Shown here: one piece after another, positions 1-64,000 of the stretch
How positions within the stretch are numbered: the stretch's first letter is position 1
Layout of the letters: each line of letters opens with the position of its first letter
Source of the DNA: Nitrospira sp.
GTDB taxonomy: Bacteria > Nitrospirota > Nitrospiria > Nitrospirales > Nitrospiraceae
Assembly: GCA_029865225.1 (NCBI GenBank)
Contig: JAOUHJ010000001.1
Location: 24,512 to 88,511, forward strand
Length of the DNA stretch: 64,000 bases
Direction: 5' to 3'
The notes under the pieces: generated by a model
The model's input: the letters and a program-made list of their open reading frames with translations, nothing else
Databases searched by the model: none
Told to the model about the DNA's origin: nothing
Position numbers and translations under genes: made by a program

Positions 1-146
1 CATCCCGGCAACGGCCCGGGTGGGGTCGAGTGGCCAGACGCTGCAGAGTTATTGTGCTGGTTGGATTCGGCCTTAATCTCCGCCACACCGATACCGGTGC
101 TCAGTAGGCAGATGGTGATCGTCACCCAACAGGTCCGGAACACCAC
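1..146 (-). CDS. hypothetical exported protein, 5' part only (continues past window start)
   Basis: Minus-strand frame is open from GTG at 146 (or 143), 23 nt downstream of the multicopper-oxidase stop, to the window edge. It translates VVFRTCWVTITICLLSTGIGVAEIKAESNQHNNSAASGHSTPPGPLPG, a signal-peptide-like start. It is absent from the ORF track only because it is shorter than 60 aa in this window. Position matches the second gene of a cop-type operon, which is inference. Confidence 0.3.
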   Translation of the reverse strand, partial: MVFRTCWVTITICLLSTGIGVAEIKAESNQHNNSAASGHSTPPGPLPG

Positions 147-168
147 ATTCCCTCGCGCATCCTACTCG

Positions 169-1959
169 TTAGGTGAAGACGTGAACCACACGAAACATGC
201 CCGCTTCCATGTGTAGGAGAAGGTGGCAGTGAAATGCCCAGAAACCAGGAGCATCGGCGCTGAGCACAACAGATAGTCGTTCAGCCGGTTTGACCACGAC
301 CGTATGTTTGCGCGGAAGGTACGCACCCGAACCATTTTCGAGCTGCATCCACATCCCGTGAAGGTGCAGCGGATGCTCCATCATCGTGTCGTTCACAAGA
401 ATGAGCCGCAGACATTCACCATGACGAACCAGAATCGGATCCGGCGCATCCGAATACTTATCCCCGTCGAACGACCACATGTAGCGTGGCATATGGCCGG
501 TGAGGTGCAACTCGATCTCACGTTCTGGTTCCCGCGTGGCTGAATGCGGAACGAGACTTTTTAAGTCCGTGTAGACAAGGACACGCCGGGAGTCCTGCCC
601 AAGTCCCCCGCCTGGTTCGTGCATTCGGTTCTGGGAGTACTCGGCGATTGTCTGATTCCCTGTACCATGATGGTCAGGACCGTGTTTCACCAGCCTGGCC
701 CCCTCCATCGAGGCCTCATGCGTGGCCTTCTTATGTTCTCCATCATGACCCGATGTTGGACCATGATGCACTGGTGCGAGTGATTCCACCGAATGGGTTG
801 TGTGGTCGCTGGCATGATCCATCATCCCCATATCTTTCATCGTTCGAATCGGACGGACTCGGCGCTCGGGGATCTCCCCTTCCATGGCTGAGCGCGGAGC
901 AAGCGTCCCTCGCGCATAGCCGCTCCGGTCCATGGTTTCGGCGAAGATCGTATAGGCCTGATCGTCATTCGGCTGGACGATGACGTCGTAGGTTTCTGCC
1001 GGACCAAAGCGAAACTCTTCAACGGCAACGGGCTGCACATTTTGACCATCGGCCTGAATCACGGTCATGGTCAGCCCAGGAATACGAACGTCATAGAAGG
1101 TCATGGCGGCGGCATTGATGAAACGCAACCGCACCCGTTCGCCCGGTCGAAACAGCGCAGTCCAATTGGCGGTCGGTGGAACACCGTTCATGAGGAACGT
1201 GAAGGTTGATCCGGTGACATCGGCAAAGTCCGTCGGGTCCATTCGCATCTCATCCCACATCACATAATTGTGCAAAGCCGACCAAAACCCGTGGCGTGCG
1301 GCATCAAGGAGAAACTCCTGCGCATCACGCTTCTGATAGTTGTAATAACCGGAGAATTTCTTGAGGTGGTCGAGCATGTCCTCGGCGGACTCATCGCTCC
1401 ATTCAGAAAGGATCACGACATAGTCTCGATCATACTGAAAGGGTTCCGGCTCGATGGGATCCAGAATCATCGCCCCGTACATGCCCTGCAATTCCTGGCC
1501 GCCTGAGTGGCTGTGATACCAATAGGTTCCGCTCTGCTTGACTGGAAATCGATAGGTGAACGTGGTGCCAGGAGCAATGCCGCCGAAGCTGACCCCTGGC
1601 ACCCCGTCCATGTGAGCAGGCAACAGAATGCCATGCCAGTGAATCGACGAATCTTCTTTGAGGAGGTTCATGACGCGAAGAGTGACTTCTTGACCTTCTC
1701 TCAAACGGATGAGGGGACCTGGAATCGTCCCGTTGATCGTGACAGCTCTGCCAGTTTGCCCATTCAGAGCAAGGGACCGCTCACTGACCACCAGATCGAT
1801 CTGCTCACCGCTGATTGTCGAACTGGATGACTCCTGTCGTGGCACTGACGTGAGCGAATGACCTAGGCATGAAACAAGAAGTGGCTGGAGCGCGCTCACT
1901 ACCCCCCACGCACCAGCCCGTTTCAGCAAGAGGCGTCTCGATATCAACTCGTCATTCAT
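169..1959 (-). CDS. multicopper oxidase, CopA/PcoA-type, Tat-exported
   Basis: 596-aa ORF with an N-terminal twin-arginine signal (SRRLLLKRAG). Copper-ligand motifs are present: HWHG, HSHSG, HPLHLHG and HCHLLLHMEAGM. A His/Met-rich insert (MKDMGMMDHASDHTTH...HHGPTSGHDGEH) is as seen in copper-resistance MCOs. Confidence 0.9.
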   Translation of the reverse strand: MNDELISRRLLLKRAGAWGVVSALQPLLVSCLGHSLTSVPRQESSSSTISGEQIDLVVSERSLALNGQTGRAVTINGTIPGPLIRLREGQEVTLRVMNLLKEDSSIHWHGILLPAHMDGVPGVSFGGIAPGTTFTYRFPVKQSGTYWYHSHSGGQELQGMYGAMILDPIEPEPFQYDRDYVVILSEWSDESAEDMLDHLKKFSGYYNYQKRDAQEFLLDAARHGFWSALHNYVMWDEMRMDPTDFADVTGSTFTFLMNGVPPTANWTALFRPGERVRLRFINAAAMTFYDVRIPGLTMTVIQADGQNVQPVAVEEFRFGPAETYDVIVQPNDDQAYTIFAETMDRSGYARGTLAPRSAMEGEIPERRVRPIRTMKDMGMMDHASDHTTHSVESLAPVHHGPTSGHDGEHKKATHEASMEGARLVKHGPDHHGTGNQTIAEYSQNRMHEPGGGLGQDSRRVLVYTDLKSLVPHSATREPEREIELHLTGHMPRYMWSFDGDKYSDAPDPILVRHGECLRLILVNDTMMEHPLHLHGMWMQLENGSGAYLPRKHTVVVKPAERLSVVLSADAPGFWAFHCHLLLHMEAGMFRVVHVFT

Positions 1960-1987
1960 CGTCGATGAGCGTTAGGCCCAAGAGCGA

Positions 1988-4615
1988 TTAGAGAGCCAGT
2001 TTTCGCAGACGGAGTGCGTTGGCGATCACTGAGACAGAGCTGAACGTCATCGCCGCACTTGCGATCATGGGACTCAAGAGCACCCCGACGAATGGATAGA
2101 GGATACCGGCAGCAATGGGAACACCCAGCGTGTTGTAGACGAAGGCAAAGAAGAGATTCTGTCGGATGTTCTTCATTGTGCCGCGGCTTAAGCGCCGGGC
2201 CCGCACGATGGCTCGAAGATCCCCCTTGACCAACGTCACCCCCGCGCTTTCCATCGCGACATCGGTCCCGGTTCCCATGGCAATCCCCACCTGAGCTTGC
2301 GCCAGGGCCGGAGCATCATTGATCCCGTCACCAGCCATGGCTACCACATGTCCTTCTGATTGGAACTGTTTGACGACCGCGGTCTTTTGGTCGGGCAACA
2401 CTTCGGCACGAACATCATCCAGCTGAAGCCGTCGCCCCACTGCCTCAGCAGTCGTTCGATTGTCGCCGGTCAGCATCACGATCCGCAGGCCTTCCTTGTG
2501 CAAGAGGTCGATGGCCTCCGGCGTGGTGGACTTGATGGGATCGGCGACGCCCAGTAACCCTGCCGGCTTGCCGTCGATTGCCGCAAACATCACGGTTTGG
2601 CCTTCATTTCTCAAAGGTTCGGCCTGAGCCGATAGCGCCGTGGTCTCGATGTTTAGTTCGTTCAGAAACTGGGCAGTCCCCACGGTCACCATACGACCTT
2701 CAACTCTACCCGTGACTCCCTTACCCGTGACTGAACGAAAATCCTGGGCCTTCGCTGGAACGATCTCTTTGCCCCGTGCGCCTGACACAATCGCCGCCGC
2801 TAAGGGATGTTCGCTGTTCTGCTCCAGACCAGCTGCCAGACGAAGCAATTCGGTTTCGTCAAAATCCGGCAACGGAGCGACTGTCATCAGACGTGGTTTG
2901 CCTTCCGTGAGCGTCCCGGTCTTGTCCACCACGAGAACGTCCACCTTAGCCAAAGTCTCAAGGGCCTCAGCATTGCGGATGAGCACACCGGCTGTCGCGC
3001 CACGACCCGTCCCGACCATGATCGACATGGGGGTGGCCAACCCTAAGGCACAGGGGCACGCGATGATCAACACCGCGACCGCATTCAATAGAGCATAGGC
3101 CATGCGAGGTTCGGGACCAACGAATGCCCAGATTGCGAATGTCACGACGGCGACCGCGATCACGCTCGGCACGAAGTAGGCAGCGACAAGGTCGGCGAGC
3201 CGCTGAATCGGCGCACGGGTGCGTTGGGCCTCACTGACCATCCGCACAATTTGCGCCAGCAGCGTCTCTCGGCCGACTCGTTCCGCCTGCATGACGAAAC
3301 TTCCCGTTCCGTTGACGGTGGCCCCCACGACCTTTTTCCCCGATTGCTTCTCCACCGGAATCGGCTCACCGGTCACCATCGATTCATCGACGGTACTCGA
3401 GCCTTCGATCACTGCACCGTCCACCGGAATCTTCTCGCCTGGTCGCACGCGTAACCGATCACCGACCTGTACCTGTTCCAAGGGAATATCTTCCTCGCGG
3501 CCGTCGCGTCGAATCACGCGGGCCGTTTTCGGCGCCAGCCCCAAGAGTGCCTTGAGGGCACTGCTGGTCCGGCTTCTGGCTCGCAGCTCCAGCACCTGTC
3601 CCAGCAACACGAGGGCGATGATCGCCACCGCCGGTTCAAAATAGACGGCGAGATCCCCTCCATGCGTACGGAAGGACTCAGGAAACATCCCAGGAACCAG
3701 CGTGGCTGCAACACTATAGAGATACGCTGCGCCAGTCCCAAGTCCAATGAGCGTGAACATGTTGAGGTGGCGACTGATGATCGACGACCACGCGCGCTCG
3801 AACAGCGGTCGACCGATCCACAACACCACCGGTGTGGCCAGCAAAAACTGAAGCCAGACAAGCACTCGACTAGAAACAAGTTGTTGCAACGGCTGCCCCG
3901 GCAACATCTCGGAAATCATCAGGGCAAAAATCGGCGCCCCAAGTGCCACGCTCTGCCAGAAGCGGCGCGTCATATCCACAAGTTCCGGATTGGTTTCTTC
4001 CACCGTCACCGTGCGCGGCTCCAAGGCCATGCCACACATGGGACAGCTCCCAGGTTCAGCCTGGACGACCTCCGGATGCATGGGGCAGGTATATTCGGTG
4101 CGAGTCGGCAGAGCGGTCACGTCCTCAGGCTCCAGCGCCATCCCGCAGATGGGACAGGCCCCAGGCTTGGTTTCTGACACCTCGGGGTCCATCGGGCAGA
4201 CATAGTTGACGTTGTCCCCGGCTGGAGTCGGAGTGGGTTTCGGAACGCGCTGTTCCAGTGGGGTCAAATAATACTCAGGGTCGGCTCGGAACTTGTCGAG
4301 GCATCTGGTCGCGCAGAAATAGTATTTCTTGTCGCGATACTCAAATGACCCCGCTGCCGAATCTGGCTGAACCGTCATCCCACAGACCGGATCGATCTCG
4401 CCCTGATGAGCCGGTTGCATCATCGGCAACGGCTTCCGCGTCGCAGGCATCGTGATGAGATTCAGTGGCTTCTTGCTGAGCGCCCGCTCCGGGTCGGCAC
4501 GAAATCGTTCCAGACAGGACACAGCACAGAAATAGTAGGTCGTCCCCTTATGTTCGTGCTGACCAGCCGCCTTGGAGGGATCAACTGTCATGCCGCAGAT
4601 AGGATCGATGGCCAT
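1988..4615 (-). CDS. copA: copper(I)-translocating P1B-type ATPase
   Basis: 875-aa ORF with motifs TGEP, CPC ([13 protein letters not shown]), DKTGTLT, MLTGDN and [10 protein letters not shown], plus YN and MxxSS in the last TM helices (Cu+/Ag+ subtype). The N-terminus has two CGMTV...YYFC (YHS/TRASH-like) modules and two CPMxPEV...CPxCGMALEP modules instead of a classical MxCxxC HMA domain. Confidence 0.93.
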
Positions 4616-4691
4616 CGTACCTCAGAAGATAAGTCTGGAGTGCTGAATGACAAGGTCCTTCTCAGAACTCAGCACTTCGCCCTGGAGCTGG

Positions 4692-5366
4692 TTACTTCTT
4701 GGCATCCGCCTCGAGGATGCTCCGAACAATAGTGACCACGTTTTCAGGTGTCATGTTCACACCGTCGACTTTGATATTCCCATCCAGCAAGAGCGAAGGC
4801 GTAGACGACACTTTAATCCGCTCTCCCCATCGACGCCCCTCTTCAAACAACCTGGCCGGCTTGCCGCTTTCCAGCCCTGCCTCAAAAGCCTTCACATCCA
4901 AGCCGACCTCGTTGATCAAGAGCGACCGAATCGAACGATCTAGCACTCCGTCGAGCTTCTCCTTGTGAATGGTGCGAAAGAGCACGGTTTTCATCTGATC
5001 TCCCTTGCCCATCAACTTGGCTTGCTCATACATATCGAAGGCCGTAGGGAGCTTCCCGGGAATAACAGGAAACCCGACCATCGTAATCTCCACCTTGTCA
5101 CCGAATTCCTTCCGGAGAAGAGTGACCCCCGTCTCTTCGAAATGATGGCAGTGGGGACAATAGAAGTCGGCGAACTCGATTATTTTCACCTTACCCAGCT
5201 GATGTGTCGAAGCTTCGTCTTTGAGTATTTCGAACTTTCCCTTGAGCTCTGGTTTGGCTGCCTGTGCGCTGAACGGCACAGCCAACAGCCCGATCGCTCC
5301 CACAAGCAATAGCATCCTCTTCCACATCGCCGTCGTTCGACCACCCATCTTCCATGCTCCTTTCAC
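4692..5366 (-). CDS. DsbA-family thiol:disulfide oxidoreductase (secreted thioredoxin fold)
   Basis: 224-aa ORF with a signal peptide (LLLVGAIGLLAVPFSAQA) and active site FYCPHCHHFE (CPHC). It lies directly upstream of, and on the same strand as, the Cu-ATPase. The true start may be an internal Met (MWKRMLLL). Confidence 0.8.
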   Translation of the reverse strand: MKGAWKMGGRTTAMWKRMLLLVGAIGLLAVPFSAQAAKPELKGKFEILKDEASTHQLGKVKIIEFADFYCPHCHHFEETGVTLLRKEFGDKVEITMVGFPVIPGKLPTAFDMYEQAKLMGKGDQMKTVLFRTIHKEKLDGVLDRSIRSLLINEVGLDVKAFEAGLESGKPARLFEEGRRWGERIKVSSTPSLLLDGNIKVDGVNMTPENVVTIVRSILEADAKK

Positions 5367-5423
5367 AGATCAATACCTAAAGCCCAGGTCCATTATAACG
5401 GATAGAGGGCCTCCTTGCGCCTT

Positions 5424-5432
5424 TGTTATAAT
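5424..5432 (+). promoter_or_regulatory. extended -10 promoter element (TGTTATAAT) for the slp-like gene
   Basis: TGtTATAAT is read directly at 5424-5432. The hexamer ends 6 nt before the ATG at 5439, so the predicted start site falls on or next to the start codon (possible leaderless mRNA). There is no good -35, which is consistent with extended -10 promoters. Confidence 0.4.
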
Positions 5433-5438
5433 GAGGCA

Positions 5439-5984
5439 ATGAGACGATCCTGGTCTATCTATCTTTTCTCCGGATTCGTCGCCCTGTCAGGCTGTGCAAC
5501 ATCGGAACATCAGGCCGACGGTCTGCCGTCAGGTACACCTCAGATCAGTTATGCGCAGGTGAAGTCGACCCCCGAATCCTACAACGGGCAGTCGGTGACA
5601 TTCGGGGGAAAAGTCTTGGGAGCGCGGCGGCTCAAGGAAGGTACCAGAATTGAGATCTTACAACTTCCGCTGACGTCTTCTCTTCAACCGACCATGGACC
5701 TCAGTCGGTCTGAAGGTCGCTTTGTGGCCCTACAGAAATCTTTTCTCGATCCGGCCACCATCCCACCCGGTACGTTCCTCACCGTGACGGGAGAGCTGGC
5801 CGGTACCATCGTCTTACCGTTGGACGAAACCGAGTATACCTACCCGCTCATACACATCACCAATCTGCGTGTGTTCACTGAGGATGATAGGGATCCACCC
5901 CGCATTCGCCGTCCCATCGGCCCAGGCCCCTACTGGGGGCCCTATTGGTCTCCCTACTGGCACCCCTGGCCGTATTATTGGTAG
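5439..5984 (+). CDS. slp: Slp-family outer-membrane lipoprotein
   Basis: Lipobox LSGC, then the Slp-like pattern Y.GQ.V.FGGKV...EILQLPL...GRF.A....FLDP recalled from E. coli Slp. The C-terminal tail is aromatic and Pro/Gly-rich (GPYWGPYWSPYWHPWPYYW). I prefer the ATG at 5439 to the TTG at 5415 given in the track. Confidence 0.7.
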   Translation: MRRSWSIYLFSGFVALSGCATSEHQADGLPSGTPQISYAQVKSTPESYNGQSVTFGGKVLGARRLKEGTRIEILQLPLTSSLQPTMDLSRSEGRFVALQKSFLDPATIPPGTFLTVTGELAGTIVLPLDETEYTYPLIHITNLRVFTEDDRDPPRIRRPIGPGPYWGPYWSPYWHPWPYYW

Positions 5985-6619
5985 GCACCGCTTTGGGGCG
6001 TGATCAGGGCAGCCCGCCGATCAGGACTAAATCAACCGCCTGCCCTGTCTGATCAACATACTCCCGGAGCAATGCGTACAGGTGGTCAAGCGTGAGCGTG
6101 GGCAAATTCGAGAGCCTCCGCAAGCTGACGGTGTAGTCGCTCGTCGATTGGGCCATGGTTTTCGGGAAGCGGGGCACGGGATACAAGCCCGGAGATGAGG
6201 GTGCGATATCTTGTATACCACCGGCATGCGGTCTCATGGGCCTCTTGTACCAGCGGGTGCTGCAGGGCCGTCCATTCGACGGAATCGTTCACCAGAATTT
6301 CAAGCCAGAGGATGCGAGCAATTCTCGGATGATGCAGCGCGTCGTCGAGGGAGAGCACTCCAAGATAGGCTGGAAGCAGTTTGAGCACTGGACGAGTCGG
6401 CGTCGAGGGCATGGGAAAGAATTCTACACTGGTCGTACCACATTGCCAACTCGAACGGCACAAGCCACCTTAACCCAGCCCCGCCCACATTACTGCGACA
6501 TACCACGCAGCGTCCCGTAGGACGCAGAACACCATCCTGAGGGAACTCGGATTGGAAGCTTGCATATCCTTGAGCTCTCCCGGAACTTACTCGTACTAGC
6601 TTGGACCGATCAAGCTCTC

Positions 6620-6976
6620 CTATGGTTTCGCATAGCGGCTGAGGTATCGGCTGATAGCCTCTCGTTCGGACTCGGTCAAAGATGGGAGTCCTTTTTCTCG
6701 CATCAATCGTTCCATCCTCGGCAATACTTCCTGCCATTCCGCTATCGTTCGGAACCGAGGGTCGGGCACGCCATGAGCAAGCCCATGGTTTCCAAATGGC
6801 TTTCCGTGACAGGCACTACACCGCTGTGCAAAGACTCGTCCGTCAGAGGTATCCAGCTCCGGGATTCCTGTAAAGACGCCCCCGCAGCCACCAATCCACA
6901 GCGATGCCGAAAGGCCCAAGCCATAGGCATGCAAGCGACCGCTTGCGCAGATTAGTTTCACGAAGCTGGACCTCAC
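6620..6976 (-). CDS. small c-type cytochrome (putative lipoprotein)
   Basis: 118-aa ORF with a hydrophobic N-terminus and a lipobox-like IGGC. It has a single CxxCH haem-binding motif (CSACHG). No other family assignment is possible by eye. Confidence 0.6.
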   Translation of the reverse strand: MRSSFVKLICASGRLHAYGLGLSASLWIGGCGGVFTGIPELDTSDGRVFAQRCSACHGKPFGNHGLAHGVPDPRFRTIAEWQEVLPRMERLMREKGLPSLTESEREAISRYLSRYAKP

Positions 6977-7178
6977 GATACGATTCTCCTCTCTATTTCC
7001 ATTCTACAAGGCTCCCCTTGCCCACTGTTTGCGCCAAGCACACTCTGAGCCGAACGGTGCAGATGGCGGGGCCTGTTGTGACAAGGAGCTTGTCGCGCAT
7101 GCACTGGCAAGATCCTCTCCGTGCAATCTTGCAGAAGATTGGTGCACAGAGCTATTACTCGCATTCAATGTACCCTAG

Positions 7179-7255
7179 AAAAAGGGCGGGGCAAAGGAGG
7201 AGGCAGCAACCTTCGCCCCGCGCTAGGTCCGAGTCGGAGGGTCGCCTACTCGGAC
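7179..7255 (-). terminator. double-hairpin intrinsic terminator module (copy 1)
   Basis: On the minus strand, hairpin gtccgagt/actcggac (7227-7255) is followed by hairpin gcggggc.aagg/cctt.gccccgc (7186-7221, one mismatch), then CCCTTTTTC. It lies 144 nt downstream of the HTH gene stop and is homologous to the element at 9322-9399. Confidence 0.6.
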
Positions 7256-7398
7256 AGGACACAAATCCCAGTTAAGACCAATACCTGCACTCAATAGAAA
7301 GCTTATCTGCCTCTATACGGCATATCCGACAACCCGTCTACCGACACCTGCTCACGGATGCTACAAAATCGATGGCCTACGCCGATACATTTATAGAG

Positions 7399-7650
7399 CT
7401 ACAACCCTTTCGATGCCGAACACGTATTGGGTATGTCAATTTCATTCCGTTCGACTAGACCGACGATAGAATCACGAAAGATCCGTAGACTGCTCTTCCC
7501 AACTTTCGTTCCTCGTAACCGACCTTCCTCCACCCATCGATAGATGGTCCACCGACTAACCGAAAGGAACTCAGCCGCTTCTCCGACCCGTAAAAATGTT
7601 TTACCTTCGATAGCCGCCAATGCGTGACCTGCTCCACGAGTGACAGACAT
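7399..7650 (-). CDS. excisionase-family (MerR-superfamily) helix-turn-helix DNA-binding protein
   Basis: 83-aa ORF. FLRVGEAAEFLSVSRWTIYRWVEEGRLRGTKVG matches the HTH_17/excisionase signature. A strong SD (AAGGAGGGG) precedes the ATG. Confidence 0.8.
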   Translation of the reverse strand: MSVTRGAGHALAAIEGKTFLRVGEAAEFLSVSRWTIYRWVEEGRLRGTKVGKSSLRIFRDSIVGLVERNEIDIPNTCSASKGL

Positions 7651-7884
7651 GAGGTCCCCTCCTTCTTAGCTTAGGAGATATCCTAAAAGAGGCCGAGCGT
7701 CACACCTCCATAGATCGTTTCTTCGTTCCTCTCCCTGCAACTCATCGAATTCCTGCAGAATGGTCTCAACTGTTTGTGCAGTTCCTGCTCACGCGGTGAG
7801 ACGGTCGGATCTCCAACCGAAGTATCTTGAGCAAACACGGCGCAGCCAGTGAGGCGACCCACGCTCGTGCCATGTACGACTGAT

Positions 7885-8208
7885 CTAGATTTCGAAGAGG
7901 CTCAGCGAGGGAGGCGCGCGAGAACGAGAAACCGTCACAATCAGAGAACTTTGCGGGATAACGCGAATGAGCCGCTGAATCGCCGTAAGGATGACACCGG
8001 CGAGGAGCGGCGCGGCTGCATGGAGGCTGACCGTGGGATTTACCTGGCACAGCCAGGCACAAAGCATGGAGTGCGCAGCATGAGACCCGCTTTCGTGAGC
8101 ATGGTGCAGCCCATGCAGCTGCACAAAGAGACACCCGGCCGCGCCGAACACCAGCACCACGTAGACGAGCAGGACCGCAATGGCGACTGTTGCAAAACCA
8201 CGCTTCAT
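7885..8208 (-). CDS. small secreted His-rich CxWxC protein, paralog 4 (uncharacterised family)
   Basis: I take the start at the internal ATG 8208 (MKRGFATVAIAVLLVYVVLVFG, a signal/TM segment). HGLHHAHESGSHAAHSMLCAWLC and the C-terminal SRAPPS align with the ORFs at 12686, 14835 and 11137. The competing ORFs 7766..8134(-) and 7849..8229(+) lack this paralogy. Confidence 0.65.
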   Translation of the reverse strand: MKRGFATVAIAVLLVYVVLVFGAAGCLFVQLHGLHHAHESGSHAAHSMLCAWLCQVNPTVSLHAAAPLLAGVILTAIQRLIRVIPQSSLIVTVSRSRAPPSLSLFEI

Positions 8209-8346
8209 TTCATTCTTTCGAGTGCTTGACGCACGAGCGCGACCGACCGCCTGACCATCTTGCGAGAACAGGGCGGTCGTCGGCAAACCTTTATCGTATT
8301 GGAATCCGTTCAATCACCTCATGGTATTTCAATTCTGTTCGACTCA

Positions 8347-9279
8347 TTAACCCGCCAGCCGATACACGATCGGAAGGGTCACGACGATGTGCGGCTTCCC
8401 GATGGCCTGCTTCATCTGAAGCGGGCAGGCAAGCCTGACCGCTTCCATCGCCGCCTCGTCGAGTGCACTGTAGCCGGAACTCTTCTGAACAGACACGGTC
8501 GCAAGCTGTCCATCAGATCGAATGACGGCTCTGAGAACGACCTTCCCCTCTTCGCCGTTCATACGCGACGAGTTCGGATAGCGTTTGAGTTCCGCCACCC
8601 GCCTCCACAGTGACTCAGCCAACCATCGGTTATCTGCTTTCGCTTCCGGACCGGAGGCCTGAGTTTCGGCGTTCCCCACCGGGGCGGCATCCATATGACG
8701 GGGATGCGTCTCAGCCGGAGCAGGAGCCTCTTGGAATACAGCAACATCCGGAGCCGCTGCGACCGCAACCGACTCAGGTTCCACAGATTGTGACTCGACC
8801 GGCTCGGGGACGGGCGCAGCCAGAACTGGCTTAGGTTGTTCCGTTTCAGCAACCGTCTCGGCAACTTCGACGTGTCGTTGTTCTACCGGTTCTTCGCGGA
8901 GCTGAGGAAGCTCGACCTTCTGCTCAATCGGCGGCACCTGCTCGATCGCCGGTTGCGGGGGTTCGACCTTCTGTTCCTTCGGAATGACCGGTCGGGAAGT
9001 TTCCGGTACTGGCTTGGTTCGTGACGGAAGGAGCTTCTCTACCGGGGGTTGTGCCGATGCAACGACCGATGAGGCCTGCTCCGACTTGGAGTGGGGTCTT
9101 GCCTCTTCCACCAACGCCACATCCCATTGGAACGTTTCGCCTTGGAGGACAGGTTTGACTTGCGCAACAAATATGAACGCTAAGCCGACCACCGCTCCAT
9201 GCAGGATGACTGAAATACCCCAAGCAGGGAACCAGAACTGAGTATCGTCCTTCAAGATCATTCTTCTCGCAACACTCAC
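8347..9279 (-). CDS. tonB: TonB-family energy transducer
   Basis: 310 aa with an N-terminal TM anchor (GISVILHGAVVGLAFIFV), a long Pro/Glu/Val-rich spacer, and a TonB C-terminal domain (YPNSSRMNGEEGKVVLRAVIRSDGQLATVSVQKSSGYSALDEAAMEAV). Confidence 0.85.
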   Translation of the reverse strand: MSVARRMILKDDTQFWFPAWGISVILHGAVVGLAFIFVAQVKPVLQGETFQWDVALVEEARPHSKSEQASSVVASAQPPVEKLLPSRTKPVPETSRPVIPKEQKVEPPQPAIEQVPPIEQKVELPQLREEPVEQRHVEVAETVAETEQPKPVLAAPVPEPVESQSVEPESVAVAAAPDVAVFQEAPAPAETHPRHMDAAPVGNAETQASGPEAKADNRWLAESLWRRVAELKRYPNSSRMNGEEGKVVLRAVIRSDGQLATVSVQKSSGYSALDEAAMEAVRLACPLQMKQAIGKPHIVVTLPIVYRLAG

Positions 9280-9321
9280 TCAGCAAACAGCAAACCCAAC
9301 CATTCAACCTATGTAGAGTAG

Positions 9322-9399
9322 AAAAAGTGCGGGGCCGAGGTCAAGGGAGGTGACCCTCCGCCCCGCTCTGGTCCGAGCCGGAGGGCAGCCGGCTCGGAC
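9322..9399 (-). terminator. double-hairpin intrinsic terminator module (copy 2)
   Basis: On the minus strand there is an 11-bp perfect hairpin gtccgagccgg/ccggctcggac (9371-9399). A 12-bp hairpin follows, gcggggccgagg/cctccgccccgc (9329-9366, one mismatch), then ACTTTTTC. It lies about 100 nt downstream of the beta-propeller gene stop. Confidence 0.65.
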
Positions 9400-9499
9400 A
9401 TATTCCTACTTCAGCTCAATCACCAATTCGTCACGTTGTCGATGGGCGGCCCATCGGCGGGTTCCACCAGCCGACAGGCTGCCACTATCTGCTCTCGGA

Positions 9500-11056
9500 C
9501 TAATTGGTCGCCTGGTTACCTGCCGCTGCCGCACCTGGGTAGTAGACCAAGACCCCATTGGGTGCCGACCCAACCCCCACATGTTGTTTGATCGAATTGT
9601 CGGTGGCATTGATGATGGTCACCGACCCAGGAGTGCCAGTATTGGACACAACAATATACTTGGCTTCTCCCGCTCCTGATGCGCCTTGTGCCAATACATC
9701 CATGCCATGTCCTCCTGTTTGCAACAGCTGGATCTCGGCAAGCAGGGTGAGGGCAGGTTGTGCCGCAGGCGCCGCTGGGACGAGCGTCGAAGCGTCGAAC
9801 GCAAAGAGACGATCCTTCTTCGTCGCGGTCGCCGCATTGCCGGCCAGAATGTAGAACCGCTTTCCGTCTGGTGAAAACTTGAACGTGCCAGGCGAGGTTC
9901 CGGCCAGCTCCGGAATGGTGAAATCGGTTCGTGGATTGTTGGCTGTCCCAAGATCAATTACACCAAGTTTTGTGCCCGTCGGAGGGGTTGTGTCGCCTCG
10001 TAACAACAAGAACCGACCATCTGGTGAAATTCCAAATGACGTGTACGGCGTGCTGGTGAGGTCGATACGATTGGTGATATCAAATGTTTTCGGATCAATT
10101 TCAGCGATTTCTCCGTATCCCTCTTGAATACTGTAGACTTTCCCGGTCAACTTCGACCAACGGATACCATGAGGGGCAGAATCGTTTGGAGTAAAAGCGG
10201 TAGTACCGGTCGGATTCTCCGGATTGCAGGTTTCTTTTTGAGGATTGCACATATCGATTCGCCGGATCATTTGATACTTAGTCGAAGAGTTTGGCTCATT
10301 ATCAATTACTGCAACCTCTCCAGCTATTTCACTGGACACAAATGCCCGCCTTGGGATCGTAGCATCGGTGGCCGTCGGCTGTGAAAAGGCCGTGACTTTA
10401 TGCCCATCGGCAAGAAGGCAGACTGTGGCTTCAATCTCAGGGTCATGGGCACCCGGGCCTTGATGAGAGTTGTGAATAATGGTGACAGACCCTCCTTCAA
10501 CCGGGCCACCAACTCGATTAGGATTATTGCAATTGATCGTGTCGTCACCAGGCGTCGTGGTGTTGATCGTGATCGTATCGTTCATGGACCATATGACTTC
10601 TCCGTTGGTCGGATCACGATAGATGTGAACAGGACGCACCCCAGTGGGAAGATTGGTCCTATGGATCGGCGTTGCACTATTGATCGGGTCGAGGGCAGCC
10701 ACTTTCGTTCCGACATTCTGGCTATTATTTTGTCCATCGTTGATGCCGCTGATATTGACGAAGACCCACTCCCCCGAGGTGAACTGCATGTCGCCAAGCG
10801 CAAGATTTCCGAACGTGGTATTGGGAATCGTATTGAGCACTGCGCTGTTCGAATCGCCTCTCAATGCCACACTGGTCAACGAACGATCGCCTGTATTATT
10901 CACGAATGCGATTGGTCCGCTGAGTCCGGCGCTACCATCGGGCGTCAACGTCCCGGTGTCATCACCCGAACTACAGGCAGCCAGACCGATCAGCGCAAGC
11001 CCTAGCGCGCCCGTTGTGACATATGATGCATACGTTCGTCTCTTCATGGTTTCCAT
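9500..11056 (-). CDS. beta-propeller repeat lipoprotein (YVTN-like)
   Basis: Lipoprotein signal (GLALIGLAACSSGDD). Repeated beta-propeller-like segments, e.g. SVTIINATDNSIKQHVGVGSAPNGVLVY and GEVAVIDNEP. I chose the start at ATG 11056 (METMKRR) because AGGAAGG lies 8 nt upstream. The track ORF extends to 11140. Confidence 0.75.
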   Translation of the reverse strand: METMKRRTYASYVTTGALGLALIGLAACSSGDDTGTLTPDGSAGLSGPIAFVNNTGDRSLTSVALRGDSNSAVLNTIPNTTFGNLALGDMQFTSGEWVFVNISGINDGQNNSQNVGTKVAALDPINSATPIHRTNLPTGVRPVHIYRDPTNGEVIWSMNDTITINTTTPGDDTINCNNPNRVGGPVEGGSVTIIHNSHQGPGAHDPEIEATVCLLADGHKVTAFSQPTATDATIPRRAFVSSEIAGEVAVIDNEPNSSTKYQMIRRIDMCNPQKETCNPENPTGTTAFTPNDSAPHGIRWSKLTGKVYSIQEGYGEIAEIDPKTFDITNRIDLTSTPYTSFGISPDGRFLLLRGDTTPPTGTKLGVIDLGTANNPRTDFTIPELAGTSPGTFKFSPDGKRFYILAGNAATATKKDRLFAFDASTLVPAAPAAQPALTLLAEIQLLQTGGHGMDVLAQGASGAGEAKYIVVSNTGTPGSVTIINATDNSIKQHVGVGSAPNGVLVYYPGAAAAGNQATN

Positions 11057-11136
11057 GGACATTACCTTCCTCGTTAATTGTCGTCGTCTTATTTTTACTG
11101 TGGTGGAAGCACAGACGGCTCCCAGACCGATACGTT

Positions 11137-11481
11137 TCATGCAATCTGAAAGAGAACTCGCGGTGGGCCGCGAGGGGGAAATTGACTATCCACAACATCG
11201 ACTGGTAGGAGAATGGCGCCGAGACTCCAGACGAGGCTCACCTGAATATCAGCCGTCGCTTCGCTTCGTCCGCCACCGCTCCGGATATCGAGGCCGCCGC
11301 AGTGCCACGCACAATGATTGTGGCTCTGTTGACCGTTCTGCGTCTGTCCTTGTGGACAGTGCGGCGCAGTCCACTGTGCCGTCAGATTCCCTTGGCCGAC
11401 CGACAAGAATCCTGTCAGCCAGAGCACGGCGCAGCAGCTTGTGAGCACCTGAGCGATGTGTTGTCGCGTTTTCGTCAACAT
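11137..11481 (-). CDS. small secreted Cys/His protein with CxWxC motif, paralog 3 (divergent)
   Basis: Hydrophobic N-terminus (VLTSCCAVLWLTGFLSVG). SHNHCAWHCGG aligns with LCAWLCAGG of paralog 2, and the C-terminal PPRGPPR aligns with FFRGPPRF. The start is uncertain between 11481 and 11505. Confidence 0.55.
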   Translation of the reverse strand: MLTKTRQHIAQVLTSCCAVLWLTGFLSVGQGNLTAQWTAPHCPQGQTQNGQQSHNHCAWHCGGLDIRSGGGRSEATADIQVSLVWSLGAILLPVDVVDSQFPPRGPPRVLFQIA

Positions 11482-11513
11482 GGCCGATCGAGACTCACGC
11501 TCCATCTTATGGT

Positions 11514-12587
11514 CTATGAAGATCCACCAAATAGTTGGAACGACTTCGTCACCCCGAAGATGTAGCTGATCTGTTGCTCCAGATTGCCGTTGAAGTCACG
11601 GTGGATGGGGATTTGCGCGATGAAATAGGCCGACGCAAAGTTGAACACGTTCACCATGATACCCGGCGAATAGGCAAGGTACGTTGAGCCGGTGGTCGGC
11701 ACGGATCGAAACTTGATGGCAGGATCAAGCAAGATCGACGAGCCGGTAGTCGGGTTGAACTGAAACAGCGCCGCATCCATCGCGTCGTTCTGCATCCATC
11801 GGAAGTTGAACTGCTGCATCAGCACCAACCAGGGTGTTTTCTCGAGCGGAATAATATTGAGCCCCAAGCTCACGTTCACTTCGTCCCCGAACTTGTACCC
11901 GTCGCTGTTCTTCGCCGTGTACCGATAGCTCGCCAAGGCGAATTGATTCAGCCGATGGGGAATCAGCTCATAGGTCTGATAGATCATCGGGACGACACCG
12001 AAGTTCCCGCGCCCGATTTGAAGCGTTGATTCAGCCAAGGTGTTTGGGTTCGCAAGCCGACCATAGTCGCCGGTTGGAAAATCAACTCCCACCCCCAGCA
12101 CGACCATGCTGCGCAAGGTAGGCAACAGGTTGTACTTTAATGTCGCGCGAATATCGCCGAGCCCTCCCTCACTATAGGGCACCGGATTGAGCCCTCCGAT
12201 CTGCGCATCAGACTCGACATGCTTGTAGGGAAACGCCACTTGGATGCCGAGGCGTTCCGTCAAACCGTAGTTGAGATCGAGAGTCGCGGTGCGTGTCGTG
12301 GTCTCGATGCGGTTGACATTCAAGTTTGCCAGTGTGAGGGTCTTGGCACCCTGGTTGGCAAAGGGAATGCGTCCACCTTCGCCTGAAGGCGCCTCCATCG
12401 GGGTCCAGTTGTAGATGGCATTGACGGTTAGAAGGCCTTTCATCGGCACCTGTTGTTGAGACCCGATCACGACGAAGCAACTGACCGAGCCGCAAGATGC
12501 ATCGACCTGTGTTGGGCTGATCGTCGGGACCACGATTCCGATGACAGCAGCGATGGGGAGCACAGAAGTCCAAATCGTACGCAACAT
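11514..12587 (-). CDS. beta-barrel outer-membrane protein, paralog B (MetA-pathway/transporter-like OMP family, from memory)
   Basis: I take the start at ATG 12587 (MLRTIWTSVLPIAAVIGIVVP, a signal peptide). The mature N-terminus is SCGSVSCFVVIGSQQQVP. The body has alternating beta-strand patterns with GLGD and FPTGDY motifs. It is a clear paralog of 13592..14719. The upstream part of the track ORF (12588-12845) overlaps the small gene at 12686. Confidence 0.8.
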   Translation of the reverse strand: MLRTIWTSVLPIAAVIGIVVPTISPTQVDASCGSVSCFVVIGSQQQVPMKGLLTVNAIYNWTPMEAPSGEGGRIPFANQGAKTLTLANLNVNRIETTTRTATLDLNYGLTERLGIQVAFPYKHVESDAQIGGLNPVPYSEGGLGDIRATLKYNLLPTLRSMVVLGVGVDFPTGDYGRLANPNTLAESTLQIGRGNFGVVPMIYQTYELIPHRLNQFALASYRYTAKNSDGYKFGDEVNVSLGLNIIPLEKTPWLVLMQQFNFRWMQNDAMDAALFQFNPTTGSSILLDPAIKFRSVPTTGSTYLAYSPGIMVNVFNFASAYFIAQIPIHRDFNGNLEQQISYIFGVTKSFQLFGGSS

Positions 12588-12685
12588 GATTCCACACTCT
12601 TTCTGTTGAGCAATACGGCAGGATCCGAGTATCGGAACCCTCCGCAAGACACGGTTGTTAAGAATGTGCGCCCGAACTATGAGCG

Positions 12686-12994
12686 CTATACAAGGAAGCG
12701 AGGAGGACCACGGAAGAAGTACGGGAGCGAGAGCGCACTGAGGACGACCCCAAAAGATGGATGGCTGAGGCTTTCGAGGAGCTGAAGCGATGAAACGAAT
12801 TGAATAACAGACGACGTAATCCCGACTCCACCCGCGCACAACCACGCGCAGAGGCCTGTGGAGTGGGTACCAGCCTGATGGTCCGCATGGTGCTCAGCAT
12901 GACCAACGCTGGGTACGGCCATGGCGCCGTTCACCAGTATGATGCAGAGCAGCAAGGCCCAGACTAACGCGGGTCGTTTTAACTCAACCGTCAT
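12686..12994 (-). CDS. small secreted His-rich CxWxC protein, paralog 2
   Basis: 102 aa with a signal peptide (ALVWALLLCIILVNGAMA). The mature part is GHAEHHADHQAGTHSTGLCAWLCAGG and the C-terminus is RGPPRFLV. It starts 9 nt after the TlpA-like gene stop. Confidence 0.7.
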   Translation of the reverse strand: MTVELKRPALVWALLLCIILVNGAMAVPSVGHAEHHADHQAGTHSTGLCAWLCAGGVGITSSVIQFVSSLQLLESLSHPSFGVVLSALSLPYFFRGPPRFLV

Positions 12995-13003
12995 ACGGTT
13001 CTT

Positions 13004-13567
13004 CTACTGCAGCGCCGCAGCCTTCATCACTTCCGGTTTCTGGATACGGGCCACGGTATCAAGGATAACCTTTTCGGTTAGGAGCCCGCCCTTGATGTAC
13101 TCACGAACCACGCCTTTTTCATCGATGAACACGCTGACCGGTAAGCCGAAGACGCCGAACTGGTTTGCAACCTTGTTGTCACGATCCATCAACACCGGGA
13201 ACGTATGGCCATGCTGCGTGATATGTTCACGAACTTTGGTCTCGTCTTCTAATTCATTCACAGCCAATACCACAAATCCCTTATCCCGCAACTTATCGTA
13301 CATCGCCTGCATGGCCGGCATTTCCGTCGTGCAGGGTTTGCACCAGGTGGCCCAGAAGTTGACTAGTACGACCTGCCCTCGATACTGGCTCAAGCTCTGC
13401 TGCTTACCTGCCAGATCCGTGAGCTGAAAATCCTCCGCAGTCGTCCCCACGGCCGGAACACGAGAGCCCATCGCCCATACCAAGCTGCTGCCGATGAGGA
13501 GCGTCACACCCAGCGTGAGCATTCCAATCTTCGATCCTGATACCGCCCTTATTGTTGCACCCATCAC
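13004..13567 (-). CDS. TlpA/ResA-family periplasmic thiol:disulfide oxidoreductase
   Basis: 187 aa with an N-terminal anchor and the thioredoxin motif FWATWCKPC. The body (VVLVNFWATWC...VLAVN...FPVLMD...YGV.GLP..F.ID) is typical of the AhpC/TSA-TlpA fold. Confidence 0.88.
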   Translation of the reverse strand: MMGATIRAVSGSKIGMLTLGVTLLIGSSLVWAMGSRVPAVGTTAEDFQLTDLAGKQQSLSQYRGQVVLVNFWATWCKPCTTEMPAMQAMYDKLRDKGFVVLAVNELEDETKVREHITQHGHTFPVLMDRDNKVANQFGVFGLPVSVFIDEKGVVREYIKGGLLTEKVILDTVARIQKPEVMKAAALQ

Positions 13568-13591
13568 ACCCTCCTTCTGGTTCGCTGTGCC

Positions 13592-14719
13592 TTACGAACC
13601 ACTCTTCGTCAACTGGAACGATCTCGTCACCCCAAAGATATAGCTGATGCCCTGGGCAAGGTTGTTGTTGGAATCCCGCATGATTGGTATCTGCGAATGG
13701 AAATACAACGACGTCCACTTGGTCAACGGCGAATCGATCAGTCCGTCGAGACTCACCTGGAATCCAGGTGAAAACGCGAAATAGGTTGAGCCGGTCGTCG
13801 GCACCCGGCGGTTTGCAATCGTGGGGTCAAGCACGATCGTCTCACCGGGGAAGTCTGGAGCATCGGCGGGCGTTGCGGATCGCTCCAACGAGGCGCTGAT
13901 ATTGTCGTGAACGAGATACCGCCAATGAAACTGCCCGGTGAGCACCAGCCACGGTGCACGCTCCAAAGGAACGCCGCTCGCGCCTAGATTGAGATTGTAC
14001 TCATCGCCAAACTGGTACCCATCGTTGTTCCGGAAAGTATGGCGATAACTGCCGTAGAAAAACTGATTGAGCCGATGAGGAATCAGTTCGTAGGTTTGAT
14101 AGAGCGACCCGATGAGTCCGACGTTACCCCGACCCAGCTGAGTCGGCGACTCCATCAACTCACCGGCATCATCGAGCGCGCTGGTGCTCCCTGTGGGTAC
14201 CTGCACACCAAACCCGGCGACAATCATGCTCCGCAGTGTGGGAAGCACGTTGTACTTGGCCGTGATGATCATGTCTCCGATTCCGTTGTCCCGAAACGGA
14301 ACCAGTTCCCCCTCACCATTGGCCCCTTCTTCTCCCAATCCATCGATATGTTTATGCGTTCTCCACAAATATGGAATGGACACCTGCACACCGAGCCGAT
14401 CTGTAATGCCGTAGTTCAAGTCAAAATTGACGGTTTGCGTGATCGTTCGGACCTCTTGATGGTGGTCCAGAATGAGGCGGCGTCCGGCTTGGTCGATCGC
14501 AGGGATCACGCCGTTCGTCCCATCCAGCAAGCGCATCGGCGTGTAGTTGTACATCGTGTTGAACGTCAAGATGCCAGCCTGTGGCACCTGTTGCTGTGAT
14601 CCAATCACTACAAAGCAGGTCACCGACCCGCAGGCAGCCTCGGCTTGCTGAAGGACGGGCCAGGTAGGGGCTACAATGCTCAACGAAAGTACAAACCCAA
14701 ATGCGAAACGCTTCACCAT
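13592..14719 (-). CDS. beta-barrel outer-membrane protein, paralog A (MetA-pathway/transporter-like OMP family, from memory)
   Basis: I take the start at ATG 14719 (MVKRFAFGFVLSLSIVAPTWP) with GAGG 8 nt upstream. The mature N-terminus is ACGSVTCFVVIGSQQQVP. It is collinear with 11514..12587 (TYELIPHRLNQF, RSVPTTGSTY and ISYIFGVT.SFQL are shared). Confidence 0.8.
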   Translation of the reverse strand: MVKRFAFGFVLSLSIVAPTWPVLQQAEAACGSVTCFVVIGSQQQVPQAGILTFNTMYNYTPMRLLDGTNGVIPAIDQAGRRLILDHHQEVRTITQTVNFDLNYGITDRLGVQVSIPYLWRTHKHIDGLGEEGANGEGELVPFRDNGIGDMIITAKYNVLPTLRSMIVAGFGVQVPTGSTSALDDAGELMESPTQLGRGNVGLIGSLYQTYELIPHRLNQFFYGSYRHTFRNNDGYQFGDEYNLNLGASGVPLERAPWLVLTGQFHWRYLVHDNISASLERSATPADAPDFPGETIVLDPTIANRRVPTTGSTYFAFSPGFQVSLDGLIDSPLTKWTSLYFHSQIPIMRDSNNNLAQGISYIFGVTRSFQLTKSGS

Positions 14720-14834
14720 GACGTATGACCTCGAACTCTTTTTCGATCTGAACGACTTCAGGCTGTGTTCCTTCATGTAGGTCTTAGTGACCTGCGTTCA
14801 GGAAGACGGCACTTAAGAACCGAAGGAAGATGAA

Positions 14835-15140
14835 TTATAAAGAGCAGGATGGGGGAGCCCGGCTAGAACTGATTTGAGAGGGCTGAAGAAACAGTTTATT
14901 CGAACTAACGGCCGGACTGAGGGCAATCGGGGCACGATGCGCCTCAATCAAGACAACTTCCGTATCGAGAACCGTACCAGCCGCGCACATCCAGGAACAG
15001 AGGACTGTACCGTGTGTCGCCGCCTGATGCTTGGCATGGTGCCCAGCATGTTCGGCCGCCTGAACCTGGGCCAAGCTTCCGACGAGAAGAATGCAGATTA
15101 CAAGAGCGATTGTTAGAAACTTGCGAAATGCGTCACTCAT
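14835..15140 (-). CDS. small secreted His-rich CxWxC protein, paralog 1
   Basis: 101 aa with a signal peptide (LTIALVICILLVGSLAQVQA). The mature part is AEHAGHHAKHQAATHGTVLCSWMCAAG and the C-terminus is SSRAPPSCSL. It is the first gene of the minus-strand cluster and is divergent from secA. Confidence 0.7.
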   Translation of the reverse strand: MSDAFRKFLTIALVICILLVGSLAQVQAAEHAGHHAKHQAATHGTVLCSWMCAAGTVLDTEVVLIEAHRAPIALSPAVSSNKLFLQPSQISSSRAPPSCSL

Positions 15141-15397
15141 ATATAGCTACAGCCTAGCGAGTGCTTCTGTATGAACAGACCAAGGCTGACAGGGACAAGT
15201 ACCACAGATGCAACAGGTACTACAACTCCGGGCCGAATGGTAGGCGCGAGTGGCAAGGCTTGTCAAGCGGTCGTTATGCGACCCGAGGATCGAGTAGGAT
15301 TCACTGATAAGATGCTGTATACTGCACAGTCTATTGAGACGTCGAGGCTCACCCACAACCAATACGACTTTTCTAAGTTCATAACACCAATCTAATT

Positions 15398-18118
<2,721 letters not shown>

Positions 18119-18321
18119 AGCCGTTCGGCTGAGATGCCTGTCGAATCATCGTGCCGTTTGAATCCGGCCATTTCGCTTCGCCGCCTCCGTCATAATTTCC
18201 TTCACATATCGCTTCAAGCGCAATTCCTCCTTACTTCACCTTGACTTAAGAGAGTTCCGGAGGCTAACCTATGCCCCTTTCATCACTCTAGGAATGGGTA
18301 GACCCTACCCATGGTCTAGGG

Positions 18322-19539
18322 GTGTCGCTTTTTCCATTGATGACGGTCAATTGGGAGCTTTCTGTGAGCACAGGGCATCCAGAACTTGTCGCCGCCATTG
18401 CTGCTGAAATCGCTGCCTCAGGCCCGATTCCGTTCGTTCGTTTCATGGAATTGGCCCTTTACCATCCCCAGTTCGGCTATTACATGCGGGCGCCTGAACA
18501 GATGAGTGAACGGATTGGGTGGCGTGGGGATTTCTATACGAGTTCGGATGTTCATCCCCTTCTTGGACAGGCCTTAGCGAAACAAGCTGCGCAAATGGAT
18601 CGACTGCTTGGGCAACCCACCCCATTCACTGTGTTTGAAATGGGCCCCGGCAAAGGGTTGCTGGCACGACACTTTTTATCCGCCTGCCGGCGGGATTTCC
18701 GGGATTTATTCGAGCGCCTGCACTACGTCTTGGTCGATCGAAGCCCGGCGATGCGTGAGGTACAACGCAAGAACCTCGCACTGTGGTTCGATCGGCCAAA
18801 CTTCCTCACATGGATGGATAACCTTGCGGCTGTCGCACCTCACAGTGTGACCGGGCTCTTCCTGAGCAATGAACTCATCGATTCCTTTCCCGTCAATCGG
18901 ATTCAGGTTACGGCCAATGGAGTAGAAGAGCTCTGGGTGGACTCTCACAACGGGCAGTTCGTTGAATGCCTCCGTCCGCCGTCATCTGACGCCTTAGCCG
19001 ATCATGTACGCCGAATGCACACTGATTGGCCCGTGGGCTACCGGACCGAAATCAATCTCCACGCATTGAATTGGATGAAGCAGGTGGCTCAGTTGCTCAA
19101 TCGAGGGTTCGTCCTGACCATTGATTACGGCCACACCGCCCAAGATCTCTACCGATCCGATCGGAAGGGCGGAACATTTCTCTGTTACTCAGGACACTCC
19201 ACCAGTGAGGAACCGTTCCTCCGTGTCGGAGAGCAGGACATGACGGCCCATGTGGATTTCACGGGACTAGCCCGTACCGGAGCAGAATCTGGCCTCCAGA
19301 CGACCGGCTTTACGAATCAACTGAGCTTTCTAATGGGACTCGGCGTCGAACACATGATCGAGCAGCTGGAACAGGACAGTCCTGCGTTCAAGGCCGCCAT
19401 TCACCTTCTTCGACCGAACGGCATGGGGACCACGTTCAAGGTCCTGGTCCAGCATAAGGATATCGTGAATCCCGAACTTGATGGGCTGAAGTACAAACCT
19501 TTTTTTGGCGCGTCTCTCTCGGCACAGTCAGCTGCGTGA
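18322..19539 (+). CDS. MidA/NDUFAF7-family (DUF185) SAM-dependent methyltransferase
   Basis: 405 aa. GPIPFVRFMELALYHPQFGYY and FEMGPGKGLLA (the SAM-binding GxGxG) match the MidA/NDUFAF7 family as I recall it. An alternative GTG start at 18364 has a better SD (GGGAG). Confidence 0.82.
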   Translation: MSLFPLMTVNWELSVSTGHPELVAAIAAEIAASGPIPFVRFMELALYHPQFGYYMRAPEQMSERIGWRGDFYTSSDVHPLLGQALAKQAAQMDRLLGQPTPFTVFEMGPGKGLLARHFLSACRRDFRDLFERLHYVLVDRSPAMREVQRKNLALWFDRPNFLTWMDNLAAVAPHSVTGLFLSNELIDSFPVNRIQVTANGVEELWVDSHNGQFVECLRPPSSDALADHVRRMHTDWPVGYRTEINLHALNWMKQVAQLLNRGFVLTIDYGHTAQDLYRSDRKGGTFLCYSGHSTSEEPFLRVGEQDMTAHVDFTGLARTGAESGLQTTGFTNQLSFLMGLGVEHMIEQLEQDSPAFKAAIHLLRPNGMGTTFKVLVQHKDIVNPELDGLKYKPFFGASLSAQSAA

Positions 19540-19604
19540 AGGGTCGAGCATGGGTGCATCCATGAAACACCATCCGCTCGTCACGAGGTCGTAGAAGGTT
19601 CGTT

Positions 19605-19976
19605 ATGGGCAATTTGACGGCTCCGGAAAGCTATTTCCCGATCCTTGTCTTCATCGGTGTCGTCATGGCCCTCGGGACGCTGATTCTCTATCTCGGACGC
19701 TTTGTGCGCCCCGACCAGCCCTATCGAGCCAAGTTGGCACCGTATGAAAGCGGCAGCCCCCTGTTTCAAGATGCCCGCGTCCAGTTCCCCATCCGGTACT
19801 ACGTGATTGCGATGCTGTTTGTCATCTTCGATATCGAGACCGCGTTCATGTTCCCTTGGGCGGTTGCTTTCAGGCATCTTGGGATTGTGGGCCTCGTCGA
19901 AATGATCGTCTTCATTGCTATCTTGGTGGTGGGATTTTGGTATGCCTGGAAAAAGGGGGCGTTGGAGTGGGATTGA
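19605..19976 (+). CDS. nuoA: NADH-quinone oxidoreductase subunit A
   Basis: 123 aa with three TM segments. YESG and FDIE..F..PWA motifs are present. It is the first gene of the nuo cluster. Confidence 0.93.
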   Translation: MGNLTAPESYFPILVFIGVVMALGTLILYLGRFVRPDQPYRAKLAPYESGSPLFQDARVQFPIRYYVIAMLFVIFDIETAFMFPWAVAFRHLGIVGLVEMIVFIAILVVGFWYAWKKGALEWD

Positions 19977-20091
19977 AGGGCGGCGGGCCTACCCTTCTTG
20001 CTCGCCCACCGCGCACTCAAGATTGATTGGGAATAGATAACGGGCGGTGCTCGGTGGATGCGCGCAGTGAAGGCCAGCCCCACCGCCCTTC
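19975..20091 (+). repeat. nested inverted repeats filling the nuoA-nuoB spacer
   Basis: The outer stem is gaagggcggcggg (19975-87) with cccaccgcccttc (20079-91), 12 of 13 paired. The inner stem is ccaccgcgcac (20006-16) with gtgctcggtgg (20047-57), 10 of 11 paired. Confidence 0.5.
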
Positions 20092-20115
20092 ATCCGGGAA
20101 AGGGTGTGAGAACAC

Positions 20116-20595
20116 GTGAGTGTGTTGGAACGACAGTTTGACGCAAATGTGATGACGACGACGCTGGATTCCGTCGTCAATTGGGCCAGGAAGTCTGCGC
20201 TATGGCCCATGACGTTCGGGCTGGCGTGCTGCGCGATTGAAATGATCGCCAGCGTCTCCTCCCGCTACGACCTGGACCGCTTCGGCGCCGGTGTCTTTCG
20301 CGCGTCGCCTCGGCAGTCGGATCTCATGATTGTCGCGGGAACGGTGTCGCGAAAAATGGCCCCGGTTATTCGCCGGATCTACGACCAGATGCCTGAACCT
20401 CGCTATGTGATCTGCATGGGATCCTGTGCGACATCAGGCAATCATTACAACAGCTACGCCGTCGTTCAAGGCGTGGATCAGATCGTGCCGGTCGACGTCT
20501 ATGTTCCCGGTTGCCCACCCAGGCCGGAGGCGTTGTTGGATGGGCTCCTAAAGTTGCAGGAAAAGATTCAACGCGAACGGGTCTTCGTGAAGTAA
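20116..20595 (+). CDS. nuoB: NADH-quinone oxidoreductase subunit B
   Basis: 159 aa with a GTG start. The N2 cluster ligands are present ([21 protein letters not shown]). Confidence 0.95.
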
Positions 20596-20668
20596 CGGCC
20601 CCGCCTCCTCCACGGTGGAGAGAGGGATGAAAGACAGGCAAATCGATCTGACAGCTGGATGATCGCTG

Positions 20669-22435
20669 ATGATTGACGAACACATGCAATCTCTCACTGA
20701 TGCCATGCTGGAGAGGTTCCCGGAGGGGGTGCTTTCCGTCGACCTCGATACGGCTCGCTCAGAAGTCAGTGTTCAGGTGGCCGCGTCACAAATCTTGGAG
20801 ATCGCGCGTTTTCTGCATGACGATCCACAGGCCTGCTTTGATCACATCACCGATATTTGCTCCGCTGACTACCCGGCTGATCAAGAACGGTTTGAAGTCA
20901 TCTATCTCCTCTTGTCGCTTCCGTTCGGGAAGCGCATTCGCCTCAAAGCCCGGGTGACCGAAGACAATCCCACCCTCGATTCCGTCACGAGCGTGTGGCA
21001 GGGCGCAACCTTCTTGGAGCGAGAAGTCTACGACATGATGGGGATCCGATTCACCGGGCACCCGGATCTGCGTCGCATCCTGCTCCCGGAGGATTATGCT
21101 GAAGGCTATCCACTGCGCAAGGACTTCCCGACGGAAGGTCGTGGGTGGCGCAGTCAGTTCGACTTTATCCCCCGGTTCGATGAACCACCGGTCGAAGATA
21201 TTGAAGGTGAGGTTCCGGAAGAGGACAAGAAGCCGTTTCTTTCCCAACCGCCCACAGCTTCCTCTCACCGACGAGAAGAACTCTTGCTGAACATGGGCCC
21301 ACAGCATCCAAGCACCCACGGCGTGGTGCGGGTCGTTCTTGAACTTGATGGGGAACGGATCATCAAGGCCACCCCGGACCTTGGCTATCTGCATCGAGGT
21401 GTTGAGAAACTGGCCGAAGGCTTGGCCTACATGCAGATCATCCCGCATACGGACCGGCTGGATTATGTCTGTGCGATGGCGAACAACTATGCCTATGTTC
21501 GAGCCGTTGAAAAGCTGCTGGGCATCACCATTCCGGAACGGGCCGAGTATATCCGCACCATCGTGGCGGAGATGCAGCGTATCGTCGGACACCTCTTCTG
21601 GCTGGGGGCCCAGGCCTTGGACATCGGAGCCATGACCGTCTTCTTTTGGACGTTTCGGGAGCGAGAAATCTTGCTCGACATGTTCGAACAGTTGTGTGGC
21701 GCCAGGTTGACCCTGAATTATTACAGAATCGGTGGCGTAGATAGCGACTTCACGCCGGAATTGGCAGACCGCCTCAAGACTTTCTTGGAAACCTTTCCTG
21801 CAAAAGTCGATGAGTACGAGTCTCTGCTGGCCGGCAACCGAATCTGGCTGGGACGGACCAAACACATCGCCGTGATCTCCGGCGAAGACGCGATCAATTT
21901 CGGCCTGACCGGTCCCGCGTTGCGCGGATCCGGCGTCGCCTACGACGTTCGCAAGCTCGAACCCTACGGCGTCTACCATAAAGTGGATTGGGAAGTGCCG
22001 GTCGGAAAGAACGGCGACACCTATGACCGCTATTGGATCCGCGTGGAAGAAATGCGGCAGAGCGCACGGATCATCAGGCAATGTCTCGAACAGATGCCAC
22101 CCGGACAGATCATTGCAGAGGAGCCGCAATATATTCCCCCGCCCAAGCAGCAGGTGATGCGGGATATGGAGAGCTTGATTCACCACTTCATCATCTTCAC
22201 CCAAGGCTTCAAGCCACCGAAGGGGGAAACCTATTGCGCGACAGAAGCTCCTAAGGGTGAGCTGGGATTCTTCATTGTCAGCGACGGGAGTCCTCGCCCC
22301 TATCGATTGAAGATTCGCTCTCCGTCCTTCATCCATATGGGGGCGTTCGACTACATGGCCCGTGGGTACTTGATTTCCGACATCATCACGATTTTCGGTA
22401 CGTATGACGTCGTGATGGGAGAGTGCGACCGGTGA
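20669..22435 (+). CDS. nuoCD: NADH-quinone oxidoreductase fused subunit C/D
   Basis: 588 aa. The N-terminal roughly 170 aa are NuoC-like (WQGATFLEREVYDMMGIRFTGHPDLRRILLPEDY). An acidic linker follows, then NuoD (LNMGPQHPSTHGVVRV...RIRSPSF.H). Confidence 0.93.
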   Translation: MIDEHMQSLTDAMLERFPEGVLSVDLDTARSEVSVQVAASQILEIARFLHDDPQACFDHITDICSADYPADQERFEVIYLLLSLPFGKRIRLKARVTEDNPTLDSVTSVWQGATFLEREVYDMMGIRFTGHPDLRRILLPEDYAEGYPLRKDFPTEGRGWRSQFDFIPRFDEPPVEDIEGEVPEEDKKPFLSQPPTASSHRREELLLNMGPQHPSTHGVVRVVLELDGERIIKATPDLGYLHRGVEKLAEGLAYMQIIPHTDRLDYVCAMANNYAYVRAVEKLLGITIPERAEYIRTIVAEMQRIVGHLFWLGAQALDIGAMTVFFWTFREREILLDMFEQLCGARLTLNYYRIGGVDSDFTPELADRLKTFLETFPAKVDEYESLLAGNRIWLGRTKHIAVISGEDAINFGLTGPALRGSGVAYDVRKLEPYGVYHKVDWEVPVGKNGDTYDRYWIRVEEMRQSARIIRQCLEQMPPGQIIAEEPQYIPPPKQQVMRDMESLIHHFIIFTQGFKPPKGETYCATEAPKGELGFFIVSDGSPRPYRLKIRSPSFIHMGAFDYMARGYLISDIITIFGTYDVVMGECDR

Positions 22436-22471
22436 TACATCAGAGACTTTGCGCACCAGGATTATGAACGC

Positions 22472-23011
22472 ATGAAGTTAGCCGAAAAATATAAGGATGA
22501 AATCGGCGACATCTTGTCGCGCTATCCGGTCAAACGGTCGGCCTTAATCCCACTTCTCTATGTCGCCCAGCGCGATCAAGGCTACGTGACCGAAGCTGCG
22601 ATGCAAGAGATTGCGGCACTCCTCAGACTGACGCCGCCGCAAGTCTACGAGACGATTACCTTCTACACGATGTTTAATCTCAAGCCCGTCGGCAAATTTC
22701 ACCTACAGGTCTGTAAGTCCCTCATGTGCGCGCTCGTGGGTTCAGACACCGTCATCGGTTGGATTAAGGCGAAACTGGGGATTGCGCCGGGTGAAACGAC
22801 AGCAGACGGACTGTTTAGCCTCAGCGCCGTGGAATGTTTGGCCGCATGCGGGACCGGTCCGATGATGCAGGTCAATGATGACTACTATGAGCAACTGACC
22901 GAAGACAAATTGGATCGGATTTTATCCGATCTCCGCTCAACGGGAACCAGCCCCCTCAAGAGCGGACCTTTCATGTGGCCTGAACCGATCACAGTGAAAA
23001 GTGAGACCTAA
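22472..23011 (+). CDS. nuoE: NADH-quinone oxidoreductase subunit E
   Basis: 179 aa with a thioredoxin-like 2Fe-2S pattern (VCKSLMCAL...CLAACGTGPMMQVNDDYYE). Confidence 0.93.
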   Translation: MKLAEKYKDEIGDILSRYPVKRSALIPLLYVAQRDQGYVTEAAMQEIAALLRLTPPQVYETITFYTMFNLKPVGKFHLQVCKSLMCALVGSDTVIGWIKAKLGIAPGETTADGLFSLSAVECLAACGTGPMMQVNDDYYEQLTEDKLDRILSDLRSTGTSPLKSGPFMWPEPITVKSET

Positions 23012-23014
23012 ACG

Positions 23015-23075
23015 GTGAGACGTAAAGAACAGCGGCTTTCTTTCAACCTTTCATTTTCCACCTTTTATGTTTCAC
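23015..23075 (+). repeat. hairpin in the nuoE-nuoF spacer
   Basis: A 13-bp stem joins gtgagacgtaaag (23015-27) and ctttta­tgtttcac-type right arm at 23063-75, including 3 G-U pairs that form only in the plus (mRNA) sense. The arm sequences resemble those of the palindrome at 60317-60400. Confidence 0.4.
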
Positions 23076-23086
23076 ACTGAAGAACG

Positions 23087-24391
23087 ATGCCGAAACACGA
23101 ACTCATTCTTCTGAAAAACATGATGCAGCCAGGCTACACCGGCTCCTTGCCTGATTACGAAAAGACCGGAGGCTATCAAGCCTTGCGCACGACGCTCGGC
23201 AAGATCGCTCCGGCCGATGTCACGGCCATGGTCAAAAAATCAGGCTTGCGCGGTCGCGGCGGCGCAGGCTTTCCAACCGGAGTGAAGTGGGGGTTCCTGC
23301 CGAAGGATTATCACGGTCCCCGCTATCTCTGCTGTAACGCGGACGAGAGCGAGCCCGGCACTTTCAAGGATCGGCAGTTGATGGAGCGCGACCCCCACCA
23401 AGTTCTGGAAGGGATCCTGTTGGCCTGCTACGCGATCGGCGCAGAGACTGCCTACATCTACATCCGTGGTGAAATGGTCCTCGGCTCCCAGATCTTAGAG
23501 CATGCCATAGCCGAAGCACGAGCCGCCGGATACATCGGAACAAACATTCTCGGCACGGGTGTCCATGTGGACATTTGGGTCCATCGCGGGGCTGGCGCGT
23601 ATATTTGCGGTGAGGAAACAGCCCTGTTGGAATCTCTTGAAGGCAAGCGCGGCCTTCCCCGTGTCAAACCGCCGTTTCCAGCCACCCATGGTCTCTACAA
23701 TAAGCCGACCGTGGTCAACAATGTGGAAACGCTGGCCAACTTACCGCATATCATCAACCGAGGTCCCGAATGGTTTGCCGCCATTGGTTCGCCCCCTAAA
23801 AGCACAGGCACTAGAGTGTTTTGTGTCAGCGGACATGTAAAGCGCCCCGGCAATTACGAAGTTCCGATGGGTGTGACGGTACGAGAGTTGGTCTACGAGC
23901 ATGCCGGGGGAATGCGTTCGGATAAACCAATCAAGGCGTTCATCCCCGGAGGAGCATCAGCACCGTTTTTGACGCCGGCCCATCTTGACGTGAAACTGGA
24001 TTTTGAACATGTCGCAGCGGCAGGATCGATGTTGGGATCCGGCGGCGTGACCGTGATGGAAGAAGGGACCAGCATGGTCTGGGCGGCGCTTAGACTGATG
24101 GAATTTTTCTACCATGAGTCCTGTGGGAAATGCAGTCCCTGCCGAGAGGGTAGTTCCTGGCTTGTCCAAACCCTACGCCGGATTTTGGCCAAGCGTGGTC
24201 GGATGCAGGACCTTGAAACCTTACTAGATCTATGCAAAAACATCGCAGGCCGTACGGTCTGCGCCTTCGGCGATGCAGAGGTTGCGCCCATCCAAAGTAC
24301 GCTGAAGTATTGGCGGCAGGAATACGTCGACCTCATCAGTGAAGCAGAGGCGGCGAATCTCATTCAGCTTGAACCGGCAGGACGGCATTAA
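23087..24391 (+). CDS. nuoF: NADH-quinone oxidoreductase subunit F
   Basis: 434 aa. FMN/NADH site motifs are GLRGRGGAGFPTG and GAGAYICGEETALLESLEG. The N3 cluster motif is ESCGKCSPCREG. Confidence 0.96.
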   Translation: MPKHELILLKNMMQPGYTGSLPDYEKTGGYQALRTTLGKIAPADVTAMVKKSGLRGRGGAGFPTGVKWGFLPKDYHGPRYLCCNADESEPGTFKDRQLMERDPHQVLEGILLACYAIGAETAYIYIRGEMVLGSQILEHAIAEARAAGYIGTNILGTGVHVDIWVHRGAGAYICGEETALLESLEGKRGLPRVKPPFPATHGLYNKPTVVNNVETLANLPHIINRGPEWFAAIGSPPKSTGTRVFCVSGHVKRPGNYEVPMGVTVRELVYEHAGGMRSDKPIKAFIPGGASAPFLTPAHLDVKLDFEHVAAAGSMLGSGGVTVMEEGTSMVWAALRLMEFFYHESCGKCSPCREGSSWLVQTLRRILAKRGRMQDLETLLDLCKNIAGRTVCAFGDAEVAPIQSTLKYWRQEYVDLISEAEAANLIQLEPAGRH

Positions 24392-24427
24392 ATATATCCT
24401 CGTGCCATCAGATGGTCGTGTGTCACT

Positions 24428-27094
24428 ATGCCTGATTCAACAGTGCCCGTCGTTCGTCTCACGATCGATGGGATGACGGTCAAGGTCCCGAAAGGAACAT
24501 TGGTGATCGAAGCGGCTCGACGCGTCGGCGTCATGATTCCGCATTTTTGCTATCACCCGAAACTCAAGCCGGATGCCAATTGCCGCATGTGCCTGGTTGA
24601 AATCGAAAAGATGCCTAAGCTTCAAACCGCCTGCAGCACACCGGTCGACGAGGGGATGAGCGTGCGCACCGCCACGACCGTGGTGAACGATGCCCATCGT
24701 TCGGTGCTCGAGTTCATTCTCGCCAATCACCCACTCGATTGCCCGGTCTGTGATCAAGGGGGAAAATGCGATCTCCAAGATTTCTCCCATCAATACACGG
24801 CAACCAGTCGATTCGCTGAAACCAAACGCATCTTCTCAAAAGAGTATTTCAGTCCGCTCATCGAAACGCAGATGAATCGCTGCGTCCAATGTCTCCGCTG
24901 TGTCCGTTACTGTGACGAGGTCATGGACGTGAAAGCGTTGGCGCCGGTCGGACGTGGAACCATGACTGAAATCAAGCACTTCGGTGCGCATCCCTTAAAT
25001 TGCGAGTTCTGCGGCGGCTGCGTGCAAATCTGCCCGGTCGGAGCAATTACCAGCCGACTTTCGATGTACGAATATCGGCCCTGGATGTTGAAACGAGCTG
25101 ACACGATCTGCGGATACTGCGGAGACGGATGTCAGATGACCGTCCAGACGAAGGGGCAGGAGCTCATCGAGGTGAACTCCGCGCACGGGGCAGGCCGAAA
25201 TAATGGGGACCTGTGCGCTCGCGGGTTTTTCGGATTCCATGCGGCCAGCCACCCTGATCGCCTCACCCATCCGCTGATTCGGCGAAACGGGGCCCTTGTC
25301 CAAACGACCTGGGAGGAAGCCTTAGAATACGTTGCCGACCGCATCCGCGAACTGAAGACGCTGCATGGAGGGCACAGTTTCGGAGGATTGATTTCAGGTC
25401 GTTGCACCAACGAAGAGTTGTACCTCTTTCAGAAATTTATGCGCGTGGCCATCGGCACCAATCATCTCGACAGCAGCGCCCGGTACGGTCACGTCAACGC
25501 TTTGCACGCGATGGGACTCGTCCAGGGAACCCACCGGTGGACCGTCACCTTTGAGGATATTCTGGACGCCGATGTACTGGTACTCATCGGCACGAACATC
25601 ACGGAGACGAATCCCATCACAGGGCTCAAAGTCAAAGAAGCGGTGAAGAAACGCCGGGCGACGTTGATCACGATTGAGTCGCTGGTGCCTGTCGTCGACA
25701 CAATGAGCAACATCGCCAATCTTTCCCATCATCATTTTTCCATCCCACCCAACGAGATGCAGAATGGGATCCTCGGTCTCTTGAAGGCCGTGATCGAGGA
25801 GAATCTGATCGTACCGGAGCTCGCACAGCAGTACCCTGCCTACGTCAACGCCGTGACGACTGTGCTGCGAGAGTGCTCTTGGCAAGACCTCCAGCGAGCC
25901 ACCGGTATCGAGCCCGATTCGTTTAGACAAGCCGCCAAGGTACTGGCAGCGGGACGCAAAGTGATCGTTCTGACAGGACAAGTGCTCCTCCGCAGTGAAC
26001 AGGGGTACGCTGGATCGTTATCGATTCTCGATCTGCTCATTTTGACGGGCAAATTGGACCGACCTGGTTGTGGATTTGCACCATTGGCAGAGGAAAACAA
26101 TGACCAAGGCGCGGTCGAAATGGGCGCCCTGACCGAGTATCTTCCGGGAGGCGGTTTCATTGATGATTCGGCGAACCGTGAACGATTCGCGAAACTGTGG
26201 AAGACAGAACTACCACCAGCCGCCGGTGCTTCGCTCGTCGAAATGTTGAAGCGTGCCCAGGAAGGATCCCTGAAAGCGCTCTTCGTCGTGGGTGAGAATC
26301 CTGTGGCAAGTCTCCCCGCACCAATACGCGCGGAGGATTCGTTACGGAAATTGGATTTGCTCGTGTGCCAGGAGCTGTTCTTGACTGAGACGGCGTCCCT
26401 GGCCCATGTTGTCTTGCCGGTTGCATCGTCGATGGAAAAAACAGGGACGTTTACCAATAGCGAGGGGCATGTGCAGGCCATTCGTCCTTCGATTGAGCCG
26501 ATCGGAGAAAGCCGTCCCGATTGGGAGATCTTTGCTGCGCTCGGCATCTTGTTAGGAATGTCGGTGGAGTACCAGGACAGCAAAGACATCTTGAAAGAGA
26601 TCCGAGGTGCCATTTCCGGCTATGGGTCGCTTGGACCGACTCCGTTGCCCCTGAAAGTCGATGGTCGTGCCATGGATCGTTACCTCCGTGAGGGCTACCA
26701 TCCCAATCTCGCGACGCGATACCGACTAACCCCACAGAAATCCAGACCGGATGGCACGCTGCAGGTAGGATTTGGACAGAGTCTGTTCCACTCCGGAAAG
26801 CTCTCGACCCGTTCGAAAGGCCTCCGTCAGATTGAAGACCGGGGACAGCTCCGGATCAATCCTGTCGACGCCGATCGGTTTGCCTTGATGGATGGAGATC
26901 GTGTCCGTCTCTGCAGCAGCGCCGGAGAAATGACGACCGAGATTAAAATTGTGGCGCGGGTACCTCAAGGTACCGCATGGTTTCCGGATCACTTCGGTCA
27001 AAACGCCCTCGGGCTGTTTGACTGCACGGTCGATCCGATCACGCATGTTCCCTCATTCAAAACGGCCACGGTGTCGATGATGAGAGTCGCGTAA
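24428..27094 (+). CDS. nuoG: NADH-quinone oxidoreductase subunit G
   Basis: 888 aa. There is an N-terminal 2Fe-2S ferredoxin fold (CYHPKL...CRMCLVEI) and HPLDCPVCDQGGKCDLQD. 4Fe-4S motifs and a molybdopterin-oxidoreductase-like C-terminal half follow. Confidence 0.95.
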   Translation: MPDSTVPVVRLTIDGMTVKVPKGTLVIEAARRVGVMIPHFCYHPKLKPDANCRMCLVEIEKMPKLQTACSTPVDEGMSVRTATTVVNDAHRSVLEFILANHPLDCPVCDQGGKCDLQDFSHQYTATSRFAETKRIFSKEYFSPLIETQMNRCVQCLRCVRYCDEVMDVKALAPVGRGTMTEIKHFGAHPLNCEFCGGCVQICPVGAITSRLSMYEYRPWMLKRADTICGYCGDGCQMTVQTKGQELIEVNSAHGAGRNNGDLCARGFFGFHAASHPDRLTHPLIRRNGALVQTTWEEALEYVADRIRELKTLHGGHSFGGLISGRCTNEELYLFQKFMRVAIGTNHLDSSARYGHVNALHAMGLVQGTHRWTVTFEDILDADVLVLIGTNITETNPITGLKVKEAVKKRRATLITIESLVPVVDTMSNIANLSHHHFSIPPNEMQNGILGLLKAVIEENLIVPELAQQYPAYVNAVTTVLRECSWQDLQRATGIEPDSFRQAAKVLAAGRKVIVLTGQVLLRSEQGYAGSLSILDLLILTGKLDRPGCGFAPLAEENNDQGAVEMGALTEYLPGGGFIDDSANRERFAKLWKTELPPAAGASLVEMLKRAQEGSLKALFVVGENPVASLPAPIRAEDSLRKLDLLVCQELFLTETASLAHVVLPVASSMEKTGTFTNSEGHVQAIRPSIEPIGESRPDWEIFAALGILLGMSVEYQDSKDILKEIRGAISGYGSLGPTPLPLKVDGRAMDRYLREGYHPNLATRYRLTPQKSRPDGTLQVGFGQSLFHSGKLSTRSKGLRQIEDRGQLRINPVDADRFALMDGDRVRLCSSAGEMTTEIKIVARVPQGTAWFPDHFGQNALGLFDCTVDPITHVPSFKTATVSMMRVA

Positions 27095-27141
27095 CGAGCC
27101 AATACTGTTACTGATGATTATGCTAATCCAGGAGTCTTATC

Positions 27142-28209
27142 GTGAGTGAATTAGGGTTGCGTCTTGCCATATCTCTGACCCAAATCGGGGCCATCATGGG
27201 AATCGTCATCGTGACGGTACTCCTTCTCACCTTAGCCGAACGAAAAGTGTTGGGGTGGATGCAGGACCGCATGGGTCCCATGGAAGTGGGACCATACGGA
27301 ATCCTCCAACCCTTTGCGGATGCGATTAAGCTGTTTTTCAAGGAGGATATCATCCCCGCCGGCGCCAACAAGCTCCTCTTTACCATGGCGCCGATCATCT
27401 GTCTGATTCCTGCGTTTATCGGATTTGCCGTGATTCCGTGGGGCCCAAACTGGACGTTCGAGATCGGCGGCATCACCGTCAAGCCCTTCGTGATCAGCGA
27501 TATCAATATCGGCATTCTGTATATCCTGGCCTTCGCCTCGCTCGGCGCCTACGGCATCATCATCGGAGGATGGGCCTCGAACAGCAAATACTCCTTGCTC
27601 GGAGGGTTGCGCTCGGCGGCACAGATCATCAGCTATGAACTCAATGTCGGGCTCTCCATTATCGGCGTGATCATCCTCGCCGGCTCGCTCAGTCTGGTGA
27701 CGATCACCGATGCCCAACAGGGTTGGTTTTGGCACTGGTATCTGTTCGCCCTTCCGGCGCCGCAGATTTTTGCCTTTGGCGTGTATGTGATTTCCGCGGT
27801 GGCTGAGACGAACCGCGTGCCGTTCGATTTGCCTGAGGCCGAAAGTGAGCTGGTCGCCGGATTCTTCACCGAGTACAGCGGGCTCCGCTTCGCGTTCTTC
27901 TTCCTCGCCGAGTACGCAAACATGGTCCTGGTGTCCTGTGTGGCTGCCGCACTCTTTCTAGGTGGCTGGAATGCTCCATACCCGGGAACAATTCTCGAAC
28001 TAGTTGGCTTGCCGTCGTTGGCGTGGATCGAGAACACTATGTGGTTTGCGGTGAAGACCTACTCGTTTTTGTTCCTCTTTTTCTGGCTGCGGGCGACATT
28101 GCCGAGACTGCGATACGATCAGCTAATGAAGTTCGGCTGGAAAGTGCTGTTACCCATTGCGTTGGCGAACATCGTCGTCACATCCATTGCCGTATTCGTC
28201 ACGCAGTAG
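27142..28209 (+). CDS. nuoH: NADH-quinone oxidoreductase subunit H
   Basis: 355 aa with a GTG start and AGGAG 7 nt upstream. ERKVLGWMQDRMGP and AETNR.PFDL.E.ESELV.G motifs are present. Confidence 0.95.
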   Translation: MSELGLRLAISLTQIGAIMGIVIVTVLLLTLAERKVLGWMQDRMGPMEVGPYGILQPFADAIKLFFKEDIIPAGANKLLFTMAPIICLIPAFIGFAVIPWGPNWTFEIGGITVKPFVISDINIGILYILAFASLGAYGIIIGGWASNSKYSLLGGLRSAAQIISYELNVGLSIIGVIILAGSLSLVTITDAQQGWFWHWYLFALPAPQIFAFGVYVISAVAETNRVPFDLPEAESELVAGFFTEYSGLRFAFFFLAEYANMVLVSCVAAALFLGGWNAPYPGTILELVGLPSLAWIENTMWFAVKTYSFLFLFFWLRATLPRLRYDQLMKFGWKVLLPIALANIVVTSIAVFVTQ

Positions 28210-28232
28210 AAAGAAGAATCGACAGGACCGAC

Positions 28233-28799
28233 ATGTCATCGACCGTACACTCCAAACGTCTGAGCCTGTCTGAGTGGTTCAAGACCATTACGTTTTATGA
28301 AATCCTGGTCGGCATGAAGGCGACCCTGTCCCACTTGCTCAACTACCGACCGATCACATTGCAATATCCTCACGAGAAACGCACGCTGCCGGACAACTAT
28401 CGTGGCATGCTCGCCTTGCTCCGGTATGACGATGGAACCGAGAAGTGCGTAGGGTGTGACCTCTGTGAAGCAGCCTGTCCTTCCCGTGTGATTCGTGTCG
28501 TGAGTGCGGAGGTGCCTGGAGAACCGACAAAACGCTACTCGAAAGAATACTATATGGACATGACCCGATGCTTGTTCTGCGGGATGTGTGTGGATGCCTG
28601 TCCCGTCGATGCTTTGGGAATGACGAGGGAGTTTGAATGGGCGGTCTTTGACAAGCGACAACTCCACCTGAATAAACAACAGCTCCTCGCGATCGGCGAC
28701 CGTTCGTTTCCGATCCGTGAGAAGCGCTTAGAGCTTCAGCATCCGAACGTCGCGTTCTTCAACGTACCATTCAAACACGTTCCGCCCAAGCCGAACTGA
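28233..28799 (+). CDS. nuoI: NADH-quinone oxidoreductase subunit I
   Basis: I take the start at ATG 28233, because the track ORF start at 28023 overlaps nuoH. Two 4Fe-4S motifs are present: CVGCDLCEAACP and CLFCGMCVDACP. Confidence 0.93.
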   Translation: MSSTVHSKRLSLSEWFKTITFYEILVGMKATLSHLLNYRPITLQYPHEKRTLPDNYRGMLALLRYDDGTEKCVGCDLCEAACPSRVIRVVSAEVPGEPTKRYSKEYYMDMTRCLFCGMCVDACPVDALGMTREFEWAVFDKRQLHLNKQQLLAIGDRSFPIREKRLELQHPNVAFFNVPFKHVPPKPN

Positions 28800-28886
28800 T
28801 CCGAATGGAACGCATTGGGGGGTCCCACGACGGCCACCCAGTGGCAGAAGTCCTGGACTGTCGACCGTTAACTGAGGAATCGTACC

Positions 28887-29432
28887 GTGGCGTACGTTTT
28901 TTTTGGATATTTCGCTGGAATGATTACCCTCACCTCCATTCTCGTGGTGGTACTCAGAAACCCTGTGTATAGTACGTTGTCTCTCCTGGTCATGTTTTTC
29001 CATGTCGCAGGGCTGTACATCACGCTGCATGCCGAATTCCTCGCCGCCGTGCAAATCATCGTCTATGCCGGAGCGATCGTCGTGTTGTATCTGTTCGTGG
29101 TCATGTTGCTCAACGTCAACCGCGACGACCGGTACCACAGCCAATCGCGAATTGCAGTCTTTGTCAGCGTTCCCTTGTCGATCGAATTTCTGGTGTTGCT
29201 GTCGGGCGGCATGGGCGCAGCTCGCCGTGACCCTGCCGCGATGGCTGTCGACGCTCAGACCTCCGACAATACCCTCACGATCGGCCAAGCGCTCTACTCA
29301 ACCTATTTATTCCCTTTTGAAGTGGCCTCCTTGATTCTCCTCGCCGCCATGGTCGGCGCCATCCTCCTTGCAAAGCCCCACATCGGCAAAAACGAGGACA
29401 AGGATATACCCCAAGCCCCTGGTGCCCAATGA
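28887..29432 (+). CDS. nuoJ: NADH-quinone oxidoreductase subunit J
   Basis: 181 aa with a GTG start and GAGGA upstream. The hydrophobic NuoJ pattern is present ([23 protein letters not shown]). It has the correct position in the operon. Confidence 0.9.
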
Positions 29433-29734
29433 GCGTCCCTGTTTTCTACTACGTGATCTTGAGTGCGATCGTATTCCTCACGGGTATTGTTGGGGTGCTG
29501 ATTCGTCGCAACATCATCGCCATTCTTCTGTCCATCGAGTTGATGCTGAATGCAACCAACATTAATTTCGTGGCGTTCTCCGACCATCTGCAGGTTATTG
29601 GAGGGCAAGTGTTCGTCTTTTTTGCCTTGACGGTGGCAGCGGCAGAAGTCGCGATCGGTTTGGCGATCATCATCGCCTTGCATCGATCGAAATCGACGAT
29701 CAACGTCGAGGAATTCAATTTGCTCAAATGGTAA
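29429..29734 (+). CDS. nuoK: NADH-quinone oxidoreductase subunit K
   Basis: 101 aa with three TM segments. [10 protein letters not shown] and [11 protein letters not shown] motifs are present. It overlaps the nuoJ stop by 4 nt. Confidence 0.93.
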
Positions 29735-29834
29735 AGGACCTCCGTGACGACGCCTCAGCCTTCACACGCCGACTTCGCCGGGTTCTTCGTTGAGGCCTAT
29801 TCCGAGCTGATGACCATCGAGTAATATCTCCACC

Positions 29835-31730
29835 ATGCTCTACGCACTCATTCCACTCCTCCCGCTGGCCGCGTTTCTCGTCCTCGGCCTACGTGGTTCG
29901 CAGATCAGAGACCGCGCGCACGTCACCGCGGTTCCGGCGGTATTGCTATCATTCGTGTTGTCGCTTGCAGCCTTTATCGAAGTCGCCTCCGGTTCGGTGA
30001 TTTCTGTCCCACTCTACACATGGCTCGTATCGGGGGATCTCGATATTCACATCGGTCTCCATATCGATCGACTGACCGCTGTCATGCTCCTTCTGGTGAC
30101 AGGAGTCAGTTCGCTCGTCCACATTTATACGATCGGCTATATGCACGGCGATCCTGGCTATGCTCGGTTCTTCAGCTATATCGCCCTCTTTACGTTTTCC
30201 ATGCTGATGCTCGTGCTTGCCGACAACTTGCTCCAGCTCTTCATATTTTGGGAAGCCGTCGGGCTGTGTTCCTATCTCTTGATCGGACATTGGTACGAAC
30301 GCGCATCTGCCTGTGCGGCAGCCACCAAAGCCTTCCTCGTGAATCGAGTCGGGGATTTTGGTTTCATCCTGGGCCTGCTCCTGGTTTGGTATCATTTCGG
30401 ATCGCTGAACTACCTCGACATCTTTCCGGCTATCCATGAAGCAACCGATCTGACGATGAATCTCCTCGGCCCGTTCGGAGGCATCTGGGAGGTTTCTGTA
30501 TACACCCTGATCGCGCTCTTGTTGTTCGCCGGCGCGGTGGGTAAATCGGCACAAGTCCCTCTTCACGTCTGGTTGCCCGATGCAATGGAAGGCCCCACAC
30601 CCATCTCAGCACTCATTCATGCCGCCACCATGGTCACAGCTGGGGTCTTCATGGTCGCGCGGCTCGCCCCTATTTATAACTTGTCCCCCACGGCCATGAG
30701 CGTCGTGGCTGTGACCGGCGCCGCCACGATGGTCCTTGGCGCGACGATCGCCTTGACTCAGACCGACATCAAACGTGTGGTGGCCTACTCGACTGTGAGT
30801 CAACTCGGCTACATGATCATGGCCTGTGGCCTTGGGGCCTATGCCTCAGGCATGTACCATCTCCTGACCCATGGTGCCTTCAAGGCCTTGCTGTTTCTCG
30901 GTTGTGGCTCGGTCATCATCGCGCTCCACCATGAGCAGGACATGCGACAGATGGGTGGTCTCAAAGACAAACTGCCGACCACCTATTGGACGTTTGTGGT
31001 GGGTTCATTGGCTCTCGCCGGGTTTCCACTCACAGCGGGTTTTTTTAGCAAGGATGAGATTCTCGTCTCGGCCTGGTCGTCGGGAGAACTTGGTCAGGTC
31101 TTGACCGTCTTGGGTCTGCTGACGGCGCTGTTGACCGCCTTCTATAGCTTCAGACTGGTGTTCGTCGTGTTTTGGGGTTCTTCGCGTGTCGACCCGCACC
31201 ATGCGGCCCACATTCATGAACCTTCGCAGACGATGACGAGGCCACTGCTTATTCTGGCCGGCCTCAGCATACTGACCGGATATCTTGGCATCCCATCATT
31301 TTTGGAGCCGGTCTTTTCTACCGGACAAGAGACCGCCGCTCAGCACGGTTCCGATGGCTTCACCATCATGTTGACCGCGACAGGCTTGGGCCTGCTCGGC
31401 ATTGCCGCAGCCTATTATTTCTACGTGATGAACCCTGATCTGCCCGACCGCTTGGCCAGGCGGTGGAGAAGCCTCTACGAAGCCTCTCTCAACAAATGGT
31501 ACGTCGATGAGCTGTATGACGCCCTGTTCGTACAACCGACATTCCGGTCAGCGTCCACGCTTTGGAAACGGGTCGATGTCCACGTGATCGATGGAGCCGT
31601 CAATGGAATCGCTCGGGCCATTACGTGGGGAGGATGGATATTGAGGCTCATCCAGAGCGGCCAAACTCAACACTATGCGCTGGGAATGGCCCTAGGCATT
31701 GTTGTTTTGACGGCTTATCTTCTCCTGTGA
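29835..31730 (+). CDS. nuoL: NADH-quinone oxidoreductase subunit L
   Basis: 631 aa antiporter-like subunit (WEAVGLCSYLLIGHW, LHVWLPDAMEGPTPISALIHAATMV). A C-terminal lateral-helix region is present. Confidence 0.94.
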   Translation: MLYALIPLLPLAAFLVLGLRGSQIRDRAHVTAVPAVLLSFVLSLAAFIEVASGSVISVPLYTWLVSGDLDIHIGLHIDRLTAVMLLLVTGVSSLVHIYTIGYMHGDPGYARFFSYIALFTFSMLMLVLADNLLQLFIFWEAVGLCSYLLIGHWYERASACAAATKAFLVNRVGDFGFILGLLLVWYHFGSLNYLDIFPAIHEATDLTMNLLGPFGGIWEVSVYTLIALLLFAGAVGKSAQVPLHVWLPDAMEGPTPISALIHAATMVTAGVFMVARLAPIYNLSPTAMSVVAVTGAATMVLGATIALTQTDIKRVVAYSTVSQLGYMIMACGLGAYASGMYHLLTHGAFKALLFLGCGSVIIALHHEQDMRQMGGLKDKLPTTYWTFVVGSLALAGFPLTAGFFSKDEILVSAWSSGELGQVLTVLGLLTALLTAFYSFRLVFVVFWGSSRVDPHHAAHIHEPSQTMTRPLLILAGLSILTGYLGIPSFLEPVFSTGQETAAQHGSDGFTIMLTATGLGLLGIAAAYYFYVMNPDLPDRLARRWRSLYEASLNKWYVDELYDALFVQPTFRSASTLWKRVDVHVIDGAVNGIARAITWGGWILRLIQSGQTQHYALGMALGIVVLTAYLLL

Positions 31731-31821
31731 TGGTGATGAATAGAATGACAGGGAGCGAACCCAGCATGAGCCGACTTAAACACGAGACACCATCCTCCAC
31801 ATTCGCCGAGCAGGAAGCCCG

Positions 31822-33429
31822 ATGAGCGGTTTCCCCTGGCTTACAATCTTGATTTTCCTCCCGCTGTTAGGAGCAGCAGCGATCTTTGCCGTCAAGGATG
31901 CCTCTGTGCGGCTCGTTGCGCTGGGCATTACCGTTGCCAACCTTCTGATCTCGCTACCACTCTGGTGGCTGTTCGATGCGTCGTCCGATCAGATGCAATT
32001 TGTCGAATCGGCCCGATGGATCCCCCCTCTCTTCATCTATTACAAGCTTGGTCTGGACGGAATCAGCCTGCCGCTCGTGATCATGACAACCATCCTGATG
32101 CCGCTCTGCGTTCTGATCTCCTGGCGCGCCATAGAGACGAGAGTTCGGAGTTTTATGGCCATGCTGTTGATCATGGAATGCGCCATGATCGGCGTCTTCT
32201 GTGCGTTGGATTTCGTCCTGTTCTACGTATTTTGGGAGGCGATGCTGATCCCGATGTATCTGTTGATCGGCATCTGGGGCGGGCCGAACCGTCTCTATGC
32301 GGCCATCAAATTCTTCTTGTATACCTTCGCCGGCAGCGTCCTTTTGCTGGTCGCGATCATGGTCCTCTATTTCCAGGGCGGCCATACGTTCGACGTTCTG
32401 GCGCTGAGCCAGCAGACCTACGGACTGGGACTTCAGATCTGGCTCTTTGTCTCCTTCTTCGTCGCGTTCGCCGTCAAAATTCCCATGTTTCCCTTCCATA
32501 CCTGGCTCCCGGACGCGCACGTAGAAGCCCCCACGGCCGGCAGCGTGATTCTCGCGAGCGTCCTGCTCAAGATGGGGACCTATGGTTTTCTACGCTTCAG
32601 CCTCCCCATGTTGCCGGATGCGTCTCGGCTTCTCACTCCGTTGATGGTCATCCTGTCGATCGTGGCGATCATCTACGGCGCCTATATGGCCCTGGCTCAG
32701 GCTGACCTCAAAAAACTCATTGCCTATTCAAGCGTCAGTCACATGGGATTCGTCACGCTTGGACTCTTCATGTTCAATATCCAAGGCATCGAGGGTGCCG
32801 TCATGCAGATGGTGAACCACGGGATCACCACCGGCGGGCTTTTTCTCTGTGTGGGCATGATCTACGAGCGGACCCATAGCCGTCAGATTGCCGACAATAT
32901 CGGACTCACGAAGCCGATGCCTCGCTATGCCACGTTCCTGGTTATTTTTGCGCTCTCCTCGCTGGGTCTTCCCGGCACGAACAGTTTCGTGGGCGAGTTC
33001 CTGGTCCTCGTCGGCACATTCCTCTGGAGCAAGATCGCCGCCGCGCTGGCGTCTTTGGGGATTATCCTCGCTGCTGCCTACCTCCTCTGGATGATTCAAC
33101 GGGTCGCCTTCGGCGTACCGGCCGCGCACCTGCTTCCAAAGCTGCACGATTGCAGCCCCCGCGAGATGGCGACGCTGGTGCCGCTCGTAGTCCTGATTTT
33201 TTGGATCGGGTTGTTTCCGAATCCGATTCTATCTCGAATGCACACCAGCGTGGAGAAAGTGATCGCGCGCGTGATGCCGGCTTCCCAGGAGGAGACAGCC
33301 GCGAGCCATCGCCAGAATTCCTTGTCTGCACGACCTGCGCTGTCCGCAAATCTTGAGGGAACTAGTGATCGAGAAGCGCCCCTTCCTCCACACTTCGCCA
33401 CTATCCCGACGAAGGAACAGCAACCATGA
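31822..33429 (+). CDS. nuoM: NADH-quinone oxidoreductase subunit M
   Basis: 535 aa antiporter-like subunit (FHTWLPDAHVEAPTAGSVILASVLLKMG). The hydrophilic C-terminal roughly 55 aa look like an extension. Confidence 0.93.
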   Translation: MSGFPWLTILIFLPLLGAAAIFAVKDASVRLVALGITVANLLISLPLWWLFDASSDQMQFVESARWIPPLFIYYKLGLDGISLPLVIMTTILMPLCVLISWRAIETRVRSFMAMLLIMECAMIGVFCALDFVLFYVFWEAMLIPMYLLIGIWGGPNRLYAAIKFFLYTFAGSVLLLVAIMVLYFQGGHTFDVLALSQQTYGLGLQIWLFVSFFVAFAVKIPMFPFHTWLPDAHVEAPTAGSVILASVLLKMGTYGFLRFSLPMLPDASRLLTPLMVILSIVAIIYGAYMALAQADLKKLIAYSSVSHMGFVTLGLFMFNIQGIEGAVMQMVNHGITTGGLFLCVGMIYERTHSRQIADNIGLTKPMPRYATFLVIFALSSLGLPGTNSFVGEFLVLVGTFLWSKIAAALASLGIILAAAYLLWMIQRVAFGVPAAHLLPKLHDCSPREMATLVPLVVLIFWIGLFPNPILSRMHTSVEKVIARVMPASQEETAASHRQNSLSARPALSANLEGTSDREAPLPPHFATIPTKEQQP

Positions 33430-34892
33430 CATTCTCAGTCGGAGACCTCTTTCTGATCCTACCGGAGCTGCTCGTCATCACGACGGCCTGCATCGTGCTT
33501 GTACTGGATCCGGTGCTGCGGAGGCCCGATAAGGACGGCCTGGTGTGGTTAAGTCTGGGAACGCTTGCCATTTGCATGGGACTCACAGCCTCTCAGATCG
33601 GTGAGCAGACCTTGATTTTCAGCGGTCTTGTCGTCATCGATACCTATGGAGCCTTCTGGAAGTTGCTCCTCTACTTCGTCACCGGCCTCACCATCCTGCT
33701 TTCTTATTCGTACCTCAAGGAGGAACGCCTCTATTTCGGCGAATACTATGGGTTCATCCTGCTCGCGCTCACCGGAATGATGGTCATGGTATCGGCGTCC
33801 GATCTGCTGACGATCTATCTTGGAACTGAGTTGATGTCTCTTTCACTGTACACGATAACTGGACTCAAGCGCGCCGAACCACGTTCGCTCGAAGCTTCCG
33901 CAAAATATTTCGTGTTGGGCGCATTTTCATCCGGCATTCTGCTCTACGGCATTTCGCTCCTCTATGGAGCAACCGGTAGTACAAGGCTCCCGCAGATCGC
34001 CACAGCCATAGCAGGTCAAGGACTGAGCGAGCCGTTACTCCTGTTTGCGACAATCTTGCTCGCGGTTGGATTCGGATTTAAGCTCGCCGTCGTGCCGTTT
34101 CACATGTGGACCCCCGATGTCTATCAAGGCGCCCCAACCTCGGTGACGGCATTCATGGCAGTCGCCTCAAAAGCCGCCAGTTTCGGGGCATTTCTTCGGG
34201 TGTTTGTGGAAGGCCTTGGAGGGCTCAAGGCAAACTGGTCTGCGACGTTTCTTTTGCTCTGCATCGCCACGCTCTTGATCGGGAACATCGTCGCGTTGGT
34301 CCAAACCAACGTCAAGCGCATGTTGGCCTACTCAAGCATCGCCCATGCGGGCTACGCGCTGATCGGAGTGGTGGCTGCCGGCCGGATCGAACAGTCCTCC
34401 GGCATCGCCAGCGTTCTCCTGTATCTCTCGCTGTACACCTTCATGACCTTCGGGGCGTTCGCGATCGTCGCGATGCTGCGTAAAGGCGGTGTCGAAGGAG
34501 AAGAGATCGAAGACTTTACAGGGCTTGCAAAACGCCACCCCATGGCCGCGCTTTTGATGCTGATTTTCATGGTCTCCCTGGCTGGGATTCCTCCGACTGC
34601 CGGCTTCGTTGGGAAATTGTATATCTTCCTATCGGCGGTGGAGGCAGGCCTGACATGGCTGGCAGCTCTTGCCCTGATTTTTGCCGCCATTTCGGCCTAT
34701 TACTATCTGCGGCTGGTCATGGTGATGTACATGCGAGAGCCGAGCGATCAGTCGGACAGCGCTCCACGCTTGGTGATGTCCCCGACTCTCTCCATCGTCT
34801 TGGCCTGTGCGGTCGCCGGGGTTGTCATCTTCGGGGTCTACCCCAACCCCCTCGTGAGTTTCGCGACGCAGGCTGTGTCGACACTCAAATAA
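33426..34892 (+). CDS. nuoN: NADH-quinone oxidoreductase subunit N
   Basis: 488 aa antiporter-like subunit (PFHMWTPDVYQGAPTSVTAFMAV). It overlaps the nuoM stop by 4 nt. Confidence 0.93.
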   Translation: MTFSVGDLFLILPELLVITTACIVLVLDPVLRRPDKDGLVWLSLGTLAICMGLTASQIGEQTLIFSGLVVIDTYGAFWKLLLYFVTGLTILLSYSYLKEERLYFGEYYGFILLALTGMMVMVSASDLLTIYLGTELMSLSLYTITGLKRAEPRSLEASAKYFVLGAFSSGILLYGISLLYGATGSTRLPQIATAIAGQGLSEPLLLFATILLAVGFGFKLAVVPFHMWTPDVYQGAPTSVTAFMAVASKAASFGAFLRVFVEGLGGLKANWSATFLLLCIATLLIGNIVALVQTNVKRMLAYSSIAHAGYALIGVVAAGRIEQSSGIASVLLYLSLYTFMTFGAFAIVAMLRKGGVEGEEIEDFTGLAKRHPMAALLMLIFMVSLAGIPPTAGFVGKLYIFLSAVEAGLTWLAALALIFAAISAYYYLRLVMVMYMREPSDQSDSAPRLVMSPTLSIVLACAVAGVVIFGVYPNPLVSFATQAVSTLK

Positions 34893-34930
34893 GTCGTCGT
34901 GTCTGTTTACTGATTCATGTGCGACGCATC

Positions 34931-35779
34931 ATGAATGTCCTCCGCTTTTTCCTTGCTGCATTGAAGGCGTTCTTGCGGCAAGGGTGCCCCAGCTTGGCCG
35001 CTGCCCTCGCGTTTTTCTCGCTCCTCTCGCTCTTTCCACTCGTGTTCCTCCTGCTCTATGGAATCAGCTTTCTTGTCAGCCAAGAGGTCATCGGTGAACA
35101 ATTCATGCTGAGCTTCCTCAAAGGTTTCCTCCCTTCCCTGGGCGAACGATTGGCTGATGAGCTCCACCGGATCAGTTCATTGGAAAGCGTGCGATGGCTC
35201 GTGTTCTTATCGTTTTTCTGGTTTGGCGGGCTCGTCTTCTACGAACTCGACTATGCGCTCAACGTGGTCTTTGAGAGCACCCAAAAACGGCATCCGTTGA
35301 TTTCCACAGGAATTTCTATCGCGCTATTAGGTTCTACGGGACTTCTCCTCTTTGTTGCGTACGTGGCTACGGAAACCATCACGTTCTTGACCGCCTATGC
35401 GCCTCGCCTCTGGGGTCTCGACCTTGTCGCCTTGGCTGCCCACGAGTTCCATCTGACGTATACCCTGCCCTTTGCGCTCGCGTTCCTGGCCGTGAGTCTC
35501 TTGTATCGCCTCGTTCCTCGACGCCGACCACGATGGCGAGACGCCATGGCGGGAGCACTGACGTTCGGCTTGCTCTGGGTTTCAACGAAAGTCATCTTCG
35601 TCAGCTATGGCGGTTACGCCACCGTCTACGCGCGCCTCTATGGATCACTACTGGAAATCGTGCTCTTACTGTTGTGGGTCTACTATTCAGCGGGACTGTT
35701 GCTGTTCGGTGGGGTGATCGCACACAAGCTTCAACAGCTTGCTCGAATCACACGGCCGCTGCCGCCCGAACGGCCCTAA
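34931..35779 (+). CDS. yihY: YihY/BrkB-family inner-membrane protein
   Basis: I take the start at ATG 34931, because the track ORF start at 34655 overlaps nuoN. AAALAFFSLLSLFPL and YGSLLEIVLLLLWVYYSAGLLLFG are typical of the YihY/ribonuclease-BN-like family. Confidence 0.8.
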   Translation: MNVLRFFLAALKAFLRQGCPSLAAALAFFSLLSLFPLVFLLLYGISFLVSQEVIGEQFMLSFLKGFLPSLGERLADELHRISSLESVRWLVFLSFFWFGGLVFYELDYALNVVFESTQKRHPLISTGISIALLGSTGLLLFVAYVATETITFLTAYAPRLWGLDLVALAAHEFHLTYTLPFALAFLAVSLLYRLVPRRRPRWRDAMAGALTFGLLWVSTKVIFVSYGGYATVYARLYGSLLEIVLLLLWVYYSAGLLLFGGVIAHKLQQLARITRPLPPERP

Positions 35780-35916
35780 CCTTCGCTCAGCCGCTCTCTT
35801 GTCCGTAGCTGTTTCGCTAAATCCAGCCGACCAGTCGTTGCAACTTCCAGCCTTTTTCTGGCGACAGTTCAGCTTCCTCGATAAAATGGCTACCGGCAAG
35901 GCTTAGAGCCAACCGC

Positions 35917-37272
35917 ATGATTGAAGAACACGGCAAAGAGCTGATGATGTTAGGCGGAACCATAGCTGGGTTTATCGCCGCTCTCCTCACCGTGTTTGAA
36001 CGTCTCCTCAATATTCAACAGCGCCTCCAATTACAGCGAGAGAAGAAGCCACTCCCGCAACCAGAACGCCGCCCCGTGACCGCCACACCATGCAGCGGTT
36101 TCTTTTCCTCGAAGCCACTGTACGGGTCTTCTTACCTGATCGTGTACGAGGTCGGCGTTATCGTTGCCGCGGGAGTGCTTCTCAACTATGTCGGTCTGAC
36201 GCTCAGCCGCCATCTCGAAAGCATTCTGTTTCTCGATATGACAGGGACTGCCTTGGCCGCAATTTTACTGGGCCCGTGGCTGGGTGCCATCGTCGCACTC
36301 CTCTCGAATTCTGTCGTGAATTGGCTGCTCTTCCCCGAAGCGGGAGCTGAAGTCATCATCTTCCCCTGGTCACTCGTCAACATGGCAGGGGCGTTATTTT
36401 GGGGAATGTTGGCACGGCAACCGAGGTTTCTCAAATACGTGCGCACGAGTAAAAGCTCGGGTGCTGCGCATGCCTGGTTTCTGCTCAGCTTCGGCGTGGC
36501 CGGTGCGGTGGTCATGAGCATTCCCGGTACCCTTGTCCAATCAGCGCTGCATGAACGCGCAATTCTGGCGTTGAATCCGGACGTGGCGGAAGCCCTCAGC
36601 ATCAGGATTTCACAATGGGAGGCGGCGGTCCGCGTGTTCCTGGATACGGCCCTCGGCCTCCACTGGAGCCAAAATATCAGCTGGTACGTCGTCAACTGGT
36701 TTCAAACCTGCGTGCGATACATCCCTGATAAGACGATGAGTGCAGCGATCGCGCTGGTCATCCTGAAATACGGCTATCCGCTCTTCGAGCGGGAGCTGGT
36801 TCACGGCGGACCGGAAGGAGAACGCCCAGGGGATGCACGCATCCTTCCATTGGTGCTTGGACTCCTCTACGCCCCATCGTACGCGTCGCTCATCAGCCAT
36901 GAGGACTACTCTGGACACCTCTACTGGCCATTGTGGAGTATCCCCTGGCTCTTTATCCTGTACGGCTATTTCAGAATCCGCTATTTTGGATCGACGGACG
37001 AAGCCCTTCGTGTGGCCCGCATGCAGCGAGCCGAGCGATATGCGCGGGCACTTAAACCTGTCGGGAAGGAACCTTCTTACGAATTCTGTCGTCGGCTGAC
37101 GCTCGCGACGCTGATCGCGAGCCTGCTCTTTGCCCTCTGCTTGCCGGTTCTCCTGATGGATTTCTACCAAGTGACATTCAAATTCTTTTGCGTGGTCTAC
37201 GGCTTTCTACTCGTCGTCCATCTGGTTCGCGTGGCCATTGCACAAAACATTTCCGTCGCTCGCACAGACTGA
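35917..37272 (+). CDS. polytopic membrane protein, function unknown (core resembles ECF-transporter S components)
   Basis: 451 aa with many TM segments. The segment FLDMTGTALAAILLGPWLGAIVALLSNSV resembles the conserved first loop/helix of ECF S-component-type membrane proteins. That resemblance is from memory and unverified. Confidence 0.55.
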   Translation: MIEEHGKELMMLGGTIAGFIAALLTVFERLLNIQQRLQLQREKKPLPQPERRPVTATPCSGFFSSKPLYGSSYLIVYEVGVIVAAGVLLNYVGLTLSRHLESILFLDMTGTALAAILLGPWLGAIVALLSNSVVNWLLFPEAGAEVIIFPWSLVNMAGALFWGMLARQPRFLKYVRTSKSSGAAHAWFLLSFGVAGAVVMSIPGTLVQSALHERAILALNPDVAEALSIRISQWEAAVRVFLDTALGLHWSQNISWYVVNWFQTCVRYIPDKTMSAAIALVILKYGYPLFERELVHGGPEGERPGDARILPLVLGLLYAPSYASLISHEDYSGHLYWPLWSIPWLFILYGYFRIRYFGSTDEALRVARMQRAERYARALKPVGKEPSYEFCRRLTLATLIASLLFALCLPVLLMDFYQVTFKFFCVVYGFLLVVHLVRVAIAQNISVARTD

Positions 37273-37327
37273 CGGAGCATGACGAATCTCCACGGGTTCC
37301 TAGTCCATAGGTAACCGTCATACTCAC

Positions 37328-38494
37328 CTAGCGCCCTGAAGAACTTCGAAGCCGCAAAAAATGGACAATGGCTGATTGGGTTACCAAACCAACAACGTCT
37401 CCATCTTTTACGACAACCAAGCGATCCCATCCTCCACGAGCCATTCGTTCCATCGCATGAATCACCCGTGCCTCCTGGTCGATCACCAATGACTCCGAAA
37501 CTGGGCGCATCACCTGGTCAACTCGGCGCCAGGCCCAGAGTGCCGGCGCCACAGCCTGCACCTCGGAGACCGTCACCAGCCCGACCAACCGACCATCTGC
37601 CAAGACCGGAAACCCTCCGTATCCATAGGCCTGGAAGTACCGATTCACGGTTTCATCAAGGGTACACTGCGCAGGGATCGAGACCACTGTAGTGACCATC
37701 AAATTCCGGATAGGGATCGTTGCCAAAGTCTGACGTACCACAGCCTGGCGGCGACTTGCCTGTGCCGCAGCAAACAGAAACATGCCGATGAACACGATCC
37801 ATCCTCCGTTCGACATCATGGAAGCAGGCAGGTCCCCGCTCGCGGCCCTGTAGGCGATCACAAGACCGACAAAACCCAATATCGCCCCAAATGTAAGGCC
37901 GACAACCGCAGCTTGTTTCGTCGCACGATAAAAGTCTTTTCCCCAAGCCCAGAGTCCGGCACGCAGCACTCTCCCGCCATCAAGGGGAAACCCCGGGATC
38001 AAATTGAACAACCCGAGTTGCACATTCACCATGCCCAACAAGGCACCGAGCATGATCACCCCCTGAAGCCCCTGTTGTTGGAGAGATTCCGCCAAAATCA
38101 CGAACAGAAGACAGGTCCCACCAATCGCAAAACTTACGACTGGTCCTGCGACGGCGATGAGAAATTCCGCCTTTGGTGAGGGAGCTTCCCTGCGCATGTG
38201 GGCCACCCCGCCAAAAATGAATAGGGTGATCTGTTCGATCGGGATGCGATAGTGCAGGGCCACATAGGAATGTCCGAGTTCATGGAGCAAGACGGAGAAA
38301 AACAGAAGAACCGCCGCCACTGCCCCCATCGCCCAATAGCGCTCAGGCGAGAGACCAGGCAGGTTATCCGGCAGATACCCGGTGGAGAGACTCCACGTCA
38401 CCAATAAAAAGACGAGAAACCAGGATGCATGGACACGAATGGGAATTCCCAATGCACGCCCGATTTCCCAGGACGGCAGATGCATGGAGAACAC
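37328..38494 (-). CDS. site-2 protease family (M50) zinc metalloprotease with C-terminal CBS pair
   Basis: 388 aa. HELGHSYVA (HExxH) lies in a TM helix and NLIPGFPLDGGRVLRA (the LDG motif) is present. The C-terminal half has two CBS-like repeats (VVSIP...FPVLADGRLVGLVT and VIDQE...LVVVKDGDVVGLVT). Confidence 0.88.
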   Translation of the reverse strand: MFSMHLPSWEIGRALGIPIRVHASWFLVFLLVTWSLSTGYLPDNLPGLSPERYWAMGAVAAVLLFFSVLLHELGHSYVALHYRIPIEQITLFIFGGVAHMRREAPSPKAEFLIAVAGPVVSFAIGGTCLLFVILAESLQQQGLQGVIMLGALLGMVNVQLGLFNLIPGFPLDGGRVLRAGLWAWGKDFYRATKQAAVVGLTFGAILGFVGLVIAYRAASGDLPASMMSNGGWIVFIGMFLFAAAQASRRQAVVRQTLATIPIRNLMVTTVVSIPAQCTLDETVNRYFQAYGYGGFPVLADGRLVGLVTVSEVQAVAPALWAWRRVDQVMRPVSESLVIDQEARVIHAMERMARGGWDRLVVVKDGDVVGLVTQSAIVHFLRLRSSSGR

Positions 38495-38612
38495 CGTAAC
38501 AGCCGACGACTCATAGGGTCAATTTGCCCTCCTCGATCACATAGCCTCGTTTGTATGTAACAAAATCGGTTTGGCCTGGCGATCTGGCATGTGTTTCACG
38601 TATAAGAAGCCC

Positions 38613-39011
38613 ATGAACGTGAAAAAGCTTCTCCATACCAGAATGCGGGTCAGCGACCTGGATGAGACCATTCGGTTTTATACGACCGTGCTGGGTCTTG
38701 AGGTGATCGAGCGAAAGACCTCTCCTCGTGGGTCGCATCTCGCGTTCCTGCGTGTGCCCAATAGTGACGAGTTGATTGAATTGACCAGTTTCCCACCCAG
38801 TGGCCCGGTCAAGGTTCAAGAGGATCTCGTCCACCTCGCATTCCAAGTGGAAAGCCTCGACGAGACGATTGCGTCGCTCAATGCCCAAGGGGTCAAGATT
38901 ACCGATGGGCCGACGAAGACGTCCTCCGGGAGCCGATTCATCTTTATCGATGCGCCGGACGGCTACGAAATCGAGTTGATCGAACGGCCTGCAGGAGTGA
39001 AGATCGTCTAG
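38613..39011 (+). CDS. gloA: VOC-family glyoxalase I-like protein (lactoylglutathione lyase type)
   Basis: I take the start at ATG 38613 (MNVKKLLHTRMRVSDLDETIRFYTTVLGLEV). The metal-ligand pattern H...E...H...E (HT, ELT, HLAF, YEIELIE) is collinear with E. coli GloA as I recall it. Confidence 0.72.
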   Translation: MNVKKLLHTRMRVSDLDETIRFYTTVLGLEVIERKTSPRGSHLAFLRVPNSDELIELTSFPPSGPVKVQEDLVHLAFQVESLDETIASLNAQGVKITDGPTKTSSGSRFIFIDAPDGYEIELIERPAGVKIV

Positions 39012-39167
39012 CCACCCCGTCATTGGTCATTCGTCGTCGGTCATTTTCCGCGAGCAAGTCCTGTTCTCAGATCTGCGACCAATGACTATTGACCAGTAAC
39101 GGATGACCCCAGTATCGTTCGTGCGGTTCCTGATCAATAGACGAAAAGAGGAGAAAGGACTGATCGG

Positions 39168-40037
39168 ATGAAAAATGCTTTTTTCCGCGGACATGGCCTG
39201 GGCAACGATTACATTGTGATGGATCCCAAGGAACTGAGCGTAAAGCTCACACCGAAAGTGATTAAAGCGATCTGTGATCGCAATTGGGGGCTGGGAAGTG
39301 ACGGCATTCTGGCCGTGGTCCCCTCGAAGAAAGCCGATTTCGGGCTGCGCATCTTCAACCCTGACGGCAGTGAAGCGGAAAAATCTGGAAATGGGCTTCG
39401 AATTTTTGCTCGCTACCTCCACGCTACAGGCAAGACCAAGAAGAAGCGCTTCACGGTTGAGACCAAAGGCGGGCTGGTTACCATCGATCTGCACATAGAC
39501 CGGTATGGAGACGCCAGCGCCGCGACGGTCGAGATGGGGAACGCCATGTTTACACCGGATGCGTTACCCTGCTCCTTGAACGTACCAGAATTGATTCAGC
39601 AGCCTATCGAGGCTGCGGGGCGTTCGTTGGTCTTCACCGGCGTCAGTGTTGGGAACCCGCATTGCGTGGTCTTTCGACCGGCTGGCCAATCCTGGTCTCG
39701 GGAAGAACTGCTACAGTTTGGCCCTGCCTTGGAAAATCATACCCTGTTCCCGAAACGAACCAATGTTCAGTTGGCTATCCCAACCGGACCAAAGGAGATC
39801 TTCATCCTGATTTGGGAGCGGGGCGCTGGAGAGACACAGGCGTCCGGCTCATCCTCCTGCGCAGCGGCCAGCGCCGCGGTGCGGTTAGGACTGGTGAAGG
39901 CTCCCGTCACGGTGAAAATGCCGGGTGGTGTCCTGAACATCAGTGTGGGGCAAGACTTCAGCTTGACGATGAAAGGGCCGGTGGCCGAAGTCGCACGAGG
40001 GACATTGAGTCCATCGTTTGTGCGCGGGCTGAAGTAG
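39168..40037 (+). CDS. dapF: diaminopimelate epimerase
   Basis: 289 aa. GHGLGNDYIVMD, SVGNPHCVVF and ERGAGETQASGSSSCAA provide the two catalytic Cys contexts. Confidence 0.92.
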   Translation: MKNAFFRGHGLGNDYIVMDPKELSVKLTPKVIKAICDRNWGLGSDGILAVVPSKKADFGLRIFNPDGSEAEKSGNGLRIFARYLHATGKTKKKRFTVETKGGLVTIDLHIDRYGDASAATVEMGNAMFTPDALPCSLNVPELIQQPIEAAGRSLVFTGVSVGNPHCVVFRPAGQSWSREELLQFGPALENHTLFPKRTNVQLAIPTGPKEIFILIWERGAGETQASGSSSCAAASAAVRLGLVKAPVTVKMPGGVLNISVGQDFSLTMKGPVAEVARGTLSPSFVRGLK

Positions 40038-40129
40038 CGCCTCCGCAAATCCCGTCTGCCATACGCCAATCGGCAGACATGTTGCGTTGACGCCTGGTAT
40101 TCTTACGATTGATACATGAGAATTGGCGC

Positions 40130-41959
40130 ATGACGCTCGACGTTCTTCAGTCCAAACTCGCCCATTTGCCCAGCAGCCCCGGTGTTTACCTGTTCAAGAA
40201 CGGGCAAGGCGACATCATCTACATCGGAAAGGCCGCGGTCTTAGCCGACCGCGTGCGCTCCTATTTCCAGAAAGGCACAGACCTCAGTCCGAAGACCAGC
40301 CTCCTCGTCAGTCAGATCACCGATCTGGAAACCATGGTGACCCGATCTGAGCTCGAAGCCCTGATTCTCGAAAGCAACCTGGTGAAGCGACACAAACCCC
40401 GCTTCAACATCGTCTTGCGGGACGACAAGCAATACCCCTATGTGCGGCTGCCGATCAGGGACGATTTTCCACGACTGTCGATCGTCCGCCGTGTCCAAAA
40501 AGACGGCGCGTTGTACTACGGCCCCTACACGCCAGCAAACGCCCTGCGCGAAACTTTGAAGGTGATCAAGCACGTCTTCCCCTTGGCGACCTGCACGATC
40601 GACATCGACGGGAAGGCCGAACGAGCTTGTCTCGAATTTGAAATCAAGCGTTGCATGGCCCCCTGCACGAGCAATCAGTCGAAGGAGGAGTACCATCAAA
40701 TCGTCAAGCAAGTCCGTCACTTTCTGGAGGGGCGAGACCATGAGCTGCTCGACGAGCTCCGCGTCAAAATGGAATCGGCTGCCGAGCGGGAAGAGTTCGA
40801 GGAAGCGGCTCGATTGCGAGACCGGCTCTTCAAGATCGAACGAATGTTGGAGAAACAACGCATTACCCAGACCTCGGCCACCGATCAGGACGTGCTCGGG
40901 ATTGCGCGGCGGGGAGCTGCGGTGGATCTCCAGATTCTGTTCGTGCGCGGCGGATTACTGATCGGACGGAAAGATTTCTTCTGGCCTCAATCGGCGGATG
41001 CATCGGACAACGAACTCGTTCGTTCTGCGATCGAGCAATTTTACAACAAAGACGGGCAACCGCCACGGGAAGTCTTGGTCCCGACCGACCTCGACGACGT
41101 GACCTTGATCGAACAGTGGCTGTCCGAAAAACGTGGAGAACCTGTCCGCATCCTGACTCCCGAACGTGGCGTCAAGCATCAGCTGGTCCTCTTGGCGGAA
41201 GAGAACGCCACATCAGCCGTCGCCGAACATCTTCGCGAGGAGGAGCTCGACCGTCAGGCCTGTGAGGAACTGAAACGGATGCTCCGCCTTGAGCGTCCTC
41301 CTCGTCGGATCGAAGGGTTCGACATCTCCAATACAATGGGGAACCAATCCGTGGCATCGATGGTTGTGTGGGAAGACGGGGATATGAAAAAGGCGGACTA
41401 CCGTCGATTCAAAATTCAAACCGTGCAGGGGGCGAACGACTTTGCCAGCATGAAGGAGGTCGTGATACGACGCTACGGCAAGTCCGGCGAAGAACCGGAT
41501 CGGACCACGGACGACTTAGCTCACCCAGACGTAATCTTAATCGACGGAGGACTTGGGCAATTGGCGGCAGCCATTGAGGGGCTGAAGGAAGCTGGACACC
41601 AACACCTCCCGATTCTTGGGTTGGCCAAGGCCCGTGGCGAGAAGGAGGAGCGCGTGTTTCTCGCCGGCAGAAAGAACCCGATTGCTCTGACCGCCACCTC
41701 TCCGACCACGCATCTTCTCCAACATATTCGCGACGAAGCCCATCGTTTTGCCATCACGTTCCACCGAAAACTTCGAGGGAAAGCATTGGTCAACTCCAAG
41801 CTGGATCAGGTCATTGGAATCGGGCAGGTTCGACGCAAAGAACTGTTGAGCCGGTTTGGGAGCTTAGATAAATTAGAAGCGGCAAGCGATAAGGACTTGC
41901 AGAGCGCGGGACTCAGTCCGGAAACCGTCTCGAATCTCCGCAAAGCCCTCGCACAATAA
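40130..41959 (+). CDS. uvrC: excinuclease ABC subunit C
   Basis: GIY-YIG N-terminus (PGVYLFKNGQGDIIYIGKA), a UVR domain (EEFEEAARLRDRL), an endonuclease V-like domain and a C-terminal (HhH)2. I prefer the ATG at 40130 to the TTG at 40109. Confidence 0.95.
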   Translation: MTLDVLQSKLAHLPSSPGVYLFKNGQGDIIYIGKAAVLADRVRSYFQKGTDLSPKTSLLVSQITDLETMVTRSELEALILESNLVKRHKPRFNIVLRDDKQYPYVRLPIRDDFPRLSIVRRVQKDGALYYGPYTPANALRETLKVIKHVFPLATCTIDIDGKAERACLEFEIKRCMAPCTSNQSKEEYHQIVKQVRHFLEGRDHELLDELRVKMESAAEREEFEEAARLRDRLFKIERMLEKQRITQTSATDQDVLGIARRGAAVDLQILFVRGGLLIGRKDFFWPQSADASDNELVRSAIEQFYNKDGQPPREVLVPTDLDDVTLIEQWLSEKRGEPVRILTPERGVKHQLVLLAEENATSAVAEHLREEELDRQACEELKRMLRLERPPRRIEGFDISNTMGNQSVASMVVWEDGDMKKADYRRFKIQTVQGANDFASMKEVVIRRYGKSGEEPDRTTDDLAHPDVILIDGGLGQLAAAIEGLKEAGHQHLPILGLAKARGEKEERVFLAGRKNPIALTATSPTTHLLQHIRDEAHRFAITFHRKLRGKALVNSKLDQVIGIGQVRRKELLSRFGSLDKLEAASDKDLQSAGLSPETVSNLRKALAQ

Positions 41960-41979
41960 CTCGAATCCTCCTGGTAGCC

Positions 41980-43365
41980 TCAGAACAGATAGCGCAGGCT
42001 GAATGTTCCGAGATGCACAAAGGCATGATAGGTACCGTTTACCGTTGGGTTGAGATTCCCGACCACCGTACGCGATTCATAGAACCACTCCTGATAGGCA
42101 AGGTCGAGCCCGATTCCTTTCGGCCACAGCACCGACTCTCCACTGCATGGGATCATCCCAAGGAATTTCCCGGCGCCTGCGCAGAGGAACCCCACCCCCA
42201 AAGAGAGGGTATGAGCCGGCAACGAAATGATTCCTGGACTAAACGTCCGTTCCGGAACCGGATCCTGAGTAAATGTGTACCCGGAACGTACCCCAATCTC
42301 CCAGTTGGGAAACCAGGTCGGGTTTATCCATCTATATTCAGTTCCAAGTGCAATCACCGGCACGTTTTTCCACTGTTGTGGCTGAGGAATCGTGGCCCCG
42401 TTTGAAAGACGAACATCCAGATGTTTATTCAAACTCCAGCCCACATACTCGATATCGAGCTCCACCTTCCACTCCCTTTCGCTGTTACGCACCGGCCAGA
42501 TAGCGACGGCCCCTGTAAACTTTTGAGGCAGCACAAGATCGGTGGAAGCGTCAGCCGCCTTTGCCCCGTTGACTAATAACACCCCCTTCAACGGTAACAC
42601 CGCTTGACTGCGATAGACCAACCCGATCGAGACAATCGGTTTACCGGCTCCATTTCTCAGGGGAGCATAAAGCATACTGGCCGTCACGCCCACCCCAGTC
42701 CCTGTACCATTGAGTTCAAGAGATGCTCCGGCTGGAATGCCAAGAGCCCCGGCACTGATCTGCTTCTGCTCCACATGCCCTTCCCCAAGAAAGCTGGCGA
42801 AGGTATAAATATCTGCGGTCACCCCTACGGAGAGTGCATCACTGATCTTGTAGGCAATCGTTGGCTGGATGGCGAGTAACGGAAGTGCCGCCGACGTCAC
42901 GGCGGTGTTGAACGGACCATCAAGGGGAAAGCGCGTGTTCAGCCCGAATGGTGACCCAAGCCCGATTCCGGCGGTCACCATAGACAGGAGAGGCAGTCCA
43001 ATGGAGGCAAGATTGGCACTAAGATAGAAGTTACTGGGAGGGGGCCAGTTTACACTCCCATTGAAATCACCACGACTATCGATCCCCGTCGGACTTTTGA
43101 ACTTGACAGATCCCCCCAACACATTGGTCCCCAGTACACTTTGGACACCTTGCACTTGAGTCAACGCAGCGGGGTTGTAGTGGATAGCTGAGGGATCATC
43201 GGCTTGTGCTGCGAACGCATTTCCTTGACCAGCTGCGCGTGCCCCCTGAGGTTGAAAGCGAAGAGCCTGCCCGTATGCGGCCATCGGCCGGACGAGTAAC
43301 ACAAAGACTACGAGCACCCAACACAGACGCAATACCCCCTTCAAGATCGTGAGACTCCATTGCAT
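41980..43365 (-). CDS. FadL/OmpP1/TodX-family outer-membrane hydrophobic-compound transporter
   Basis: 461 aa with a signal peptide. The N-terminal hatch motif is GARAAGQGNAFAAQADDPSAIHYNPAAL. A beta-barrel body follows and ends ...GTFSLRYLF (terminal aromatic). Confidence 0.85.
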   Translation of the reverse strand: MQWSLTILKGVLRLCWVLVVFVLLVRPMAAYGQALRFQPQGARAAGQGNAFAAQADDPSAIHYNPAALTQVQGVQSVLGTNVLGGSVKFKSPTGIDSRGDFNGSVNWPPPSNFYLSANLASIGLPLLSMVTAGIGLGSPFGLNTRFPLDGPFNTAVTSAALPLLAIQPTIAYKISDALSVGVTADIYTFASFLGEGHVEQKQISAGALGIPAGASLELNGTGTGVGVTASMLYAPLRNGAGKPIVSIGLVYRSQAVLPLKGVLLVNGAKAADASTDLVLPQKFTGAVAIWPVRNSEREWKVELDIEYVGWSLNKHLDVRLSNGATIPQPQQWKNVPVIALGTEYRWINPTWFPNWEIGVRSGYTFTQDPVPERTFSPGIISLPAHTLSLGVGFLCAGAGKFLGMIPCSGESVLWPKGIGLDLAYQEWFYESRTVVGNLNPTVNGTYHAFVHLGTFSLRYLF

Positions 43366-43484
43366 TGGCTCGCAGGATGTGTGACCACTATGCTAATCGC
43401 TCTCGATGTTCAGCACCTATCATGGCGTTCATACGCAACCATGAGGGTAAACTGATGATGAATCTTCCGTATAGAGATAATCGG

Positions 43485-43493
43485 CCCTAGTGC
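43485..43493 (+). promoter_or_regulatory. CCCTAGTGC motif upstream of the LuxR-family gene (candidate regulator site)
   Basis: An exact 9-mer about 90 nt upstream of the luxR-type start. The same 9-mer, in the same orientation relative to the gene, occurs twice upstream of the luxI-type gene (45264-45272 and 45413-45421 on the opposite strand). Confidence 0.4.
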
Positions 43494-43583
43494 ACGCATA
43501 AGACACCCCTGCCATTTTTTCAGTTTTCATCATGATTTTATAGATGGTAAAGTAGTTCCCCCTATAGTCGAGGAGGTGTGGTT

Positions 43584-44402
43584 ATGGCACACGCATTGAC
43601 CCAGCAAGCATTCCCTCACGCCACATTTGATGCCCTTTCCAAGCTAGAATGCCGAAACTTTATGGAAATCCTTCATTATGTGACGCAGGCGGAGACACCC
43701 GATCACGTGAGAGATGTACTGGTTCGATTTCAGAATTATTTTTCGTTCACAAAAGCATTAGGCGGCCTCGTCCGCTTAGGGCCGGATCAGTCTTTCGCCG
43801 GTTTTGGCAACGTCGTCAATGCCAGCTACCCGGATGAATGGCTCTATATGTATTGGAAGAACGGGTTTGCCGACGTGGATCCGGTCTTTAAGGCAGCCTT
43901 GAAGTCACCCGGCACTCGGCATTGGCAAGAGACCTATCGGAACATGTCTTCAGAGAAAGAACGGGAATTCATCGCCACCGCACAGCAATTTGGTCTCCGC
44001 GACGGGATCACTACCGGTTCTGTGGATGAAGCATGTGGGATCGCCACCTTCTGTTCGTTTGCGAGCGAGGAAAGTCTTGATGCAAAACGGCTCGTCCCAC
44101 TGGTGGAATACCTTGGCTATTACATTCATATGGCTCTTTTGAAAGCCACACCGAAAGCCGCGCCGCAAACAGAACGATGCGTCAAAGAGCTGTCCTCGCG
44201 CGAAGTCACGATTCTCAATTGGATGAAGAACGGGAAAACCAATTGGGAGATTGGGAAAATCCTCGGAGTCAGCGAACGGACGGTTCGATTCCACATCGAA
44301 AGTATCTTTTCGAAATTGCAGGTGACCTCTCGTTCTCAGGCCGTGGCAACTGCTATCGAACATGGCCTACCAGCCCTACATGGGCTACCCTCCGCCATGT
44401 AG
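43584..44402 (+). CDS. LuxR-family acyl-homoserine-lactone-responsive transcriptional regulator
   Basis: The N-terminal autoinducer-binding domain signature is present (YPDEWLYMYWKNGFADVDPVF, HW). The C-terminal LuxR HTH is LSSREVTILNWMKNGKTNWEIGKILGVSERTVRFHIESIFSKLQV. ATG 43584 has AGGAGG 7 nt upstream, whereas the track start GTG 43578 is too close to that SD. Confidence 0.88.
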   Translation: MAHALTQQAFPHATFDALSKLECRNFMEILHYVTQAETPDHVRDVLVRFQNYFSFTKALGGLVRLGPDQSFAGFGNVVNASYPDEWLYMYWKNGFADVDPVFKAALKSPGTRHWQETYRNMSSEKEREFIATAQQFGLRDGITTGSVDEACGIATFCSFASEESLDAKRLVPLVEYLGYYIHMALLKATPKAAPQTERCVKELSSREVTILNWMKNGKTNWEIGKILGVSERTVRFHIESIFSKLQVTSRSQAVATAIEHGLPALHGLPSAM

Positions 44403-44473
44403 GGCTGCACCTCGCCGGCCAAGGCACAGGCCCCATCTCTTTTGGGACACTGTTTATCGCTTCGCAGTCATAA

Positions 44474-45229
44474 TTATGCCGTGCGTACGAGCTGTCGGTC
44501 TTTAACGAATTCAGCGTACCCCCGACCTTCCTCTTGTTCCTCCGGCGCTCGATATTGATGGGTTGCCGTTTCACGTGCTGGTGTTGTCGTGGTAAGCCAA
44601 TCTAGCATGGCAGGACGGCGGGTAGTAGCTTGGGAGCGAAATTCATCCAGATCAAGGAATCCTCCAATGGACAGCACCTCAGCTGGTGGCAACGCGACAG
44701 CTTCGCCGATGGGACGGCATGGCCATCCCATACGCTGGACGACCTTCAAGAGCCTGTGTTCGACTACCATATAGGTATAGCGGACGTCATGAAGTAGACA
44801 CCACTGGTACATCCCCTTAAAAATTGCTTTCATCAGGCTTGCAGAAAGACCACGGTCCTTGATCGCAGGATCAACCGCAAGACGTGTAATTTCTGCCGTA
44901 TCAACCTCTTTTCTGACTCTATGTTGACCCACGAGGCATGCACTAAATTCACTTTCCAACATGAAGGGGACCGGGGCTTGGGTCATCCGGACCAACCCCA
45001 ACAGTCGAGAGTGGTCTTCAAACACCCCGATAGAGGTACTCCACGCATCGTACACATCAGATTCGAGTCGATCAGCTCGTTCTGGAACCCACTTGAGTCG
45101 CTCCGCAAACACTCGATGCCGTAGTTGATAGGCCTGGATCATTTCGTCTCTTGTTTCGACCGTCTTAATGAGAAAGTTTCCCTCGGAAAACTTAACGGTT
45201 CTTTCCTCTAAGACTACTGGAATGGACAT
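44474..45229 (-). CDS. LuxI-family acyl-homoserine-lactone synthase
   Basis: 251 aa. The conserved LuxI pattern R..VF...L.W-x8-E.D..D...R...E..R is readable (YQLRHRVFAERLKWVPERADRLESDVYD...GLVRM...EITRLAV). It is convergent with the LuxR-type gene, with a 71-nt gap. A roughly 50-aa hydrophilic C-terminal extension is present. Confidence 0.85.
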   Translation of the reverse strand: MSIPVVLEERTVKFSEGNFLIKTVETRDEMIQAYQLRHRVFAERLKWVPERADRLESDVYDAWSTSIGVFEDHSRLLGLVRMTQAPVPFMLESEFSACLVGQHRVRKEVDTAEITRLAVDPAIKDRGLSASLMKAIFKGMYQWCLLHDVRYTYMVVEHRLLKVVQRMGWPCRPIGEAVALPPAEVLSIGGFLDLDEFRSQATTRRPAMLDWLTTTTPARETATHQYRAPEEQEEGRGYAEFVKDRQLVRTA

Positions 45230-45255
45230 AGCTGAATCCTTTCAAGATGAGAAAA

Positions 45256-45281
45256 TAGTGGCCGCACTAGGGCTAATTGAC
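45256..45281 (-). promoter_or_regulatory. 26-nt repeat unit 1 upstream of the luxI-type gene (contains the CCCTAGTGC core)
   Basis: The plus strand reads tagtggccgcactagggctaattgac. It lies 27-52 nt upstream of the luxI-type ATG. 18 of 26 positions match the unit at 45405-45430, with a 9/9 core. It contains the dyad TAGTG-N4-CACTA. Confidence 0.4.
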
Positions 45282-45404
45282 TTGACGGATCGCCAGAAGG
45301 AGGACGATGGGAAGTCCCTTTGAGAGACTCCATTGCCTTTCCCCTGGCTCTTTCTCAGGAAATGACTGAGGTTGGCATGACCACCTCCATGCACGTGGAA
45401 CGCA

Positions 45405-45430
45405 TAGGTACTGCACTAGGGTCAAATGAC
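45405..45430 (-). promoter_or_regulatory. 26-nt repeat unit 2 upstream of the luxI-type gene
   Basis: The plus strand reads taggtactgcactagggtcaaatgac. Its first 9 nt (TAGGTACTG) recur at 45542-45550, about 40 nt upstream of the histidine-kinase start. Confidence 0.35.
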
Positions 45431-45589
45431 TGGTCCGAATGCCGAATGAGGGAGGCGGATGGTTCCACCTTAGAGGACAAACGTCACCTGGCGGGTCCGC
45501 CAGGTGATTTCCTGGTCTTGTCGCAGTAAAAGGTGTTGGTCTAGGTACTGGGAAGGCGTTTCGTGGAGCTTCAGATAGGAGGAAGGTGC

Positions 45590-46408
45590 ATGGAAGAAAC
45601 TCGCGTCACCGTGGCGAAGAAAAGATTCGAGGTGTTGGACGGAGGGCTCCAGACTACGTCGAGGCTCTCAATCTCACAGTCAGCCCGACCGGTAAAGCAA
45701 TCCTATGGTTGGGCTCAACTGGAACCCTGCGCTGGTGAATTAACCGCGGCCTATAAGGCAACCGAACAGCGCCTACACATGCTCCTGGAGGATCGCACCC
45801 GCATCGGTCGTGATCTGCATGACTGCGTACTGCAGTCGTTGTATGCCATCGGGTTGGGTATTGAAATGAATCACAAAATAAGGCATATTAATACTAAGGA
45901 ACCAATAGCATCTGATATTGGGATGATTGAGCAGATCAACCAACTGATCCATGAGGTCCGGAGCATGATCCGCGAATTGGAGTCCGGGACCATCCAGGTC
46001 TTTGATCTTGCTTCGGAGCTGAATACGTTGCGTACGACCTATGAGCAGACAGGCCAACTGCGACTGCGATTGGATCTTCAGCAGGGCGCCCTTGAGGTGC
46101 TCACACATGAGGAAGAACGAGAGATCTTGAATATCGTACGAGAAGCGCTCAGCAATTGTGCCCGCCATGCCCATGCATATCGAGCGACGGTTGCCATTCG
46201 CATGAAAGACACAAGAATTCGCGTCACGGTACAGGACGACGGAATCGGATTCTCCACGGTTGTCGGACAATCTGGTGGATACGGACTGGCCAACATGGAG
46301 GCCCGTGCCAAAAAACTTGGAGGGACGTTACGGGTTCAGTCCAAGACCGGCGGAGGCACACAGGTGACGGCGGAGTTTTCGTTGGAACCCCTATTAACTC
46401 CTGTATGA
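45590..46408 (+). CDS. cytoplasmic HisKA_3-type sensor histidine kinase (NarL-class partner)
   Basis: ATG 45590 is preceded by AGGAGGAAGG. The H-box is RTRIGRDLHDCVLQSLYAIG, and the HATPase_c motifs are REALSNCARHA (N box), DDGIGF and GGYGLANM. There is no TM segment or recognisable sensor domain. Confidence 0.85.
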   Translation: MEETRVTVAKKRFEVLDGGLQTTSRLSISQSARPVKQSYGWAQLEPCAGELTAAYKATEQRLHMLLEDRTRIGRDLHDCVLQSLYAIGLGIEMNHKIRHINTKEPIASDIGMIEQINQLIHEVRSMIRELESGTIQVFDLASELNTLRTTYEQTGQLRLRLDLQQGALEVLTHEEEREILNIVREALSNCARHAHAYRATVAIRMKDTRIRVTVQDDGIGFSTVVGQSGGYGLANMEARAKKLGGTLRVQSKTGGGTQVTAEFSLEPLLTPV

Positions 46409-47085
46409 AACAGCCACAAACCAGCATCGTTCTTATCGATGACCACGAGATGGTCCGTCGAGGGCTTCGCGCCCTGCTTCACCTCGAACCGGATATGACT
46501 ATCGTCGGTGAAGCGGGAACGGTCGCAGAGGGCGTCTCCGTCGTCGAGCGACTCACCCCACACATGGTTTTGCTTGATGTCAAACTTCCCGACGGCACCG
46601 TGACCGAAGCCTGTCGACGGCTTCTGGCCGCTGCGCCAAAGCTTCGCATTCTGGTTCTCACCAGTTACGCTGAAGATGCGACTGTGATGGCGTCCGTTCA
46701 AAATGGAGCCCATGGTTACGTTCTCAAGGATGTCCGCATGGACGACCTGGTTCGCGCAATTCGCACGGTCGCCTCTGGTCATGGCTATCTGGATCCACGA
46801 GTGGCCCAGCGGGCCCTTCATTGGATTCGGACCAGCTCACACCTAGGCGTGAATTCCCAGGGCGTCACCCGACTGTCCCCTCAGGAACGTCTCATTCTGC
46901 CTTTGCTGGCTGAAGGGAAAACAAACAAGGAGATTGCCGTCCATCTCCGTTTGAGTGATAAGACGGTAAAAAACTACCTGGCGAATATCTTTGATAAGCT
47001 CCACGTGAAACGCCGCACTGAAGCCGTCGCCTGGTTCATGAAAGAAAGCCATGTGCCTCCTCCTGCACGGAGTCCAAAACTCTAG
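46405..47085 (+). CDS. NarL/FixJ-family response regulator
   Basis: I take the start at ATG 46405, which overlaps the kinase stop (ATGA). REC domain features are IVLIDDHEMVRRGL, MVLLDVKLPDG and VLTSY. The LuxR-type HTH is LSPQERLILPLLAEGKTNKEIAVHLRLSDKTVKNYLANIFDKLHV. Confidence 0.92.
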   Translation: MKQPQTSIVLIDDHEMVRRGLRALLHLEPDMTIVGEAGTVAEGVSVVERLTPHMVLLDVKLPDGTVTEACRRLLAAAPKLRILVLTSYAEDATVMASVQNGAHGYVLKDVRMDDLVRAIRTVASGHGYLDPRVAQRALHWIRTSSHLGVNSQGVTRLSPQERLILPLLAEGKTNKEIAVHLRLSDKTVKNYLANIFDKLHVKRRTEAVAWFMKESHVPPPARSPKL

Positions 47086-47195
47086 GACGTTTACAATCCT
47101 CTAGGCCTTCGTTAATCGCTCGTTCTTCTCGCCACTTTTTCGACCACTCCTGTTGTATTGTATCGGTACGAGGATCTATTCTATATGCCTAGCCG

Positions 47196-50100
47196 TTGTC
47201 CTCAACGGCGGCCTGTCCGACCAAGCGGATGGACGCATTTCTAAGTTTTGATCGACCTCGCACCCTGGAATCCACGCGTATGAATTCTCCGATAGGGATC
47301 GACAACCCTGTCTCCGCCGAATTGATCCAACTACGGCGGCAGGTTGTTGAATTACAGCAGGCCCTGGCTCAATCAGCAGAACAGGCCCATCGACTTACCC
47401 ATGCATCGGTGCTTGGGGCAGCCCAGGTGGGAACGTGGGCGTGGGAATCCGAGACCAATCGGATCAGCTGGTCCCCGGAAACTGAACAGATCTTCGGTCT
47501 GCGTCCGGGCTCCTTCGATGGAACCTACGAAGGATTCTTTGCGCTCGTCCATCCGGACGACCGACAACGACTCAGTGATGCCATTGCCACCGCGGTCGCG
47601 GAACGCACCTTTTACCTCATCGAGCATCGTATCATCATGCCGAATACGGAACCTCGATGGATCGCATGCCGTGGCCGCGCCCTTTCTGGAGAAAATGGTG
47701 CAGCATCAGGGATGGTCGGCACGGTAGAAGACATCACCGCGCGCAAGCAATCAGATCTGGCCCAGCAAGCCATTCAGGAATCCCTGGAAGCGCGTGTGCG
47801 TGAGCGGACGGCCGGACTCGAGAGTGCCGTGCAAGAGCTCAAACGGGAAGTCGAGCTGAGGCAAAAGGCAGAATCAGCGCTCAGAGCCAGCGAGCAGCGG
47901 TATCAGTCCCTCTACGAGCATAACCCCTTCATGTATTTCACGCTTGCTTCGGATGGCACCATCTTGTCGGTCAACAGTTTTGGCGCCGAACAATTGGGAT
48001 ACGACCCAAAAGACCTTATCGGCCGATCGATTGCGGAGGTGTTTGATTCCAGTGAACACCAGTCCACCTTCGAACGGCTCACTGCTTGCGTGATGAGTCC
48101 CTATACCCTGCGGGAATGGGAAGCTCAAAAGATTCGGAAAGATGGAACCAGACTATGGGTGAAGGAGCGAGCCAGAGCTATTCACGATCACATGGGGACG
48201 ACTCTCGTTCTCGTAGCCTGTGAAGATATCACGGAAAGGAAGCGTACCGAAAAACAGCTGGAGGAAACTTCCCGACTGCTCCGGACGCTCGTGAACGAGT
48301 CGGCGCTCCCACTCGTCAGCCTCGACCGAGCCGGTCGGGTCATCAGTTGGAATCAGGCGGCAACCCGGCTGTTCGGCTGGACGGAAGAAGAGGTGCTCGG
48401 CCGTGAACTTCCCTACGTGCAAGCCGGGGAGGAAGCCACGGCTGATGCCTTGTGGGAAAGAGGAATCCGCGGAGAAATAACTGGTCCGATTGAATTGCGC
48501 CGTCAGCATAAAGACGGTCAGATGCTCGATCTCCTCCTATGGCCCGTCTTTGTCTCAGACGAGTTCGAGCAGGTTTCACTTGCAGTCGGTCTCTACGTCG
48601 ATCAATCCGACCTGAAACGAGCTGAAGAAGCCAGGCTGAGAAGTGAAGACCGACTCCGGTCGTTCTTAGACGCGCTGGATGACCTTGCCTTCGAATTCGA
48701 TCAGGACGGAAGATACCTCAACGTCTGGACACGGAACGAGGACAAACTGCTGGTACCCAAAGCTCAGCTCATCGGCAAGCTCATCACCGACATCTTCGGA
48801 CCTGACACCGGAACCCACTATGTGGAAACAATCCGACACGTCATTACCACCGGACAGACTGCAACCGTCGAATATAGCGTGTTGCTCGGCCAGGACAGAC
48901 GACACTTTTCTGGAATTTTGACACGCATTCCAGGAGGTCACGGAGGGAGCGCCACCGCCGGCTGCATTGTCCGTGATATGACCGCAACCCGGCTTATTGA
49001 GTCCCAACTTCGTGAAAATGAGGCCCGGTGGAGGACGCTGTATGAACATGCAGGAGTTGGGATCGCGCAACTCACTCTCGATGGTCGATTCATCCGAGTG
49101 AATCCGCATCTATGCAAGATCCTGGGACATCCATCGGAAGCGATCATCGGACGGAATTTTCAGGACTATACCCACCCGGACGACGTCCAAGCGAATCTTG
49201 CACATCTTGCAGAATTGCTCGCCGGGAAAAGGCACTCCTTCTCGATGGAAAAGCGCTATCGCCGGGCTGATGACACCTGGGTGTGGATCACATTAACCGT
49301 ATCGTTGGTCCATTCCGACTCCGTGGATCAGGACTATCTGAGTGCCGTCATTCAGAATATCGACGATCAGAAGCAGTCCTACTCGCTCCTTCAAGCGGCT
49401 ATGAACTCAGTCGCGGATGGTCTTCTCATCGTCGACCGTCAAGGGAAGGTCACAAGTGCCAACCAGCGATTTCTGTCTCTTTGGAACATTCCTCATGAGT
49501 TGGCCGATTGTCAGGACGACGCGTGGCTCACCGCCGTCGCAGATCAGTTGGAAGACCCTCCTGCATTTTTGGACAAGGTGCGTGCGCTGTACGCGCATCC
49601 CGAAGAAGCAAGCTTTGATGTACTGCGTTTTAAAGACGGCCGGCTGTTCGAGCGTCACTCGCGACCTCAGATTCTGGGCCGAGAAATCGTCGGCCGCGTG
49701 TGGACGTTTCAGGACGTCACGGAACGTAAACGCGCTGAAGATGCCTTACGCGCAAGCGAGCTACGGCTCCAGCAATTTGTGGCCGAAGCTCCCGTCGGGC
49801 TCTGTATTCTCGATGAGAACTGGCGTGCCATCAGTGCCAACAGAGCCTTGTGCGAATTGACTGGCTATGAGAAAGAAGAGATCCTCGGCAGCACCTATGC
49901 GCTCTATACGCACCCGGAAGACCTTTCTGCCAATATCGTGCTCACAGATGAGTTTTTTCGAGGAGTTCGGTCGCAGTACAGCTATGAACATCGCTATATC
50001 AGAAAGTCTGGAGAAATCATCTGGGTTTCGGTTAAAGCGACACGGATCGAACTATCCGGACACAGGGGGCCGTTGCTTCTGACCGCAGTCCAAGACATTA

Positions 50101-50741
50101 CCGAGCGCAAGCTGGCCATGGAGGAACGCGAGCAACTGAGCCGAGATCTGCACGATAACCTTCTGCAAGCCTTGTATGCCGTCGGTATGCAACTGGAGGC
50201 GGGGAAGCTGGCCATGAAGCAATCGGCCCGCCGTTCGAAGGCCCATATGAGTCAAGCCATCAGCCAACTCAACAATCTCATGGTAGACGTTCGCCGATTT
50301 ATCGCACTGTTGACAAGGCACCCCCCCGCGGAACTAGATTTTGGGCATGCACTCAATCAACTCATCGTGTCAATGACCGGAACCGACCAGGCCACACCTC
50401 AGCTTGAGATCAAGAGTCCCGTTCTTTCGTTCGTGACTCCCCAGCTGGCGGAACAACTCCTCAATATCGCGCGGGAGGCCTTGAGTAATAGTATACGCCA
50501 CGCTCGTGCCTCCCATCGCTGGGTACAGCTGAGCTTGATCGACAATTCCATCCGGTTGGTCATTGGAGACAATGGCGTCGGGTTTCTCAAAACCCCCCGA
50601 CGGCGCATGGGCCATGGGCTCAGTAACATGGCAGCGCGGGCGAGACATGTATCCGGTACCTTTACCCTGCAAAGCGCTCCGAAACAAGGGACCATCATTA
50701 CGGTTAACGTACCATTGAAAAAGGACATCGTGTATGAGTAA
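47196..50741 (+). CDS. multi-PAS HisKA_3-type sensor histidine kinase
   Basis: 1181 aa. At least six PAS/PAC-like repeats are recognisable from recurring ...W.W....N...WS.E...I.G...F....HPDD.....-type blocks and DITERK linkers. The C-terminus carries the H-box LSRDLHDNLLQALYAVG and HATPase_c motifs (REALSNSIRHA, DNGVGF, GHGLSNM). The TTG start in the track is uncertain; an in-frame ATG lies at 47229. Confidence 0.9.
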   Translation: MSSTAACPTKRMDAFLSFDRPRTLESTRMNSPIGIDNPVSAELIQLRRQVVELQQALAQSAEQAHRLTHASVLGAAQVGTWAWESETNRISWSPETEQIFGLRPGSFDGTYEGFFALVHPDDRQRLSDAIATAVAERTFYLIEHRIIMPNTEPRWIACRGRALSGENGAASGMVGTVEDITARKQSDLAQQAIQESLEARVRERTAGLESAVQELKREVELRQKAESALRASEQRYQSLYEHNPFMYFTLASDGTILSVNSFGAEQLGYDPKDLIGRSIAEVFDSSEHQSTFERLTACVMSPYTLREWEAQKIRKDGTRLWVKERARAIHDHMGTTLVLVACEDITERKRTEKQLEETSRLLRTLVNESALPLVSLDRAGRVISWNQAATRLFGWTEEEVLGRELPYVQAGEEATADALWERGIRGEITGPIELRRQHKDGQMLDLLLWPVFVSDEFEQVSLAVGLYVDQSDLKRAEEARLRSEDRLRSFLDALDDLAFEFDQDGRYLNVWTRNEDKLLVPKAQLIGKLITDIFGPDTGTHYVETIRHVITTGQTATVEYSVLLGQDRRHFSGILTRIPGGHGGSATAGCIVRDMTATRLIESQLRENEARWRTLYEHAGVGIAQLTLDGRFIRVNPHLCKILGHPSEAIIGRNFQDYTHPDDVQANLAHLAELLAGKRHSFSMEKRYRRADDTWVWITLTVSLVHSDSVDQDYLSAVIQNIDDQKQSYSLLQAAMNSVADGLLIVDRQGKVTSANQRFLSLWNIPHELADCQDDAWLTAVADQLEDPPAFLDKVRALYAHPEEASFDVLRFKDGRLFERHSRPQILGREIVGRVWTFQDVTERKRAEDALRASELRLQQFVAEAPVGLCILDENWRAISANRALCELTGYEKEEILGSTYALYTHPEDLSANIVLTDEFFRGVRSQYSYEHRYIRKSGEIIWVSVKATRIELSGHRGPLLLTAVQDITERKLAMEEREQLSRDLHDNLLQALYAVGMQLEAGKLAMKQSARRSKAHMSQAISQLNNLMVDVRRFIALLTRHPPAELDFGHALNQLIVSMTGTDQATPQLEIKSPVLSFVTPQLAEQLLNIAREALSNSIRHARASHRWVQLSLIDNSIRLVIGDNGVGFLKTPRRRMGHGLSNMAARARHVSGTFTLQSAPKQGTIITVNVPLKKDIVYE

Positions 50742-51417
50742 AGGGTCGGTGATCCGGTTGATCATTGTGGATGATCACGAAGTGGTGCGCATCGGGCTTT
50801 GTGCGGTCCTCAATCTGACACCTGGGATGAAGGTCCTTGGTCAGGGAGGGCGGATGAAGGATGCCACAAAGCTTTGTTGCCGATTACAGCCCGATCTTGT
50901 GCTTCTCGACATTCGATTGCCCGATGGCAGTGGTGTAGATGCCGCTCGAGAAATTCTTGTCAACTGTCCCCAGACTCGCGTGCTCTTCCTGACGAGCTTC
51001 GCCGACGAGCATACCGTTTTGGAAGCGATTCTTGCCGGAGCGCATGGGTACATTCTGAAAGACATTGCCTCTCATGCTCTTATTCGCGCCATTCGTTCAG
51101 TGGCGGCCGGGCAGGTACACATCGACCCTCGGTTGACAGGTCGAACGCTGGGGTGGCTGAAGAACATGTATCGGGAACCTGGCCATTCGAAGCGCCCGCT
51201 CCTCTCCCCCCAAGAGCAACGTCTGTTGCCTCTGGTCGCACAAGGTCTCACGAACAAAGAGATCGCTCACGATTTGCACCTCAGTGAAAAAACCGTCAAG
51301 AACTACCTCGCGAACATCTACACGAAGCTGAATATTGGGCGCCGCTCTCAGATCGCAGCGTTTTATGCTGGAAGCTTTAAAGGTTCAGGTAGGCGCTTGA
51401 GTGCAAATTCCAACTGA
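50734..51417 (+). CDS. NarL/FixJ-family response regulator
   Basis: 227 aa and overlaps the kinase stop by 8 nt. REC features are LIIVDDHEVVRIGL, LVLLDIRLPDG and FLTSF. The LuxR-type HTH is LSPQEQRLLPLVAQGLTNKEIAHDLHLSEKTVKNYLANIYTKLNI. Confidence 0.92.
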   Translation: MSKGSVIRLIIVDDHEVVRIGLCAVLNLTPGMKVLGQGGRMKDATKLCCRLQPDLVLLDIRLPDGSGVDAAREILVNCPQTRVLFLTSFADEHTVLEAILAGAHGYILKDIASHALIRAIRSVAAGQVHIDPRLTGRTLGWLKNMYREPGHSKRPLLSPQEQRLLPLVAQGLTNKEIAHDLHLSEKTVKNYLANIYTKLNIGRRSQIAAFYAGSFKGSGRRLSANSN

Positions 51418-51717
51418 TCGAGATGCGCCCTGTCCTGTCACACCCCAGCCTCTGTGGCCGCTTAAAGGAGCCGATCCCGCGAGACACACCCAACACCTGG
51501 AGGATCAGATAGCTGCGATCCGCTGATACCCGCCGGTACACTCCTGACCAACACCTCGCTCTGCCATGACGTTCCGCAAGTCGTCGAATGAGTTAAGCAT
51601 AGGCTCGATCGTGCCGATAAGAAGGTGGTGGGTCTATCCTCAGGATCTGCGGTGACCTGTGCGAATGTTTTCGGGATTGATGCCCGGTAGTCACTTGTAG
51701 CAGAGTCGGAGTTTCTC

Positions 51718-52365
51718 ATGCCAACATCGGTATCGAATGCGGCCTCCGTCCTACTGATCGAGCCGAATCGGACTCTCGCCCTGCAATTCAGAGAGCTTCT
51801 CGCAAAGTCTTTTTCCACAATGCCCGACACGATGATGGTCGACTCGCTTCAGGAAGGGGTGAATGTCCTGAGAAGCCGTGAGATATCATTGGTGCTCGTG
51901 GATGTCGAGCTGTCTGACGGCACCGCCAGGGATGCGGTTCGTCTGCTACGGGTAGCTGCCCCGTATAGCGCCGTGATCGCATTCGCTCCATCAGGAAACG
52001 AGGAATCCCTGTTGGCAGCGGTTCAAGCCGGCTCGCACGAACTGCTTCACCGTGTTCTCCCGTCAACACAGCAACTCACCCTGGCAGTCCGATCTGCCTT
52101 CATCAGAGCCAGATCACCAAAGATATCCACAGAAGCCTTGCAAGCTTCTTCTCCTACCGCAATCTTGCCTGCAACAGTGTCCAAGCTGGCACACGACCTG
52201 AATAATGCGCTGATGTCTATTAAGGGATTTGCCGACATCCTATTCGCCCGTTTGCCGGCTGAAGAAGGACTCCATTGTTGTGTAGAACAGATCAAAGATT
52301 CCTGTGACCGCGCCTCGCTATTAACGAAAGAGCTGGCCCGTTTGTCGACTGACGCTCTGTCCTAG
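51718..52365 (+). CDS. receiver-like domain fused to a histidine-kinase DHp (HisKA) domain, with no ATPase domain
   Basis: 215 aa with GGAG 6 nt upstream. The N-terminal REC-like fold (VLLIEPNRTLA, LVLVDVELSDG) has a degenerate acidic pocket. The C-terminal H-box is SKLAHDLNNALMSIKGFADIL, followed by one more helix and then the stop. Confidence 0.65.
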   Translation: MPTSVSNAASVLLIEPNRTLALQFRELLAKSFSTMPDTMMVDSLQEGVNVLRSREISLVLVDVELSDGTARDAVRLLRVAAPYSAVIAFAPSGNEESLLAAVQAGSHELLHRVLPSTQQLTLAVRSAFIRARSPKISTEALQASSPTAILPATVSKLAHDLNNALMSIKGFADILFARLPAEEGLHCCVEQIKDSCDRASLLTKELARLSTDALS

Positions 52366-52422
52366 CGACATCAAACACGGTCGCCACACCTCTGCAGACT
52401 TCCGTATCATTGGAAACTGGAA

Positions 52423-52451
52423 TTGACAGACCCGACCGCGCTGACTAGGAT
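52423..52451 (+). promoter_or_regulatory. sigma70-type promoter for yqhA (TTGACA-17-TAGGAT)
   Basis: A perfect -35 TTGACA lies at 52423-52428, followed by a 17-nt spacer and the -10 TAGGAT at 52446-52451. AGGAGG is at 52468-52473 and the ATG at 52479. Confidence 0.5.
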
Positions 52452-52478
52452 ACGTCGCGCCGGAGTCAGGAGGCCTGG

Positions 52479-53054
52479 ATGTCTGATTCTCAATCACCAC
52501 ACACTCACGTAAGCCTACCATCACCGAAGAAGTATCACTCAGCCAGCAATCAAGTCGAGGCGTTCTTCGAGAACATCGTCTTCGCCAGCCGGTGGATTCA
52601 AGCCCCGCTCTATGCCGGCCTGATCGTGGCAGAGCTCCTGTATGCCTACAAGTTTCTCGTCGAACTCTGGGAGATGGTCGTCCACATCAACAAGATGGAA
52701 GAAACCGTGTTTATGCTCGGAGTCCTGGGGTTGATCGATGTGACGATGGTCGCCAATCTATTGACCATGGTCGTCATAGGGGGGTACGCCACGTTCGTCA
52801 GCAAGCTGGATTTGGAACACCATCCAGATCGACCGGACTGGCTCACCCACGTCGATCCCGGCACGATCAAAATCAAACTGGCCGCTTCCTTGATCGGTAT
52901 CTCCAGCATTCACTTGCTCAAGGGATTTGTGGACGTGGCCAACGAGGATCCTGAGCATCTGAAATGGAAGATCTTTATCCATATGACATTCTTGGCCTCC
53001 GCCATCCTGCTGGCTTGGACCGATAAGATCATGCAAAAGGATAAGAAGCACTGA
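52479..53054 (+). CDS. yqhA: UPF0114-family membrane protein (YqhA-like)
   Basis: 191 aa. FENIVFASRWIQAPLYAGLIVAELLY and the following TM pattern match the YqhA/UPF0114 family as I recall it. Confidence 0.78.
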   Translation: MSDSQSPHTHVSLPSPKKYHSASNQVEAFFENIVFASRWIQAPLYAGLIVAELLYAYKFLVELWEMVVHINKMEETVFMLGVLGLIDVTMVANLLTMVVIGGYATFVSKLDLEHHPDRPDWLTHVDPGTIKIKLAASLIGISSIHLLKGFVDVANEDPEHLKWKIFIHMTFLASAILLAWTDKIMQKDKKH

Positions 53055-53139
53055 GCCGGAAAGATCGCCATTCTCCCCACCGGCCTCGCTAACCGGCTCG
53101 TCATGCAATTGCTGAGGAAGAGAAGTCCGGCGAGACGAG

Positions 53140-54690
53140 TCACCGAGCCGACGTACCCCGTACCTTTGTTCCGACAGCAGCCTTGATGGCTTCCACGGTC
53201 AGCGGTTTCTCTAGGTACCCACTGATCTCAAACGGCAGACGTGACGCATCTCCGCCTACCGCGTCGTGCGTAAGCCCAAGAATTTTCAGATGCGGGAAGC
53301 GCACTTTGAGCTGTTGCACTGAAGCACGATCAGGTTCCTGTCGCAATACATCGATCTCTGCAACCAACAGGGTTGGCGAAAGGTCAGGCGCAAGATTTTG
53401 GAGCTGCTTGGCCTCCAGGATATTATGGGTGCGAAATTTGAGCCGTTCCAAAGTTCTGAGCAGGACGGCCTGGCTCACCGCCTCCGTCACATACACCAAC
53501 GCACAAAGGGTATCGGGCGACACACCGCCATCGCCCGCTTGAGCGAGAGAAAGATCGAACCAAAATGTACTTCCCTTCCCAAGCTCACTCTGGAACTCCA
53601 TCGTCCCACCCATCAGCTCGGCAAGCTGTTTAGCGAGCGCCAAGCCCAACCCCATCCCGCCATACTTCCGTCGATTGGACCCATCCACTTGCACGAAGGG
53701 CTGGAACAATCGATTGGCATCGGTCTCCTCAATCCCGATCCCTGTATCGCTCACGCTAAATCTGAGACGGCTGTCTCCCGCTCCGGCCCTCGGCTGCGGA
53801 GAGGGTTCCACCCGCACAGAGACCTCTCCATGTTCCGTGAACTTCACCGCATTGCTGAGCAGGACCGAGAGAAGACGACCGAGACGGACCGGATCCCCCA
53901 ACACCTTCGACGGGACCACCGATCCAATGTCGTATCGGAGGCGAATGCATTTCTCCTTGGCCCGTTCCTGGAATGTCGCAAGATTGTCGACCACAACCGC
54001 CTTGACCTCGAATTCCTCCTGCCTGAGGGCGACCCGCCCCGATTCCAGCTTGGAAAAATCTAAGATGTCGTCGACAATGTCCAATAAGGCTTTGGCAGAC
54101 AGTTTGATCGTCTCTGCACAGTCACGTTGCTCCGGTGTCAGATCGGTATCCAACAACAATTCATCCATCCCGATGATGCCGTTCATCGGAGTTCGAATCT
54201 CATGGCTGATAGTGGCAAGAAACTCTGATTTGAGCCGCGCTCCCTCAAGGGCTGCATCTCGAGCCTGAACTAACTCGATCTGACTCTTACGTAAGTCCTG
54301 CATAGCCTGACCGGCTCTCTGCATATAGCGAGCCCGATGCCCCAACAGAAGGCCATTGATCGGCTTGACGATGAAATCGGTGGCTCCCACATCGTAGGCT
54401 TGGGTAATCGACTGATAATCCTCCAGTCCCGTCATGATCAGGATCGGCGTATGCTGCCCTTCCGGTAATCGTCGCAATGCCGCACAGACTGCAAAGCCGT
54501 CCATCTCCGGCATCATGATGTCCAGTAGCACAAGGTCTGGCCGGTGTTGACTGAAGGCCTCGACACCAAGGCGTCCATTCTCTGCCTCTTTGACTTCCCA
54601 GCCGGACTGTTCAAGCGCCTCACACGCTAACAACCGGGCAACGGTATCGTCGTCCACGATCAAAACCTTTGGCCGAGCTTCATGTGTCAT
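53140..54690 (-). CDS. response-receiver / histidine-kinase hybrid (REC-HisKA-HATPase, C-terminal receiver-like domain)
   Basis: I take the start at ATG 54690, which overlaps the upstream kinase stop (ATGA). The REC domain is [13 protein letters not shown]...[13 protein letters not shown]. The H-box is [19 protein letters not shown] and the HATPase_c motif is [20 protein letters not shown] further roughly 120-aa receiver-like tail follows. Confidence 0.88.
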
Positions 54691-57600
54691 ACCGCCGGTC
54701 TTCCTTTTGCTAGTTCCTCTTGAAGCGCCGCGCACGCAGACTCGTAGTGCAGTTCAAACCGACTTAAGACTTCTCCCGCTCCATTGAGCTCTCCACGAGC
54801 TCCCATCAGTTCCAGCTCGCGGCAGTCGGCAGCCAAGGCCACGGCTCCCAACTGCGCGCTGCTTGACTTCAACCGATGCGCAGCGGCACGCAATTCGGCC
54901 GCATCCTTCGAGAGCACTGCTTGACGGACCCGGGCGACCATCTCTCGTGACGTCTCGACATACTGGGAGACGATGCGAGTGAAGATGTCGGGGTGACCAG
55001 GGCGCTGCAGAACGCGGATGGCAGTCAAGGAAGATTGGTCAAGGATGGTCGCATCGGCCGTGGGGGCAGACCGTTTCCCTCCTCCCCCAGCAGTGTTCGG
55101 CTCCTGACTGCCGGTGACAAGAGCTTCTGGCGGCCGGGATGACACGCTAGGAGTCTGCTTCGTATTGTTCCCAGGAATCCATCGAGCCAACACATGTTCA
55201 ACCTGAGTCAACGTGAATGGTTTTGTCAGATAATCATCCATACCGGCGGCGAGACAGAGTTCTCGATCTCCCTGCATCGCATGCGCCGTCAACGCGACGA
55301 TCGGCACCCGATGGATGCCAACCGCGGCCGTCTCCTTGGATTCACGTTCCCGGATCAACCGAGTCGCCGTGAGGCCGTCCATTTCTGGCATCTGGCAATC
55401 CATAAAAACAAGATCGTATTTCTTCGTCTCAGTTGCTTCCAGGGCTTCTCTCCCGTTTTCAGCGAAATCAATCCGGCATGCGAACGTCTCGAGCATGCCG
55501 GAGGCGACTTCGCGATTGACGGGATTGTCTTCCACCAACAGGATGTGGATCTCCCTCTGAGACTGTGCGTGCTGATCTGTCCGTACCACTCGGACAGTGG
55601 TCGCGACTTCCGGCAACCAGTCAGAGTGCTGGACAGGTTCGCATCGTGTAAAGAGCGCGGTGAACCGGAATGTCGAACCTTCACCGAAACGACTCTCCAG
55701 TTCGACGCGCCCCCCCATCAGCGTCACGAGTTGCTTGACAATGGCCAACCCTAAGCCGGTTCCGCCGTACTTCCGCGTCGTCGACCCGTCGGCTTGGGAA
55801 AACGCGTCAAAGATGTGGGTTTGCACTTCAGGAATGATACCGATACCTGTATCCTGAACGGTGATTGACAACCCATGCTGCTGGTTGCTCGGGTTCTCGC
55901 TCGTCACCGATACTTCGACAGATCCCACTTCGGTAAACTTGACCGCGTTCCCCACCAGATTGACAAGAACCTGCCTCAAGCGAATCGGATCCCCAAGTAG
56001 ATAAGCAGGAATATCGGGATCCATATGCAAGGAGAGCTTCAACTGCTTCTTCTGGGCAGTAGGCCCTGATAGGTCGATGGCCTCCTGAATCGTTCTCCGC
56101 ACATCGAACGGAATCCTCTCCAACTGCAGCTTCCCGGCCTCAATTTTCGAGAAATCTAAGATGTCGTTGATAATGGAAAGCAGAGCCGTGCCGGAACGTT
56201 GGATCGACTCGACCAGGTGTCGTTCCTTGTCGTCAAGCGTGCGTCGGAGGAGGAGTTCCGCCATACCCAGCACTCCGTTCATGGGGGTACGGATCTCATG
56301 GCTCATATTCGCCAGGAATTGGCTCTTGGCTAAGCTGGCGGCTTCGGCGGCTTCTTTTGCCAGGCGGAGCTGTTCCTCCGCGACCTTACGATCCGTCACA
56401 TCGAGATGGATTCCCATGATACGGGACGATAAGTCCGCCTCGTTCTTGATCATAGTCCCACGAGCAAGAATCCATCGGTAGGAGCCGTCCTTGTGCTGAA
56501 GACGATGCTCGATCTCAAGCGCAGATATTCGCCCATTCAGGTAGTCCTCGATAGTGCCCAAGACACGATCGTGATCTTCTGAATGGATCCGGCTCTCCCA
56601 CTCTTGAAGCGTATTGTCGAGTTCATCCTCGTCATACCCCAACTGACGCTTCCATTCCGGTGAGAGATAGACATCGTTCGAACTGAGATCCCAATCCCAT
56701 ACTCCGATGTTGGTGCTCTGGACCGTTGTCATCAGACGTCCTTCGCTGGTGCGCAGCGCTTGCTCCGCCTTCCGTCTGTCCGCGGCTTCAATAGCCAAAG
56801 TCACGGTATTGGCGGCGGCCGTGGCGAAATGTTGTTCCTCGAGCGTCCAATGTCGCATGGGGCCGAGATGCTCATAGCAGACCACACCGATCATCTTGCC
56901 TCCCGAGCGAATCGGAACATCGAGCATAGAGGTAATGCCAAGCGGCGCCAAATAGTCCTTCGTAAACTCCGCCGCCCTCGGATCCTGCTGTGCGTCGTCG
57001 GCCGCCACGATTCGCTCGGTACCCAATTCTTGAAAATAACGCGGATAGGTGGTCGCGGCTAGCGCGAAGCCTTGAGAATGTTCCTGAGTGGACAGCTGAA
57101 AAAGGTCGGCACACTGAATGGCTGAACGATCCTGTGTAAAAAACCAGATGCTGACCCGCTCCGTGCGAAGACAGGCTGCCGCCACTCGCGTGACGGCTTG
57201 AAACGCTTCATGGAGATCACCGCCATAGACCTGTGGGTTTTGGGTCAGTTCGGATAATCCTATTTGGATTCGCCGGAGAAGGTTCTCTGTCTGTTGACGC
57301 TCTCGCTCGACCTGTTTCTGCCTGGTGATATCTCTGAACACGAGCACGGCACCGATGACGATCCCATCCGAGAGCATCGGGGTCACGACCAGAGAGATAG
57401 CTACAAGCTGTCCGTCTGCTGTCACCAAGAGACCATCCTCTGTCCGGTACGGTTTACCCGAGGCCAGAGGCGGCAAGGTGCTGTCGGTAATCAGACAGTC
57501 ATCTCGGTACTCCTCCGGGCCAGGCGAAATCATTCGGTACACAGGGCTATCGACAAGCATCGGCAAAGTCTTTCCGAACAGGAGTTCCCCTTGATGATTG

Positions 57601-57914
57601 ACCATCTGGATCTTCCAAGCCGCATCCACGACGCAGAGGCCGTCTCCCATGGCCTGCAAGACCGCCTGGAGCTTGTTTCGCTCCTGAGCCAGTTGGGTCT
57701 CGCTGGCCTGCACGAGTTGCGCATAGAGGTTCCGCATCTCTTCCGACGAAAGGGCAAGCGATCGTTCCAACAGCGCACGGCCCTGATCCGCTTCCAGATA
57801 GCTTTGGCTGATTCGTTCCAGGATTTCACCCCAGACCTCCGATGTCGGTGGTGGGTGGTCCTGATCGAGACCCACACGCTTCAACTGTCTTGCCAGCAGA
57901 GGATGCATGGGCAA
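54687..57914 (-). CDS. hybrid sensor histidine kinase (PAS-GAF-PAS-HisKA-HATPase-REC-Hpt)
   Basis: 1075 aa. The H-box is [19 protein letters not shown] and the HATPase_c motif is [19 protein letters not shown]. The REC domain is [13 protein letters not shown]...[13 protein letters not shown]...KP. The C-terminal Hpt motif is [17 protein letters not shown] and GAF-like regions lie upstream. Confidence 0.92.
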
Positions 57915-59057
57915 TCAGGCCGCCTCACTCAGTGTCGTCAGCGTCATCGTCTGGTTGTGAAGATCACACGTACCCGTGGCATAGGGCGAAATTTCCCCGT
58001 ACGAGTAGAATCCAATCTGTTGGGTTCCCTTCGGGAGCACCTCCAGCGTGGCTTCCGTCTCTTCTTCTGTCCGCTCTCCCAGGACTAATCGACGCCCGAC
58101 GCAGCTGATCGCAATGGCGAGGGTGCAGGATTCGCCATCGGCCGAGAGTTTGGTCGTCGTGGCCGCCTCTGACGCGCCCTGCACCAATCGATCGAAATTG
58201 GCCTTCATCAGCTGCGCCAACGAGCCTTCCGAGATATCCCCTGCGAAGGTGAGGGATTGGTCTTCCTCATTCACAGCGAGAATCGTCCTGACAAGGCTCT
58301 TGGAATCTGATTGGTCAGCCCGCAAAGCGAGAGGGAACAAGAGTCCGGTGGCAGGCAAGCCGGCAGCTCGATCGCCGAGATACTCTTTGTACAATTGAAG
58401 GGCTGGACGACCATCAAGCTCAAAAAGAACATTCCCCTTGGACTTCGTGACGCGTCGTTCAGGCCCGAACAGATCCCATCCCCCCTTAGAGCCGTGACCG
58501 ATCCGCACGTGGTTCCCATAGAACCCTACCGCCGTGACCCACCCCGGTTGAGGCCGTCGGTCCTGGAGGACCCACGTCCGCTGAAATCGATTCCCGTCAC
58601 CGGCCAAGCCACCCGTAACGACAACAGAAGGGAGCATTGTTGAATTCAAGCCTCGCACCAACTCACTCCCGTTCACACTAAGGCCGTCTGACAGCACAAG
58701 GATTCCTCGTAAGGTGGAATCCTTGAGCTGTTGAGCAATCTGCTGCCCGGCCTTGAAGGAATCGTCCGCTGACCGTACCGGCGCACTGGCTACCCGGAGA
58801 TTCGTATGCTCGAACTTGGCGATCGCTGCGCTGAGACTTTCGTCAAAGATCTGGGTCCCAAAAATTTCTCCAGCCGTTGAACAGCCCACAATCACTGACT
58901 CGCTGTACTCCTCCAGCAACTCGTTCATCGGCCCTGGTGCATCGAGCAAGCTGGTAGACCCAAACACAACGACCAACGTCTGGCGTGAGTCGATCCGTGG
59001 CCGACTCTTAACCGACCATCCTTTCTTATGATCATGGCCAAGTGTGTGAAGCTCCAT
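57915..59057 (-). CDS. FIST-domain sensor protein
   Basis: 380 aa preceded by AAGGAGG. The FIST_N-like segment is VVFGS...VIVGCSTAGEI and a FIST_C-like second half ends GFYSYGEI. Its stop abuts the start of the hybrid kinase. Confidence 0.85.
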   Translation of the reverse strand: MELHTLGHDHKKGWSVKSRPRIDSRQTLVVVFGSTSLLDAPGPMNELLEEYSESVIVGCSTAGEIFGTQIFDESLSAAIAKFEHTNLRVASAPVRSADDSFKAGQQIAQQLKDSTLRGILVLSDGLSVNGSELVRGLNSTMLPSVVVTGGLAGDGNRFQRTWVLQDRRPQPGWVTAVGFYGNHVRIGHGSKGGWDLFGPERRVTKSKGNVLFELDGRPALQLYKEYLGDRAAGLPATGLLFPLALRADQSDSKSLVRTILAVNEEDQSLTFAGDISEGSLAQLMKANFDRLVQGASEAATTTKLSADGESCTLAIAISCVGRRLVLGERTEEETEATLEVLPKGTQQIGFYSYGEISPYATGTCDLHNQTMTLTTLSEAA

Positions 59058-59369
59058 TGTGCGTCCTCCTTATGATCTCAACCTAGGCGGCCTCTTGATT
59101 CTCATGGCCAGCCATCCAACTCGGGACAGAACCGCCTCACTGATTCTTAGGCGATCGCGTGAAAGATTGTGGAAATGGGTGCCTGGTCATGCGTCGGTTA
59201 TGCCGCTCGAAAGCAGAATGGCACACAAACCAAGTCGTTACTTTTTCGGCACTTAGGGCGCCAAACTTGATAGGAAATCAGTGAAGATTCTGAGGAGGAT
59301 GAGACACAACTACGCCGAATACACCGAGCTTACACACAACGAAAACACCCGATCATACGCAGCGTTGTC

Positions 59370-61904
59370 TTATGTCCAAGCGTCGGTAAGTTGCCCATTA
59401 CCATCCCGCCAATGCGGCGTCCAGGCGAGGGCTACAAGCTTCACAGCGATGTTGGCCTTTGTAGGTTTGATTGAAATCGTGTCGAGCTTTTCATTCAGCG
59501 GGTCGGTCGCTGCCGCCAGGGCGTCACTCTCTGATTTGAACTGCGCTTCAAGCTCCGCCAGCTGCTGTTGAAGGGCAGCCACATTTTCTTCTGCCACTCC
59601 GACATCCTTGGATTCTTTCATGACCCGGCCTGCGCTCCGAATCGCAGTCGTCGCGCGACCGATGTTCGATGCGCTGATCGTCTTTCGCCCCATAAAGGCG
59701 CCAAGGATGGACGCTCCGACGGAAATCGCCGCTTGCACCTGACTGGCGCGTGATTCGGTCTGCTGTTTTTCCTTTGCCAATTCGGCCCGCCTGATACGCT
59801 CTTCAAGCGTCGCAATCTTCGAGGCATATTTCCGGCGCAGTTCTTCCACCGCTTTATCGCGGGCTTCGCGTCCAACCTGCTGCAATCGCACACGGAAGTC
59901 ACGCTCAGACTCACCAAGATTGGACACTTCTTTAGCACTGGGGCTCTTGAATAATTCCAGCTTCTGCGTCCTGTAGAGCCATCCACCGAAGTCCTTGTTC
60001 CAGTCGGCATAGTTCTTCGCCTTACCGGCGTTTGTTGGTAAGGCAAGAAACTGGGCGCCTTCTTCGGGATCTTGTTCAAGATCACCCACGGACAAACCCG
60101 CCGATTCGGCTTTATCCCAATCGACCGCCACGGGACCATCTACCACAGGGGCGACGACGGTCACCTCCTGAGTCGTGTCGATGCCACTCTTCGAATCGGA
60201 AAACCGGATCTGTGACGACCCGAGCAGCATCGGTGCGTATACCAGCTCACTCCCTTCCGGCTTCGCACCACGAAGCGGTACGAAGTGCTGTGGCACATCC
60301 GGAGGCAACATGGGGCGTGAAGCGTGAGGCGTAAGGTGTGAAGCGTCTGGAGACGAAGTCTTCGAGCTAGGCGTTTCACGTTTCACATTTAACGTTTCAC
60401 TTCTTACCGGATCCATCAAGATCTTGATCTGCGTGCGCGTGAGCGGCCCACGGAGATAGGACAGACACCAACGGGTCTCGAACACCACCGGTTCGTCCTC
60501 ATGGACGTTATTCATGAGAAAAATGCGATTCCCGAGTCCTGCCAGGGTTTGTTCCATCTGGCCGCGATCAAACTTTTTCCCGGCGCTACTCGAGGCTCCC
60601 TCCAACCCCTCCAACACACGGGCTTTATCCCGCTCAGTCTGCAACCGACCGATGAACCACGTCCCGGTGTTGGCCAAACCCTTGTAATCGAGGTCGACGG
60701 GATTCTGCGTGGCCAGCACGACCCCAAGACCGAAGGCACGCGCCTGTTTCAGGAGGGTCAGCAGCGGCAATTTCGAAGGTGGATTGGAAATCGGTGGGAA
60801 ATACCCAAAGATCTCATCCATGTACAAGAGAGCACGAAGGCTCGTGGTCCCTGATTGGGCCCTCATCCAGCCGACCATCTGGCTCAGCAGCAACGTCACG
60901 AAGAACATCCGTTCGGCATCATTCAGATGAGCGATCGAGAAAATGGCCAAGCGAGGCTTGCCTGAGGGCATGTACATGATGGACTGAATATCCAGCGCTT
61001 CCCCTTCGAGCCAAGCCTGAAATCCAGGCGCAGCGAGGAGGTTATTCAGCTTCATCGCGAGCGCAAAACGCTCTTTCGACGGGAAGAAAGAATCGACGTC
61101 CATGACACCGATCTTGGACACAGGAGGCGATTGAATCGCATGGATCAGTGCGGCCAAATCCAGATCTTCTTCTTTCTTCCAGGTCTGGTCGAGAATGGTC
61201 GAAAGCAGAATATGCTCGCGGCTTTGAATCGGGTCAGCCTCGATACCGAGCAAGCCAAGGAGGCTCGTGACCGTCGTGCTGATACGCTCGCGCAACAACT
61301 CCGCATCGTTCAAGACATCAGCCGACGGAGCAGCGAATGATTTCAAAATCGACACCGGCAACCCGGCGCTGCTGCCAGGCGTGTAAATAGCGATGTCCGC
61401 GGCATCGCGGAACCGTTGTATGCGCGCGCCGTCCTGCTGCCAACCAGCCAATCCCTTGGTCCATAATTCAGCCTGCGCGTCGGCATAATCGGCGGAAGAC
61501 AAACCCTTCTTGCGTGCATCGTCTTCATTGATCCAGGGTTGGAAATCTTCACCCTTCAAGCTTGGAAATGTCAGCATCAAATTGCCCAGGTCGCCCTTGG
61601 GATCGATGATAATGGCTGGAATGTTATCGATCGCCGCTTCTTCGAGAAGTGCGAGACATAAGCCAGTCTTGCCGCTGCCTGTCATCCCAACACACACGGC
61701 ATGGGTCACTAAATCTTTCGAGTCGTACAGAAGCCATCCCGGCTTAGCCTGCTTGGCAGCGAGGTCATACGGCCGGCCCATATAGAACACACCGAGCTTT
61801 TCAAAATCCTCAGAAGTAGGCGACGTTGCCTTCACAGGTGTGGCGGACTTCTTCGTTTCCTTTTCGGCCGTTGCTCCAGACTCTGTTTTCTTCGCCTTCG
61901 GCAT
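59370..61904 (-). CDS. large HerA/FtsK-superfamily P-loop ATPase (DUF87-like), function unknown
   Basis: ATG 61904 is preceded by GAGGGGG; the track lists a TTG at 61925. Walker A is VGMTGSGKTG and Walker B is ALLYMDEIF. The arginine-finger-like region is VLATQNPVDLDYKGLANTGTWFIGRLQT. The C-terminal third is predicted coiled-coil/basic. Confidence 0.8.
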   Translation of the reverse strand: MPKAKKTESGATAEKETKKSATPVKATSPTSEDFEKLGVFYMGRPYDLAAKQAKPGWLLYDSKDLVTHAVCVGMTGSGKTGLCLALLEEAAIDNIPAIIIDPKGDLGNLMLTFPSLKGEDFQPWINEDDARKKGLSSADYADAQAELWTKGLAGWQQDGARIQRFRDAADIAIYTPGSSAGLPVSILKSFAAPSADVLNDAELLRERISTTVTSLLGLLGIEADPIQSREHILLSTILDQTWKKEEDLDLAALIHAIQSPPVSKIGVMDVDSFFPSKERFALAMKLNNLLAAPGFQAWLEGEALDIQSIMYMPSGKPRLAIFSIAHLNDAERMFFVTLLLSQMVGWMRAQSGTTSLRALLYMDEIFGYFPPISNPPSKLPLLTLLKQARAFGLGVVLATQNPVDLDYKGLANTGTWFIGRLQTERDKARVLEGLEGASSSAGKKFDRGQMEQTLAGLGNRIFLMNNVHEDEPVVFETRWCLSYLRGPLTRTQIKILMDPVRSETLNVKRETPSSKTSSPDASHLTPHASRPMLPPDVPQHFVPLRGAKPEGSELVYAPMLLGSSQIRFSDSKSGIDTTQEVTVVAPVVDGPVAVDWDKAESAGLSVGDLEQDPEEGAQFLALPTNAGKAKNYADWNKDFGGWLYRTQKLELFKSPSAKEVSNLGESERDFRVRLQQVGREARDKAVEELRRKYASKIATLEERIRRAELAKEKQQTESRASQVQAAISVGASILGAFMGRKTISASNIGRATTAIRSAGRVMKESKDVGVAEENVAALQQQLAELEAQFKSESDALAAATDPLNEKLDTISIKPTKANIAVKLVALAWTPHWRDGNGQLTDAWT
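60317..60400. repeat. 84-nt imperfect palindrome inserted in frame in the ATPase gene
   Basis: I paired it by hand. Positions 60317-60350 pair with 60367-60400 with only 3 mismatches if G-T pairs are allowed (9 of them). An apical 4-bp stem is 60354-57/60361-64. The arms are built from GTGA(A/G)GCG units on the left and CGTTTCAC units on the right. Confidence 0.6.
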
Positions 61905-62257
61905 ACCGATATCCCCCTCGCTCAACGATCGGAATGAATTTCGCGGTATTGTAGTAAGCTAGACGAGGAGCTGCAAGCGGGAGAGAACGATCAAACGAGT
62001 AGAACGGCATGAAAAACGGGAAATCGCCGTAGCGGTGTGCAACACGTTCTCTCTTTCCCTTCCTCTTCCCGGCGGACGGAAGGGATGAGCATGGAAGGTT
62101 CGCCGTAGCGCCAATTGCCGCGGATGAGCCAACAAAGGTGCTGGGCGCCGTTCCGTCAGTTTGTCTGGTAAGGCGCACAGCCAATAGTAGAGAGACAGGG
62201 TGGCGTTGGAATTCATCGCATTACGGCGGACCCGGAATGCTCGCCCTTCTGCCCGCC

Positions 62258-64000
62258 TCAGACCCCCGCTTCTTTCAACACCTGCCCCGTATACGACCGC
62301 TTCGCTTTCGCAATTTCTTTCGGTGGTCCTTCAGCGACGATCTCACCACCCCGATCGCCGCCTTCCGGACCAAGGTCGATAATCCAGTCCGCGTTCTTGA
62401 TCACATCGAGATTATGTTCGATCACCAGCACCGTATTCCCTGCTTCGACCAGTCGATCCAGCACGTCGAGCAATCGCTGCACATCGGCGAAATGCAGCCC
62501 GGTCGTTGGCTCGTCGAGAATATACATCGTGCGCCCGGTGGCACGTTTCGACAGCTCACGCGACAACTTCACCCGTTGCGCCTCGCCACCGGACAGCGTC
62601 GTGGCCGACTGGCCAAGCTTCACATAGTGCAGGCCGACATCGTGCAGCGTCTGGAGCTTTGCCTTGATCAGCGGAATGTGTTCGAAGAACTCCAACGCGT
62701 CGTCCACCGTCATGTTCAGCACGTCGGCAATGCTCTTGCCCTTGTGGTGGATCTCCAGCGTTTCACGGTTGTACCGCTGGCCTTTGCAGACTTCGCAGGT
62801 CACATAGACATCGGGCAGGAAATGCATCTCGATCTTGATGAGCCCATCACCCTGACAGGCTTCGCAGCGGCCGCCTTTTACATTGAAGCTATAGCGGCCA
62901 GGCTTGTAGCCACGGACCCGTGACTCCGGCAAATTGGAGTAAAGATCTCGAATGTAGCTAAACAGGCCTGTATAGGTCGCAGGGTTCGACCGGGGCGTCC
63001 GGCCGATGGGCGATTGATCGATGTCGATCACCTTGTCCAGCGCGTCGACCCCCTTGAGTTCTTTGCACCCATCGATCTTGGGCTTCTTGTGGTAGAGCAG
63101 TTGCGAAAGGGAATGAAACAGGACTTCCAGCACAAGCGTGCTCTTGCCTGATCCGGACACCCCCGTCACACAAGTGAAGAGTCCGAGAGGAATTTTCGCG
63201 GTCACATTTTTCAGATTATGCTTCTGTGCCCCCACCACCGAAAGCGTCCCTCTGGGCTTCCGTTGGCGCTGCGGCACTGACACAGTCTGGACCCCGCGCA
63301 GATACTGGCCGGTCAGTGAATTGGGGTCACCCATCACCTGCTGCGGCGTGCCCTGTGCGATCACGTGCCCCCCTTGCGAGCCCGCTCCAGGCCCCATGTC
63401 GAGAATGTGATCCGCCGCAATCATGGTTTCTGCATCATGTTCGACCACGACGACGGTGTTCCCCAGATCCCGCAGCCTGAGCAACGTCTGCAACAGCCGC
63501 CGATTGTCTCGCTGGTGTAACCCGATCGACGGCTCGTCGAGGATGTACAGCACGCCAACCAGACCGGACCCAATCTGCGTCGCCAAGCGAATTCGTTGCC
63601 CCTCGCCGCCGGACAACGTCGCCGCCGCACGATCGAGCGTCAGGTAGTCCAAGCCGACATTGACGAGAAAGCCTAATCGCTCACGAATTTCTTTTAAGAT
63701 GCGATGGGCAATCACAAGTTCACGGTCGGAAAATTTGAGGCTGTGGAAGAAGTCAGCTGCGGCACGCACCGAGAGGCTGGTGACCTCGGCGATCGATTTC
63801 TTCGCCAGTTTGATCGACAAACTTTCTGGCCTCAGTCTTGCTCCGTGACAGACCGAGCAGGGTTCCAGGAGGGTGAAGTCTTCCTCTTCCGGACAACCCG
63901 GCGTCACGGCATAGCCGATGCCGTCACAAGTCGGGCAGGCCCCGTGCGGGCTATTGAAGGAAAACACTCTGGGCGTGACTTCTGGATAGCTGACGCCGCA
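62258..64000 (-). CDS. uvrA: excinuclease ABC subunit A homolog, 3' part (N-terminus lies beyond window end)
   Basis: The frame is open to the window edge (..[29 protein letters not shown]). ABC signature [12 protein letters not shown], Walker [12 protein letters not shown], second Walker [10 protein letters not shown], the C-terminal Zn finger CEACQGDG...CEVCKG, and [11 protein letters not shown] are all present. Confidence 0.92.

Follow-up and report, generated by a model that had tools for sequence, protein, structure and literature searches.

We propose, with a probability of roughly 0.7, that four small open reading frames, sP1-sP4, on the minus strand of the 64,000-nucleotide stretch of Nitrospira sp. 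DNA analysed here (‘the window’; Table 1) encode leader peptides that, like CruR and CutF, regulate in cis and act as nascent-chain metal sensors. Their architecture is that of the copper-responsive upstream ORFs CruR of Bordetella and CutF of Rhodobacter, and the sP proteins possess every feature used in the rule-based recognition of CutF-like proteins. The original prediction had taken the four ORFs, all of which are indeed present, for mature secreted proteins that bind, hand off or sense copper at the outer membrane together with protein partners. Its view that they are real, exported, rich in metal ligands and tied to copper and thiol-redox genes holds, and the pattern lies well outside what chance would give, a four-protein profile matching 976 database proteins at E<=0.01; its functional reading as envelope metal-handling proteins, however, gives way before the arrest core, the fixed-length ruler, the lack of predicted structure and the variety of target genes.

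As had been recognized, each of sP1-sP4 carries a signal for export, a His-rich block, a strictly kept CxWxC motif and R(A/G)PP at the C-terminal end; the invariant positions of their alignment are H38, C48, W50, C52, R94, P96 and P97. Each has a hydrophobic N-terminal segment, with maximal 15-residue Kyte-Doolittle scores of 2.6-3.1 in sP1, sP2 and sP4 and a weaker one in sP3; weak hydropathy of the sP3 signal peptide counts against the leader-peptide reading. The linker from the last Cys to the Arg comprises 41, 41, 42 and 42 residues in sP1, sP2, sP3 and sP4, respectively, rather than the ∼45 first estimated, and R(A/G)PP is followed by 4, 4, 7 and 7 residues. Within the window, R[AG]PP occurs only 10 times in 497 stop-to-stop segments of at least 60 residues, and each of the six occurrences outside sP1-sP4 either falls within a real gene but out of frame or lacks conservation.

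The sP pattern is kept by hundreds of Nitrospira homologs. Among the best 120 of the 976 matches, which include 17 orthologs of sP1, 65 of sP2 and 34 of sP3, C.W.C and R[AG]PP stand at a spacing of 41-43 in all 120; both motifs are likewise kept in 139 of 150 distant representatives (clusters at 50% identity), with a spacing of exactly 41 in 135 of these 139. In the same best 120 homologs and 139 of the 150 representatives, R[AGS]PP is located 1-8 residues from the C-terminus. Conserved sequence is confined to a ‘sensor block’ of ∼25 residues in which five His surround the Cys pair, and pairwise identity is 0.40 in the His block as compared with 0.10-0.14 in the central linker. The 33 residues after the sensor block are near-random in sequence, yet free of indels, and in the AF2 model of sP1 only the N-terminal helix is confident (pLDDT<50 for residues 56-97 and 99-101). 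The stretch preceding R(A/G)PP is a fixed-length, sequence-free ruler that is predicted to be disordered. The ruler of CruR measures 45 residues, as compared with 41-42 here, and is functionally required (PMC9426467).

In experiments, no known ribosome-arrest core is stronger than RAPP and RGPP, which also withstand EF-P (PMC12992588, PMC10951233). Proteomes are poor in such cores, which are concentrated close to the C-terminus in small secreted proteins whose genes precede those for TonB-dependent receptors, copper chaperones and thioredoxin/DsbA proteins, and toeprinting placed an in vitro stall of CruR at its RAPP (PMC12992588). A resemblance to DUF2946 suggested originally led to the right literature, but the sP family could not be assigned to that Pfam family: the hhalign alignment is restricted to 8-10 residues at the RAPP core, sP4 alone among the paralogs yields a weak match (E 0.05), whose 14.8 bits fall short of the 23.7 required, and the sP-family HMM cannot tell DUF2946 proteins apart from RAPP peptides of the secD type. 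Since homology to DUF2946 is not demonstrable, we regard the sP proteins as a separate family of their own, still without a name, within a kind already known, and the leader-peptide reading rests on architecture, not descent, because only the RAPP core aligns.

Table 1. Features of the sP cluster and its same-strand context in the window.
Feature	Positions	Strand	Description
Multicopper oxidase	169-1959	-	without leader of the sP kind
Cu-type P1B ATPase	1988-4615	-	without leader of the sP kind
DsbA-like	4692-5366	-	without leader of the sP kind
Cytochrome c	6620-6976	-	without leader of the sP kind
HTH_17 / excisionase-family DNA-binding protein	7399-7650	-	strong Shine-Dalgarno AAGGAGGGG
TonB-dependent receptor relic	7686-7844	-	N-terminal ∼40 residues fused to C-terminal strand (...ETIYGGVTLGLF)
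sP4	7885-8208	-	predicted 107-aa leader peptide; sensor block LHGLHHAHESGSHAAHSMLCAWLC; 42-aa linker; RAPP (7909-7920); tail SLSLFEI
TonB-family energy transducer	8347-9279	-	TonB_C 5e-16; TIGR01352 2.5e-17
Lipoprotein	9500-11056	-	lipobox LAAC; weak beta-propeller-type repeats
sP3	11137-11481	-	predicted 114-aa leader peptide; variant sensor block HCPQGQTQNGQQSHNHCAWHC; 42-aa linker; RGPP (11161-11172); tail RVLFQIA
OMP2	11514-12587	-	OMP1 paralog; mature N-terminus CGSVSC
sP2-OMP2 spacer	12588-12685	-	98 nt
sP2	12686-12994	-	predicted 102-aa leader peptide; starts 9 nt after TlpA; sensor block GHAEHHADHQAGTHSTGLCAWLC; 41-aa linker; RGPP (12701-12712); tail RFLV
TlpA/ResA-type periplasmic thiol-disulfide oxidoreductase	13004-13567	-	WCKPC; 24 nt after OMP1
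OMP1	13592-14719	-	outer-membrane beta-barrel, PF13557 / COG4313 / FapF type
sP1-OMP1 spacer	14720-14834	-	115 nt
OMP1 Shine-Dalgarno	14729-14732	-	GAGG
sP1	14835-15140	-	predicted 101-aa leader peptide; signal peptide ends ...AQVQA, followed by AE; sensor block AEHAGHHAKHQAATHGTVLCSWMC; 41-aa linker; RAPP; tail SCSL
RAPP codons of sP1	14850-14861	-	predicted arrest site
Promoter-like site	15237-15266	-	TTGACA-18-TACCAT; upstream of sP1; consensus match only

An sP-family ORF lies directly upstream of an OMP homolog in 49 of 50 related loci, the exception being a fragment at a contig end, which corroborates the duplicated module of small ORF and OMP proposed originally. The order is constant across loci, with the sP ORF first, then a gap of 80-120 nt and then the target gene. 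In the window, gaps before sP genes are short where the preceding gene is close (9 nt for sP2 and 32 nt for sP3; 138 nt for sP4), and those after them are long: 115, 98 and 80 nt for sP1, sP2 and sP3, measured to the most probable downstream starts at 14719 (OMP1), 12587 (OMP2) and 11056 (lipoprotein). The ∼100 nt first given for sP1 and sP2 are thereby refined, and the placement of sP3 directly upstream of the lipoprotein gene stands. Genes found behind sP ORFs encode OMPs, propeller lipoproteins, TlpA, TonB, TonB-dependent receptors and HTH proteins, and a distant family member heads a TonB-TPR-TonB-ExbB-ExbD series. The constant sP-first order, the ruler and the arrest core fit leaders of the CruR/CutF type (PMC9426467; 10.1101/2022.11.11.516240) and not structural partners.

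OMP1, the longest ORF of which begins at 14776, matches the Pfam family Phenol_MetA_deg (29.6 bits; cutoff 22) and carries an invariant CGSVTC at its mature N-terminus (C30 and C35 invariant). The best Foldseek matches of its AF2 model (pLDDT 68, pTM 0.68) are FapF (5o67; E 2e-12) and the COG4313 channel 4rl8 (E 1e-10, TM 0.52/0.71). OMP2 (Phenol_MetA_deg, 41.9 bits) is a paralog, as predicted (50% identity, E 1e-116). Pfam also supports the identities first assigned to TonB, the DsbA-like protein, cytochrome c, the P-type ATPase, the multicopper oxidase and TlpA (AhpC-TSA 1e-32, Redoxin 9e-28; ResA subfamily 4.6e-41, below the curated cutoff). On the opposite strand, secA diverges from sP1 across 257 nt, a region that includes the promoter-like site of Table 1, and adjoins it in most loci; promoter-like consensus sites are no more numerous than expected from shuffling.

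The pyrimidine-rich tail/stop region of sP1, CUGCUCUUUAUAA, has its complement in AAAAAGAG, immediately 5' of the OMP1 Shine-Dalgarno, an arrangement that recalls the cutF-cutO stem-loop (10.1101/2022.11.11.516240). This duplex is weak in the window (-10.1 kcal/mol); in a comparison of 44 loci, the mean is -15.6 kcal/mol for cognate and -13.3 kcal/mol for non-cognate pairs (permutation p ∼5e-5), and this lineage-specific covariation survives thinning of the loci. No tail:RBS covariation is seen in the sP2 (p 0.96) and sP3 classes. For sP2, a hairpin at 12686-12668 (GCGCUC/GGGCGC) overlaps the stop codon, with a U-rich stretch behind it; among 18 distinct sequences, compensatory changes are seen in the window, in four further loci and, weakly, in a fifth. 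A second hairpin in the spacer, GGGUUCCGA/UCGGAUCCU, is conserved.

In sP3, the sensor block is Gln-rich with three Cys, the start at 11481 is supported by orthologs that are mostly 114 residues long, and a GC hairpin of 7 bp coincides with the RGPPR codons and precedes a U-tract (11174-11157). The lipoprotein gene, its predicted target, has a strong Shine-Dalgarno (GAGGAAGG) and follows sP3 in 11 loci; the protein has no Pfam family and no PDB relative by sequence. sP4 does lie downstream of TonB, by 138 nt, as noted originally, but its more telling neighbours are the receptor relic and the HTH_17 gene downstream. With receptors from two related loci as tblastn queries, 7841-7722 matches receptor residues 30-69 (E 4e-5) and 7715-7686 the last 10 residues (90% identity); the fusion of an N-terminal part to the C-terminal strand indicates an internal deletion of about 2.2 kb. 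Other Nitrospira carry intact receptors (Plug and barrel) 82-119 nt behind sP4 orthologs, and a TonB-dependent receptor likewise follows cruR (PMC12914433). The HTH_17 gene is the conserved last member of the sP4 module, located directly after the sP ORF or after the receptor in eight loci.

As a nascent-chain sensor, an sP peptide would be threaded co-translationally into the Sec translocon by its export signal, and the ribosome would then stall at RAPP/RGPP. For sP1, we predict the first Pro codon in the P site and the second in the A site, by analogy with the toeprinting of CruR (PMC12992588) and cryo-EM structures (PMC10951233). During the stall, the linker would span exit tunnel and translocon, placing the His-rich/CxWxC block at the periplasmic face, where copper binding, or the redox state of the two Cys (thiol or disulfide), may alter the pulling force on the chain. 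This force would set the duration of the stall, and thus the expression of the next cistron: predicted targets are OMP1 (with TlpA), OMP2 and the lipoprotein and, behind sP4, the TonB-dependent receptor (deleted here) and the HTH protein. The arrest, copper as the metal sensed and the link to the following gene are drawn from analogy, while the conservation, motifs, ruler, absence of a fold, gene order and nature of the targets were observed directly. We would guess, with a slight preference, that copper turns these targets off, as for CruR, since they represent import-type machinery (TonB, receptor, channels); in CutF copper acts in the opposite direction. Ensemble folding does not support the coupling step, as masking the footprint of a stalled ribosome leaves RBS accessibility in the sP1 class at 0.41 -> 0.42 (p 0.36); in the sP2 class it rises slightly, 0.32 -> 0.36 (p 0.027). 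Also counting against the leader-peptide reading, there is no general excess of hairpins after sP stop codons, and neither a clear C>G rut-like bias nor a conserved consensus structure is seen.

The same mechanism might serve another ligand (nickel, cobalt, zinc or iron) in some or all leaders, with sP3 as prime candidate, which counts against the copper reading. CutF-like clusters with His-only motifs adjoin HupE/UreJ nickel/cobalt genes, the sP sensor block is dominated by His, and the receptors after sP4 orthologs have no copper-specific NCBIfam match, the best being a sub-threshold PqqU. However, the Cys pair never varies, the genes for the Cu-type P1B ATPase and the multicopper oxidase adjoin the cluster without a break, and TlpA-type reductases serve copper-site assembly, so that we consider a different metal unlikely. 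It appears quite unlikely that sP1-sP4 are stable periplasmic or outer-membrane copper chaperones or shuttles trading metal with the neighbouring OMP, lipoprotein and TonB. Although the conserved penta-His and Cys-pair block, the export signals, the tight and conserved adjacency to envelope genes, and the copper-efflux and thiol-redox genes nearby would all suit a chaperone, nothing is conserved past the sensor block, the following 33 residues are predicted to be unstructured, the supposed partners are unrelated protein types, and a proteome-depleted R(A/G)PP at fixed distance from the ligands would serve no purpose at the end of a chaperone (PMC12992588); CutF, which is built alike, is broken down once it arrives in the periplasm (10.1101/2022.11.11.516240).

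We regard it as very unlikely that the peptides monitor export or disulfide formation, as SecM, ApdA and ApdP do for Sec, without sensing metal. The first RAPP-type peptides to be discovered precede sec and yidC genes (PMC7897499, PMC10987492), the divergent secA adjoins sP1 in most loci, TlpA and DsbA-like genes belong to the cluster, and in the CutF model arrest is relieved in part by a disulfide forming between the paired Cys; yet the opposite strand of secA makes control in cis impossible, five conserved His are a metal-site signature superfluous for an export monitor, and the targets are TonB, receptor and channel genes flanked by copper ATPase and multicopper oxidase. That the sP peptides, predicted to be disordered, are substrates rather than regulators, exported through the FapF-like OMP (FapF being a channel for unfolded polypeptides) to scavenge copper outside and recovered by the TonB-dependent receptor seen in relatives, with TonB in the cluster, is highly improbable, as this leaves the RAPP/RGPP core and exact ruler unexplained, sP ORFs also precede non-channel genes (propeller lipoproteins, TlpA, TonB, HTH), COG4313 channels carry small hydrophobic molecules, and no maturation or modification enzymes lie near the cluster.

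Regulators of the CruR/CutF kind were described only recently, and the leader-peptide reading adds a Nitrospira family that has no name yet and serves four times within a single cluster. The genes regulated most likely include two COG4313/FapF-like channels, TlpA, the lipoprotein, TonB and the HTH protein. With four leaders and their predicted targets, the cluster would constitute a single long operon of envelope genes with a gate at each leader.

Our analysis of the four small minus-strand ORFs sP1 to sP4, each combining an export signal, a His-rich block, a CxWxC motif and a C-terminal R(A/G)PP, suggests with a probability of about 70% that they are copper- or thiol-sensing RAPP/RGPP arrest leaders which gate successive modules of one envelope operon. 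The minus-strand genes between 7.3 and 15.2 kb are transcribed in the order tabulated, starting with sP1, OMP1, TlpA and sP2. The coordinates and the description of the four ORFs in the original prediction were correct apart from two details: (i) the variable region, put at ~45 residues, measures 41–42 residues from the last Cys of CxWxC to the Arg of R(A/G)PP, and (ii) the gaps to the following gene, put at ~100 nt for sP1 and sP2 with sP3 lying ‘directly upstream’ of its neighbor, are 115, 98 and 80 nt for sP1, sP2 and sP3, respectively, if the likeliest start of each downstream gene is taken. Ahead of the leaders, the gaps measure 9 nt (sP2), 32 nt (sP3) and 138 nt (sP4).

Genes of the sP cluster and its downstream neighborhood, listed from the first leader onwards
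Feature	Position (nt)	Strand	Remark
sP1	14835-15140	-	first in transcription order
OMP1	13592-14719	-	PF13557
TlpA	13004-13567	-	AhpC-TSA / Redoxin, WCKPC
sP2	12686-12994	-	
OMP2	11514-12587	-	PF13557
sP3	11137-11481	-	
lipoprotein	9500-11056	-	no family assigned
TonB	8347-9279	-	
sP4	7885-8208	-	
HTH_17	7399-7650	-	excisionase-type
cytochrome c	6620-6976	-	
DsbA-like	4692-5366	-	
Cu-type P1B ATPase	1988-4615	-	
multicopper oxidase	169-1959	-	

The small ORFs do have homologues: 976 proteins match the profile of the four at E≤0.01, and searching 1.8 billion cluster representatives exhaustively yielded at least 261 clusters (50% identity) at E≤1e-3. The best 120 of the 976 matches are Nitrospira or metagenome proteins, none of them with a Pfam domain, and comprise orthologues of sP1 (17), sP2 (65), sP3 (34) and sP4 (4), each forming its own orthologous group. 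Searches of the four proteins against Pfam and NCBIfam gave no family above cutoff, and Rfam gave no match with E≤1 over window positions 7300-15450. When the four are aligned, C, W, C, R, P, P and one His are invariant. The CXXXC-type motif C-x-W-x-C is present in all family members examined, and C.W.C together with R[AGS]PP is found in 120/120 close homologues and 139/150 representatives. Among these 139 the Cys-to-Arg spacing is exactly 41 residues in 135, the core is RGPP in 79, RAPP in 53 and RSPP in 5, and the tail following it is mostly 1–8 residues long; in the window, sP1 and sP4 carry RAPP, sP2 and sP3 carry RGPP, and the tails comprise 4–7 residues. The family logo (133 representatives) reads: export signal, H..HHAHH.A.TH...LC.W.CAAGQ, a stretch of ~33 residues, S-R-[AG]-P-P and 1–8 further residues.

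The ~33-residue stretch has a pairwise identity of 0.10–0.14, near random. In a mature protein there would be little reason to keep the length but not the sequence of a segment that leads up to R(A/G)PP. The N-termini are hydrophobic as judged from hydropathy (less so in sP3), and AXA-type sites are seen in two of them, sP1 (VQA|A) and sP2 (AMA|V). The AF2 model of sP1, based on an alignment of 80 sequences, contains a helix spanning residues 3–35 (pLDDT>90 in the first 20 residues), and the only confident helix is the signal peptide; residues 56–97 and 99–101 have pLDDT<50 and lack secondary structure. The anatomy of the sP ORFs is that of a nascent-chain sensor and not of a folded protein. 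From the copper-handling interpretation originally proposed, the link to copper is retained and the metal-handling role of the mature protein is not. A further reading, in which the sP peptides are RiPP or chalkophore precursors, was rejected because maturation genes are lacking nearby. Three additional R[AG]PP occurrences in the window were judged spurious: those at 30920 (ORF 30871-31104, +) and 42456 (ORF 42273-42503, +) are out of frame within nuoL and within an OMP gene of 461 aa, respectively, and a candidate fifth leader with RGPP at 5404 (+), in an ORF at 5221-5442 antisense to or upstream of DsbA/Slp, was rejected because conservation is missing already in L001, a locus related at 98%.

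RAPP and RGPP are the strongest ribosome-arrest cores known, with RAP in the P site blocking peptide bond formation with the A-site Pro-tRNA (PMC10951233). They are resistant to EF-P and depleted from bacterial proteomes, but accumulate close to the C-terminus of small proteins, secreted or membrane-bound, whose genes precede those of TonB-dependent receptors; other genes found behind such small ORFs encode YcnI, PCuAC, PepSY, DsbA and thioredoxin (PMC12992588). All four sP ORFs display this anatomy, having R-(A/G)-P-P near the C-terminus and preceding a putative regulated gene, and arrest itself is predicted. ApdA, ApdP, ApcA and the Streptomyces lividans set likewise have the arrest core of the sP ORFs in front of a regulated gene, the corresponding core of SecM being RAGP (PMC7897499; PMC10951233; PMC12992588). 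Some of the S. lividans RAPP peptides also resemble the sP ORFs in having conserved Cys/His residues and in preceding copper or thioredoxin genes, whereas the RAPP peptides described first monitor Sec or YidC, precede sec/yidC and possess neither a sensor block nor a ruler of the sP type. As a side observation, an RGPP small ORF (TLZ39217.1, 112 aa) is recorded upstream of a ~340-aa ‘transporter’ (supplement file 27, PMC12992588); since ‘transporter’ is also the NCBI name of Nitrospira PF13557 OMPs, pairs of a leader and a COG4313-type OMP may exist outside Nitrospira.

CutF of Rhodobacter capsulatus has a Sec signal, a CXXXC motif and a C-terminal PPP (PMC8456105; 10.1101/2022.11.11.516240). 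Its nascent chain senses periplasmic copper, whereupon a stem-loop hiding the cutO Shine-Dalgarno sequence is opened, and the mature protein is rapidly degraded (10.1101/2022.11.11.516240). By analogy, the mature sP product would be expected to be unstable as well. All features by which Ozturk et al. recognize CutF-like ORFs (PMC8456105; 10.1101/2022.11.11.516240; 10.1101/2025.02.05.636593), i.e., fewer than 150 aa, a signal peptide, a PP no more than 15 residues from the end, a same-strand downstream gene within 1000 nt and a Cys/His metal motif, are found in 4/4 sP ORFs. CutF and the sP ORFs have in common the Sec signal, CXXXC, Pro-Pro in the last 15 residues, a length below 150 aa and a same-strand target within 1 kb. 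They differ in the C-terminus (GPPPRL in CutF, R(A/G)PP in sP) and in the target: that of CutF is a multicopper oxidase, whereas the multicopper oxidase gene in the window is without a leader of the sP kind.

In CruR of Bordetella, an export signal and CXXC are followed, at a required spacing of 45 residues, by RAPP, which leaves three residues to the stop; the cruR gene heads a TonB-dependent-receptor operon that is repressed by copper, and CruR acts post-transcriptionally (PMC9426467). CruR stalls at RAPP in vitro (PMC12992588), and the protein from Bordetella pertussis (Bp2923) is the prototype of Pfam DUF2946 (PMC9426467; PMC12992588; PMC12914433). CruR and the sP ORFs are alike in being small exported upstream ORFs with a Cys-pair metal motif, an inter-motif spacer of fixed length, a C-terminal RAPP a few residues before the stop and an extended intergenic region behind them. 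A TonB-dependent receptor is the target of CruR and the predicted target of sP4 orthologues, and AhpC/TSA-type and TonB/ExbBD genes occur in operons of the CruR kind as they do with sP. However, sequence homology is undetectable beyond the RAPP core, the Cys motif is CXXC in CruR and CxWxC (CXXXC) in sP, and the spacer comprises 44–48 residues in CruR/DUF2946 (17 DUF2946 proteins measured in the same way) and 41–42 in sP. Unlike CruR, the sP family has an additional conserved penta-His block, uses RGPP as frequently as RAPP, occurs as four serial copies within one cluster, and has as predicted targets COG4313/FapF-type OMPs and a lipoprotein, in the phylum Nitrospirota.

The resemblance to DUF2946 named in the original prediction holds, whereas membership is not borne out. 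With the DUF2946 HMM (PF11162), only sP4 among the four window proteins gives a match, at 14.8 bits versus a cutoff of 23.7 (E 0.05). Across the family DUF2946 is the commonest sub-threshold match (30/80 members, best E 1.3e-3, and 9/81 members), and none of the 80 and 81 members scanned reaches the cutoff. When the family was compared by hhalign with 20 DUF2946-annotated proteins taken from the supplement of PMC12992588, only 8–10 residues around RAPP could be aligned (probability 53–70%), and the family HMM did not rank DUF2946 proteins above secD-preceding RAPP decoys. A tblastn search of sP4 against plasmids for DUF2946 relatives returned one chance match only. By the tests run, the sP family appears not to belong to DUF2946 and would be a sequence family of its own that shares the architecture, being either very divergent or convergent. 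Two RAPP upstream ORFs of FP929003.1, the Nitrospira defluvii genome, are listed in the ‘TonB-related’ class (supplement, PMC12992588), so that Nitrospira ORFs of the sP sort already figure in a bulk catalogue, albeit with no description; Nitrospira is not mentioned in the text of the CruR and CutF literature cited here. Read as arrest leaders, the sP ORFs would be an unnamed addition to a recently established kind of regulator, notable for a ruler kept strictly at 41 residues, a sensor of penta-His and CxWxC, four serial uses and COG4313/FapF-type channels as predicted targets.

Gene order was compared in 50 loci around OMP1 homologues from GTDB species genomes, all of them Nitrospira or Nitrospiraceae and the closest being Nitrospira sp. 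LAS72 (98%). The predicted adjacency of small ORF and OMP is conserved, the sP gene lying directly upstream of the OMP in every locus except L030, where the contig ends. The 100 motif-bearing sP ORFs include 45 sP1-OMP1, 16 sP2-OMP2 and 11 sP3-lipoprotein pairs, the remainder preceding TlpA, TonB, BNR-type propellers or HTH genes, and whatever the partner, the sP gene is the upstream member in every pairing. In L034 (5726-7123) and L040 (2321-3760, +), a BNR_2-type β-propeller replaces the OMP after the first leader and is followed by TonB and TlpA, which shows that modules are shuffled behind interchangeable leaders. In L051, a distant relative, one leader heads a TonB-TPR-TonB-ExbB-ExbD series and two more precede an HTH gene; the latter are tandem leaders at 10294-11131 (+), of 107 and 134 aa, ending in HSRAPPR and ARGPPSIHLC and located directly before HTH_17. 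In one Nitrospira MAG (L004), a small metal-binding protein (Pfam SMBP, E 3e-7) is encoded at 17414-17770 (+), with an sP4-like leader a few hundred nt ahead of it. The gene secA (15398-18118, +) diverges from the first leader across 15141-15397, as in most of L001-L050, and secA, with a SecA ~75% identical, also adjoins the first leader in L051; being on the opposite strand, it is not under cis control.

In five loci the sP4 orthologue precedes an ORF of 768–877 residues by at most ~120 nt (82–119 nt for unambiguous starts), and the two scanned (L003, L018) are TonB-dependent receptors with Plug and barrel; the pair has the arrangement of cruR. In the window, the segment 7686-7844 (-) just downstream of sP4 is a relic of such a receptor, in which ~40 N-terminal residues run directly into the C-terminal strand: 7841-7722 matches receptor residues 30–69 (tblastn, E 4e-5), 7715-7686 matches the last ten residues (tblastn), and the translation runs from the N-terminal region through into ...ETIYGGVTLGLF. 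The fused ends point to an internal deletion of ~2.2 kb, and a full-length ORF or receptor stands at the relic's place in L003, L012, L016, L018 and L034. The HTH_17 gene is likewise a conserved end-member of the sP4 module (L001, L009, L014, L018, L026, L033, L034, L051), placed either directly after the leader gene or after the receptor. We rejected its interpretation as a mobile-element remnant; its product could relay the periplasmic signal to transcription.

Among the other predicted targets, OMP1 and OMP2 are 50% identical to each other and match PF13557 (Phenol_MetA_deg) with 29.6 and 41.9 bits, respectively (cutoff 22). OMP1 is modelled as a β-barrel with medium confidence (pLDDT 68), and its best Foldseek matches are FapF (E 2e-12) and the COG4313 channel 4rl8 from Pseudomonas putida (E 1e-10). 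The TM scores with COG4313 Pput2725 (PDB 4rl8) and FapF (PDB 5o65) are 0.5 when normalized to the query and 0.65–0.7 when normalized to the target; however, OMP1/OMP2 are ~100 residues longer than these channels, share only 11–13% identity with them and possess an added N-terminal CG[AS]V[ST]C. This motif, as CG[AS]V[ST]C-FVVIGSQQQ at the mature N-terminus, is invariant in 30/30 aligned OMP homologues. It comprises residues 30–35 of OMP1 (~14615-14632), with an equivalent site in OMP2, and the region, of low AF2 confidence, is placed where COG4313/FapF channels have their plug segment. The gene directly after OMP1 encodes a TlpA-type reductase which contains WCKPC and scores above the cutoffs of AhpC-TSA and Redoxin; since it misses the NCBIfam equivalog cutoffs of ResA and TlpA, its assignment is at the family level only. 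A PDB sequence search gave no relative for OMP1 or the lipoprotein, and the latter has no family in Pfam or NCBIfam. A member of the COG4313/FapF family under a metal-sensing leader is not described in the literature cited here.

As to how a stall might be coupled to the next gene, the sP1 class has, like CutF, a candidate anti-Shine-Dalgarno-like element near the leader end that could pair with the RBS of the target. In the sP1 class, pyrimidine-rich codons after RAPP complement the purine-rich Shine-Dalgarno region of OMP1 ~100–120 nt away, and tail and RBS match in a lineage-specific manner (CCTCCTTCTCC/GGAGAAGGAGG in L013, CTTTCTCTCT/AGAGAGAAAG in L024, CTCTTT/AAAGAG in the window). Mean duplex energies are -15.6 kcal/mol for cognate versus -13.3 kcal/mol for non-cognate pairs (permutation p ~5e-5, n=44), with p values of 1.5e-4, 4.6e-3 and 1.6e-2 after thinning to 32, 24 and 17 lineages. 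In CutF, however, the stem-loop is compact and demonstrated, whereas the sP1 complementarity is long-range (~100 nt), modest and unsupported by ensemble folding: in partition-function calculations with the footprint of the stalled ribosome masked, RBS accessibility in the sP1 class changed from 0.41 to 0.42 (p 0.36). Covariation of tail and RBS is absent in the sP2 (p 0.96) and sP3 classes, and the sP2 class shows a small gain in RBS accessibility under the ribosome mask (p 0.027).

Local hairpins were found at two further leaders. At sP2, a hairpin at 12668-12686 (-), GCGCUC/GGGCGC, has a 5' arm starting at the last base of the stop codon and U-rich sequence behind it; compensatory variants are present in L003, L006, L009 and, weakly, L008, the hairpin is absent from more distant sP2 loci, and the sP2 spacer contains a second, conserved hairpin. 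At sP3, the RGPPR codons (11157-11174, -) form a 7-bp GC hairpin, CUCGCGG CCCA CCGCGAG, followed by the U-tract UUCUCUUUCA; it is the first-listed terminator-like match of the region and lies within the putative arrest site. Terminator-like matches in the region do not exceed the shuffled expectation, and hairpins right after stop codons, as in a terminator-like element, are not in excess (mean z -0.4 to +0.2). RNAalifold applied to the leader-target spacers of the four classes yielded no convincing consensus (0 to -6 kcal/mol, short local hairpins only), and a rut-like C>G bias is mild, confined to the first 60 nt (C 0.30 vs G 0.24) and not decisive. Rho-dependent coupling has been shown for CruR. 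Candidate routes from a stall to the next gene are unmasking of the Shine-Dalgarno sequence (as for CutF), Rho access (as for CruR) and attenuation.

The predicted targets are of the import type (channels, TonB, a receptor, and ExbBD in a relative), and we thus lean towards the view that copper would repress them, as it does for CruR. It is tempting to go further, to a reading which we consider rather unlikely, namely that the four leaders act as a serial translational ‘rheostat’ metering the operon modules according to periplasmic copper and thiol-redox state, with at least two sensor blocks, penta-His/CxWxC in sP1, sP2 and sP4 versus Gln-rich three-Cys in sP3, and that the COG4313/FapF-type OMPs, their CGxVxC kept reduced by TlpA, are an unrecognized uptake channel for copper (or a copper ligand) in nitrifying Nitrospira.

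In soils and in the treatment of water, Nitrospira oxidize nitrite and perform complete ammonia oxidation, and the outcome of competition among nitrifiers is influenced by the supply of copper (PMC13374858). If the four ORFs are indeed arrest leaders, Nitrospira would rely on nascent chains as metal sensors, instead of classical transcription factors, to control a set of outer-membrane channels together with a TonB system and a thiol reductase. The principle of CruR and CutF would then reach a new phylum and a new unnamed family, as well as new targets, above all COG4313/FapF-like channels, the substrates of which are largely unknown. The indel-free 41-residue spacing would offer research on arrest peptides a very clean natural ‘ruler’ for gauging the path through tunnel and translocon, and annotation of the sP ORFs, at present ‘hypothetical proteins’ with no Pfam family, could be changed to regulatory leaders.
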